From positions 1 through 44,643 of the forward strand of contig JAYENE010000125.1 of NCBI GenBank assembly GCA_034721935.1: a stretch of DNA of 44,643 nucleotides, in the 5' to 3' direction. Positions 1-44,643 of the stretch are shown here, one piece after another. This DNA comes from Thermodesulfobacteriota bacterium (GTDB taxonomy: Bacteria > Desulfobacterota > Desulfobacteria > Desulfobacterales > ETH-SRB1). Numbering within the stretch: the stretch's first letter is position 1; each line of letters opens with the position of its first letter. Below the pieces are notes generated by a model. The model made no database searches. It was not told the origin of the DNA and worked only from the letters and a program-made list of their open reading frames with translations. A program made the position numbers and the translations under genes.

Positions 1-120
1 TGAACTCGAAAATACAATTAATATGGGAGGGATCAAGGGGGGCGATATCAGCAAGAAGGCTTTTGCTGAATATTGGTGGTATGATTTAGGTTAGCATGGG
101 TGGTATGATTTTGCTTAGCG

Positions 121-321
121 CTATAGTATATTACGCAAATGTCTGGTAACAACCGATTTATCTCGCTGAAAGAGGTCAGCCATCTGGTTCAGATTCAGCC
201 AAACAGTTTTCTCATACAGGCTGACATCCACTTGGGTGGCGCCATCTTCGCTCTGGTATACAATGATTTTTCCTTTGTTTTCGCTTAGGAACGGGGACGA
301 AATAACTTCCCCAACTATGCA
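121..321 (-). pseudogene. RhuM-family protein, N-terminal fragment only (truncated, no start codon)
   Basis: The minus-strand open frame reads SENKGKIIVYQSEDGATQVDVSLYEKTVWLNLNQMADLFQRDKSVVTRHLRNIL-stop. This matches the conserved N-terminal block of RhuM-like proteins (IVxYQxxDG...TVWL...QMA.LF...H..NI). In-frame stops lie at 322-324 and 121-123, and no ATG/GTG/TTG precedes the conserved block. Full-length family members are several-fold longer. Confidence 0.55.
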
Positions 322-470
322 TCACAGCTTCAGGCCACCTTTGCCCGACCTCAAATCACAAAAATCTTGAAATAGCCTGCTATTCCATCAACTTTTGCGA
401 TCTGAGATCGAACAAATTTGACCCAAATCTATGCGCCTACTTGTGGAAGTTAATTCGTCCCCGTTCCTTA
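286..470. repeat. Inverted-repeat-bounded ~185-bp segment (MITE-like or invertible)
   Basis: AGGAACGGGGACGAAATAACTTCC at 287-310 and GGAAGTTAATTCGTCCCCGTTCCT at 445-468 form a 24-nt inverted repeat with one mismatch, enclosing ~134 bp. The segment begins 12 nt after the brxC stop and covers the expected 5-prime end of the RhuM-like remnant. Confidence 0.6.
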
Positions 471-482
471 TCGGTTCTCTTT

Positions 483-3400
483 TTACGAAATTACAATAGG
501 GCCGTCCTGGATCTTATCAAGAAGGTTTTTCTCAACATCCTCGATCCAGTTCCTGACATCATCCTCAGTTTTCAGGGTTCCGCTGGTGAGTTTAACAGTC
601 TGGGTTTCGGGTTCCAGCAGCCTTGCCGCTGAAACTGCCGCGTTGCTGAACTGCTTCGGCAATGCATCGATTTTGGTCTTCCAAATGGTTATCGATGTCT
701 CTTCTAAAGATTGAACCAATTTTGAGTCATCCCCTATGGAAAGGTCAGGAATATCGGCTATCTCTTCTGTAAATAAAATTTCTTCCTGCTGAACGGAAGA
801 TATTGTATTCCAGTTGTCATTATCTTCTAAAGCAGTCATTTCATGATCATAAGCGGCCTTGAAATCATCATAGGCTCTCTTTACAGCCTTGCGGAGAGCT
901 GTGACAGCATCTTTGTGAATCGCTGGAACAGGATCGGTTTTGTCAAGCAGGCGTCTTTCCTCGTGAACAGCATTAACCTGCTGGTTAAGATCTTGTGATT
1001 CAGGTAGGGTTGTGTTGTGTTTCAACAGGAGTTGGAGCGTTTCCCATGCGGGTTTCCGTTTTGTGGCCAGATCCGCCAGGGCTGACCAATCCTTGACCTG
1101 TTTTGAAAGCGTTTTATATTGATTCAGAATTTCAGCAAGCTGCTCGTTACCGGCTAACACTCTCAAATTATCAAGATGATCCGTTGAAGGACGTTCCGGC
1201 ATTGGCGGATCACCACTGGCCCGGTCTGCCATGTCCGATAGATGAGTGAGAAATTGACTTGCAGCAATTGATTCTTCATCGGGTTTGCAGGGAATTCCAG
1301 CGCCTTGGAACAGTTTGCGTAGTTTGATACGAGCCCTCGCATCGATGGTTATTGTTTCCACACGGAAATCACTAACCGACATCTTCGCCTGGTCAAGTTG
1401 TCCCTGTTTGAGCTGAACGCCTTTGTGTGTAACCCGAATGTGATCCGTTGTGAACAATGTAATCAAGGCTGCATCAATTGCATCACGGGGCCAGCCATAG
1501 GGGGCGCTTTCAAAAGCATCTCTAATATCTTTGCCTTTCTTTCCGGAACCGATTTCAGAAATTATAGCAGAGCAAACCTGATGTTTCTCAGGTGCATCGT
1601 TCCAGTCGACGGCCTGCAAAGCAGCATCAGAACCGCTCTTGGCTCGATTGATAACAGTGTGCCAGCGGTCGTCATCCGCATCTTGAAAATTTGGGAAAAG
1701 CCGATCCAGGGAGATTTCAGCGGCTGAATTCACTTTGTCTTTCAGGGTCAGATCAAACAATTCCTGGCCGCCACCTTGAATAACTTTGGCTGCATTTATC
1801 ACATCCTGGATAATGCTGTTACGAGTAACTTCGGATGAACCCATGCGGGTTGTCATTGAATCACGGGCTTCCTGGCCTTCCGGTGTTGTGGGCGTGCCCT
1901 TGAATTCGATGGTCGCCTTTGCTGCCTCGTATTCTGTGATCGCCTTTTTAAGGTCATCGGCGCCGGCTTTGGGAACATATACGTATATAACCGGACTGTC
2001 TGTTCCAGCGGCCCGGGCATCGGCAAGCGCCGTGCTTTCATTTTCGCCCCAACCATCACGTATCCAGACTGGAATTTCGTTGCCTTTAACTTCAGGTGGT
2101 TCAGTTCCAAAATGGATAGATAACTTGCGCGCCGCTTTGCACTTCCCTTGAAGTAGTTTGATGCCATTCAGGACATCAGAGCATGCCGCAATCAATAGAC
2201 AAGAACGCTTACTGGATAGTGAAGTCAGGTCGTTACTCAATTTGGTCTGCCGGTTACGAAACTTCCGGCCCCACTCGCTGCTTTCTCTGGTCTGAAGGCT
2301 GTATTCCTCGTCAATCTTAATAAGCTTCCCCTTATCAACCAGTTTGTCGAGAATTTGAGGAATTTCTTTCCTTAGGGTTGCGCCATTGTTTGCAAGATCG
2401 CTTATGAGAAGATCAGCCATCATTTCAGGTGTAGCCCGAACACCAATGTCAGCAACCTCTTCACGCGGCAATTTCCGAACCAGGAAGACAAGTCCGCATA
2501 TACGCTTAGCCAGCTCCCCTTCCGGGGTCCCGTCATCAAGGTTTCTGACAGTTTCGTCTATTTCCCTCAACAATACACCAGTACGGAGTAGGTCAGGCTG
2601 AAGCTGATTAAAAATGAAGTCAGCCGGCATGACGGTACCAAGGGATTTTTCGGCCATTTCCTTTACCGCATCATAAACGATACGCAGTTGTGTCCGCACC
2701 TGGCTGCTGGTGCCAGGGATATCAACGGCACGTAAGGTATGCTCCCAAAAACGCCTGCGAACAGGCAAAAGAGGATAGTCATCTACAATGATCGCACGGT
2801 CTTCAGTCCGAGTCCCAATACGTGTGCCGGAAAGCTGCCGGTCTATTTCGCCTGCATGAGCATTAAGCGTATTTTCAATGGCTTTGCGTTTGTCAGCCTT
2901 TTTGGCGAGTACCACTCGACGGGTTACTGTTTCAACATCCGAATCGGAGAGTTCAACAGGTATCGTAAAGCGGTCCCTGAGGCGCTGCATTAAAGGTACA
3001 CTCCCGGCAAGAGCTGTTTGGCCCGCACCTATGAGTAAAACCCGGCTATTGAGCTGTTTGCAAATGGCTTCGGCAATTTCCATTACATCAGTAGAACGTT
3101 TAGCGCTGTCCCCAATGAACAACTGGATTTCATCAAGCACAATAACGGTGCAAGGGATTTCCCCATTTGTCGAAAGAATCTTGCGGATAATTCGGATGAA
3201 TTCCTCGGTTGAAACATCTTTCACAACAGGGAACTGGGTACGCAGCGCTGCGCGAGCCTGCTTAAGATCCGGGGCAAAGGCGGGATCAGCATCTAACAAT
3301 GCTTGAGCCACAATGGGACTGACGTAGAGGTCATGCAGTTCACTCTGAAAATCTTTGCCGACAGATTCAATAGATACCTTAACCTTTTCATATAGATTGT

Positions 3401-3929
3401 TTTTCTGAAGCCAGAGGCAGAACTGTGCCTGAGGCAGTGAGCTCGGAAGACCTTTGGAACGCAAAATGATACTTAAAACAGCAAGTCGCATGCTTTCACC
3501 ACCACCGGAAGGCAGGGTTCCTGCTGCGGCATGAAGTCCGCCGCATCGCTTTCCCAACGTATCCAGCTCTCTCAGTAGATCGTTTGCCTCGTCCGGCAAC
3601 TGGGTCAGGCCACGGGCAGTCGCGCTATCAGACTCAAACTGGGTATCCACCCATAAATGTCTGAACATTTTGAGAAGGTGAGATTTGCCGCTTCCCAAAA
3701 AACCGCTTACCCATGCGGCAGGCTGAACCGTTGAATCCGCATTCCCCATATACGATTCAAGAATTCGGATAAGGCCTCCCTTATATTGGCCTTCACAGAC
3801 AAAGCGCTCCAGCTCATAACGCAGTGTTTCAATTTCTTTGGTAGTCGCTGATTCCGTTACAGCAGCCACACCGTCATTGAGCAGCTTTGTAGTAGCGGGA
3901 TCTCGTTGAAATATTTCACGATTTTTCAT
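483..3929 (-). CDS. brxC: BREX system P-loop ATPase BrxC/PglY
   Basis: 1148-aa ORF with Walker A GFLGSGKSH after a ~75-aa leader and a Walker B-like VIVLDEIQ. Its size, P-loop position and location directly after DUF1819- and DUF1788-like genes match BrxC. Confidence 0.8.
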   Translation of the reverse strand: MKNREIFQRDPATTKLLNDGVAAVTESATTKEIETLRYELERFVCEGQYKGGLIRILESYMGNADSTVQPAAWVSGFLGSGKSHLLKMFRHLWVDTQFESDSATARGLTQLPDEANDLLRELDTLGKRCGGLHAAAGTLPSGGGESMRLAVLSIILRSKGLPSSLPQAQFCLWLQKNNLYEKVKVSIESVGKDFQSELHDLYVSPIVAQALLDADPAFAPDLKQARAALRTQFPVVKDVSTEEFIRIIRKILSTNGEIPCTVIVLDEIQLFIGDSAKRSTDVMEIAEAICKQLNSRVLLIGAGQTALAGSVPLMQRLRDRFTIPVELSDSDVETVTRRVVLAKKADKRKAIENTLNAHAGEIDRQLSGTRIGTRTEDRAIIVDDYPLLPVRRRFWEHTLRAVDIPGTSSQVRTQLRIVYDAVKEMAEKSLGTVMPADFIFNQLQPDLLRTGVLLREIDETVRNLDDGTPEGELAKRICGLVFLVRKLPREEVADIGVRATPEMMADLLISDLANNGATLRKEIPQILDKLVDKGKLIKIDEEYSLQTRESSEWGRKFRNRQTKLSNDLTSLSSKRSCLLIAACSDVLNGIKLLQGKCKAARKLSIHFGTEPPEVKGNEIPVWIRDGWGENESTALADARAAGTDSPVIYVYVPKAGADDLKKAITEYEAAKATIEFKGTPTTPEGQEARDSMTTRMGSSEVTRNSIIQDVINAAKVIQGGGQELFDLTLKDKVNSAAEISLDRLFPNFQDADDDRWHTVINRAKSGSDAALQAVDWNDAPEKHQVCSAIISEIGSGKKGKDIRDAFESAPYGWPRDAIDAALITLFTTDHIRVTHKGVQLKQGQLDQAKMSVSDFRVETITIDARARIKLRKLFQGAGIPCKPDEESIAASQFLTHLSDMADRASGDPPMPERPSTDHLDNLRVLAGNEQLAEILNQYKTLSKQVKDWSALADLATKRKPAWETLQLLLKHNTTLPESQDLNQQVNAVHEERRLLDKTDPVPAIHKDAVTALRKAVKRAYDDFKAAYDHEMTALEDNDNWNTISSVQQEEILFTEEIADIPDLSIGDDSKLVQSLEETSITIWKTKIDALPKQFSNAAVSAARLLEPETQTVKLTSGTLKTEDDVRNWIEDVEKNLLDKIQDGPIVIS

Positions 3930-4489
3930 TAGTCGTTCACCCCGTTATGTAATGTTATTGGGACTGCTAAGTAATTCCATCCGTCCCGTGCATCAAGGAG
4001 TCGATAATTGTTATTGTCAAACTCACCCGGAAAGAAGAGCAACAAACGCCCCTGAATGTCGTGCACGACTTCCTTCAAGACCAAAGATACCTTGGTGAAT
4101 CCATATAAACTTGCCACTCCATATACTGCCACAACGGTATCGACATTTACATCCGGGGCCATCAGGGCCTTGCGGAGTTCCTGAGCAGCAAACTGTAAAA
4201 AATTGCTTTGAAGTTTCATCGTCAGGTCTTCCGGTGATTCGAAATATAGCTCCCTGTATTCTGTGTTGGCCATCCAATCAGCGAAGGTTTTGGTGAAATT
4301 AAGAGACTTCCAATTATGCCCGGCATCGATAGTTGCCATCTCAAAAAGTTCAAGCCTTGCGCGCAGCTTACGCTCGTCCTCTTTAGGATAGACCGCAAAA
4401 ATGGCCTTTTGATCTCCAGCCAGGTTGCGTTGCCATGGCGCAGAAATATGATTCTGATATCGATTTGCAAGTTCTTCAATCCGTCCCAT
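3929..4489 (-). CDS. brxB: BREX protein BrxB (DUF1788)
   Basis: 186 aa. The opening block MGRIEELANRYQNHISAPWQRNLAGDQKAIFAVYPKEDERKLRARLELFE is the conserved DUF1788 signature. The stop overlaps the brxC ATG by 1 nt (TAATG). Confidence 0.75.
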   Translation of the reverse strand: MGRIEELANRYQNHISAPWQRNLAGDQKAIFAVYPKEDERKLRARLELFEMATIDAGHNWKSLNFTKTFADWMANTEYRELYFESPEDLTMKLQSNFLQFAAQELRKALMAPDVNVDTVVAVYGVASLYGFTKVSLVLKEVVHDIQGRLLLFFPGEFDNNNYRLLDARDGWNYLAVPITLHNGVND

Positions 4490-5315
4490 GAATCAACCGC
4501 CTTTCATCTTCTGTTAACATGCGGGTGAATGAAACCTCAACTACACCACCTGCTTGACTCAAGTCTAAAAACCCTAAGCGTTTTGCGTTGGTAGCCAAAG
4601 AGAGCAGCTCTTCGGCAGGTGTATCAAGCACTTTAGCCCAAGGGGTGTTAAACAAACCACTACCACGAGCCCCCAGAATATATCCCAATAAAAGGGCATA
4701 GGCCGTCACAATAGGCGTAGGGTTGACCTTCTGCCGATATTTTCGCACACGACCTTTTAAATGCCCGGACTGTGTCCATGAGGATGATATATTGCGCACA
4801 ACCGTATCAAGCGTGCTGTCATTTAATCTATTTTCGACACTCTGACGAAGAGCATCTGTCAATTTCTGACGTACGAGCTCTTCCCCAGAGTGCATCTGTA
4901 AAACAGGGGTGACAGTCACTCTTAGGAGAGGGTCGCGAGCCAAACCGGTTAGAAGTGCAAGAAGAGGACGTCCGTTTTCGTCAACCTGCCATAATGACCG
5001 TAGAACTCGAAAAAGAAGGATAGATGGATTTAAACCGTAGAGTTCGCTGAGTCTTTGACAGGAAAGCTTACGTGTGGATACAGTTTTTTTACTTAGACAA
5101 TTTTGGTCAATGATCGCTGAAACATAATCCGCACGAGATGCCTGAGCGCTTTGATCTGCGATCAATAGCTCCAATTCTTTCAGCATAATAGTTCTGCTCG
5201 TGTGTGTACCAATATCTCCAATTCGAAAACCTGCCTTAATCCAGGGCTGAGAATCTACTGACTCCGGCACATGAGCATTTTCTTTAAGTATTGGATCATG
5301 TTTCATATCAACCAT
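4476..5315 (-). CDS. brxA: BREX protein BrxA (DUF1819)
   Basis: 279 aa and first gene of the brxA-brxB-brxC order. The region IKAGFRIG...DQNCLSKKTVSTRKLSCQRLSELYGL resembles DUF1819. It overlaps the brxB start by 14 nt. Confidence 0.65.
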   Translation of the reverse strand: MVDMKHDPILKENAHVPESVDSQPWIKAGFRIGDIGTHTSRTIMLKELELLIADQSAQASRADYVSAIIDQNCLSKKTVSTRKLSCQRLSELYGLNPSILLFRVLRSLWQVDENGRPLLALLTGLARDPLLRVTVTPVLQMHSGEELVRQKLTDALRQSVENRLNDSTLDTVVRNISSSWTQSGHLKGRVRKYRQKVNPTPIVTAYALLLGYILGARGSGLFNTPWAKVLDTPAEELLSLATNAKRLGFLDLSQAGGVVEVSFTRMLTEDERRLIHGTD

Positions 5316-5522
5316 TCTATTTTCGCCTGCAAAGTTGCAGGCAAAAAATAATATTTAATTTAAACTTAAACCTCAAGAAAAAATTGAGAGAAATGCATAA
5401 AATTCTTATTATCCTACTTGCATTTCAATTTTCACAAAAAAGTTCTAAGCTCAAATTTACGATAAGCTCTATAGCAACTTCTGCCTTGACAGATAGGTAT
5501 AACAGTTATATGTTTAATTAAT

Positions 5523-5801
5523 ATAAGATTCAAGTTTGATAGGAAAAAAAGTGAAAAATTAAGAAAAGATCCAAGACGAAGAATTGGTTTTGATGAGGTT
5601 CAGGAAATTTGGAATCATTATCATTATGTTGACTGTCGATCAGATAACCCTGAACAATTTCGTGCAATAGGCTGGGTACAAGACAAGCTATATTCTGTCA
5701 TATATGAAGTTAGGGAAGACAAGGATGGTGAATATTATCATCTTGTTACACTTTGGAAGACAACCAGGAAAGAGGAAAAACTATATGAAAAAAACAGCTA
5801 A
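5523..5801 (+). CDS. BrnT-like (DUF497) toxin; no canonical start codon, possibly inactivated
   Basis: The frame is open from 5490 to stop 5799-5801. It reads (I)RFKFDRKKSEKLRKDPRRRIGFDEVQEIW...FRAIGWVQDKLYSVIYEVRE...YHLVTLWKTTRKEEKLYEKNS, which follows the BrnT pattern (F.WD..K...N..KHG..F.E......A.G......V.Y..R....I.S.R.A...E...Y). ATA (5523) sits where ATG is expected, and there is no in-frame ATG/GTG/TTG. The gene overlaps the antitoxin by 17 nt. Confidence 0.5.
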   Translation: MRFKFDRKKSEKLRKDPRRRIGFDEVQEIWNHYHYVDCRSDNPEQFRAIGWVQDKLYSVIYEVREDKDGEYYHLVTLWKTTRKEEKLYEKNS

Positions 5802-6090
5802 GAAAAAGTCTCCAACCGCAGATGAAATTGCTGAACTGGCGATGAAAGGAGACGATGTTTCAAAGTTTTTTACAAATGAAGGCGAGATGAGGCCTCCTAT
5901 TCAGAGAGTTAATGTTGATTTTACCCTTGATATGCTGAAGGAGTTGGATAACATAGCAAAAAAAATGAATATTAGCCGTCAAGCGATGATAAAATCGTAT
6001 CTCCGTCAAGCATTGGACCAACATTATTTAGCCAGGCAGCGACAAGCAGCGACAAGCGGGACACCAGGACATCCACAGAAACGCCCATGA
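5785..6090 (+). CDS. BrnA-like ribbon-helix-helix antitoxin
   Basis: MKKTAKKKSPTADEIAELA...VNVDFTLDMLKELDNIAKKMNISRQAMIKSYLRQALDQH is typical of BrnA/CopG-type antitoxins. The ATG at 5785 overlaps the toxin 3-prime end. The longer ORF-track start at 5704 would run through the toxin gene and is rejected. Confidence 0.65.
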   Translation: MKKTAKKKSPTADEIAELAMKGDDVSKFFTNEGEMRPPIQRVNVDFTLDMLKELDNIAKKMNISRQAMIKSYLRQALDQHYLARQRQAATSGTPGHPQKRP

Positions 6091-6118
6091 AAATATGCGT
6101 TTCATGTCCAGTTGATGT

Positions 6119-6297
6119 GTAACTTCTCAATAAGTTCGGGCAATAGCATCTACCGAAGTTTTGTCAATTAGTTGGTCGTGTGATGAGAAATCTCTCGTAG
6201 GGGCGGCTTTACGCCGCCTGCCGAGTCGATTCTGGCGGGATAAACCCGCCCCTACGGCTGTAATTCCGAATATCGCCAGAGGTTATTGAGAAGTTAC
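6119..6297. mobile_element. 179-bp MITE-like element with 15-bp perfect TIRs and an 8-bp TSD
   Basis: GTAACTTCTCAATAA at 6119-6133 and TTATTGAGAAGTTAC at 6283-6297 are perfect terminal inverted repeats. GTTGATGT is duplicated directly outside them at 6111-6118 and 6298-6305. The interior carries a GTAGGGGCGG...CCGCCCCTAC hairpin element (6196-6256). Confidence 0.75.
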
Positions 6298-6613
6298 GTT
6301 GATGTATGCTATGTGATTATTTATACTAAGAAAAACAGAGTAAACCAAAATATCGAAATGTTGCTGATGCCCCGGTTTGTGCTTTTGGGGCTCTTTAGTT
6401 TCCCGGTTTCTCCTAAGGGTCGAATCCCGCCCGAAAGCGGGACTGCGGCTTGCCGCAGTGAGTTTCAATTTGGCTCCTTTATTACCTGTCAAATATTTTC
6501 CTTTTGTGAACAACTGCATTATGTCCACAGACATTTTGTCTATACATCAATACCCTAAAAAATATCCATAATTATCCATAAAAGACCTTGACAACATCAT
6601 TTTTTGGATATAT

Positions 6614-7669
6614 ATGGATATTATTATGGATACTCCTAAACTTCAGATCCTTCCGGAATATATTAAGCTGATCTCAAAAATCGATGAGTTCAAAGGAAAA
6701 TGGCAGGCGCTGAGCAGTCTCGCTCCTGACCGATTGGCGCTGCTTAAACGTGTCGCTACTATCGAATCTGTGGGTTCCTCCACCAGGATCGAGGGCGCCA
6801 GGTTAACGGATAGTGAAGTGGAAAGATTGTTGTCGGGACTAAGTACCACCTCTTTTAGGTCAAGGGACGAAGAGGAAGTAGCCGGTTATACTGAAGCGAT
6901 GGAGTTGGTATTTGAGTCATACAGTAAAATCCAAATAGACGAAAATCATATCAAGCAATTACATCAGGTCCTCTTAAAGCATTCATCAAAAGATGCCCGG
7001 CACAGAGGCGAGTACAAGAAGTTTCCGAATCATGTAGAGGCATTTGCCGAAGACGGCAGGAGCCTCGGAATCATTTTTGAAACTGCTTCTCCTTTTGATA
7101 CGCCATTCATGATGGCTGAGTTAATCGAATGGTTTAATAAGGAATGGAAAAGAAGAGAGTTCCATCCTCTCCTGCTTATCGCCATATTTCTTGTTAACTT
7201 TTTAGCCATCCACCCGTTTCAGGATGGAAACGGAAGGTTGTCTCGTATATTCACGACTTTAACGTTATTAAAATCGGGATATTCCTATGTGCCTTACTCT
7301 TCATTAGAAAGAGTCATAGAGGACAATAAGGATCAATACTACTTAGCTCTGAGGCATGCCCAGTCAACCCTTTACACAGATAATGGAAAACTTAATGACT
7401 GGATATTGTTTTTCCTCGAATCGTTAAGAAAGCAGGTCTCTGTTCTGGAATCCAAGATCAAGACTGAAAATGTTATTGCCCAATTGCCGCCACTGTCTCA
7501 GGAGATTGTACAGATTGCCAAACAACACGGAAAAGTCATGGTACGTGATGCTCAGAGAATTACCGGAGCCAACAGGAATACCATTAAAGCTCATATTGCA
7601 AAATTAGTACGAAGGGGCCGGTTGAAGATGGTTGGAAGGGGTAAGGGTACATGGTATAAGCTTCCTTAG
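6614..7669 (+). CDS. Fic family protein (class II, N-terminal inhibitory motif, C-terminal wHTH)
   Basis: Carries the Fic active-site motif HPFQDGNGRLSR. The upstream SSTRIEG fits the (S/T)xxxE(G/N) autoinhibitory helix, and ESVGSSTRIEG looks like a Fic_N domain. The basic C-terminal tail ...RRGRLKMVGRGKGTWYKL is consistent with a winged helix. Confidence 0.9.
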   Translation: MDIIMDTPKLQILPEYIKLISKIDEFKGKWQALSSLAPDRLALLKRVATIESVGSSTRIEGARLTDSEVERLLSGLSTTSFRSRDEEEVAGYTEAMELVFESYSKIQIDENHIKQLHQVLLKHSSKDARHRGEYKKFPNHVEAFAEDGRSLGIIFETASPFDTPFMMAELIEWFNKEWKRREFHPLLLIAIFLVNFLAIHPFQDGNGRLSRIFTTLTLLKSGYSYVPYSSLERVIEDNKDQYYLALRHAQSTLYTDNGKLNDWILFFLESLRKQVSVLESKIKTENVIAQLPPLSQEIVQIAKQHGKVMVRDAQRITGANRNTIKAHIAKLVRRGRLKMVGRGKGTWYKLP

Positions 7670-7737
7670 CGCCTATGACAGCCCCTTCTTGCGTCTGGGG
7701 TCGGACCAAGGTAATCGTTTGATATCACACTAAATGA

Positions 7738-7879
7738 GAGACCTTTGCAAAACGCCCCCTTTTGCCCAATTTCGGCGTCAGGCTCAAATTTTAAGCCTCG
7801 AAATACTCAATGTATTCCTACATTTAAAATTTTCGCCTTCCTTGAACTTGAACAAAATTGAGCATTTTTCAAAGGTCTC
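7738..7879. mobile_element. 142-bp MITE-like element with a 5-bp TSD
   Basis: The TIRs are GAGACCTTTGCAAAACGC (7738-) and the complement of GAGACCTTTGAAAAATGC (-7879), about 16/18 identical. AATGA is duplicated at 7733-7737 and 7880-7884. Confidence 0.6.
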
Positions 7880-8218
7880 AATGATTGTGAACATTGCTTG
7901 TATTTTTGGTTTAGAGCAGTGATTTTGACATGAAAATGACGCTTCTGTGTGCCGTCTCGGCATTTTTTCTTGACAAGGCCGGAGGTTTGGGGTTGGCCCT
8001 CGATTCACAACTTTGAAAAATAGCAGGTTTCCATTTTTTTATACCCTCCTCGTAAAAGGATCTTCCCAACAAGACGTGAATCCATCTAAAGGAAAAAATT
8101 AGGGTCACCAATTTTCCAATACCTTGCCGACTCAAAAAAGCCTTCCTGAAGGTGTTTTTCACCCCTGTGTAACATCCCGCTAATGGTATCACTTCATATT
8201 GATGCAGGTGGGATAATT

Positions 8219-8252
8219 GAAGATTCCCTGCAGCAAGCTGCAGGGAATCTTC
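8219..8252. repeat. Perfect 15-bp-stem palindrome
   Basis: The sequence is GAAGATTCCCTGCAG-caag-CTGCAGGGAATCTTC. A second hairpin, CCCCGCA-aaaagc-TGCGGGG, follows near 8294-8313. No flanking T-run is present, so these are not clear intrinsic terminators. Confidence 0.5.
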
Positions 8253-8428
8253 GACTGTAAGGAATTCTATCAATTTTTTGATTCGCTCGCTAACCCCGCA
8301 AAAAGCTGCGGGGAATGCGCTCGCTGTTGCAGTTCAACTTTTAGTAAATTTATCAATATTTGGTTGGGTTGTTATATGGATGAATGGAAGCTGCTGCGAG
8401 AAACTGTATCTTTTAGGTTTATTGCGCT

Positions 8429-8947
8429 TTATTTCCAGGCCTTTTTTAATTCTTCCATCTTGGCTGAAAAGCTATGTTTCATCTCCGTTGGAACCACTTT
8501 AACCATTTTTTCAGAAACCGTTTTCACATGGGGCGCTAATAAGGAGTTTTTGATTACAGGCGCGCCTTTTGGAAGGAATGTAGTAAAGGCAATAAGCAGA
8601 ACAGAGACAATAAGCGCTCCTTTGATTAAGCCGAATCCCGTGCCGCAAATGCGATCTACCCAGCCTAAAAAGGTAATATTGAGAATATATTTGATTATTA
8701 CACCCAGGATGCTTATTATTAAAAAAACAGCGCAAAAAATAATCAAAAAACTTAGTATATTACGATATGAATCGTTTTGTATCCAGCCGGATAAAGGAAT
8801 CGCAACCTGCATGTAATATGTGTATGCAGCATAAAAACCGCCTAATACCCCTATAATCGAAGACAGTTCCTTGATAAGCCCTCTAAAAAACCCTCTTATC
8901 ATGCAAAAACCGAAAATAATTATTATTACAATATCAAAAGTATTCAT
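8429..8947 (-). CDS. cvpA: CvpA family membrane protein
   Basis: 172 aa. The N-terminus MNTFDIVIIIIFGFCMIRGFFRGLIKELSSIIGVLGGFYAA and four hydrophobic segments are typical of CvpA (colicin V production protein family). Confidence 0.8.
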   Translation of the reverse strand: MNTFDIVIIIIFGFCMIRGFFRGLIKELSSIIGVLGGFYAAYTYYMQVAIPLSGWIQNDSYRNILSFLIIFCAVFLIISILGVIIKYILNITFLGWVDRICGTGFGLIKGALIVSVLLIAFTTFLPKGAPVIKNSLLAPHVKTVSEKMVKVVPTEMKHSFSAKMEELKKAWK

Positions 8948-8998
8948 GGGTTACCTTATGAGTCCTTTGAATAATTAACTTTCGTCGAATGTGTCATT

Positions 8999-9064
8999 CC
9001 CGCCTGCCAACGCCTGAAACAGCATTCAGCTTATGTGCCAGCATCTCTGGCAATAGCGGGCAGG
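8999..9064. repeat. GC-rich element with CCCGCCTGCCA...AGCGGGCAGG termini (copy 1)
   Basis: It shares the terminal words of the 81-bp insert at 43551-43631, but the interior differs. It is followed by a 12-bp-stem hairpin, GGAGAAATCTTA...TAAGATTTCTCC, at ~9075-9117. Confidence 0.35.
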
Positions 9065-9317
9065 TCGACCGCAGGGAGAAATCTTATCTTTTCAATATGT
9101 TGCAGTAAGATTTCTCCTGTCGTCGAAATAAGGATTTCTCGTTTCACTCGAAACGAAATGACAGGTCAAAGGGACTTTTCACGACACCATCAAAAATAAC
9201 AAAGCAAATTTTATCAGTCAAGGTGTTTTTCTTTTTTACTTTATCGGCTTAAAATTGTAGTTTGCATTCGATTAAAAGATTGTGATACATAAAAAATAAA
9301 GTAGCTTTGATTCCGAC

Positions 9318-10349
9318 ATGAAAGATAAATCAGACAATAAAAAAATCGAATATACATTTTCAGATATAAATCTGGCAAAGCAGCTTTTCGGGGAACATAA
9401 CAGCAACCTTCAAAGAATTGCCGGTGCATTAAATATCATAATCAATGCAAGGGGCAATACTGTATTTATTCAAGGCGACAGTATTGCCGTAAAGTTAGCG
9501 CAGAATATACTTGAGCAGCTCTACGGCCTGTTAAAGGATAATTGTCCGGTTTATTCGAATGATGTTGATTATGCGATCAGGGTTCTGAGCGAAGATGACA
9601 GCTTTAATTTAAAGGAGATTTTCTTAGATACTGTTTACGTTACTTCCAAAAAACATTCGATAACTCCAAAAAGCCGGGCTCAAAAAGAATATATAGATGC
9701 TATTCGAAAATATGATATGGTTTTTGGAATCGGGCCTGCAGGAACGGGTAAAACATATCTTGCGATGGCAATGGCGGTTGCCGCACTTTCAGAAAGGCAG
9801 GTTAGCCGTATAATTTTAACCAGACCCGCGGTTGAAGCCGGAGAAGCCCTTGGATTTTTGCCCGGTGATTTAACCGAAAAAGTCGATCCATATTTAAGAC
9901 CTCTTTACGATGCGCTTCATGATATGATGCGTTTTGAGAAGGTGTCGAGTCTGATGAAGAAGGGGATTATTGAAGTGGCTCCTCTCGCTTTCATGCGAGG
10001 CAGAACATTAAATGATTCTTTTGTTATTTTAGATGAAGCGCAAAACACCACTTCAGAACAGATGAAGATGTTTCTCACCCGAATAGGTTTCAGCTCCAAG
10101 GCCGTTATTACAGGCGATATTACACAGACTGATCTTCCGGTTGGAAAATCTTCAGGACTTATAGAAACAAAAAATATCCTTCGGGAAATAGGTGGAATAA
10201 AGTTCGTCTTTTTTTCAAAAACCGATGTTGTGCGCCATAGATTGGTCCAGGAAATCATCAAGGCATATGAAGAACTGGATGCAAAAAAATTCAGGGATTC
10301 AGGAATTGAGGGATTCAGGAATTTAGGGATTCAGGAATTGAGGGATTGA
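9318..10349 (+). CDS. phoH: PhoH-like ATPase (YbeZ)
   Basis: Has Walker A GPAGTGKTYLAMAMAV and Walker B FVILDEAQN, and lies in a phoH-HD-ybeY context. The last ~19 codons (RDSGIEGFRNLGIQELRD) are encoded by the 8-bp tandem array. Confidence 0.9.
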   Translation: MKDKSDNKKIEYTFSDINLAKQLFGEHNSNLQRIAGALNIIINARGNTVFIQGDSIAVKLAQNILEQLYGLLKDNCPVYSNDVDYAIRVLSEDDSFNLKEIFLDTVYVTSKKHSITPKSRAQKEYIDAIRKYDMVFGIGPAGTGKTYLAMAMAVAALSERQVSRIILTRPAVEAGEALGFLPGDLTEKVDPYLRPLYDALHDMMRFEKVSSLMKKGIIEVAPLAFMRGRTLNDSFVILDEAQNTTSEQMKMFLTRIGFSSKAVITGDITQTDLPVGKSSGLIETKNILREIGGIKFVFFSKTDVVRHRLVQEIIKAYEELDAKKFRDSGIEGFRNLGIQELRD

Positions 10350-10470
10350 GGGATTCAGGGATTCAGGGATTGAGGGATTCAGGAATTTAGGGATTCAGGA
10401 ATTAAAATCAGCAGAATACCTTCAATTCCTAAATTCCTAAATTCCCAATTAAGCGAAGCGAATTCCTAAA
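10293..10470. repeat. 8-bp tandem array (AGGRATTN x14) plus inverted arm
   Basis: Fourteen contiguous octamers (agggattc/aggaattg/aggaattt...) occupy 10293-10404. After a 16-nt spacer, the complementary arm ttcaattcctaaattcctaaattccc occupies 10421-10446, and aattcctaaatt follows up to the next ATG. Confidence 0.9.
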
Positions 10471-10479
10471 TTATGAATT

Positions 10480-12861
10480 ATGAATATAGAGAAAAACAAA
10501 GAATCGATTAACAGGCTTTTAGGGTCCAGCAATTATGCCCGATGGAGCATACTTGTCGGGGTCGCCATGATATTTACTATTATTTTTTACCCGAGCCTGG
10601 TTATTACAGAGCATTCTTATAAAATAGGCGATGTCGCAGATAGGGATATCAAGGCTCCGAGTGATTTTTTTATTGAGGATGAGTCTGCTACAGAAGCAAA
10701 CCGCAAGCTTGCTGTTGAGAAAGTATTAACCGTGTACGATCGTGATAAACTATTAGCGCCAAGATTAACGATGCGCGTGCAGCAGGCATTTGCAGATCTC
10801 AGAGCGGTTTTTAAAGATGAAATGCAAGATCAGGGTGAAGGGGCTGGCAAGAATAAAGCCTCCGTCCATGGCCGGATATGGCAGATGAAGAAGGGTTTTG
10901 AGGAAACAATCGGTATTTCTGTCAGTAAAGGCGCGTATCAGGTCCTTGAAAAGGAAAAGTTTTCGAAAGATATTGTTTATTTTATTTCCAAAATATTAAC
11001 ACAGATTTTGAAAAACGGTGTTGTAACAAATAAGGGAATCCTCCTTAAAGAGGCTGACAACGGAATATTTATAAGGGACGTCGGAACCGAAACAAACAGG
11101 GTCGTCAATAAAGTAAAGCAATATTACGGTCTTGACCAGGCAAAAACCATGGTCAGAATTATTGGTCAACCTTCTCTTAAGGACTTAGACTATACACTTA
11201 TAAACCTGATAGTAGATTTTGCCCAAAGGCTTATACAACCAAATATAACATTAAACAGAAGCGCGACTGAAGAACTGAAAAAGAGTGCGGCAACAGAAAT
11301 CAAGCCTGTTCTTTACAAAATAAAGGCAGGGGAGATGCTCTTGCGTGAAGGGGAAAGGGTTACTGAAATCCAGCTTTTAAAACTGAAAACCCTGCATACC
11401 CATATAAAAAATAAGCGAATACTTGCAAGCAGCATTGGAGCCTCAATGCTGCTTTTGTGCCTTTTGATAATAACATATATTATTCATATAAATCCTCAAA
11501 GCCGCAAAGCTCTTAACAACAATAAAAACCTGCTGTTTATCGCCAGCATGCTTATAACCTTTATTTTTATCGCCAGTATTTCGTCATCACTTTCTGAAAC
11601 ACTTAGCCAAAACACCACTTTTCCAATGTCCTCTTCATCAATACTTTATGGCGTTCCACTTGCCGCAGGAGCTATGACAGTATGTTTATTTATGAGTTTT
11701 GATATCGCCATCTCCTTTGCCATGCTGACCGCGCTTTGCACGGCAATCATATTTCAAAATAGATTTGAAGTTTTTATTTACTTTATGCTAAGCAGCACAA
11801 TGGCTGCCTATTGGATCAGAAATTGCAGAGAACGCAAAGTATTTATTAAGGCGGGAGCAAAACTTGGGTTGCTCAATCTTATACTTGTAACAGCTATAAG
11901 TGTTTATATGGCTGAGTTTTCAGCTTCTAACCTCTTATATGGCTGGGCTTTTGCGTTTATAGCCGGTGGAGTCGGTTCCGGGATTGTTGCGGCAGGTATT
12001 GTGCCTCTTGTAGAAATAGCCTTTGATTACACGACAGATATAAAATTGCTGGAGCTTGCAAATCTTGATCGCCCCATTTTACGCAGGCTTATGATAGAGG
12101 CTCCGGGAACTTATCATCATTCTGTAATTGTAGGCTCTATGGTTGAAGCGGCAGCATCTTCAATAGGGGCTAATCCTTTGCTGGCAAAAGTATGCGGGTA
12201 TTATCACGATATCGGCAAGATTAAGAAACCGCTGTATTTTATTGAAAACCAGAAAAACGGCAAGAACAAGCATGATAAGCTTGCTCCATCCATGTCAAGC
12301 CTGATCTTGATGTCTCACATAAAGGAAGGGGTCGAGACAGCCAAAGAGAATAAATTGGGTCAGGCCATAATCGATACCATCAGGCAGCATCACGGAACAA
12401 GCCTTATCAGCTACTTTTATGATAAGGCAAAGAAAATGAAAGGAGCAGATGCGGTAAATATCGATAACTTCCTTTATCCCGGCCCTAAACCCCAGACCAG
12501 GGAGGCGGCTCTTGTCATGCTGGCAGACGTTATTGAGGCTGCGTCGAGAGTGCTTGATAATCCTACGCCGTCCAGAATTCAAGGTCTTGTGCAGGATCTC
12601 ATAAACAAGATCTTTTCCGACGGCCAGCTTGAAGACTGTGATCTGACCTTAAAAGATTTGCACAGCATAGCAAAAAGCTTCAACAAAATATTAACAGGGA
12701 TATACCATCATCGAATCGAATATCCAGAAAAACCCGCTGCAAACAATAGAAAGGGCGGCAATGGAAATTCTGATAGACAACAGGCAAAACAAGTTCAGGA
12801 TATTACAAGAGAAAATACAGCAAACAGCGCAGGTCATATTAAGCGCCTTGGACTGTCCTGA
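10480..12861 (+). CDS. 7TM-HD membrane phosphohydrolase (YqfF/PgpH-like, HDIG domain)
   Basis: 793 aa with an extracytoplasmic N-terminal domain and a block of ~7 hydrophobic helices. The HD domain carries GTYHHSVIVGSM...CGYYHDIGK...HHG. This gene is the conserved neighbour of phoH and ybeY. Confidence 0.85.
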   Translation: MNIEKNKESINRLLGSSNYARWSILVGVAMIFTIIFYPSLVITEHSYKIGDVADRDIKAPSDFFIEDESATEANRKLAVEKVLTVYDRDKLLAPRLTMRVQQAFADLRAVFKDEMQDQGEGAGKNKASVHGRIWQMKKGFEETIGISVSKGAYQVLEKEKFSKDIVYFISKILTQILKNGVVTNKGILLKEADNGIFIRDVGTETNRVVNKVKQYYGLDQAKTMVRIIGQPSLKDLDYTLINLIVDFAQRLIQPNITLNRSATEELKKSAATEIKPVLYKIKAGEMLLREGERVTEIQLLKLKTLHTHIKNKRILASSIGASMLLLCLLIITYIIHINPQSRKALNNNKNLLFIASMLITFIFIASISSSLSETLSQNTTFPMSSSSILYGVPLAAGAMTVCLFMSFDIAISFAMLTALCTAIIFQNRFEVFIYFMLSSTMAAYWIRNCRERKVFIKAGAKLGLLNLILVTAISVYMAEFSASNLLYGWAFAFIAGGVGSGIVAAGIVPLVEIAFDYTTDIKLLELANLDRPILRRLMIEAPGTYHHSVIVGSMVEAAASSIGANPLLAKVCGYYHDIGKIKKPLYFIENQKNGKNKHDKLAPSMSSLILMSHIKEGVETAKENKLGQAIIDTIRQHHGTSLISYFYDKAKKMKGADAVNIDNFLYPGPKPQTREAALVMLADVIEAASRVLDNPTPSRIQGLVQDLINKIFSDGQLEDCDLTLKDLHSIAKSFNKILTGIYHHRIEYPEKPAANNRKGGNGNSDRQQAKQVQDITRENTANSAGHIKRLGLS

Positions 12862-13198
12862 TGGAGAACTTTCGATCCTTATCGTTGATGATCTTCAGAT
12901 AGAGGAGCTGAATAAAAGGTATCTTAATCGCTCAGGGCCTACAAATGTTATTGCTTTCCCCATGCGCGAAGGGAGGTTTTCAAATATAACTCCCCGGCTT
13001 CTTGGAGATGTGGTCATTTCCGTTGAAGCCGCCATGCGAGAGGGAAAACTCGCTAAAATAAGCATGGAAGATCGTTTTGATCAGCTTCTAATACACGGAA
13101 TTTTGCACCTGTTTGGTTATGATCATGAAAAATCGGAACAGGATGCTCAACAAATGAAAAAGAAAAGTGATGAATTGTTAGGTATGTTAAGTGACTAA
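12761..13198 (+). CDS. ybeY: rRNA maturation RNase YbeY
   Basis: Has the HGILHLFGYDHE zinc motif. The N-terminal length before ELSILIVDD matches family proportions. The gene overlaps the upstream gene by 101 nt. Confidence 0.9.
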   Translation: MEILIDNRQNKFRILQEKIQQTAQVILSALDCPDGELSILIVDDLQIEELNKRYLNRSGPTNVIAFPMREGRFSNITPRLLGDVVISVEAAMREGKLAKISMEDRFDQLLIHGILHLFGYDHEKSEQDAQQMKKKSDELLGMLSD

Positions 13199-13289
13199 AA
13201 GAAGTTATAAGCGCCTAAAATGCCTAAAGTATATTAAAATGCCTAAAGTTAAGGTATTCTGTCTATTTTAAAGCCTGCTTTGGCGCTAA

Positions 13290-13446
13290 GGGCTCGACAA
13301 AAAATAACTTCACATTTCAGGCGCTGATGCATCCCGCCTGACTGCGTTGCGAAAATTCTGAATATGCTTGATATTCATGCTTTTTCGCGCCTTGTCAGCC
13401 GAGCGCCTCAACACCTGAAATTGCGAACTTATTTTTTGCCGAACCC
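13290..13446. mobile_element. 157-bp MITE family A, copy 1
   Basis: Imperfect ~32-bp TIRs (GGGCTCGACAAAAAATAACTTCACATTTCAG / complement of GGGTTCGGCAAAAAATAAGTTCGCAATTTCAG). TAA is duplicated at 13287-13289 and 13447-13449. By manual alignment it differs at only 2 positions from the reverse complement of copy 3 (37692-37848). Confidence 0.8.
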
Positions 13447-13563
13447 TAACTACCGGTTCGCATAGTAGGCATGGGTCAAGGTTTCAAGGGATATAACTTG
13501 ATTGTATAGGAATTTCCATTTTATGGTCAATTTTAACAATAGGTTGGAGGCTATCAGCGCAAT

Positions 13564-13619
13564 GTAGGGGCGAATCTTGTATTCGCCCTAATCAGGGCGA
13601 TCACAAGGATCGCCCCTAC
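13564..13619. repeat. GTAGGGGCG...CGCCCCTAC double-hairpin element
   Basis: The outer stem GTAG/CTAC encloses two hairpins, GGGCGAAT-cttgt-ATTCGCCC and GGGCGATC-acaag-GATCGCCC. The same architecture with different stem sequences occurs at 6196-6256. Confidence 0.75.
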
Positions 13620-13817
13620 GAAACAACAATACAATTACAGCCTAAAAGCTCGCCCGATAGGGCGTTAATTAATAAAAGTTAAAATTAGCAGCACTAGAGG
13701 CGCATTCCTTAACTTTAGGCATTTTAGGCGCTCAAAATAGGGCGCCTTTCAGGACTAACAAAAACAAGCCACCTCATCTGGGGGGTGGTAATTTGACTAC
13801 ATACAGGAGGCTTATTA

Positions 13818-14537
13818 ATGGCTGGATTAGCTGTAAATGTCGATCATATTGCAACATTAAGGGAGGCCAGAAACATCCATTACCCTGAGCCTGTAGCAGC
13901 AGCGGCGCTGGCTGAATTAGCAGGAGCAGATGGTATTGTGGTTCACCTTCGGGAGGATAGACGCCACATTCAGGATCGGGATGTCAGAATTTTGCGACAG
14001 GTTGTGCAGACAAAGCTTATCCTGGAAATGGCTTCGACCCCTGAAATGGCTGGGATTGCTCTTGATATAAAACCTGATCTTGTGACCCTGGTGCCTGAAA
14101 AAAGGGAGGAGTTGACAACCCAAGGGGGGCTGGATCTGATTGTTCACAAAAGTGTTGTTTCTGAAACAATTGCCTTACTTCAAAACAGCAGTATTCCTGT
14201 CAGTGTCTTTATTGATCCGGATCCTGACCAGATAAAGTTGGCTTACCAGATAAATGCCGATATGGTTGAAATCCATACAGGATCATTTTGTGACGCAACA
14301 ACAGCCGCTAAAAAAGAAAAGGCCTTTTCTAAAATAGTTGATGCAGTCAAGCTGTCTGATAAACTTAAACTTGGCGTTAATGCCGGTCATGGAATTTGCT
14401 ATAAAACCATAAAAGCTTTTAAGGGCCTTAAAGAAATTGACGAGTTCAGCATTGGACACAGTATTGTTTCAAGGGCGGTTCTTGTGGGAATGGAAAAAGC
14501 GGTCAGGGAAATGGCGAAATTGATAAAGGAACTATAG
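13818..14537 (+). CDS. pdxJ: Pyridoxine 5-phosphate synthase
   Basis: LAVNVDHIATLREARNIHYPEPV...ADGIVVHLREDRRHIQDRDV matches the PdxJ signature. A strong SD (AGGAGG) lies 8 nt upstream of the ATG. Confidence 0.92.
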   Translation: MAGLAVNVDHIATLREARNIHYPEPVAAAALAELAGADGIVVHLREDRRHIQDRDVRILRQVVQTKLILEMASTPEMAGIALDIKPDLVTLVPEKREELTTQGGLDLIVHKSVVSETIALLQNSSIPVSVFIDPDPDQIKLAYQINADMVEIHTGSFCDATTAAKKEKAFSKIVDAVKLSDKLKLGVNAGHGICYKTIKAFKGLKEIDEFSIGHSIVSRAVLVGMEKAVREMAKLIKEL

Positions 14538-14605
14538 ATGAACAGCAATATTTTAGGCTGTTGAAAAAACTTACCTTTGACAGCGGTTTTTGAACCGCAG
14601 AATAT

Positions 14606-14741
14606 CTGCCTGTGCGTTGCACGCAGACAGGTCGAATAAGGAATTATGAATATCGCAGTAAGGTATTCTATTATTTTTACTACTATAAAAAGATAGAGCG
14701 TAGCGATTCCACCTGTCTGCGTGCGTACACGCACAGGCAGG
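14606..14741. repeat. Two-stem long palindrome (CTGCCTGTGCGT / ACGCAGACAGG ... CCTGTCTGCGT / ACGCACAGGCAGG)
   Basis: The words B (14606-14617), A-prime (14621-14631), A (14712-14722) and B-prime (14729-14741) pair as nested stems. The same four words recur in a different order at 22187-22243. Confidence 0.6.
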
Positions 14742-14887
14742 CAATTCATCATTCGAAATTCCTTGTTCGATATTCGATATTTAAATAATGCTTTGTCGAA
14801 TGAGCAACATCTCAACGAAAACAGCCAAATTTTCAAAGCGCTAAATTATTACGATTTCAGATGGTTTTAAGTACTAAGAGGTTTACT

Positions 14888-16495
14888 ATGTATCTTGTAA
14901 CAGCCGGCGAAATGCAGAAAATAGATCGACTTACCATTGAATCGTTCGGTATTCCCGGCAGAGTTCTGATGGAGAATGCGGGCCGGGGCGCAGCACAAAT
15001 TCTTTTTGAAAAGTTCGGCGGACTTCAAAATAAAAAGGTCGCCATTGTGGCAGGGCGCGGCAACAACGGTGGAGACGGTTTTGTTATAGCCCGTTATCTT
15101 GCCCAAAAGGACATTAAAGCGACCGTATATCTTTTATCAAAAAGGGCTGTGATTAAGGGTGATGCTGCCGCAAACCTGAAGCTGTTAGACCCTTTAAGTA
15201 TACCTGTTATCGAAATTCCTGACAAAAAGGCTTTTTCAGCGCATAGAACTTCTATGGTTTATCAGGAGATATGGGTTGACGCCATACTCGGGACTGGGCT
15301 GAAATCAGAAGTAAAGGGATATTTCAGAGAAATCATTGAGTTTATCAATAGCTTAAATAAACCGGTTTTTGCAGTGGACATACCATCTGGCCTGGATTCA
15401 GATACTGGTCAGCCGCAGGGCGCATGTATTCGGGCGCAAGCAACAGCGACATTTGCATTTGCAAAGACAGGTCTTATTCTTTTTCCGGGCGCAAGTTATA
15501 CCGGAAGCCTTGAAATAGTGGATATAGGGATACCGCATTACATAACAGCCCAGGTGAAACCAATGCAGCAACTTTTGACGCCGGTTTTATTCCGTAATTA
15601 TTTTAAGCCAAGGCTGCCGGATATACACAAGGGCGATGCCGGTCATCTTTTGCTACTTGCCGGATCCCCAGGAAAAACAGGAGCAGCAGCTATGACAGCT
15701 ATGTCTGCCATGCGTGTTGGCGCAGGCCTTGTTACTCTTGGGCTGGCAAACAGCATAAATGCTATCCTGGAAGCCCACATTCTCGAGGCAATGACCTTTC
15801 CTCTTCCTGAAACCGATGACGGCATGCTGGGTGAATCATCATTTAATGCGATTATGGATCTGCTTTCAGGTAAAAGGTGCCTTGCCATAGGGCCCGGCCT
15901 TGGAAGCGCTCATGAAACAAAGAGTCTTATTCGTCGGGTCATTCAGGAAAGCACGCTGCCGCTCGTTATTGATGCCGATGGGATAAACAGTCTGGCAGGT
16001 CATACGAAGATTTTACAAAACTTGAAAGCTCCGGTTATATTGACTCCTCATCCCGGAGAGATGGCAAGGCTTATTGATTCAACCGCCAAAAACATACAGA
16101 AAGATCGTGTGGGTTGCGCAAAGGATTTTGCGGAAAGGTTCAATGTTCATGTGGTGCTTAAAGGGGCGAGGACAATAATAGCCCATCCGGATGGCAGTGT
16201 TTTTATCAATCCTACCGGCAATTCCGGTATGGCGTCCGGAGGAATGGGTGATGTGCTGACAGGAATAATAGCAGGTCTTGTGACTCAGGGTTATTCTCCT
16301 GAAACAGCCGCACATGCCGGCGTATTCCTGCATGGAACAGCCGCTGATGCCATAGCGGATAAGACAGGGCCTTTTGGTTTTCTGGCAACCGATGTTATGA
16401 GGGCCATACCTGAACAAATTGGAAGACATATCTCTCCTTCGTCATTCCGGCGAAAGCCGGAATCCAGAACGTATGGAGAGGAAATTAGAAGGTGA
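14888..16495 (+). CDS. nnr: Bifunctional NAD(P)H-hydrate repair enzyme Nnr (epimerase/dehydratase)
   Basis: Begins MYLVTAGEMQKIDRLTIE and carries the GRGNNGGDGFV epimerase motif plus a C-terminal carbohydrate-kinase-like domain (GPGLG...GGMGDVLTG). The start is set at ATG 14888, which has AAGAGG 7 nt upstream; the ORF track starts at 14861. The last ~20 codons run into a palindromic repeat (tcattccggcgaaagccggaatcc). Confidence 0.88.
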   Translation: MYLVTAGEMQKIDRLTIESFGIPGRVLMENAGRGAAQILFEKFGGLQNKKVAIVAGRGNNGGDGFVIARYLAQKDIKATVYLLSKRAVIKGDAAANLKLLDPLSIPVIEIPDKKAFSAHRTSMVYQEIWVDAILGTGLKSEVKGYFREIIEFINSLNKPVFAVDIPSGLDSDTGQPQGACIRAQATATFAFAKTGLILFPGASYTGSLEIVDIGIPHYITAQVKPMQQLLTPVLFRNYFKPRLPDIHKGDAGHLLLLAGSPGKTGAAAMTAMSAMRVGAGLVTLGLANSINAILEAHILEAMTFPLPETDDGMLGESSFNAIMDLLSGKRCLAIGPGLGSAHETKSLIRRVIQESTLPLVIDADGINSLAGHTKILQNLKAPVILTPHPGEMARLIDSTAKNIQKDRVGCAKDFAERFNVHVVLKGARTIIAHPDGSVFINPTGNSGMASGGMGDVLTGIIAGLVTQGYSPETAAHAGVFLHGTAADAIADKTGPFGFLATDVMRAIPEQIGRHISPSSFRRKPESRTYGEEIRR

Positions 16496-16560
16496 GAAAG
16501 TTAGAAGATTAGTAATGAACATCCAACATCGAATGTTGAATGGGAAAGATGAAGAAATAG

Positions 16561-16693
16561 AGGTCAGAGGTAAGAAGGTCGGAGGGTAAGAAGGTGAGAA
16601 GGCGAGAAGGCGAGAAGGTGAGAAGGTGAGAAGGCGAGAAGTCTGAGGACCGGTAACCTTAAACCCTGAACTTTAAACCCTGAACCCTGAACT
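16561..16693. repeat. Tandem arrays GAGAAGGY (8-mer) and TGAACCC-type
   Basis: Six clean octamers lie at 16596-16643, preceded by degenerate units. TTAAACCCTGAAC x2 and CCTGAACT then run directly to the tsaE ATG at 16694. Confidence 0.85.
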
Positions 16694-17176
16694 ATGATTT
16701 GTAAACAGATTCAGATAACAACAGAATCTCTTGAAGAAACTCAGTTGCTGGGCCAAAAGATAGGCGCATTGATTTCAGCCGGAACAGTTATATGCTTAAT
16801 CGGTGATCTTGGAAGTGGGAAGACTTCATTTGTCCAGGGCCTGGCCATGGGTCTTGGAGTTTCTGACGATTACTATATAACCAGCCCTACATATGTTTTG
16901 ATAAATGAATATCCTGGCAGATATCCTCTATTCCATGTTGATTTGTATCGAATGGAAGACCATGTTGATTTCGAAGATATCGGGTTGTATGAAATACTTC
17001 GTGGTAAAGGCGTAGTTGTTGTTGAATGGTCTGATAAACTAAGTAAAAATTTTTTAGCTGAATATTTGACTATACATTTTGAAATATTAAATGACGAGTC
17101 ACGAAAGCTTACCATATCCGCAAATGCTTTGGAAGTGAGCGCTTTTATAGAAAGGATTGCGAAAGCATGGGCATAA
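16694..17176 (+). CDS. tsaE: tRNA t6A37 biosynthesis ATPase TsaE
   Basis: 160 aa with P-loop GDLGSGKTSFVQGLA and the downstream ...SPTY.L...Y......HVDLYR pattern. Confidence 0.88.
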   Translation: MICKQIQITTESLEETQLLGQKIGALISAGTVICLIGDLGSGKTSFVQGLAMGLGVSDDYYITSPTYVLINEYPGRYPLFHVDLYRMEDHVDFEDIGLYEILRGKGVVVVEWSDKLSKNFLAEYLTIHFEILNDESRKLTISANALEVSAFIERIAKAWA

Positions 17177-18384
17177 TAGTACAAAAATTTGGCGGTACTT
17201 CAGTAGCCGATTTTGAGCGGATCCGTAATGTAGCAAAGCGGGTCGCAAAAACCTTTGACCAGGGCAATGACGTAGTCGTTGTGCTTTCAGCCATGGCAGG
17301 TGTCACAGACAGCTTGATCAACATGGCAAATCAGGTTGCTGTTTCACCGGATAAGCGCGAGCTGGATGTTTTGCTGGCCACAGGTGAGCAGACAACCGCG
17401 GCTCTTCTGGCGATGACCTTGCAATCAATGAGTTATCCGGCTAAATCCATATTAGGGTATCAGGCAGAAATTATTACCAACCGCAATTATGGCGGTGCCC
17501 GTATCGTTGAAATAGGAGCCGATCGTATAAAGAAGCTTATTGGAAGACGCAATATAGTAGTGATTGCAGGATTTCAGGGATGTGACCCTGAAGGCAACAT
17601 AACGACTCTTGGACGTGGCGGCTCAGACACATCTGCTGTGGCAATAACTGCTGCGCTTAATGCGGACAAATGTGAAATATTTACAGATGTGGACGGCATA
17701 TATACTGCGGACCCCAATATCTGCGAGAAGGCAAGAAAACTTAACGCAATCTCTTATGATGAAATGCTTGAAATGTCGAGCCTTGGCGCCAAGGTGTTGC
17801 AGATTCGATCTGTTGAATTTGCCAAAAAATATAATGTTCCTGTGCATGTAAGATCATCATTCAGCGAGGAGGAAGGCACAATGGTTGTTAATGAAGATTC
17901 TGTTATGGAACGTCTAATCGTATCAGGTATAACTCACAGTAAAGATGCTGCCCGTATAACCCTGAAAAAGGTTCCGGATCAATCCGGGGTAGCTGCAAAG
18001 ATTTTTTCACCCATTGCCGACGCAAAAATACTGGTGGATATGATTATCCAGAACACCCGCGCCCAAGGGCTGACCGACCTTACGTTTACTGTTTCAAAAA
18101 AGGATTTCAGGAAGGCGCTGGAAATAGAAAAGCAGGTAGCAGAGGAGATCGGCGCTGAAAAGGTATTTGGCGACGAAAATATCGCAAAGGTATCTGTTAC
18201 CGGCGTTGGGATGAGGAGTCATTCAGGGGTAGCGTCAAAGATGTTTTCAATTCTGGCTGATGAAAATATTAATATCCTGATGATAAGCACATCAGAGATC
18301 AGGATTTCCTGTATAATAGAAGAAAAGTATTCGAAGCTGGCCTTGCGTACTCTTCACAAGGCATTTGGGCTGGATAAGGATTAG
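17167..18384 (+). CDS. lysC: Aspartate kinase
   Basis: IVQKFGGTSVADFERI, GRGGSDTSAV and two C-terminal ACT-like repeats. It overlaps tsaE by 10 nt. Confidence 0.92.
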   Translation: MGIIVQKFGGTSVADFERIRNVAKRVAKTFDQGNDVVVVLSAMAGVTDSLINMANQVAVSPDKRELDVLLATGEQTTAALLAMTLQSMSYPAKSILGYQAEIITNRNYGGARIVEIGADRIKKLIGRRNIVVIAGFQGCDPEGNITTLGRGGSDTSAVAITAALNADKCEIFTDVDGIYTADPNICEKARKLNAISYDEMLEMSSLGAKVLQIRSVEFAKKYNVPVHVRSSFSEEEGTMVVNEDSVMERLIVSGITHSKDAARITLKKVPDQSGVAAKIFSPIADAKILVDMIIQNTRAQGLTDLTFTVSKKDFRKALEIEKQVAEEIGAEKVFGDENIAKVSVTGVGMRSHSGVASKMFSILADENINILMISTSEIRISCIIEEKYSKLALRTLHKAFGLDKD

Positions 18385-18392
18385 AAAGGACA

Positions 18393-18450
18393 GAGGTCGG
18401 AGGTCGGAGGTCGGAGGTCGGAGAACCAGTAACCTATGAACCCTGAACTT
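18393..18450. repeat. Heptamer array GAGGTCG x4 followed by TGAACCCTGAAC
   Basis: gaggtcg is repeated four times at 18393-18420, 9 nt after the lysC stop. It is followed by gaaccagtaacctatgaaccctgaactt. Confidence 0.85.
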
Positions 18451-18498
18451 CAAAATCATCGTGTGTTTGGTAAAAAAAGCAGGTCTGGAGAATAAAAA

Positions 18499-19809
18499 AT
18501 GATAACATTTAAGTCTCTTTGTTCGGGTAAGGATAAAATTGCCGTAGTAGGTCTGGGATATGTAGGACTTCCTTTGGCTGTCAAGATGTCGAAACATTTT
18601 GAAGTGATCGGCTATGATCTTAAATCTGATAGAATTAAGGAGCTTGAGTCCGGCATTGACCGGACAATGGAAGTTTCAAAGGAGGCTCTGCGCAGCGCAA
18701 AGATACTGTTTACAAGTAAACCTGAAAATCTTTCCTTGTGCAGGCTCATTATTGTTGCCGTGCCCACGCCGATTGACGAGCATCGCATTCCGGATTTAAC
18801 GCCGCTTTGCGGGGCTTCGGAAACTGTCGGCAGATACATGCAGAAAGGGTCGTGCATAGTGTTTGAATCTACAGTATATCCAGGCGCCACAGAAGAGGTT
18901 TGCCTCCCCATTATGGAGAGGGAGTCAGGATTGAAATATGGCATAGATTTTACGCTCGGTTATTCGCCGGAACGTATAAATCCCGGGGATAAGGAGCATT
19001 CACTTGAAAACATAGTAAAGATCGTTTCAGGAACCGATCAGGATACTGTCAGGCTTTTATCCAATGTTTACGGAAAGGTTGTAAAGGCCGGGATACACTC
19101 TGTTTCTTCGATCAAGGTGGGTGAAGCGGCAAAGGTTATTGAGAATACGCAAAGGGATATAAATATAGCCCTTGTCAATGAGCTTGCGATGATTTTTCAT
19201 AAAATGGGAATAGATACTGAGGAGGTTCTTGAGGCTGCCGGAACCAAATGGAACTTTCTTCCATTTAAGCCTGGCCTTGTTGGAGGGCACTGCATAGGGA
19301 TTGATCCCTACTATTTGACCTTTAAGGCCGAGTCACTTGGGTACCATCCTGAAATGATATTAGCCGGACGCAGGATAAACGACTGTATGGGCAAATATGT
19401 GGCAGAGCAGGCCGTAAAGCTGCTTGTGCTGGCGGGGAAACGGGTTAAGGCCGTAAAGGTGGCTGTTTTAGGTGTTACTTTCAAGGAGGATATACCGGAT
19501 ATCAGAAACAGCAAGGTAGTTGATATAGTACATGAACTCAAAACTTACGGGATTAAAGTTCTGGTGCACGATCCTCTTGCAAATGCCAAAGAGCTTAAAA
19601 AATATTACAGGCTTGACTTGCGAAGCATGAAAACCCTTGAAGGGGTTGATGCGGTTATAGTAACGGTTGGGCACAGTTATTATAAGGAGCTTGGTCTTTC
19701 AAAAATTGCCGGTTTATGCCAAAACAAAGCGCCGATTGTTATAGATATTAAAGGGGCCTTTAGTCAGAATGCGGCAAAGAAAATGAATATAACATACTGG
19801 AGGCTTTAG
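18499..19809 (+). CDS. Nucleotide-sugar dehydrogenase (UDP-N-acetyl-hexosamine dehydrogenase type, TviB/WbpO/CapL-like)
   Basis: N-terminal Rossmann motif KIAVVGLGYVGLPLAV, ESTVYPGATEE, GYSPERINPGD and the catalytic region GGHCIGIDP. Confidence 0.85.
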   Translation: MITFKSLCSGKDKIAVVGLGYVGLPLAVKMSKHFEVIGYDLKSDRIKELESGIDRTMEVSKEALRSAKILFTSKPENLSLCRLIIVAVPTPIDEHRIPDLTPLCGASETVGRYMQKGSCIVFESTVYPGATEEVCLPIMERESGLKYGIDFTLGYSPERINPGDKEHSLENIVKIVSGTDQDTVRLLSNVYGKVVKAGIHSVSSIKVGEAAKVIENTQRDINIALVNELAMIFHKMGIDTEEVLEAAGTKWNFLPFKPGLVGGHCIGIDPYYLTFKAESLGYHPEMILAGRRINDCMGKYVAEQAVKLLVLAGKRVKAVKVAVLGVTFKEDIPDIRNSKVVDIVHELKTYGIKVLVHDPLANAKELKKYYRLDLRSMKTLEGVDAVIVTVGHSYYKELGLSKIAGLCQNKAPIVIDIKGAFSQNAAKKMNITYWRL

Positions 19810-19852
19810 CCCGTCCCATAATCTACTAAATTAATTAACCGGAGCTGTTTTT

Positions 19853-20587
19853 ATGATTCAGACTGATTTAATCAACATGATATCTAACGCCGGTCTTATG
19901 GTGCAGTTTGTGCTGCTTATCCTGCTTTTTTTTTCCATTACATCATGGGCCATTATAATAATTAAATATCGATATATAAAAAGGGCATTTAAAGAGTCGG
20001 CATATTTCACAGATTTCTTCTGGAAAAGCCGAGATCTTTCCGATGCTTTTGCAAAGGGTAAACATCTTCATGCCAGTCCCATTGCGAAAGTCTTCCGTGT
20101 GGGGTATGTTGAGCTTGAAAAGCTGAGCCGTTCCGGCGTTTCGATAACATCTCAATCACAGTTATCACCTGAGGCTGAAATTACATCATTGAGCGCGGAA
20201 TTCGCAGGCATAGACAATGTCAAGAGAGCCATGCGCCGGGCCATTAATACAGAGACAACGCAAATGGCGCAACTTGTTCCTTTCCTTGCCACAACCGGGA
20301 ATACAACACCTTTTATCGGTTTGTTCGGCACAGTATGGGGCATAATGAATTCTTTTCATGGTATTGGACTCAGAGGTTCCGCGAGTTTGGCTGTTGTAGC
20401 TCCTGGAATTTCCGAGGCGCTTATTGCGACTGCGGCAGGTTTGGCTGTGGCAATACCGGCGGTTATTGCTTTTAATTATTTTATGCAGAAGATAACAATT
20501 ATCGAGACCGAACTCCAAAGTTTTGCCGCAGATTTTCTTAATATTATTGAACGAGACATATTAAGCGAAAAGGAGGGTGGTAAATGA
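19853..20587 (+). CDS. tolQ: Tol-Pal system protein TolQ (MotA/TolQ/ExbB channel)
   Basis: 244 aa with three TM segments and the conserved C-terminal LA.VAPGISEALIATAAGL. It is first in the tolQRAB-pal order. Confidence 0.88.
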   Translation: MIQTDLINMISNAGLMVQFVLLILLFFSITSWAIIIIKYRYIKRAFKESAYFTDFFWKSRDLSDAFAKGKHLHASPIAKVFRVGYVELEKLSRSGVSITSQSQLSPEAEITSLSAEFAGIDNVKRAMRRAINTETTQMAQLVPFLATTGNTTPFIGLFGTVWGIMNSFHGIGLRGSASLAVVAPGISEALIATAAGLAVAIPAVIAFNYFMQKITIIETELQSFAADFLNIIERDILSEKEGGK

Positions 20588-21021
20588 CATTTGGTGGCAA
20601 CAATAACCGGCTTATGTCAGATATAAATGTGACTCCGTTTGTTGACGTTATGTTAGTTCTGTTGATCATTTTTATGGTAACCGCACCCATGATGATGCAA
20701 GGAGTAGATGTTTCTTTGCCAAAAACAACCTCGGAGCCTCTTCCTTCTAAAAAAGATCACATTATTATTACTATCGACAGCAGTAATCGGATATATATTA
20801 ATGATTACCACGTGACGCTTGACTTTCTTAAAGAGAAACTAATAAAAATTTTTCAAGGCCGTAGAGACCGTGAGGTTTACCTGCGGGCTGACAAAGGAAT
20901 CCCTTATGGGGTGGTAATCCATGTTATGTCGGAGATAAAGGGGGCCGGGATTGAGAGATTAGGCATGGTGACAGAGCCGATTATCGATGCGAACAAAAAG
21001 AAAAAAGCTAATGGCAAATGA
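20584..21021 (+). CDS. tolR: TolR (ExbD/TolR family)
   Basis: 145 aa with SDINVTPFVDVMLVLLIIFMV, including the conserved Asp in the TM helix. The start overlaps the tolQ stop by 4 nt. Confidence 0.88.
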   Translation: MTFGGNNNRLMSDINVTPFVDVMLVLLIIFMVTAPMMMQGVDVSLPKTTSEPLPSKKDHIIITIDSSNRIYINDYHVTLDFLKEKLIKIFQGRRDREVYLRADKGIPYGVVIHVMSEIKGAGIERLGMVTEPIIDANKKKKANGK

Positions 21022-21905
21022 AAGAAAATTTAAAACATCATGCTTATTTGCTTCATGTAATGGAAGAGGAGCAGCGCGCCCTGTTTTTTACTTTTGTTAT
21101 TTCTACGATATTACATCTGATTTTTTTTGCGGCTTTGATTTTTGTGCCAAGCCCCAAGCCATATAAACATTTTTCTTCTTCTGTTATAAATGTCAGTATG
21201 GTTGCATTGCCTGGTCAGAAGAAAATGCCAGGCCCAGGCAGGCAGGCCGGTTTTGAGCTGGAAAAAGAAATTGTAAAACCCGAAAAGGCATTGGTTTCCA
21301 AGAGTTTACCTGTAACAGTCGCAAAAACTAATCGAGATTCCTCGAAAGCCATTTCTGTAAGCCCTAAAAGAAAGAGGATAAAAAAGTCGCTCAAAAAAAA
21401 GACTTTTAAATCTTCGAGGGTTGTGAAAAGTGTTATTGCGCGAGTTGAAAAGAAGGTTGAGGAGGCAAGGCCAAATCCTGTTGCCGAGGCAATTGACCGT
21501 TTAAAAAATAAAGTGGCGAGTGGCCGTCAAGAGCCTCTATCAAAAACAGGCGTGGCGTCATCTTCTACCGGCGTACTGGGCGGTTCGGGGGGCGGCGAAA
21601 AAAAAGCGCTTGAATTAATAGATATATATAGAGCGCAAATTTCATATTATATTGAAAAAAACTGGGCTTTTTCCAAGCAGTTGGCTGGGGAACGTATTGA
21701 TTTGGCGGCTGTGGTGGTGATTAGGATTATGCGAAACGGCGAGATTAAAGATGTCTGGTTTGAAAAAAAGTCAGGCAATACCTACTTTGATGAGTCTGCC
21801 TATAAGGCCGTTATGAAATCAAATCCGCTTCCCATGCTTCCAAAAGGATATTTGCGTCCGTATTATAATCTTGGCCTGATTTTTACTCCATCAGGCTTAC
21901 GTTAA
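21018..21905 (+). CDS. tolA: TolA (TonB_C-type C-terminal domain)
   Basis: N-terminal TM helix, Lys-rich linker and a C-terminal domain (...YYIEKNWAF...VVIRIMRNGEI..V.FEKKSGN..FDESAYKAVMKSNPLPMLP). Position between tolR and tolB supports the call. Confidence 0.75.
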   Translation: MKENLKHHAYLLHVMEEEQRALFFTFVISTILHLIFFAALIFVPSPKPYKHFSSSVINVSMVALPGQKKMPGPGRQAGFELEKEIVKPEKALVSKSLPVTVAKTNRDSSKAISVSPKRKRIKKSLKKKTFKSSRVVKSVIARVEKKVEEARPNPVAEAIDRLKNKVASGRQEPLSKTGVASSSTGVLGGSGGGEKKALELIDIYRAQISYYIEKNWAFSKQLAGERIDLAAVVVIRIMRNGEIKDVWFEKKSGNTYFDESAYKAVMKSNPLPMLPKGYLRPYYNLGLIFTPSGLR

Positions 21906-21916
21906 CAGCGAACTTA

Positions 21917-22073
21917 GGGTTCGCACAAAAATAAGTTCGCAATTTTAAGTGTTGAGGCGCACGGCTGGCAAGGCGCGAAAGCGCAGGAATATCAGGCATA
22001 TTCCGAGCTTTCGCAACGCAGCCAGGCGGGATGCATCGGCGCTTAAAATGTGAAGTTATTTTTGAGCGAGGCC
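21917..22073. mobile_element. 157-bp MITE family A, copy 2 (diverged)
   Basis: Same length and architecture as copies 1 and 3. TTA is duplicated at 21914-21916 and 22074-22076. It sits 9 nt after the tolA stop. Confidence 0.7.
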
Positions 22074-22136
22074 TTAGTTTGCTTCGCTACACAATTGGAG
22101 TATTGGAGCAATGGAGTACTGGAAGGCAGATAGAAA

Positions 22137-22566
22137 TTTGAACTTATAAAATTCCAAATTTCAAGCATCAAATTACAAATAAATCCCCTGTCTGCGCCTG
22201 CCTGTGCGTTGCACGCAGACAGGTGCGGACACGCACAGGCAGGCAAATCTCAATATTCAATAACCCAAAAAGCTTCGCTTTGCATTTAGCTATTAGCTAT
22301 TGGCTATTGGCTATTGGCTATTGGCTAAAAGTAGCCAATAGCTCTTTCATATACGGGTTCCTGCTGCGACAGTGCGCAAGCACGGCGAGTGGGATTTTGA
22401 ACCTGCCCGCAATGCCTTTGTATGGATTTACACAAGTATCATAATCAGGCGCCTACCAACGTGCTTTTACAGTTAATGTAATTACAACGCATGGCAGGCG
22501 GGTTTTGGTCACGCGCAGCGCAGGCGCTTGCGCCGCGTGTTGTAATTTATTTGTGATTTGTTATTT
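22137..22566. repeat. Bipartite AT-rich element G (tol copy) with other repeats nested between its arms
   Basis: The left arm TTTGAACTTATAAAATTCCAAATTTCAAGCATCAAATTACAAATAAATCCC (22137-22187) and the right arm ATGGCAGGCGGGTTTTGGT...TGTAATTTATTTGTGATTTG (22491-22566) match the arms at 37077-37127 and 37183-37230. Confidence 0.7.
22288..22342. repeat. Heptamer array (A/G)GCTATT x5 with inverted tail
   Basis: The array agctatt agctatt ggctatt ggctatt ggctatt ggcta lies at 22288-22327 and is followed by aaagTAGCCAATAGC. Confidence 0.85.
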
Positions 22567-22624
22567 AGAATTTGTAATGGGAGAGAATGAAAAAAAGAAA
22601 TTCCTATGCAATCGAGATATTATA

Positions 22625-23983
22625 ATGTTTATGAAACGTGTTAACAAATTGCGGGCATGGCCCGCTTATATTATCTTCCTGGTTATGACGGCATGCTTTT
22701 TGATTTGCCCGGCTTTGTGCCTGTCAGAATATGATTATGTTGATATAAACAGTCCTTTTCTGAGAAAGATACCGATTGCAATTCCATTATTTAAGACCAC
22801 GGCTAAAAGCCGGGCTGAGAAACGCTTGTCTGAAAAGGCTTCTGATCTGCTTTCTGAAACTTTGGAATTTACAGGTTATTTCAAAATGCTTGACCGGGAT
22901 GCGTTTCTCGTTGATCCTGAAAAATCTGATATAACCGCTTTAAGCATCAATTTTCAGAACTGGACAAGCATCGGCGCTGAGCTTTTAATAACCGGAAGTC
23001 TCCAGGTTAAGGATGATATCCTTGACATGAAACTCATGTTGTATGATACCTTTAAATCAAGCAAATCAAGATTGCTTGTTGGTAAAAGATACAGAGGCTG
23101 GATAAATGATCAACGGAAAATGATACACCGTTTTTGCAACGATGTTATTTTTTGTCTAACCGGAAAAAAAGGTATTTTTGATAGTAAAATAGCTTTTATC
23201 TCAACAGGCTCAGGGAATAAGGAGATATACATATGCGAATTTGACGGTTACAATCCGACCCAAAAAACTCATAATAAAAATATCACACTTTCTCCGGCAT
23301 GGTCGTATGACGGAAAATGGATTGCTTACACTGCTTACAAAAAAGGCAGACCTGATCTTTACATAGAGCATTTAAAGGAAAAACGCGGCTTTGTAGTCGA
23401 AAAAAAAGGTATTAATGTTACACCGGCCTGGGTTCCTGGTAAATTTGCGCTGGCTGCGACTCTTTCTTTTTCAGGTGATCCGGAAATTTATATGTTGACC
23501 GGAACCGGTAAAATTATTAAGAAATTGACTAACAAAAGGGGAATTGATGTGTCCCCTTCGTGGTCTCCGGACGGTAAAAAGATGGCCTTTGTGTCAAACA
23601 GATCCGGAACGCCGCAGATTTATATCAAGGATATTGATTCCGGAAACGTCAAAAGATTGACTTTTCAGGGTCGATACAATACATCACCAAGCTGGTCTCC
23701 AAATGGAGACAAGATAGCCTATTGTGGCGCGGAAAACGGAGCGTTTAATATCTATGTAATTGGTATTGATGGCAATGACCCGCTTCAATTGACCTTTAAT
23801 GAAGGAGATAACGAGTCCCCTTCATGGTCTCCGGACGGAAGCCTTATCGCTTTTAGCTCGAACAGAGAGGGTCATCATAGGATTTATGTTATGAGCGCTT
23901 ATGGCACCGATCAGAGGTCTTTGCTCGCCCTGCCGGGTGAGCAAACAAATCCGAGATGGTCGCCAGGCACAGTAAGCAATTAA
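22625..23983 (+). CDS. tolB: Tol-Pal beta-propeller protein TolB
   Basis: Signal peptide [30 protein letters not shown], followed by repeated [16 protein letters not shown] propeller blades. The ORF-track start at 22505 lies inside a repeat and is rejected; ATG 22631 is an alternative. Confidence 0.88.
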
Positions 23984-24015
23984 AATATGGCAGACTTATA
24001 ATAAAGGAGGAAAAA

Positions 24016-24621
24016 ATGCGAAAAAAATTGTGGATAAGTTTAGTTTTATTGCTGGTAATCCCTGGATTGCTGTGTATTGCTTCATGCGCTAAAAAGGTTC
24101 TTAAGGTTGAGCCTGCTGAGGTTGTGTCGGCTGAGGATGAAGCGGCAATAAAGGCTGCCGCCGAAGCGGCTGAAAGAGCAAAACAGGAAGAACTGGCAAA
24201 GCAGCGGGCTATTGAGGAGCAGCGTCTGAAAGAGGAGCAGCGTCTGAAAGGGGAGCAGGCGATGCGTAAGAAGATAGCTGCCAGGAATATGTTCATTAAT
24301 GAAAATATTCATTTTGACTTTGACAAGTATAATCTTCTTCCTTTGGCCCGGAAGATTTTAAAGAGAAAAGCAGATTGGCTGTGGAATAATTCCGACGTGT
24401 CCGTGATTATTGAGGGGCATTGTGATGAACGCGGCGCCAATGAGTACAACCTTGCTCTTGGAGACAGGCGGGCCGAAAGCGCAAGAGCCTACCTGATCAA
24501 TCTCGGTATTGCCGGCTCTCGACTGACAACTGTAAGCTATGGTGAAGAACGTCCTGTAGATCCCGGCCACAATGAAACTGCCTGGGCAAAAAACAGGCGG
24601 GCCCATTTCACGATAGAATAG
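24016..24621 (+). CDS. pal: Peptidoglycan-associated lipoprotein Pal (OmpA-like)
   Basis: AAGGAGG lies 6 nt upstream of ATG 24016. Lipobox LLCIASC and the OmpA-like core [11 protein letters not shown]...[20 protein letters not shown] are present. The linker contains an in-frame 18-bp duplication (EEQRLK x2). Confidence 0.9.
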
Positions 24622-24632
24622 GTTAACACTCT

Positions 24633-24656
24633 AATTGAGCTTTGGCTCAATTTTGG
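24633..24656 (+). terminator. Weak hairpin plus T-tract after pal
   Basis: AATTGAGC-tttg-GCTCAATT is followed by TTGG, giving a T-run of 4 that lies partly in the stem. The stem is AT-rich, so at best this is an attenuating terminator upstream of cpoB. Confidence 0.25.
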
Positions 24657-24830
24657 TCATTGAATATCGAATGTCGAAGTGACCCCCTTCGTAATTCTGC
24701 GGTTCCTTGTTCGATATTCTGCGGTTCAGAAAAAGTACTTATAAAACAAGTAGTTACTATTTCCACCTGTGTCATGTGTGTCCAAATGTCAGCCCCTCAA
24801 GCGGGGAATTTAAAGGAGTTTCTTAAGTTA

Positions 24831-25739
24831 ATGACATTGATGTCTGCTATGAAAATCATTGTTTTATTTATTGCCTGTCTTGCACTTTTGTGCGGGTGCG
24901 CGATGCAGCAGGATGTTATAGCGCTCTATGATCGTACGACTGTTCTTGAACAGCATTGTGAAAATTTAGAGCAACGTAATATTAAGCTGGAAAAAGACAG
25001 CGCTCAGCTTAAATACCTGATGCAGGAATACATAAAAAAACAGGAAGTAAAGGAGCATTGCCATAGAACCAGGTCTGCAGATATGCATGTCATGTTAGAC
25101 GGGCTCAGAGAGGAAATCCAGATCTTAAACGGAAAACTTGAAGAGACCGAATACCTGTTAAAACGGAAAATAGTGGCTCTTGAAGATGTGGAAGCAAAGA
25201 GAAAGAATATTTTAGATAAAATTGAAAAAAAATCGACTTTAAATCACGATCGCATTGTAAATATACAGGAATATCTTAATTTAGAGTCTTCACGCCCTGA
25301 TTCAAAAATCAAGGCTGTGGGCAAAACCGATCCGCTCCGCCAGAGCACTTTGGCGGACTCTGGCGGATCGGAAAATAAAGTTTACGGATCGGCTAAACAG
25401 GCATTTGATCAGGGTGATTTTGAGGCCGCTCGCGAGGAGTTTCAAAGAATAATAAAGCAATATCCAAAATCACGGCATGCTGACAACGCACAATTCTGGA
25501 TCGGCGAAATATACTATCGTGAGAAATGGTATGAAAAAGCGATATTGGAATACCAGAAGGTAATAGAAAAATATCCGAAAGGCAACAAGGTGCCGGCCTC
25601 TCTTTTGAAACAGGGATTTGCCTTTTTAAATCTCGGAGAAAAGGCAAATGCCCGTCTTATTTTGAATGAATTGGTTGCAAAACACCCGAAATCAAATGAA
25701 GCCAAAATAGCAAAACAGAAATTAAAGAGGTTGAAATAA
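24831..25739 (+). CDS. cpoB: Tol-Pal system protein CpoB/YbgF
   Basis: AAGGAG lies 12 nt upstream of ATG 24831. Signal/lipobox ALLCGCA, a coiled-coil middle region, and C-terminal TPR repeats (AKQAFDQGDFEAAREEFQRIIKQYPKSRHADNAQFWIGEIYY...). The ORF-track start at 24642 lies in repeat DNA. Confidence 0.85.
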   Translation: MTLMSAMKIIVLFIACLALLCGCAMQQDVIALYDRTTVLEQHCENLEQRNIKLEKDSAQLKYLMQEYIKKQEVKEHCHRTRSADMHVMLDGLREEIQILNGKLEETEYLLKRKIVALEDVEAKRKNILDKIEKKSTLNHDRIVNIQEYLNLESSRPDSKIKAVGKTDPLRQSTLADSGGSENKVYGSAKQAFDQGDFEAAREEFQRIIKQYPKSRHADNAQFWIGEIYYREKWYEKAILEYQKVIEKYPKGNKVPASLLKQGFAFLNLGEKANARLILNELVAKHPKSNEAKIAKQKLKRLK

Positions 25740-26230
25740 AAAACACAGCGATTAAGATCATCGGCATAGATCCCGGCCTGGCCTCGACCGGCATCGGCAT
25801 AGTCAGAGGAACGAAGCTTAAGATTGAAGGCTATTCCTATGGCAGCATAAACACTTCAAAAAAAAATTCATTGCCAAATCGCCTCGATCAAATCTTTTCA
25901 AAACTTCTTACTATTTTAAAACATGAAAACCCGGATCTTATGGTTGTAGAGGATATATTTTCTCTTCAGAAATATCCAAACTCGGGCATAACCTTGGGGA
26001 AGGTTACAGGTGTAATTCTTCTTGCAGGATACCAGGTTGATGTGGCCGTGACCGAGGTTCCGGTCCGTGAGGCCAAACAGGTTTTGACAGGCAACGGTAA
26101 TGCCAGTAAAATGCAGCTCGAAAGGGCGGTCAGACATTTTTTAAATTTGACGACACCGATTAAGCCGTATCATGCTTCTGATGCAATTGGTTTAGCCCTT
26201 ATAGGTCTTTTTCGATATGAAGGAATTTAA
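25736..26230 (+). CDS. ruvC: Holliday junction resolvase RuvC (non-canonical start codon)
   Basis: The frame is open from 25700 and reads (I)KNTAIKIIGIDPGLASTGIGIV...VVEDIF...HASDAIGLA, with all RuvC acidic catalytic positions. The first in-frame ATG/GTG/TTG (25871) lies after the catalytic GIDPG Asp. Candidate starts are ATA 25736 (overlaps the cpoB TAA; AAGAGG 6 nt upstream) or ATT 25751. Confidence 0.8.
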   Translation: MKNTAIKIIGIDPGLASTGIGIVRGTKLKIEGYSYGSINTSKKNSLPNRLDQIFSKLLTILKHENPDLMVVEDIFSLQKYPNSGITLGKVTGVILLAGYQVDVAVTEVPVREAKQVLTGNGNASKMQLERAVRHFLNLTTPIKPYHASDAIGLALIGLFRYEGI

Positions 26231-26238
26231 GAACTATT

Positions 26239-26859
26239 ATGATAGGTTATATTGAAGGAAAGCTGCTGAAAAAAGAGGATGAGCGCATTCTTCTTCTTGC
26301 CAATCAGGTTGGATATGAGATTTTGCTTCCTGCATTTGTGATGGAAACTGTCCAGTCAAAGAACATTGGTGAAGGACTTTCTTTTTATATTTATTATCAA
26401 CAGACAGAAAGACAACCAAAGCCTGTATTGATCGGTTTTAATCTTGAGGTGGAAAGAGAATTTTTCAAGTATTTTATTTCTGTTGAAGGTATCGGGCCAT
26501 TAAAAGCAGTTAAAGCGCTGACTATTCCTGTGCGTGAAATAGCAAGAGCCATTGAATCAAAAGATGTTGCTATACTAAACCGATTAAATGGTATCGGTAA
26601 CAGAACAGCTCAAAAAATCATCGCCACCCTTGAAGGCAAGATGAATAAATTCGCATTAATCCGCAAAACAGAAAAGGAGCGGGAAGAGATGCCTGTTATG
26701 CGAGATTTTTCAAAGCAGGTGCTTGATGTGCTTGTCAGCCAGTTAGGTTACAGGGCTGCTGATGCCAGGAAAATGATTTCAGAAGCTGTGAAACGTAACA
26801 TAAATATATTAACGCCTGAAGAGCTCATCGAAGAGGTATATCGCGGCGAAAAGAATTAG
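26239..26859 (+). CDS. ruvA: Holliday junction helicase subunit RuvA
   Basis: [31 protein letters not shown], a helix-hairpin-helix region (GIGPLKA...[12 protein letters not shown]) and a C-terminal domain III. Confidence 0.92.
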
Positions 26860-26873
26860 GCCTAACCATAATT

Positions 26874-27911
26874 ATGACAGACGACATACTGACATATTCT
26901 TCTGATAAAAGCGGCATACTTTCCGAATCAAGCCAGCCGGTTGACCGGGAACCGGAAATCCTGTCTTTGCGTCCTGAAAGGCTTTCCGATTATGTGGGCC
27001 AGCCGGAAATAGTCGAAACCCTTAAAATTGCGATAGAAGCAGCTATAAAGCGTAAGGAGCCGATAGATCATGTGCTTTTCCATGGACCTCCAGGCCTTGG
27101 GAAAACCACTCTGGCCCATATTATTGCCAATGAGATGACAAATAATATTACAGTAACTTCAGGGCCTGCGCTTGAAAAAGGCGGAGATCTTATAGGTATT
27201 CTTACTAACCTTGAAGAAGGCGACATACTGTTTGTGGATGAAATTCACAGAATGCCAAAGACAGTGGAAGAATTTCTATATCCTGCAATGGAGGATTTTG
27301 CGGTTGACTTTATATTTGATAAGGGCGCTCATGCGCGCAGCCATAGATACCGTTTAAATACTTTTACCCTTATCGGCGCTACTACCCGTGTCGGATTGCT
27401 ATCAGCTCCCTTGCGGGATCGATTCGGCATATTAAGAAGCCTTGATTTTTACGGGGAAGAGGATCTTGTAAAAATCGCCAGACGTTCTGCTGCTTTGCTT
27501 GAAGTTGCTGTTGACTATGAAGGCGCAATTGAGCTTGCAAAAAGGTCAAGGGGAACTCCAAGAATAGTAAACAGGCTTCTTAAACGCGTAAGGGATTATA
27601 CTCAGGTTCGGGCAGATGGAAAAATTACAAAAAAGACGGTTAAAGAGGCTCTAACTCTGGAAGGGGTTGATGAAAAAGGACTGACCCATCTTGACCGCCG
27701 CTATCTTAAAACAATAGTGGAGTTTTATCATGGCGGCCCGGTCGGCATTGAAGCGATTTCAGCGACGCTTCAGGAAGAGTCGGATACGCTCGTTGATGTT
27801 GTTGAACCATATCTTCTTAAAATCGGCCTGGTTATAAGAACCCCTTCAGGAAGAAAGGCTACTGAAGCAGTATACAGGCATCCTGGCTTTAGTGTTCAGC
27901 AACCAGTATAG
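26874..27911 (+). CDS. ruvB: Holliday junction helicase RuvB
   Basis: [12 protein letters not shown], Walker [12 protein letters not shown], Walker [10 protein letters not shown] and sensor [16 protein letters not shown]. The TAG stop is the first triplet of the TAGAGCG heptamer array. Confidence 0.95.
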
Positions 27912-27943
27912 AGCGTAGAGCGTAGAGCGTAGAGTAAAGAGTG
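27909..27943. repeat. Heptamer array TAGAGCG x3 plus 2 degenerate units
   Basis: The units are tagagcg tagagcg tagagcg tagagta aagagtg, and the first unit contains the ruvB stop codon. Confidence 0.85.
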
Positions 27944-28002
27944 GGGAAATGCTGAATGGGGAATGATGGTAGGGCCGTCCTACGTGGCGGCTAATTAAGG
28001 GG

Positions 28003-28023
28003 AACCAGCAACCAGCAACCAGC
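28003..28023. repeat. Heptamer array AACCAGC x3
   Basis: aaccagc is repeated three times and ends 1 nt before the ATG at 28025. Confidence 0.85.
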
Positions 28024-28024
28024 T

Positions 28025-28825
28025 ATGTCAATAATTACTCTTATTACCGATTTTGGCGTTGATGATGAGTATGTTGGTGTTATGAAGGGCGTTATTCTTT
28101 CCATTAACCCTGCCGCAATTATCGTCGATATTACTCACCATATCGAGCCTCAGGACTTAATCCATGCCGCATATATCATAAAGTATTCTTTCAAATATTT
28201 TCCTGAAGGAACAGTTCATATTGTCGTTGTAGATCCGGGAGTTGGGGGTGACCGTGCAATAATCGCCCTTGAAGTAACAGGGCATATTTTTCTTGCACCG
28301 GATAATGGAGTTTTAACCCTTTTAATGGATGAAGGTAATATCGGCCCGATCGTTCGTGTTGATGACTTACATTATTTTTTAGAATCTGTAAGCCAAACTT
28401 TTCATGGAAGAGATATTTTTGCCCCGGTTGCCGGCCACCTGTCTAAGGGAATTAAAATTAAAACATTAGGCACGCCAATAGATAAGATAGATTTAAAAAG
28501 ACTGCCCATTAAATATCCCGGCCTTTCAAACAGCGGCGAACTTTTTGGAACTGTTGTATCTATCGACCGGTTCGGCAACCTGATTACGAACATAGATGCA
28601 AAAAGCCTTGATAAATTTTGCAAGGCCTGCAATAAAGAAAAATTGGAATTCAGGATAGGCCAAAACAAAATTATTGGATTATCCAAAAGCTATGAAAGCG
28701 CATTGCCGCAAAATCCTCTTGCCATCATTGGCAGCAGAGGGTATCTTGAAATAGCGGTAAATTACGGCAGCGCCAGGCGCTATTTTATGGCCGATAAGGG
28801 TGATACGGTTACAGCGCTTAAATAA
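28025..28825 (+). CDS. SAM hydroxide adenosyltransferase / SAM-dependent halogenase family protein (DUF62)
   Basis: IITLITDFGVDDEYVGVMKGVILSINP...IVDITHHI.PQD...VVVDPGVGGDR...APDNGVL...FHGRDIFAPVAGHL is the conserved DUF62 pattern. Confidence 0.85.
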   Translation: MSIITLITDFGVDDEYVGVMKGVILSINPAAIIVDITHHIEPQDLIHAAYIIKYSFKYFPEGTVHIVVVDPGVGGDRAIIALEVTGHIFLAPDNGVLTLLMDEGNIGPIVRVDDLHYFLESVSQTFHGRDIFAPVAGHLSKGIKIKTLGTPIDKIDLKRLPIKYPGLSNSGELFGTVVSIDRFGNLITNIDAKSLDKFCKACNKEKLEFRIGQNKIIGLSKSYESALPQNPLAIIGSRGYLEIAVNYGSARRYFMADKGDTVTALK

Positions 28826-28944
28826 GCATTTTTTAACACCAGAAGTAGTTGGAGCAAAATTCACAATTCACAATTAGCAATTGATTATTAACAATTTGTA
28901 GTGATATAACTAAATAGTTATCGACGCTGACCCATTTTGTATAG

Positions 28945-29107
28945 TACCTAAATTGAGCGATTTTTTACTCGATCTGCGCCGATCTCTTGCGCATAAAGGC
29001 TTCGCAAAAATCCTCGACATATCCACGGGTATGCCTGCGGTTTTTGCAAATCTTTATGCATCAACATCTCAGCACATATCTTCGCAAAAAATCGCTCAAC
29101 TTAGGTA
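28945..29107. repeat. 163-bp long imperfect palindrome (element B)
   Basis: The terminal arms are TACCTAAATTGAGCGATTTTTT and AAAAAATCGCTCAACTTAGGTA (1 mismatch), with nested internal arms gcgcataaaggcttcgcaaaaa / tttttgcaaatctttatgca. It lies between AT-rich inverted arms at 28858-28902 and 29108-29140. Confidence 0.65.
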
Positions 29108-29197
29108 ATAATCAATTGTAAATTACTAATTGTTAATGATTTTTCTCTTATTTAAGCGCTTATGGGGAATACAGTTACAGTAGCATCGAACAACTTA

Positions 29198-29407
29198 GGT
29201 TCAACCGGAACTGATGTGGTAAATCGACCCTCTTTTTGCCGTTTTTTCGTTGTTTTACAGGTAGTTATGCCAAAATCAAAAAAGTGGCATTTTTTTCCAT
29301 CCTTAAGATATTGATATCTTAACAATGATTTGTGTAACAGATTGATTTTATTGACCACACTGATTCCGGTTGACGGGGTTCTGTGTCACACCAGTTCCGG
29401 TTGAGCC
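29198..29407. mobile_element. 210-bp MITE family F, copy 1
   Basis: The TIRs are GGTTCAACCGGAACTGATGTGG and the complement of GGCTCAACCGGAACTGGTGTGA, plus a subterminal third copy of the CAACCGGAA motif. An 8-bp TSD ACAACTTA lies at 29190-29197 and 29408-29415. By manual alignment it is about 95 percent identical to the reverse complement of 38812-39031. Confidence 0.85.
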
Positions 29408-29433
29408 ACAACTTATAGGTTTTTTTAGAGAAG

Positions 29434-30822
29434 GTGATGGCTCGTTATATCAAGATGCGGATATTTTATACATGGCTTGCGCTGATTATGTTGCAGGCAA
29501 TTAGCCCAGGAGTTTCAGCATCACAGCATAAGGAGGCCAAGTTGAAGGCCGTTGCAAGCCATCAATCGAGCCTGGCAAGTCGGGCGAAAGCACCGGATGT
29601 GCTTATTTCATTTGATAATGACGGTGGCACAAAATATGCGATAGTGGTTGAAAAGGACACTCAGCAGTTACTTGTCTATTCTTATGATGATTCCTTTAAG
29701 GAAATGTATCGCTTTAAATGTTCGACCGGCGAAGTGGCTGGGGGAAAATCACGCTCCGGAGACAAGAAGACGCCTGAAGGGGTCTACTTTTTCACCCATG
29801 GGTATAAAAAGAGGGATCTTTCGCCAACCTATGGAACTATGGCCTTTCCGATAGATTATCCTAATTTTTTTGATCGCATTGAAGGCTGCAAGGGGTATTC
29901 GATTTGGCTTCATGGAACCGATAAACCGATAAAACCGAGGAATTCTAATGGGTGTGTTGTTCTTGCAAACAATGATATTAATAGATTGGCAAAATATATA
30001 GATTTAAATAGAACCCCGATTATCATTGTGGATAAGCTTTCCTTTGTATCAGCAGATAACAATAATGGAATTAAAAATTCCATATTGAAGTTAATTTCAC
30101 AATGGAAAGATGCTCTTGAAAATGGCACTTGTCATGAGTATTTGAATTCATATAGCGATGAATATGCTCCTGATATTTTGTGGTGGTCTGATTGGGCCGG
30201 AATTAAAAAGAGTTTTCAGGCCTCTCAACTTGAGTTATCTGTTGAGCTGAAAAGGAATTCGATTTTCAGGCACAACGGCATTTATATGATTTTGTTTGAC
30301 CAGATTGTCAGTTCTTCAGGCATTAATTTATTAGTTGGACGTAAGAAGCTTTATGTGTCAGACACGGAAGGCCGATTCAGAATAGTTGGCGAAGAGTATC
30401 AGTCTGTTTCGAAAAGGCATAATAGTTCCAAACAAAAATATCCTCTTGTTGCTGCAAGTTGCAACCTGAAAAGTACGCTTGAAGGTAAATATGAAATCGA
30501 AGACCTGATTGATGGGTGGCTGAAAGCCTGGTCTGATAGAGATATTAGGCGCTATGGCAAATATTATGCAAATAATTTTCGGTCCCGGGGCATGAATCTT
30601 AGGTCATGGCTTAAGTATAAAAACCGATTAAATCGGGAATACAAGTTTATTAATGTTTCGAAAGATAAACTAGTTATTAAAAAAGGTAAAAAGAGGGCTG
30701 AAGCTTCTTTTGTGCAAACTTATGAATCTAATGTCTTCGAGGCAGTAGGCATAAAACGGCTAATATTAATACGTGAAAAGGGATTGTGGAAAATCTACCG
30801 GGAAACCTGCAAAAATTTGTAA
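29434..30822 (+). CDS. YkuD-fold L,D-transpeptidase/carboxypeptidase family protein (YafK/Csd6/Pgp2-like) with C-terminal NTF2-like domains
   Basis: Signal peptide; catalytic-domain pattern GDKKTPEGVYFF...YGTMAFPIDYPNFFD...SIWLHGT...SNGCVVLANNDINRL. The C-terminal ~250 aa contain two WK/WL..W....I..Y...Y segments suggesting NTF2/SnoaL-like folds. Start could be GTG 29434 or ATG 29437. Confidence 0.75.
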   Translation: MMARYIKMRIFYTWLALIMLQAISPGVSASQHKEAKLKAVASHQSSLASRAKAPDVLISFDNDGGTKYAIVVEKDTQQLLVYSYDDSFKEMYRFKCSTGEVAGGKSRSGDKKTPEGVYFFTHGYKKRDLSPTYGTMAFPIDYPNFFDRIEGCKGYSIWLHGTDKPIKPRNSNGCVVLANNDINRLAKYIDLNRTPIIIVDKLSFVSADNNNGIKNSILKLISQWKDALENGTCHEYLNSYSDEYAPDILWWSDWAGIKKSFQASQLELSVELKRNSIFRHNGIYMILFDQIVSSSGINLLVGRKKLYVSDTEGRFRIVGEEYQSVSKRHNSSKQKYPLVAASCNLKSTLEGKYEIEDLIDGWLKAWSDRDIRRYGKYYANNFRSRGMNLRSWLKYKNRLNREYKFINVSKDKLVIKKGKKRAEASFVQTYESNVFEAVGIKRLILIREKGLWKIYRETCKNL

Positions 30823-31730
30823 AATCGCTGTCTTTGCCGAAACAATCAAAAAGGGCAAGGGCTGGTTCATGGATTCTTTTGGCAATAGAGGAACGCGGGA
30901 AGATAATATCGATTGGAAGGCTTAAGGGTCTGATAATTGCGTTGGTATTGACACTGGTTATCGTTGTTGTTTCAGTTTCATCCTTGTTAATTATTGCAAA
31001 AAGCGCAAGCGAAGAAAATGAGGGGTTGCGGAATGCTCTGGATGCATCAAAAAAGCAGGTTGCGGCTTTGCGTGATGAAAAGGAACTTCTCATGGTTCGT
31101 CTTGTTCTGGCGGGAGCCGGAGTTGAAGCCGAAGCCGGAGTCGAAGCCGGAGTCGAAGATAAACTTGCCGATATCGGGGAAAAACAAAAAAAAGAAACTT
31201 CCGGCCGTTTACCTGATAAGAGTGCATCTATTAAAACCAAGCCTGATCCGACAGATGCCGATAAAACAGTTTTATTAACCGGCGAGAAGCAGCCGGAGGA
31301 AGAAACAGCTTCAGCAATACCGGCAAAGCTGTCAAGCGTTTTAATTGAAGATTTCGTGGTTTTATTTGAACCAGGCAGCAATGTATTGAAGGTGCAGTTT
31401 AAAATAATAAAAATATCTTCCGATTCTCAGCCTGTTTCAGGACACGCTTTTGTTATATTAAAGAATGATGAGGTTGATGAGGATAGATGGTTGATATTTC
31501 CCCGGGTTACTCTATCTTCAGGGAAACCATCTCAATATAATAAAGGACAGTATTTTTCCATTTACCGTTTTAAAACCGTAAATTTCAAGGCACGGTATGA
31601 AGCAGACCCTAAACGGTTTAATAATGCCAATGTATTAGTATACAATACAACAGGAGATTTGCTGCTGGAAAAAAGTTATCCGGTAACAATTGCAAACATG
31701 GCTGAGGATACTTTAGGGTTAGAGTCATAA
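30786..31730 (+). CDS. Hypothetical bitopic membrane protein (TM helix, coiled coil, acidic linker, beta-rich C-terminal domain)
   Basis: 314 aa with GTG start. It has one TM segment (LIIALVLTLVIVVVSVSSLLII), a heptad-like ENEGLRNALDASKKQVAALRDEKELLM and a repetitive AGVEAEAGVEAGVED stretch. I recognise no catalytic motif. It overlaps the upstream gene by 37 nt. Confidence 0.55.
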   Translation: MENLPGNLQKFVKSLSLPKQSKRARAGSWILLAIEERGKIISIGRLKGLIIALVLTLVIVVVSVSSLLIIAKSASEENEGLRNALDASKKQVAALRDEKELLMVRLVLAGAGVEAEAGVEAGVEDKLADIGEKQKKETSGRLPDKSASIKTKPDPTDADKTVLLTGEKQPEEETASAIPAKLSSVLIEDFVVLFEPGSNVLKVQFKIIKISSDSQPVSGHAFVILKNDEVDEDRWLIFPRVTLSSGKPSQYNKGQYFSIYRFKTVNFKARYEADPKRFNNANVLVYNTTGDLLLEKSYPVTIANMAEDTLGLES

Positions 31731-31757
31731 TTCATCAATTTTTAAAAGGATTCAATT

Positions 31758-33284
31758 TTGTTTCAGAGGAAGAGACAATCCATAACTTGTCCGGTGTGCA
31801 AAACCATAATCATTCTTTTTTCAATTATGCTTGTTTCTATCCTGCCGGATGTTGTTTGCGCGCAAAAAAAGGTACATACTGTTTTTTTTGAAGGCACCGA
31901 TCATGAGCTTCATGTATACAAAATATATGGTGAACTGCCTGGAAAAACACTTCTTTTAATTGGAGGGATACAGGGAGATGAGCCGGGAGGCTTCCTTTCA
32001 GCAGATCATTATGCTGATATCAGCTTGGCAAAAGGGAATCTTATCGTAATCCCGAGGGCCAATTTTAAGTCTATTGTTTTGTATCGGCGCAAGGTAAATG
32101 ATGATATGAATCGAAAGTTTGCGGAGGATCGCAAAAATAATTATGAAACCAAGATCGTTGAAATCTTAAAAAAAATGATTAATCAAAGTGATTGTCTGCT
32201 CAATCTGCACGACGGCTCAGGTTTCTATTCCGACAAATGGGAAGGGCCTGATAGAAATCCACGCAGATACGGCCAGTCGATTATCTCAGATTGTGAAGTC
32301 CATATTAATCCTGAAACAGGAGAGACCATCGACCTTGGAGCTATGGCTAACTGGGTAACCGATAAAATCAATAAGAAGATAAAAAATCCCCTTCATTATA
32401 TTCGTTTCAACAATCACAGAACTGCTGAAAAAAATTCCTTGCATAAGGAACAGCGCAAATCGGCTACATATTATGCTTTATATACATGCGGCATACCGGC
32501 GTTTGGCGTTGAGACAAGCAAATCGCTTCCTATAGAATTGAAAGTGCGACATCATAACCTTGCAATAAATGCCTTTATGGAAAAATTTGATATTATTCCC
32601 GAGACCCCGGGTCTTAACTTTGATAAACCAGAGCTGGATTATCTGGTTATATCTATAAACGATTCTTTGCCGATTGTTGTTAAAAACCAGGAGACACTTC
32701 ATATTAACTCCGGCGATATCATCATTATATCTCATATTGAGACAAACTATGAACGAGGATTAAGCGCTGATGTTATTGGTTACGGAAGCATAAGAGATAT
32801 GCGCAAGAAAATCGGGATAACGGGGCCAACAAGGATTGTTGCAAGAAAGGATTATTTTCCATGTGGAAGTGTTTATGTTGCGCTTGGTGAAAGCCGTCGA
32901 AAAATGGCTAAAGGTGTATCAATTTCAAAAAAATCAATTTTAACACCTTATGTACATTCTTTCAAAACCAAAATTAACGGCAACCAAATGATTTACAAGA
33001 ATAATGATCATGTAAAACTGATAAAGGGCGACACTTTTACACTTGTGGATGTAATTGGCGGTCCCGGAGATCCTTCGGATATGATTGTAAACTTTAAAGG
33101 TTTTGTGGGTGATTCAGCCAACAATACGGGAGAGGACAGGGGGTATGTAATTAATACTGCCAAAGATCTCTGGAAGAATTATTCGCGGGATAAAAAGGGG
33201 CTAAAATATAAGGTAATAGTTACATATAAAAAGCAAAAAGCAGGAGAATTATTCATTGACCTTGAAGAACCTGCTTTGGAATAG
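31758..33284 (+). CDS. M14-like peptidoglycan carboxypeptidase, Csd4/Pgp1-like
   Basis: Signal peptide. LLLIGGIQGDEPGG carries Q-x-x-E in place of the usual H-x-x-E zinc motif, as in Helicobacter Csd4. NLHDGSG supplies the third ligand His. About 200 extra C-terminal residues follow the catalytic domain. Confidence 0.65.
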   Translation: MFQRKRQSITCPVCKTIIILFSIMLVSILPDVVCAQKKVHTVFFEGTDHELHVYKIYGELPGKTLLLIGGIQGDEPGGFLSADHYADISLAKGNLIVIPRANFKSIVLYRRKVNDDMNRKFAEDRKNNYETKIVEILKKMINQSDCLLNLHDGSGFYSDKWEGPDRNPRRYGQSIISDCEVHINPETGETIDLGAMANWVTDKINKKIKNPLHYIRFNNHRTAEKNSLHKEQRKSATYYALYTCGIPAFGVETSKSLPIELKVRHHNLAINAFMEKFDIIPETPGLNFDKPELDYLVISINDSLPIVVKNQETLHINSGDIIIISHIETNYERGLSADVIGYGSIRDMRKKIGITGPTRIVARKDYFPCGSVYVALGESRRKMAKGVSISKKSILTPYVHSFKTKINGNQMIYKNNDHVKLIKGDTFTLVDVIGGPGDPSDMIVNFKGFVGDSANNTGEDRGYVINTAKDLWKNYSRDKKGLKYKVIVTYKKQKAGELFIDLEEPALE

Positions 33285-33652
33285 TTACGTCAGGTAGCCA
33301 CCAAGTCGCTAAGAAACAAAGGCCTGCCCTGGTGCTATGCGATAACCTGATGATGGATGTCTTGTATTTTTCGTTGGCCTCCGGCTCGTAGAGCCTACGC
33401 CTCGGAGAGAACTGGAGAATTAGCTCGTTTAAGCCAATAGAGCAGGCCTGGGCCAGGGATGGATATGATTTTTTACCCTTTACCTGTCTGCAGGTCTGAA
33501 ACGTAAGAACGAATTGCAAGAAAAGCAGTGGATGCGGTATATGCTGGGCATAGGTTTGCTTTAAAAAGTTTATAATCTTAGTGCGTTAGTGGCAGAATAG
33601 TTACGGTTTATGATAATTAGCAGGCTATTATATACTGTGCAGGAGATCTATT

Positions 33653-33997
33653 GTGTGGAACAAATCGGATAATATTTCTATCATTGATGAGGGGGTGATA
33701 GTTGACGGCACGATTTCTGCTAAAGGAAAATTGGTAATAAAGGGGGCTGCGAAGGGGAGCCTTGTCGGAGAAACTGTGATTGTTGCTAAAGAAGGGGTTA
33801 TTTGTGCGGATACAAAGGTGGCGAGTATTACCATAGGAGGAAAGTTTGACGGGGAATTAGAGGCATCAAACGAGGTTATAATACTTTCTACCGGTAGCTG
33901 TGGCGGCAGGGTCGTATGTAAAAATCTTGTTGTTGAGGCCGGTGGAATATTAAATGCCGAGATAAATTGTATTTCGAAACAGGAACCAACAAAATAA
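33653..33997 (+). CDS. Bactofilin (CcmA-like polymer-forming cytoskeletal protein)
   Basis: 114 aa. The beta-helical repeat pattern ...IIDEGVIVDGTISAKGKLVIKGAAKGSLVGETVIVAKEGVICADTKVASITIGGKFDGELEASNEVIILSTGSCGGRVVCKNLVVEAGGILNAEI is typical of DUF583/bactofilin. GTG start with AGGAG 7 nt upstream. Confidence 0.85.
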   Translation: MWNKSDNISIIDEGVIVDGTISAKGKLVIKGAAKGSLVGETVIVAKEGVICADTKVASITIGGKFDGELEASNEVIILSTGSCGGRVVCKNLVVEAGGILNAEINCISKQEPTK

Positions 33998-34047
33998 AAT
34001 GGAGAGTGCTTCAGCATTTAATCCTTTTCCTATTTGAATTGGGTGCA
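33963..34047. repeat. Direct repeat, copy A (bactofilin 3-prime end plus degenerate EEP-gene 3-prime end)
   Basis: taaattgtatttcgaaacaggaaccaacaaaataaaatggagag... aligns with 35666-35747. The first 44 nt have 2 mismatches, and the rest is more diverged. Confidence 0.75.
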
Positions 34048-34359
34048 GTTACTTTCATCACCCGAAAAATAATAAATATTTCAGATCAAACCCGTTCCAA
34101 ATCTATAAACGGCCAAATGAGTATTGAATGTATAATAGCAAAGATGACAAACCTTGGTACCGAACTATTATTTAAATCCAAAAAATAATTTTGATACAGT
34201 TCTTTTCTAAAGCCTGATCGAATTGGTATGTAATTATATGTTTTTACAGGATTTAGGTCCCGCGTTCCGCGGGATTGATTAAGAGGAAATAAATAATCTT
34301 GTTTATCCTGTTATCCTGTCTAAATAATATGATCCGTTTGGGAGAGAAGAGTATATGTA

Positions 34360-34408
34360 CCCATTTGAATTTTGCATAAAGTGGGTAGTAATCTGAGGGA
34401 TAAAGACC
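34360..34408 (-). pseudogene. Remnant of the 3-prime end of an endonuclease/exonuclease/phosphatase-family gene
   Basis: The minus strand reads GLYPSDYYPLYAKFKW, against GVYPSDHYPLYAKFKW at the C-terminus of the intact gene at 35714-36502. The remnant is cut off upstream by the MITE at 34411. Confidence 0.65.
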
Positions 34409-34410
34409 AT

Positions 34411-34605
34411 TAATTAGTGTCTGTCCGAAAACTCAAAACACCTGAAATTATAGTCAGTTGGATGTTATTCTCAAACCAAAACTCTTAGCCCCGCGGATTC
34501 GCGGGGCTAAGAGCTAATAGCTTTTTCACAAATTTTCACATAGGTAAATAAGCTGAACCTATTGCCAGTATTGAAAAAAACTACTTTTCGGACAGACACT
34601 AATTA
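34411..34605. mobile_element. 195-bp MITE-like element with 21-bp TIRs
   Basis: TAATTAGTGTCTGTCCGAAAA at 34411-34431 and TTTTCGGACAGACACTAATTA at 34585-34605 are perfect inverted repeats. The interior has the hairpin AGCCCCGCG-gattc-GCGGGGCT. The last base is the A of the ATG at 34605. No clear TSD. Confidence 0.65.
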
Positions 34606-35564
34606 TGTTAAAACAATATATAATAATATTTTTGTTATTTTTGTGCTTTCCTGCAGATGCAGGATTGGCAGAAGAAACTGCAGAAGACTGGTTCAACAAA
34701 GGAGTTAAAAGCATTGAAGCAGAAAATTATGAGCAGGCTGTTCGCTGCTTTAAAAAAACTATCAATATCCATCCCAACCATGTGCCCAGTTATAGTAACT
34801 TAGGTTATATTTATAATATTATGGGCATGTTGGATGAGGCGATCGAAACATATAAACAGGCCCTTACTATAAAACCCAACGATGTCCGTATTCATCATGA
34901 CCTTGGAGTTTCATTGTATAAAAAAGAACTGCTTGATGAAGCAATTGCGGAATTTAAAAAAGCCATTGTTCTGGATTCTGAATTTGATCTTCCATATCAT
35001 ACCTTAGGAGTTGTTTACCTTGAGAAAGAGATGTTTGATGAAGCGATTGCGGTGCTTAAAAAGGTTTTGGAGATTGCCCCTGGCAATCCTGTAGCGCATC
35101 GTAATCTTGGGCGGGCCTATAAAGAAGCCGGCAAAAATATTTTGAGCGCCGATTATTATTATCAGGCAGGTATTCTTTATTTGAAAAAAAATAATAGAGA
35201 AGAGGCATTAATTGCCTATAAAAACATTTTTCTCTGCTCCAAGGAAATCGCCGATGTTTTTTTAATAAAACTTTATCCGGACAAGGAAGCTTCTGATCTA
35301 ACAATGCCGTTGTCTTTCAAAAAGAAGAGTCATTGGTACGTCCTACTTACCAGAATGAATATTCGAAAGGACCACTCTGCCAGCAGTAAAATTATTGGTC
35401 AATTAGATAGAGATGTAGAATTTCAAATAATCAGTGAAGCGACGGATAATACTCCAGTTTGTTCCTGGTATCTCATCAAAACCAAATCCGGATTTAGCGG
35501 TTGGTTATGTGGAGTTTATAAAGGAATCGTTAAATATAATATTGTCAGTGAACGTAATGCATGA
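34605..35564 (+). CDS. Secreted TPR-repeat protein with C-terminal SH3b-like domain
   Basis: Signal peptide MLKQYIIIFLLFLCFPADA and about 5 TPR units (AEDWFNKGVKSIEAENYEQAVRCFKKTINIHPNH...). The C-terminal WYVLLTRMNIRKDHSASSKIIGQLDRDVEFQII....WYLIKTKSGFSGWL fits bacterial SH3. Confidence 0.75.
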   Translation: MLKQYIIIFLLFLCFPADAGLAEETAEDWFNKGVKSIEAENYEQAVRCFKKTINIHPNHVPSYSNLGYIYNIMGMLDEAIETYKQALTIKPNDVRIHHDLGVSLYKKELLDEAIAEFKKAIVLDSEFDLPYHTLGVVYLEKEMFDEAIAVLKKVLEIAPGNPVAHRNLGRAYKEAGKNILSADYYYQAGILYLKKNNREEALIAYKNIFLCSKEIADVFLIKLYPDKEASDLTMPLSFKKKSHWYVLLTRMNIRKDHSASSKIIGQLDRDVEFQIISEATDNTPVCSWYLIKTKSGFSGWLCGVYKGIVKYNIVSERNA

Positions 35565-35665
35565 TCATTTGAACTTCCTTAGTTGTTTCTTCACACAAAT
35601 GAGAGCCCAAGAGCTTGTTTGAAAATCCTGATCCTGCGGCAAATCTCCTCCCCCTTGTGAACAGG

Positions 35666-35747
35666 TAAATTGTATTTCAAAATAGGAACCAACAAAATAA
35701 AATGGAGAGGTTCTTAGATTTCATCCTTTTCCCATTTGAATTTTGCA
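35666..35747. repeat. Direct repeat, copy B (pseudo-copy of bactofilin 3-prime end abutting the intact EEP gene end)
   Basis: gta aat tgt att tca aaa TAG gaa cca aca aaa taa mirrors the bactofilin tail INCISKQEPTK-stop with CAG changed to TAG. It lies 1703 bp downstream of copy A. Confidence 0.75.
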
Positions 35748-36502
35748 TAAAGAGGGTAGTGATCTGACGGATAAACCCCATCAATTGTATCATATATTAT
35801 TTTGCATTCCTGAGGAATAATCCCTCCGCGATAAAGAATCCAGTCAATATGATCCCCGTTAATATTTCCTGTAAATCCATGACGGGTGCCCGGATAGGGC
35901 TTGTTGAAAGTGTTTTTAAAATATAGCCGGTCAGGCGCCTTTGATTTTTGATCCCCTCCTGTGAATATCATGTAGCATGGATAGGATGGTGTTGCATTAA
36001 AGTCTCCCATGAGAATTATGGGCGGCTCAGGCGGCAGGTGTGATAGCCGTTCCATAATCAGCTTGGCGCTTTTGGTCTGGACTGCGGCATCAAAATCAAA
36101 GTGGGTATTTATATATATCAAAATCCGGTTATTATTTTTAAACATTCCAATAGTACATTGCCTGGGCCAACGACTTTCCCGGGAACGGCTGGGTATCATT
36201 GGCGTTGGGCTCAGAAAAAAGTGTTCATTATGGATGCATTCCCAGGTTTTTTTATAGAAAATAATATTGTTTTGCCAAAAGGACGGAGCAGGGCTTCGCT
36301 TTCCAATAAAGTTGAATTCAGGCAGGATATCATTGAGAAAATCTGTTTGGAAATCGTTTGCTTCCTGAAAACCGATAAAGTCTATGCTATGGTTTTTGAA
36401 AAGACAGGGAAAGCATTTTTTTCGGTGATCCCAACTGTTTGGGCCGTCATCTGCCAGGCCAAAGCGCAGATTGAGTGTTAGTACAGAAAATATATTATCC
36501 AT
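35714..36502 (-). CDS. Endonuclease/exonuclease/phosphatase (EEP) family protein
   Basis: 262 aa. Matches include FSVLTLNLRFG, IGFQEA, NTHFD, MGDFN and the C-terminal SDHYPLYAKF catalytic-His motif of the EEP fold. Confidence 0.85.
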   Translation of the reverse strand: MDNIFSVLTLNLRFGLADDGPNSWDHRKKCFPCLFKNHSIDFIGFQEANDFQTDFLNDILPEFNFIGKRSPAPSFWQNNIIFYKKTWECIHNEHFFLSPTPMIPSRSRESRWPRQCTIGMFKNNNRILIYINTHFDFDAAVQTKSAKLIMERLSHLPPEPPIILMGDFNATPSYPCYMIFTGGDQKSKAPDRLYFKNTFNKPYPGTRHGFTGNINGDHIDWILYRGGIIPQECKIIYDTIDGVYPSDHYPLYAKFKWEKDEI

Positions 36503-36567
36503 TTAATTATTTCTAACCATTTCAGTAGATAGTAGTCAATTTAAATTATTTTACCTGATTTTTATCC

Positions 36568-36596
36568 TTGACACAATATAATATTTAAATTTATAA
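36568..36596 (+). promoter_or_regulatory. Putative sigma70-type promoter for rplM-rpsI
   Basis: TTGACA (36568-36573), a 17-nt spacer, then TTATAA (36591-36596), about 30 nt upstream of the rplM GTG. Sequence match only. Confidence 0.3.
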
Positions 36597-36624
36597 GAAA
36601 CATTTTTTAGGGAGAAAAGATAGA

Positions 36625-37053
36625 GTGAAAAAATATACATACAGTGCGACTCGGTCAGATAACAAGGGTAAATGGTGTATTGTTGATGCAAAAGGAATGG
36701 TTCTCGGCAGGCTGGCTTCTTTGATAGCTTCACGTCTTAGGGGTAAACACAATCCGTTATTTACACCTCATGTGGATACCGGTGACTGGGTTATAGTCAT
36801 AAACGCTGACAAAATTGTTCTTACCGGAAGAAAATTGGACCAGAAATGCTATTACCGGCATAGCGGTTATATTGGAGGGTTAAAGACAATTACTGCAAAG
36901 AAACTATTGGAAAAGAGGCCTGAGGATGTTATCCGTTTTGCTGTCAAGGGGATGTTGCCTAAAAACAGGCTTGGGAGCAAGCTGTTTAAAAAGTTGAAAG
37001 TTTATGCAGGCGATAAACATCCTCATATAGCTCACCAACCAGAGGCTATTTAA
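36625..37053 (+). CDS. rplM: 50S ribosomal protein L13
   Basis: [52 protein letters not shown] is a canonical L13 sequence. GTG start with GGGAG upstream. Confidence 0.95.
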
Positions 37054-37076
37054 CATTTTTCAATCAGAAATGTGAG

Positions 37077-37230
37077 TTTGAACTTATAAAATCCCAAATC
37101 ACAAGCATCAAATTACAAATAAATCCCAAGCTTGAATATTCAATGACCAAAACATGTTTGGAGTTTCAAATCTGCCCGACGGATGGCAGGCGGGTTTTGG
37201 TTATTGTAATTTATTTGATATTTGATATTT
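37077..37230. repeat. Bipartite AT-rich element G (rplM-rpsI copy)
   Basis: The left arm (37077-37127) matches 22137-22187 at nearly every position, and the right arm ATGGCAGGCGGGTTTTGGTTATTGTAATTTATTTGATATTTG (37183-37230) matches 22491-22566. It fills most of the 236-bp spacer inside the L13-S9 operon. Confidence 0.75.
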
Positions 37231-37289
37231 GTTGTTTCCGGAAAGGAAATTCCTATACAATAAATTTAATTATTATCAGGAAGCAGTAT

Positions 37290-37685
37290 ATGAATAAAGA
37301 AAATGTTTATTATGCAACAGGAAAGCGAAAGAGCGCTATTGCCAGAACATGGCTAATCCCCGGAAAGGGAGCAATTGTCGTTAATAATCGTCCAGTGGAT
37401 GATTATCTCAAGATTGAATCGACAAAATCAATTATGACTCAGCCGCTTGTTCTAACCAATACTATCGGGTTATTTGACATAAAGGTGCGTGTTAAAGGCG
37501 GAGGCGTTTCAGGACAGGCCGCTGCAATCAGACACGGCATTACAAAGGCGTTAATACTATCCAACCCTGAACTCAGGCAGGTTCTGAAAAAGGCCGGTTT
37601 TGTCAAACGTGATCCCAGGGTGAAAGAAAGAAAAAAATATGGTCAAAAGGGCGCAAGGGCCCGTTTTCAGTTCTCAAAACGTTAA
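37290..37685 (+). CDS. rpsI: 30S ribosomal protein S9
   Basis: [34 protein letters not shown]...[10 protein letters not shown] is a canonical S9 sequence. The ORF-track start at 37143 lies in repeat DNA and is rejected. Confidence 0.95.
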
Positions 37686-37691
37686 TATTTA

Positions 37692-37848
37692 GGGTTCGGC
37701 AAAAAATAAGTTCGCAATTTCAGGTGTTGAGGCGCTCGGCTGACAAGGCGCGAAAAAGCATGAATATCAAGCATATTCAGAATTTTCGCAACGCAGTCAG
37801 GCGGGATGCATCGGCGTCTGAAATGTGAAGTTATTTTTTGTCGAGCCC
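37692..37848. mobile_element. 157-bp MITE family A, copy 3
   Basis: TTA is duplicated at 37689-37691 and 37849-37851. The element is inserted 3 nt after the rpsI stop and is a near-identical inverted copy of 13290-13446. Confidence 0.8.
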
Positions 37849-38108
37849 TTATATACAGGAAAATCACCGAATACATGGAATCAATAGCCTGATGATGCAC
37901 ACCATTGCGGATGCATTTGGTTGTTGGAAATGTTTTTCTGCCACATGCCATCAGCTCCTCCGATAATGATTAGCGCTGCAGCCTTAACTTGTTGCGCGTA
38001 AACCTTTCAACCTCTTTATAACCTAAGATGAGCGATTAGCTGTTAGTCCGCCAACGGTCTCTGGCGGATTAGCCTTTAGCTAAGAGCTAATGGCTAATAG
38101 CTTTATCC

Positions 38109-38146
38109 TGAACCTCTGAACCTTGAACCTCTGAACCCGTGAACGG
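38109..38146. repeat. TGAACCT/CTGAACCT tandem array
   Basis: The units are tgaacct ctgaacct tgaacct ctgaaccc gtgaacgg. The array is preceded by GCTAAT-type repeats and the hairpin TCCGCCA-acggtctc-TGGCGGA (38047-38068). Confidence 0.8.
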
Positions 38147-38192
38147 TTACAATATGCCCTTGCTTTGCCTGTGAATATTTCATCAAAATTGA

Positions 38193-38552
<360 letters not shown>

Positions 38553-38555
<3 letters not shown>

Positions 38556-38685
38556 TCGAGTAGTCAAGTGGTCAAGTCGTTGAGTAGTCAAGTAGTTAAA
38601 AGGTTGTCAACCCTGAACTCTGAACCGTGAACCCTGAACCCTTGTGAAGCAGGCTATAACCTTTGAACCTTGAACCTTGAACCGC
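38553..38685. repeat. Octamer array TAGTCAAG-type x6, then TGAACCC-type arrays
   Basis: The units tagtcgag tagtcaag tggtcaag tcgttgag tagtcaag tagttaaa lie at 38553-38600, and the first unit contains the glnB stop. They are followed by ctgaactc tgaaccg tgaaccc tgaaccc and ttgaacc x3. Confidence 0.85.
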
Positions 38686-38692
38686 TCACTTT

Positions 38693-39116
38693 AGGTAGCC
38701 CTGCCCTTTACCCATAAGTTATCTCTCCATTAGTAATTAACAGTTATCAATTGATTATTAACTATTATTATTGGCTTTTGGGGCATAAATATAAAAACAT
38801 AAAACAAATAAGGCTCAACCGGAACTGGTGTGACACCGAACCCCGTCAACCGGAATCAGTGTGGTCAATAGAATCAATCTGTTACACAAATCATTGTTAA
38901 GATATCAATATCTTAAGGATGGTATTAAGGGTAAAAAAATGCCACTTTTTTGATTTTGGCATAACTACCTGTAAAACAACGTAAAAACGGCAAAAAGAGG
39001 GTCGATTTACCACATCAGTTCCGGTTGAACCACAAATAATCAATTGTCAATAACTAATTGTTAATTAAGGATAAAAATATGTCTCAATACTTATGGGTAA
39101 AGGGCAGAGGTAGCCT
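38693..39116. repeat. Composite nested palindrome upstream of the cytochrome operon
   Basis: The outer 19-bp perfect arms are CTGCCCTTTACCCATAAGT (38701-38719) and ACTTATGGGTAAAGGGCAG (39089-39107). The inner AT-rich arms are taattaacagttatcaattgattatt (38732-) and aataatcaattgtcaataactaattgttaatta (39035-39067). MITE F copy 2 is inserted in the centre. Confidence 0.75.
38812..39031. mobile_element. 220-bp MITE family F, copy 2 (inverted relative to copy 1)
   Basis: Same TIRs as copy 1. An 8-bp TSD ACAAATAA lies at 38804-38811 and 39032-39039. It carries an 11-bp indel relative to copy 1. Confidence 0.85.
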
Positions 39117-39123
39117 TTGATTT

Positions 39124-40968
39124 GTGCAGAAGGTAATATCAAAACTTTTTATTTTTTCTCTTTTCATCTTTTGCTCTGGTGGCTGCGACTATGCAGGCAA
39201 AATCGATTCAACCTGTGTGTCCTGTCACAAGGGGCTGGAGCCGGCTTCGGCTGTTCACACCTCCTGTGTTGCGTGCCATGGGGGCAACCCCAAGGAAAAA
39301 GACAAGAAAGCTTCCCACCAATCCATGTTCGGCCCCAAAAATCCTGCAGATCCACGGTTCTGGGATCAATCCTGCGGCAGTTGTCACCCGTATCAACTGG
39401 GACGCATCAAGGGGAATCTGATGCACACAAACACCGGGATGATAAAGAACATTCAGGCAACATGGGAAGGCGCAAACGGCAAATTATACGGAGCCGGACC
39501 CGAGGCGGTTTCTGACGCTGCCGGGAATCCCCTGGAAATCAAAAGTGTGACCGAGCTGGATAATATTTCCGGTGAACTCTATCGCAAATTCTGCTCCCGG
39601 TGCCATGTGGGGATCGAATCGAACCGGTCCTACAGCTCCTGCCACGGGTCCGGCTGTGCGGCCTGTCATTTTCCTTACAACGACACCGCCACCTATGAAG
39701 GGAATGATTCTACCGTAAAAGGTAAGTGGCCGTATTCGGCTGACCATAAGCTCGTTGCCTTGCCCGATAACAGGGTCTGTTTTCGCTGCCATAATCGCAG
39801 TGGCAGGATCGCTCTCTCCTACGAGGGTCTGAACGATGGCAACAATTCCATGGTGCCGACCCGTAACGGCATGCCGGGCCCTATGCTGATCAGCGGGGGG
39901 CGAAACGTGGTTCATATCACCCCCGACATTCACTATGTCAAGGGGATGGATTGCATTGATTGCCATACCTCACGGGACGTCATGGGCGACGGGTATGCAT
40001 ATGAAAACATGTACCTTCAGATGGAGATCAGGTGTGAAGATTGTCACGGCAGCGCCACGGAGCGGCCAAAAGCTGAGGCGATTACGCGGGAGAACGAGGA
40101 AGCGGTGAGGGAGTCGAAAAGCTACAAAAGGCAGGTGCGGCCGGGCATGAAAATGATACTGACTGCCAGGGGGCGCAAGTACTCCAATGTGTTTTACGAG
40201 GATGAAAAGATCTATGTCCTGGGCAAGCGCAGCGGCAAGCTGCATGAAAGCAAGGTCATCACCGGCACCCCGGAACACACCATTGCAGGTCATGAGCGTA
40301 TGGAATGCTATGCCTGCCACTCGCGCACCGTGGTCCAGTGCTACGGGTGTCACACCAGGTACGATCAGTCCCGGTATGGCAAGGATTTTATCAAGGGTAT
40401 TAAGACTCCTGGCTTGTTCAGTGAAACCGAGGACTACAGGATGCTTTACCCGTTCTCTCTGGCAGTGAACCAGCGCGGGAAAATTTCGCCGGTGACCCCG
40501 GGTTGCCAGACGTTTGTGACAATGGTTGATCAGAAGGGCAGGATCATCAAAAAGGAATATGTCGCCGAATACAAAGGCAAAAACCAGTTACGATTTGCAC
40601 CCTTCTATTCACACAATACAGGGAACAAGGCCGTGGGCTGTACCGAATGCCATGGCAACCCCGCGTTTTTAGGCTTTGGCCAGCATGTTGTGGAAGGCAG
40701 CAGTATAACAGCGACCTTTATCTGCGAAAAATCGAAAGATAGGCCGCTTGATGGGTTTCTTACCATGAAGAGCGGGAGCGTGAGTCCCTTTTCTGCCATT
40801 ACACGGGAAAATTCACGACCCTTAAACAGTAAAGAGGTAAAGAATGTGCTGACTGTTAACCTCTGCCTAATTTGCCACGATAATGCCAAAGACAAAATAT
40901 ATCAAAAGGAGCTTGATTATCGTGTTCTTGACGATTGTCTCAATCGCCCTGTGCCTGTTAGCCGTTAG
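39124..40968 (+). CDS. Dodecahaem c-type cytochrome (12 CxxCH), secreted or lipid-anchored
   Basis: 614 aa with a hydrophobic N-terminus ending FCSGGC. Twelve CxxCH motifs were counted: CVSCH, CVACH, CGSCH, CSRCH, CAACH, CFRCH, CIDCH, CEDCH, CYACH, CYGCH, CTECH and CLICH. Confidence 0.85.
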   Translation: MQKVISKLFIFSLFIFCSGGCDYAGKIDSTCVSCHKGLEPASAVHTSCVACHGGNPKEKDKKASHQSMFGPKNPADPRFWDQSCGSCHPYQLGRIKGNLMHTNTGMIKNIQATWEGANGKLYGAGPEAVSDAAGNPLEIKSVTELDNISGELYRKFCSRCHVGIESNRSYSSCHGSGCAACHFPYNDTATYEGNDSTVKGKWPYSADHKLVALPDNRVCFRCHNRSGRIALSYEGLNDGNNSMVPTRNGMPGPMLISGGRNVVHITPDIHYVKGMDCIDCHTSRDVMGDGYAYENMYLQMEIRCEDCHGSATERPKAEAITRENEEAVRESKSYKRQVRPGMKMILTARGRKYSNVFYEDEKIYVLGKRSGKLHESKVITGTPEHTIAGHERMECYACHSRTVVQCYGCHTRYDQSRYGKDFIKGIKTPGLFSETEDYRMLYPFSLAVNQRGKISPVTPGCQTFVTMVDQKGRIIKKEYVAEYKGKNQLRFAPFYSHNTGNKAVGCTECHGNPAFLGFGQHVVEGSSITATFICEKSKDRPLDGFLTMKSGSVSPFSAITRENSRPLNSKEVKNVLTVNLCLICHDNAKDKIYQKELDYRVLDDCLNRPVPVSR

Positions 40969-42148
40969 TCCGGCACGCGGCCACGATATCTCGCTCAAAG
41001 GGGTGCATGCCGCCCTGCCCTGCTCTTCGTGCCATGGGGATGACGCGGAAAGGATTAGTCATCCGGCATCCCGTGACAATCGAGCCCGCGGCTGTGTGAG
41101 CTGCCACCAGGGTTACGATGCCCTGTTTGATCAGGCGATGACCACCAGGGCAAGGGAAAGGCGGTTCGTGGAACAGACCTTTGGCAAGGCCGATCCGCCC
41201 TTTTACCAAAAAAACTGTCAATCCTGCCATGTCAGGGATTGTCTGGACTGTCACGGGGAAAACAGCCACAACATCACCAGGCCGGCGCAAAGCAGTTGCC
41301 TTGGCTGCCATAAGGGGTACTTTGTCGGAGCAGACTATCTCGGTATGGCCCCCCGGGAGGATAGTGTTCGTTATCAGCGCGGGAATCTGTTTAAAGGAGA
41401 GACCTTCCTTAAGATGCTTCCTGATGTACATGCTGAGGAAGGAATGGAATGCGGCGATTGCCATTCAATGAAGAGTCTTGTCGCGGGGAGCAAATCGTCG
41501 AAAAAATGTGTTGACTGCCACAAGCCGAATGATAATGTGATTGAACATGGCATTACGGCCCATCTGACAAACTTGGAATGTTATTCCTGTCATTCAGCAT
41601 GGGCTGCCCAGGAGTATGGAACCTTTTACATCCGTTTTGTAAACAGCCCCTCTAATAAATACTTCAGGGTTAAGCAAAAAAGCGGCAGCGAATATATTAA
41701 GAGCGCCTATCTTAGAATGCAGAACCCAGCCCCTCTGGGAATTAACAATACCGGAAAAGTCAGTCCCATCCGTCCGCAGTTTATCAGTTACTTTTCCGAT
41801 ATCAGGGATGGGAAACCTGCGGGGGAGGAAAACCGGCTGCTGGCCGCGTACTGGAAGGCATTCTTCCCTCATACAATACGCAGGGGAACCGTCATGTGCG
41901 ATGGATGTCATAACAACGCGCGCAGGTTTATTCTGGAAAAAGAGGAAAACAGGATTTACCAGTTGCAGATAGACGGCATGGCCCTCAATTCCTTCTGGGA
42001 CCAGGCTGGTCAGGAAGTGATAAATGGGTTTTTTATGGAGCCTTCGCGGTTTGCCAGTATGTCCTCGAAAAGTCCCGCTTATACAAAAGCCTATGTAAAA
42101 AAATGGAAAAGGTTGGTAGATCGCGTCGAAGATTCATCAAGGCAGTAG
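40883..42148 (+). CDS. Nonahaem c-type cytochrome (9 CxxCH)
   Basis: 421 aa with signal peptide MPKTKYIKRSLIIVFLTIVSIALCLLAVSPARG. Nine CxxCH motifs are present. The C-terminal half is paralogous to the upstream cytochrome (ECYSCH...GKVSPIRPQF...CDGCHNN versus ECYACH...GKISPVTPGC...CTECHGN). It overlaps the upstream gene by 86 nt. Confidence 0.8.
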   Translation: MPKTKYIKRSLIIVFLTIVSIALCLLAVSPARGHDISLKGVHAALPCSSCHGDDAERISHPASRDNRARGCVSCHQGYDALFDQAMTTRARERRFVEQTFGKADPPFYQKNCQSCHVRDCLDCHGENSHNITRPAQSSCLGCHKGYFVGADYLGMAPREDSVRYQRGNLFKGETFLKMLPDVHAEEGMECGDCHSMKSLVAGSKSSKKCVDCHKPNDNVIEHGITAHLTNLECYSCHSAWAAQEYGTFYIRFVNSPSNKYFRVKQKSGSEYIKSAYLRMQNPAPLGINNTGKVSPIRPQFISYFSDIRDGKPAGEENRLLAAYWKAFFPHTIRRGTVMCDGCHNNARRFILEKEENRIYQLQIDGMALNSFWDQAGQEVINGFFMEPSRFASMSSKSPAYTKAYVKKWKRLVDRVEDSSRQ

Positions 42149-42495
42149 CTTTTGTAATCGCTTCTGTTTCACTGGTTTGGAAATTCCTGATTCCCCGGGT
42201 TTCTCGGAAAAAACCCTTGCTGCGTGTGGCAAAAGCAGAGATTCCCCCTGGCGGGGCCCTTGTTTTCCGGAAATCGAGAGTGGCTATCATAAGGGAGGGC
42301 GATGATATTTATGCCCTTAGCATTGTGTGTACCCATCTCGGGTGTAGCGTCAACGTAACTCCCAGGGAGCTGATTTGCCCGTGCCACGGCAGCGTTTTCG
42401 GCAGGGACGGAGCGGTTTTCAAGGGACCCGCAGATCGTCCGTTGAAACAGCTTGCAGTGGAAGAACGCGGTGAATTCATTGTTGTCCTGGGCTGA
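42103..42495 (+). CDS. Rieske [2Fe-2S] subunit of a cytochrome bc-type complex
   Basis: 130 aa with a twin-arginine leader (SRRRFIKAVAF) and TM anchor. Box I is CTHLGC and box II is CPCHGSVF, including the disulfide cysteines typical of bc/b6f Rieske proteins. Confidence 0.88.
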   Translation: MEKVGRSRRRFIKAVAFVIASVSLVWKFLIPRVSRKKPLLRVAKAEIPPGGALVFRKSRVAIIREGDDIYALSIVCTHLGCSVNVTPRELICPCHGSVFGRDGAVFKGPADRPLKQLAVEERGEFIVVLG

Positions 42496-43123
42496 GGCAG
42501 TTTTGTTCAAAGACTTTTTGGAACACATCTTTCCCAGGCTTATTCTCCAGAAGAATCTCAGTATAAGCTATACCTTTTGTCTTGGCGGGCTTGCTTTTAC
42601 GGCCTTTATACTGCTAATTGTTTCCGGGCTGCTTTTACTCTTTTATTATCAGCCGTGTCCTGAAAAGGCTTTCGAGTCGATCCTGTTTCTGGAGTCTTCC
42701 GTCACCGGAGGCTGTTTTGTCAGGAGCCTCCACCGGCTTGCTTCCCACGCTTTCCTTGTGTTTATCTTCCTGCATACGTTGCGGGTTATTCTCACCGGGG
42801 CATACAGAAAACCGCGGGAGCTTAACTGGGTAATCGGTTTTGTCATCCTCTGTTTCGCTGTTTTTGAAGCCTACGCCGGTTATCTGCTTCCGATGGATCA
42901 ACTTGCATTCTGGGGAACCCACACCGGCATGGAACTGATTAGTACGGTGCCTTTCGGAGAAATGATACGGAATTTTTTAGTCCCTGACGAAATTGGGCAG
43001 GCAATGTCCCTGCTCAGGTTTTACACATTACATATTGCGGTTATCCCTTTGGCGATCGCGTTACTCTGTTTTTTGCATTTCTACCGAATTCGCCACGACA
43101 AGGGGGTGTTACCATACCTGTGA
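42452..43123 (+). CDS. Cytochrome b, b6-like (N-terminal four-helix half)
   Basis: Helix B His pair with 13 intervening residues (LHRLASHAFLVFIFLH) and helix D His pair with 14 intervening residues (LHIAVIPLAIALLCFLH), the b6-type spacing. FCLGG matches the YCLGG haem-ci cysteine context of b6. The start is uncertain: TTG 42452 overlaps the Rieske gene, and TTG 42503 is an alternative. Confidence 0.85.
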   Translation: MQWKNAVNSLLSWAEAVLFKDFLEHIFPRLILQKNLSISYTFCLGGLAFTAFILLIVSGLLLLFYYQPCPEKAFESILFLESSVTGGCFVRSLHRLASHAFLVFIFLHTLRVILTGAYRKPRELNWVIGFVILCFAVFEAYAGYLLPMDQLAFWGTHTGMELISTVPFGEMIRNFLVPDEIGQAMSLLRFYTLHIAVIPLAIALLCFLHFYRIRHDKGVLPYL

Positions 43124-43533
43124 AAGGCTACATACAAAGTTCCCCATTTTTTTTCCGGCTCATAGCGATTTCCATGGGCTTGCTGGTCGCCTTTTTAGTG
43201 ATTCTCGCGATTATCATCCTGGCGCCGCTTGATGGCCCGGCCGATATCGCAAGTGTGCCGAATCCCATTAAATCCGCATGGTTTCTGCTGTGGATCCAGG
43301 AGCTGGTCAGTTATTCTAACTATCTGGTTTACCTTATTATCTTCCTTGGACTCTACTTTTTATTACTCCCTTACCTGCCTGGTAGTCCTGAATGCAAAAG
43401 AGCAAGGTGGCTGCAGAAAGATCAGTTGCCAATCAGTATCCTGACAATGATGATCTTTTTTGCGATCCTTGTGTTGACGGTTGTCGCCATGTTTTTCAGA
43501 GGTGAAAATTGGGCATTTGTTTTCAATCTTTAA
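43120..43533 (+). CDS. Cytochrome b C-terminal half / subunit IV-like protein
   Basis: 137 aa with 3 hydrophobic helices. PNPIKSAWFLLWIQELV aligns with the P.HIKPEWYFLFAYAILR Qo-site segment of cytochrome b/PetD. GTG start with a GTGA overlap on the cyt b stop. Confidence 0.7.
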   Translation: MKGYIQSSPFFFRLIAISMGLLVAFLVILAIIILAPLDGPADIASVPNPIKSAWFLLWIQELVSYSNYLVYLIIFLGLYFLLLPYLPGSPECKRARWLQKDQLPISILTMMIFFAILVLTVVAMFFRGENWAFVFNL

Positions 43534-43550
43534 TCCACAGATTACGCAGA

Positions 43551-43631
43551 CCCGCCTGCCACTGCGAGCTCGCCCGCCAGCCAAGCCTAACGGATTCACA
43601 GGCGAGGCGGTCTGGGGCACAAGCGGGCAGG
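43551..43631. repeat. 81-bp GC-rich insert flanked by a 9-bp direct repeat
   Basis: TTACGCAGA occurs at 43542-43550 and 43632-43640, immediately flanking CCCGCCTGCCA...AGCGGGCAGG. The same terminal words occur at 8999-9064. Confidence 0.55.
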
Positions 43632-43643
43632 TTACGCAGATTT

Positions 43644-44435
43644 TTGTGGGTTATTGGGTTAAATTCCTCGATTCTTGCCGGTATTTTTTTCTTGCAGAGC
43701 GTTGTCGCCCTGGCCGCCGGGTCTGGTTGCTTAAAATGCCACGAGCCCCATTATGAGGAAAAAGGGGCATGTGTAGACTGCCACAGGGGTAACCCAGGGA
43801 CGGACAGGGTTTCGATTGCCCATCATGACCTGATCCTGGCCAGATACGCTGACTTTACGATGGAACCCAGCCCGGTGGTGAAGCGGGGCAGGAAGCTTAT
43901 TGAGACTTTTGGTTGCAGGAGATGTCATGTTACTGGGACAAAGGGGAACCGCCTTGCCGCCAATCTTGACAGGGTAATCGTTGCCGCACGGCCGCAAAAG
44001 CTTTTCGATTCCATAAAGACACCTGTGCTTTTCATGCCCGATTTTTGTTTCAAAGAGACGCACATAATAGAGATAGTTAACGCCATCCTGGCCCAGGCCG
44101 CCCGAACCGAACCGGAAGCCGGAGAAATACCGCTGGTGATTCATTTTGAAGATGAAAAACAGGATGAAGAGAGCGTTTTTGTGAAGCATTGCGGTTCTTG
44201 CCACACGGCGCTGACCGCCCGGTTCGGGGGCATGGGGAAAGGGAATATAGGTCCGAATCTCTCAGGTCTTTTTTCAGAATATTATCCGAAAACTTATGGC
44301 AACAAGGATCAGTGGTCTTCCGAGCCCCTTAAAAAATGGTTGAAAAATCCAAGAGAAGTCCGCAAGAACGCGCAAATGGCGCCCGTAAAATTAACGTCAG
44401 ATGAGTTCTCCCGCCTGTTAGAGGCGCTATTATAA
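43644..44435 (+). CDS. Tetrahaem c-type cytochrome (two short haem motifs plus two class-I-like domains)
   Basis: The proposed TTG start gives the signal peptide MWVIGLNSSILAGIFFLQSVVALAAGSGC. The four motifs are CLKCH, CVDCH, CRRCH and CGSCH. The last domain has GPNLSGLF and ...NAQMAP, as in class I cytochromes c. The ORF-track start at 43509 lies in the repeat insert and is rejected. Confidence 0.75.
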   Translation: MWVIGLNSSILAGIFFLQSVVALAAGSGCLKCHEPHYEEKGACVDCHRGNPGTDRVSIAHHDLILARYADFTMEPSPVVKRGRKLIETFGCRRCHVTGTKGNRLAANLDRVIVAARPQKLFDSIKTPVLFMPDFCFKETHIIEIVNAILAQAARTEPEAGEIPLVIHFEDEKQDEESVFVKHCGSCHTALTARFGGMGKGNIGPNLSGLFSEYYPKTYGNKDQWSSEPLKKWLKNPREVRKNAQMAPVKLTSDEFSRLLEALL

Positions 44436-44643
44436 TCATTTAACACTTCTTACAGCCCTGACGGACATCTTTTTATACATTTATAATTATCTATTTAATT
44501 CCCTCTCTACTGGGTGAGCAGAAATTTACAAACTCATTATCTGGTCAACCTGAGGCAGCGGACAATTAAATTTAAGAACGGCTGAAACTCGCACATAAGT
44601 GAGCGTAAAGAAATAACTTAGAGCAATCCTTTTATAAAAAGCT

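Follow-up and report, generated by a model that had tools for sequence, protein, structure and literature searches.

Gene content and organization of the operon

Six plus-strand genes lie at the 3' end of the window (the whole stretch of 44,643 nt that was analyzed). The first, ExtM (39124..40968), encodes a predicted lipoprotein of 614 aa with 12 CxxCH motifs and the N-terminus MQKVISKLFIFSLFIFCSGGC. It is followed by ExtN (40883..42148; 421 aa, 9 CxxCH, an N-terminal signal or anchor helix), ExtO (42103..42495; 130 aa), a short [2Fe-2S] protein of the Rieske type anchored by a twin-arginine signal, ExtP (42503..43123; longest ORF 42452-43123), a four-helix b6-type cytochrome b matching Pfam Cytochrome_B, ExtQ (43120..43533; 137 aa), a homologue of subunit IV with three helices and with SAWF in place of PEWY, and ExtS (43509..44435), a tetrahaem cytochrome c (4 CxxCH) whose 308-aa ORF includes an inserted repeat. 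All six ORFs were recovered exactly at the limits given in the first-pass annotation, with the cofactor motifs claimed there, and the tight packing that it described was also seen: neighboring ORFs overlap or abut (86, 46, 4 and 25 nt), with a further overlap of 44 nt between ExtO and ExtP when the longest ExtP ORF is taken. The start of ExtP is probably the TTG at 42503 and not position 42452, because a length of 206 aa is found in nearly all relatives.

We counted 25 CxxCH motifs when the operon was read in its three coding frames and none when it was read in the three reverse frames. The 28 other ORFs of the window, which add up to 9,741 residues, have none either, and the count in the operon is far above chance. 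Its distribution over ExtM, ExtN and ExtS bears out the proposed 12-, 9- and 4-haem cytochromes.

Orthology with the Cbc6 (ExtMNOPQS) cluster of Geobacter

Four of the proteins scored above the cut-offs of their NCBIfam equivalog models: ExtM (NF040943 cytoc3_ExtM, 1074.6 bits vs a cut-off of 800), ExtN (NF040967 cytc_ExtN, 664.6 vs 200), ExtQ (memb_ExtQ, 185.3 vs 150) and ExtS (cytc_ExtS, 363.6 vs 100, residues 57-307). ExtP stayed below its own (cytb_ExtP, 227.7 vs 290), and is 72% identical to the “Cbc6 cytochrome b” of Geotalea daltonii. The Cbc6 locus of that species (L001) has the identical six-gene order (617, 416, 132, 206, 137 and 259 aa), with 48-72% identity per protein (69% for ExtM). 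The synteny search proposed in the first-pass annotation retrieved 80 loci from species-representative genomes of Desulfuromonadales, Geobacterales and Desulfobacterales, and the six-gene order is kept in most of those that are long enough to span the entire cluster.

The haem-motif counts are conserved across the orthologues of the three cytochromes: 12 motifs occur in 58 of 62 ExtM and 4 in 74 of 75 ExtS orthologues, and ExtN has 9 in 36 loci, 10 in 25 (including Geobacter) and 8 in 5. A lipobox (L-x-G-C) is conserved at the N-termini of the ExtM orthologues, and hydrophobic segments are confined to the N-termini in all three cytochromes. ExtS combines two N-terminal c3/c7-like haems with two class I cytochrome c domains (matches to PF13442 and PF00034), the C-terminal one of which resembles mitochondrial-type cytochrome c.

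The operon is thus very likely an orthologue of Geobacter Cbc6 (CbcMNOPQR)/ExtMNOPQS. It would encode a complex of the inner membrane in which a b6f-like Rieske/cytochrome b core is combined with three multihaem cytochromes. In the literature the two cluster names, Cbc6/CbcMNOPQR and ExtMNOPQS, refer to the same genes, GSU2930-2935 (PMC2825233, PMC5877670, PMC13591261). The cluster type was therefore already known, and is here found in an uncultured Desulfobacterales genome. The novelty implied by the earlier statement that the combination could not be matched to a characterized complex is not borne out: the cluster is named, widely conserved and represented by equivalog models, but it has been catalogued and not biochemically characterized.

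Rieske protein, cytochrome b and subunit IV

ExtO matched the Pfam Rieske family (E=7e-12) and has a single hydrophobic helix, located N-terminally. Across 14 orthologues its N-terminal SRRRF and both cluster boxes (CTHLGC, CPCHGSxF) do not vary, and the invariance of RR-x-F among them supports the Tat targeting suggested earlier. The solved structures nearest to ExtO are b6f-type Rieske proteins; the best solved match of the Rieske profile was an entry named “Similar to the Rieske Protein II of bc1 complex”, which we take, judging by its annotation style, to come from an anammox bacterium.

The description of ExtP as a four-helix b6-type cytochrome b was confirmed (PF00033, E=1.4e-38; 4 TM segments), its best solved relative being cytochrome b6 (E=1.6e-37). 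His94, His108, His194 and His209 and the FCLGG motif are invariant among the orthologues. In the alignment with b6 the four His fall on His86/100/187/202 and the CxGG cysteine on Cys35, and no haem ligand is missing. CxGG has been proposed as the motif for haem cn (PMC5600118, PMC4122944). Judged by the four invariant haem-ligand His and the invariant CxGG, the core is b6f-like, with a topology of 4 + 3 + 1 TM helices (ExtP, ExtQ, ExtO).

For ExtQ (3 TM segments) no Pfam match was obtained, the protein falling below the PF00032 threshold. Its likeness to subunit IV was established transitively: the family profile reaches PF00032-bearing or fused long cytochrome b proteins, and K-S-A-W-F of ExtQ aligns opposite K-A-P-W-Y of these wider relatives, by which we regard ExtQ as a true subunit IV homologue. 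SAWF has neither the proline nor the carboxylate of the PEWY/PDWY Qo motif, and therefore canonical bifurcated quinol oxidation is not guaranteed.

Inserted repeats and origin of the operon

The “nest of mobile repeats” noted upstream of the operon corresponds to a MITE-like element (38696..39112, unstranded) that is bounded by inverted repeats of 24 nt, contains further ones nested inside (I3, I4, I6 and I7 in all) and ends 12 nt before the start of ExtM. The stretch 38633-39116 is missing from L006, an otherwise collinear relative, and the core of the element (38812-39031) has a copy of 94% identity on the opposite strand, at 29198-29407. A second element, a 135-nt repeat (43534..43668, unstranded), directly follows the stop codon of ExtQ and is in frame with ExtS (45 codons). 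The junction repeat is absent in L007, L003 and L010, shorter in L009 and 123 nt long in L006, the ExtS reading frame being preserved by the insertion in both the window and L006; pieces of it are also present upstream of the L007 operon. Because the 135-nt insertion in the ORF is missing from L007, L003 and L010, the native ExtS is taken to be about 263 aa long and not 308. Both insertions, the one before ExtM and the one between ExtQ and ExtS, might interfere with expression.

By its flanking genes (rplM-rpsI-glnB, 91-97% identity to a Desulfobacterales MAG) the host is identified as an uncultured Desulfobacterales bacterium. The GC shift reported earlier was reproduced (0.49-0.51 in the operon vs about 0.35-0.43 across the preceding 30 kb), and GC3 is 0.51-0.61 in the operon vs 0.30-0.48 in host genes. 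The GC of the operon equals that of its flanks in Desulfuromonadales, but lies about 10 points above the flanks here and in L006. Because of the GC3 shift, and because the genomic context of the operon differs among close relatives, the operon was probably acquired horizontally.

Proposed function and alternatives

For Cbc6 a function as menaquinol:cytochrome c oxidoreductase has been predicted, and the cluster is among the most conserved cytochrome clusters of Geobacter (PMC2825233; bioRxiv 10.1101/2021.04.15.440034; PMC13591261), although a 2026 review assigns it no role as yet (PMC13591261). The link between quinone pool and periplasm proposed in the first-pass annotation, by a complex distinct from classical bc1 and from b6f, agrees with this prediction. 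Most likely, the operon encodes a menaquinol:multihaem cytochrome c oxidoreductase that would feed, or be fed by, periplasmic redox enzymes. From the gene content, cofactor motifs, topology, orthology and conservation observed we infer that the subunits form a complex of this composition and activity, and through which path, in which direction and with which partners electrons would flow. ExtO (exported by Tat), ExtP and ExtQ would form a Qo-type site oxidizing menaquinol, with haems bL and bH in ExtP and probably a covalent haem cn, whose binding is likewise predicted, at the CxGG cysteine. On the periplasmic side ExtS, the 9-haem ExtN and the 12-haem lipoprotein ExtM would stand in for cytochrome f/c1, and ExtS (4 haems, two in class I domains) is the likely acceptor from the Rieske cluster. 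One electron would pass from the Rieske protein to ExtS, then to ExtN/ExtM and on to soluble or membrane-associated periplasmic redox enzymes, and the other across the b haems in a Q cycle or, at the least, in a Q loop, by which quinol oxidation would be coupled to charge separation. Bis-His multihaem cytochromes are usually of lower potential than a Rieske centre, which makes a simple downhill flow from the Rieske cluster into the 25 haems questionable. The same wiring might also operate in reverse.

Such a reversal, with electrons from periplasmic cytochromes c (supplied by a syntrophic partner or by H2/formate or sulfide/sulfur oxidation) entering the menaquinone pool for cytoplasmic sulfate reduction, is conceivable but rather unlikely. 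It would suit a host belonging to Desulfobacterales, sulfate reducers that need a route from the periplasm to the quinones, and the proteins closest to ExtQ outside its own family have the Qo motif APWY, which has been associated with complexes proposed to run in reverse (Kao & Hunte, PMC4122944). However, the operon stands beside terminal reductase genes (MccSep, Mo-enzymes) in Desulfuromonadales, e.g., Mo-oxidoreductase genes in L001 and L024, which fits quinol oxidation better, and genes for sulfate reduction, hydrogenases or outer-membrane conduits were not found in the window.

Within the preferred reading, that of a menaquinol:multihaem cytochrome c oxidoreductase, a link to sulfur metabolism possibly exists. 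In its specific form, that of a dedicated electron supply for periplasmic sulfur, polysulfide or selenite reduction (as donor to MccSep/ExtKL, and re-linked here to a YeeE-TusA-DsrE sulfur-trafficking set), we put it forward tentatively and would not expect it to hold. It is suggested by gene neighborhood, which is also its weakness: ExtKL/MccSep selenocysteine cytochrome genes are adjacent (upstream) in 23 of 46 loci and the ExtI porin is nearby in 19 of 46, but half of the loci have no nearby ExtKL, and no ExtH-L homologue occurs in the 39 kb upstream of the operon in the window, which ends 208 nt after ExtS. The Desulfobacterales relatives L003 and L010 have a divergently transcribed ExtKL homologue with a conserved in-frame TGA (GHxIPDG-U-PTPNRL), L008 has ExtKL downstream of the operon, and in L006 and L007, the two closest relatives, YeeE-TusA-DsrE genes (Sulf_transp, TusA, DsrE) directly follow ExtS. 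Reduction of polysulfide by menaquinol is thermodynamically uphill and needs the pmf or a special mechanism, which counts against this role. On the other side, S0 respiration depends on MccSep, a polysulfide reductase that as yet has no assigned electron donor (bioRxiv 10.1101/2025.11.18.688581), and ExtH is rhodanese-like and ExtI tied to selenite/tellurite reduction (PMC5877670).

An inner-membrane entry point for extracellular electron transfer (respiration of metals or electrodes, or direct transfer between species), which the first-pass annotation had allowed for as “extracellular partners”, is improbable. The Cbc-type CbcL and CbcBA have this function in G. sulfurreducens (bioRxiv 10.1101/2021.04.15.440034) and expression of some cbcMNOPQR genes is altered in DIET co-cultures (PMC10989804), but no phenotype ties Cbc6 to extracellular acceptors (PMC13591261), the Geobacter porin of the cluster, ExtI, resembles phosphate-selective and not pcc porins (PMC5877670), and porin-cytochrome conduit, OmcS/Z-like or pilin genes were not found in the window. 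It is highly improbable that the window copy was recently transferred and is now decaying or weakly expressed, perhaps through the MITE-like insertion upstream of ExtM and that at the junction: these insertions are missing in relatives, GC3 is atypical and L009 has no ExtS after the same ExtQ/ExtS junction, but the six ORFs are intact with all cofactor ligands conserved, the window proteins are 87-98% identical to those of L006, and the ExtS frame is kept in both.

Comparison with known systems

The closest system is Geobacter Cbc6/ExtMNOPQS (GSU2935-GSU2930; L001), which shares the six genes, their order and similar lengths, the 12-haem lipoprotein, the Tat Rieske protein, the CxGG b6-type cytochrome b, the ExtQ membrane subunit and the 4-haem ExtS. 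It differs in having 10 CxxCH motifs in ExtN instead of 9 (the 9-haem form being the commoner), in the presence of ExtHIJKL (rhodanese, porin, selenocysteine cytochrome) upstream, and in its host, which here is a member of Desulfobacterales with about 40% GC; ExtP below the equivalog cut-off and the two repeat insertions are further differences of the window copy.

With b6f (PetB/PetD/PetC) and the Firmicutes/heliobacterial b6c complexes the operon shares the split cytochrome b (4 + 3 helices), the four His, CxGG and the Rieske CTHLGC/CPCHGS boxes, but it is without cytochrome f or small Pet subunits, has SAWF instead of PEWY/PDWY and an ExtQ under the PF00032 threshold, and three multihaem cytochromes replace the single c-type subunit. 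The “APWY clade” of Rieske/cytochrome b complexes (Kao & Hunte 2014), which includes enzymes with multihaem subunits from Deltaproteobacteria, Nitrospirae and Planctomycetes (anammox), contains the closest wider ExtQ relatives by profile search. In these, cytochrome b is either split or fused, CxGG is present, the Qo motif has no acidic residue and the operons often encode multihaem cytochromes, but they differ in the motifs (A-P-W-Y vs S-A-W-F and WCMGG vs FCLGG) and in lacking the same ExtM/ExtN/ExtS set. CbcL (Cbc1), CbcBA (Cbc5) and ImcH are likewise predicted or shown to join the menaquinone pool and periplasmic cytochromes (bioRxiv 10.1101/2021.04.15.440034) and, unlike Cbc6, have known phenotypes; they are without a Rieske protein or bc-type cytochrome b, so that Cbc6 is the sole Rieske/cytochrome b member of the set.

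Identity of the six-gene operon

Six open reading frames were found on the + strand between 39124 and 44435, with limits exactly as reported in the first-pass annotation, and motif counting returned the same 12, 9 and 4 CxxCH motifs in the first, second and sixth genes and zero in the third to fifth, which confirms that observation. The motif was absent from the 28 other ORFs of the window (9,741 residues) and from the three reverse frames of the operon. In Pfam, the third gene carried a Rieske domain (E=7e-12), the fourth was a cytochrome b/b6 (PF00033, E=1.4e-38; PF13631, E=5.5e-36), the three cytochrome genes contained c3/c7-type multihaem domains, to which the sixth added two class I cytochrome c domains, and the fifth was without a match. 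A hydropathy scan gave four transmembrane segments in the fourth product, three in the fifth and one, N-terminal, in the third; each of the three cytochromes had an N-terminal hydrophobic segment only. The earlier assignment of the genes is supported.

The first-pass annotation could not match this combination to a characterised complex. It is an orthologue of Cbc6 (CbcMNOPQR, or ExtMNOPQS), a known and named kind that has been catalogued, though not biochemically characterised; the products are, in gene order, ExtM, ExtN, the Rieske protein ExtO, the cytochrome b ExtP, ExtQ and ExtS. The window cytochrome b is 72% identical to a Geotalea daltonii protein named [quoted passage not shown] by NCBI, and the G. 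daltonii Cbc6 locus contains these six genes in identical order (617, 416, 132, 206, 137 and 259 aa), with identities to the window of 69, 56, 59, 72, 53 and 48% from ExtM to ExtS. A scan of one genome per GTDB species gave 208 loci with a close cytochrome b relative; the best 80 of the 208 belong to Desulfuromonadales, Geobacterales and Desulfobacterales, and the six-gene order is kept in most of those among the 80 that are full-length enough. The NCBIfam equivalog models used here belong to the “selenite/tellurite reduction operon” set, and they were matched above cut-off by ExtM (1074.6 bits, cut-off 800), ExtN (664.6, cut-off 200), ExtQ (185.3, cut-off 150) and ExtS (363.6, cut-off 100); ExtP fell below (227.7, cut-off 290), though it was still the top family. 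Haem motifs numbered 12 in 58 of 62 ExtM orthologues and 4 in 74 of 75 ExtS orthologues, and ExtN had 9 in 36 loci, 10 in 25 and 8 in 5, a family range that includes the 9 of the window (the window has 12, 9 and 4 as against the Cbc6 set of 12, 10 and 4).

The cluster has a record in the literature: Butler et al. (2010) described a “bc complex” that is conserved throughout the Geobacter genomes and combines a Rieske protein and a cytochrome b with cytochromes of 12, 10 and 2/4 haems (PMC2825233), extKLMNOPQS was described inside extHIJKLMNOPQS (PMC5877670), Cbc6/CbcMNOPQR corresponds to GSU2930-2935 (bioRxiv 10.1101/2021.04.15.440034), and a Cbc6 homologue was previously noted in Seep-SRB1a/g Desulfobacterales (PMC10553843). 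According to a 2026 review, the physiological roles of Cbc3-6 are still unknown (PMC13591261). The full extHIJKLMNOPQS “selenite/tellurite” operon is rejected for the window, in which ExtH, ExtI, ExtJ and ExtKL were not found (tblastn with the G. daltonii proteins gave no ExtH-L homologue in the 39 kb upstream, and the window ends 208 nt past ExtS).

One library model behaved unexpectedly: NF040968 (“FeS_ExtO”) matched the 9-haem ExtN (40883-42148) at 670 bits, nearly identically to the NF040967 match, and the actual Rieske protein matched no Ext-specific NCBIfam model, NF040968 included. NF040968 looks like a mislabelled or duplicated model, by which ExtN genes would be mis-annotated.

Cofactor sites and the Qo motif

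The best solved relative of ExtP is cytochrome b6 (E=1.6e-37), followed by bc1 cytochromes b (~1e-25). Four invariant histidines, His94, 108, 194 and 209 when numbered on the 223-aa ORF, align with the four haem ligands of b6, and the motif FCLGG, invariant in 11 sequences, aligns with the Cys35 motif of b6. CxGG has been proposed to mark covalently bound haem cn/ci (PMC5600118, PMC4122944), so that ExtP contains the motif for a predicted haem of this type. Because nearly all relatives have 206 aa, the true start of ExtP is probably TTG 42503; an exact-sequence look-up of the window cytochrome b gave no match, probably due to the wrong longest-ORF start.

Across 14 orthologues of ExtO, RR-x-F, CTHLGC and CPCHGS-x-F do not vary, an N-terminal helix is present, and the nearest solved structures are small Rieske proteins of the b6f type. 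Pfam, the haem-ligand histidines and the cluster boxes agree with the Rieske and cytochrome b readings made at first pass. In box II the Ser is retained and the next residue is Phe where bc1/b6f has Tyr. The potential of Rieske proteins is linked to the hydrogen-bond network around the cluster, and the Tyr-to-Phe replacement suggests a lowered potential that would be compatible with menaquinol.

ExtQ, called subunit IV-like in the first-pass annotation, was more difficult to place. The ExtQ profile found only chance-level matches among PDB sequences (to photosystem I PsaA, E about 0.6), an AlphaFold2 model from a 31-sequence alignment was poor (pLDDT 66, pTM 0.41), and a Foldseek search of this model against the PDB returned nothing meaningful; the structural route was replaced by a transitive profile search. 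PF00032 matched weakly in 7 of the 31 ExtQ family members, and the family profile retrieved 821 proteins from 1.84 billion representatives, with matches to PF00032-positive or fused cytochrome b proteins at E=1e-13 to 1e-26. The matches sampled were either ~175-aa proteins with above-threshold PF00032 or fused cytochromes b of 330-480 aa in which the ExtQ-like part is the C-terminus, and ExtQ aligns with these relatives over all three helices. From the weak PF00032 matches, the profile search and the three-helix alignment, ExtQ is a genuine homologue of subunit IV (PetD/cytochrome b C-terminal domain), a transitive confirmation of the earlier call with the direct Pfam match absent.

At the Qo position ExtQ has K-S-A-W-F where its nearest PF00032 relatives have K-A-P-W-Y, with variation to S/A-A/G-W-F within the ExtQ family, and neither PEWY nor PDWY is present in the ExtQ alignment; the relatives fit the “APWY clade” of Kao & Hunte (PMC4122944). 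With S-A-W-F opposite A-P-W-Y, the Cbc6 family thus has neither the Pro nor the acidic residue of PEWY/PDWY, and a Rieske/cytochrome b complex in which these canonical residues are missing offers a natural variant that is useful for studying the mechanism of quinol oxidation.

Multihaem cytochromes

The N-terminus of ExtM is of the lipoprotein type in every orthologue (L-x-G-C in the relatives, SGGC in the window), and that of ExtN is either a cleavable signal or an anchor; no useful solved relatives were found for these two proteins. In ExtS the signal peptide ends ALA|AGSGC, with the first CxxCH directly after it, followed by a second c3-like haem and then the two class I domains, the last of which resembles mitochondrial-type cytochrome c. 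ExtS would be the natural candidate acceptor of the Rieske electrons.

Base composition and origin of the operon

The GC content is 0.49-0.51 in the operon against ~0.35-0.43 upstream, which upholds the description of the block as GC-richer than its surroundings. The shift sits in the third codon positions (GC3 0.51-0.61 in the operon, 0.30-0.48 elsewhere); the highly expressed rplM and rpsI have a GC3 of 0.38, and therefore codon bias for high expression is not behind it. In the Desulfuromonadales loci the GC of the operon equals that of its flanks, whereas it is ~10 points above the flanks in the window and in L006, one of the two related loci closest to the window (the other is L007). The rplM-rpsI-glnB stretch upstream is collinear with and 91-97% identical to L006, from a MAG with the label uncultured Desulfobacterales, identity to L006 over the operon is 93%, and the genomic context of the operon differs among close relatives. 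The GC3 shift, the GC excess over the flanks and the differing contexts support horizontal acquisition of the operon.

The remainder of the window consists of ordinary chromosomal sequence, with Tol-Pal, RuvB, PdxJ, aspartokinase and a BREX fragment. The BREX-like defence fragment (483-5315, - strand) encodes two proteins, one of 1148 aa containing a BrxC winged-helix domain and one of 186 aa resembling BrxB, has a GC of 0.45-0.49, above that of the following 30 kb, and is followed by a Fic-domain protein at 6614-7669. Promoter and terminator scans gave nothing convincing, with no terminator-like site after ExtS and internal sites at or below shuffle expectation, and Rfam identified no RNA family across the whole window.

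Mobile repeats upstream of and within the operon

A nest of mobile repeats had been proposed to precede the operon, and this holds. A MITE-like element at 38696-39112 ends 12 nt ahead of the ExtM start; its termini are inverted repeats of 24 nt (TAGCCCTGCCCTTTACCCATAAGT / ACTTATGGGTAAAGGGCAGAGGTA), further inverted repeats are nested within it, and the collinear L006 lacks it. The element has a second site at 29107-29407, its core (38812-39031) being 94% identical to 29198-29407 on the other strand, within the intergenic region 28825-29434. Relative to L006, the extra intergenic segments of the window are 37083-37270, 37690-37899, 38019-38151 and 38633-39116. The first of these shares a repeat with 22143-22187, and 37690-37851 is 98.8% identical to 13287-13448 and 89% to 21927-22063. 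Multiple alignment of the insertions with each other gave no common family; BLAST assigned them to distinct repeat families, all of which recur elsewhere in the window, and small non-autonomous elements seem to be abundant in the genome. An 8-nt tandem repeat (GTCAAGTN, ~6 units) lies right after the glnB stop codon (38555-38602), and short repeats of the TGAACC/GAACCT type flank inserted segments (38111-38130, 38615-38680).

Immediately behind the ExtQ stop codon a further repeat, of 135 nt (43534-43668), has been inserted. The repeat is missing from L007 and from the related loci L003 and L010, L006 has a 123-nt version that is also in frame, and in L009 the sequence after the ExtQ/ExtS junction is unrelated and ExtS is missing. 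Because the insertion leaves the ExtS frame open over 45 codons, the 308-aa ExtS ORF comprises the native ExtS of ~263 aa and, in front of its signal peptide, 45 residues encoded by the insert; translation might give this extended ExtS from the coupled start at 43509 or, alternatively, restart at TTG 43644.

Neighbourhood and direction of electron flow

Cofactors, topology and orthology support a membrane complex that would link the menaquinone pool to periplasmic multihaem cytochromes via a Qo/Qi-type core, the same link that the Geobacter literature predicts. Of 46 loci whose sequence extends 3.4 kb or more upstream of ExtM, 23 had the ExtKL gene there and 19 the ExtI porin. ExtKL is MccSep, a selenocysteine-containing pentahaem polysulfide reductase that is essential for S0 respiration and whose electron donor is unidentified (bioRxiv 10.1101/2025.11.18.688581). 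Two Desulfobacterales loci, L003 (4138-5451, - strand) and L010 (1533-2747), have a divergent ExtKL homologue with a conserved in-frame TGA (GHGIPDG-U-PTPNRL), which gene callers split into ORFs of 311 and 92 aa; the homologue in the Desulfobacterales relatives is 52% identical to the G. daltonii protein, and in L008 ExtKL lies downstream of the operon (2922-3092). In L006 (9109-11785) and L007 (6592-10762), the genes immediately after ExtS encode a small secreted protein, a sulfur transporter of the YeeE/YedE type (PF04143), TusA and a protein resembling DsrE, with a TauE/SafE exporter in addition in L007, and in other loci molybdopterin oxidoreductases adjoin the operon. L006 and L007 both diverge from the window at or just after the ExtS stop, and the last ~190 nt of the window (44451-44643) match neither of them and may represent another inserted repeat or a different downstream context. 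Taken together, the neighbourhoods point to periplasmic reductases as candidate partners, especially in sulfur chemistry.

A serious alternative is that in a sulfate-reducing host the complex operates in reverse, from periplasmic cytochromes to quinone, a direction proposed earlier for Seep-SRB1 (PMC10553843) and for the relatives of ExtQ in the APWY clade (PMC4122944). With electron flow from menaquinol to periplasmic reductases, the observations could be combined further, in a reading that we consider rather unlikely: Cbc6-type complexes would be the membrane partner so far missing for periplasmic reductases of sulfur, polysulfide or selenium, and a Qo site without proline and carboxylate, together with haem cn, would let them drive menaquinol electrons to multihaem acceptors of low potential, with pmf assistance or by bifurcation and not by a normal Q cycle, and the module would have spread to Desulfobacterales by horizontal transfer and been linked anew to YeeE-TusA-DsrE sulfur trafficking.

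Significance and comparison with b6f and bc1 complexes

The finding as such matters little, because the cluster has been recognised since the 2010 Geobacter genome comparison and is named automatically by NCBI models. Among the quinol oxidoreductases of the Geobacter type, on the other hand, Cbc6 alone is a Rieske/cytochrome b enzyme, and the comparative data (the recurrent linkage to MccSep and sulfur trafficking, the spread into Desulfobacterales with a signature of transfer, and the SAWF motif combined with haem cn conservation) give a concrete and testable hypothesis, namely that Cbc6 is the electron donor of the MccSep sulfur reductase. What remains of interest is the function of Cbc6, the departure from the canonical Qo motif in a family that has kept its haem cn site, and the repeated occurrence of sulfur-metabolism genes nearby.

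The first-pass annotation held that the complex is neither a classical bc1 nor a b6f complex, and for each of the two a defining feature is indeed absent. A classical bc1 is rejected since there is no fused eight-helix cytochrome b and no monohaem c1, the cytochrome b of the window being split into proteins of 206 and 137 aa. A b6f complex proper is likewise rejected: by Pfam and NCBIfam no operon product matches cytochrome f, small Pet subunits are absent, and the Qo motif is not PEWY/PDWY. The core is nevertheless b6f-like, with a four-helix cytochrome b carrying four ligand histidines, CxGG, a separate three-helix subunit IV homologue and a boxed and anchored Rieske subunit all present, and it differs from b6f in its c-type subunits, which are c3/c7-like and class I multihaem proteins.
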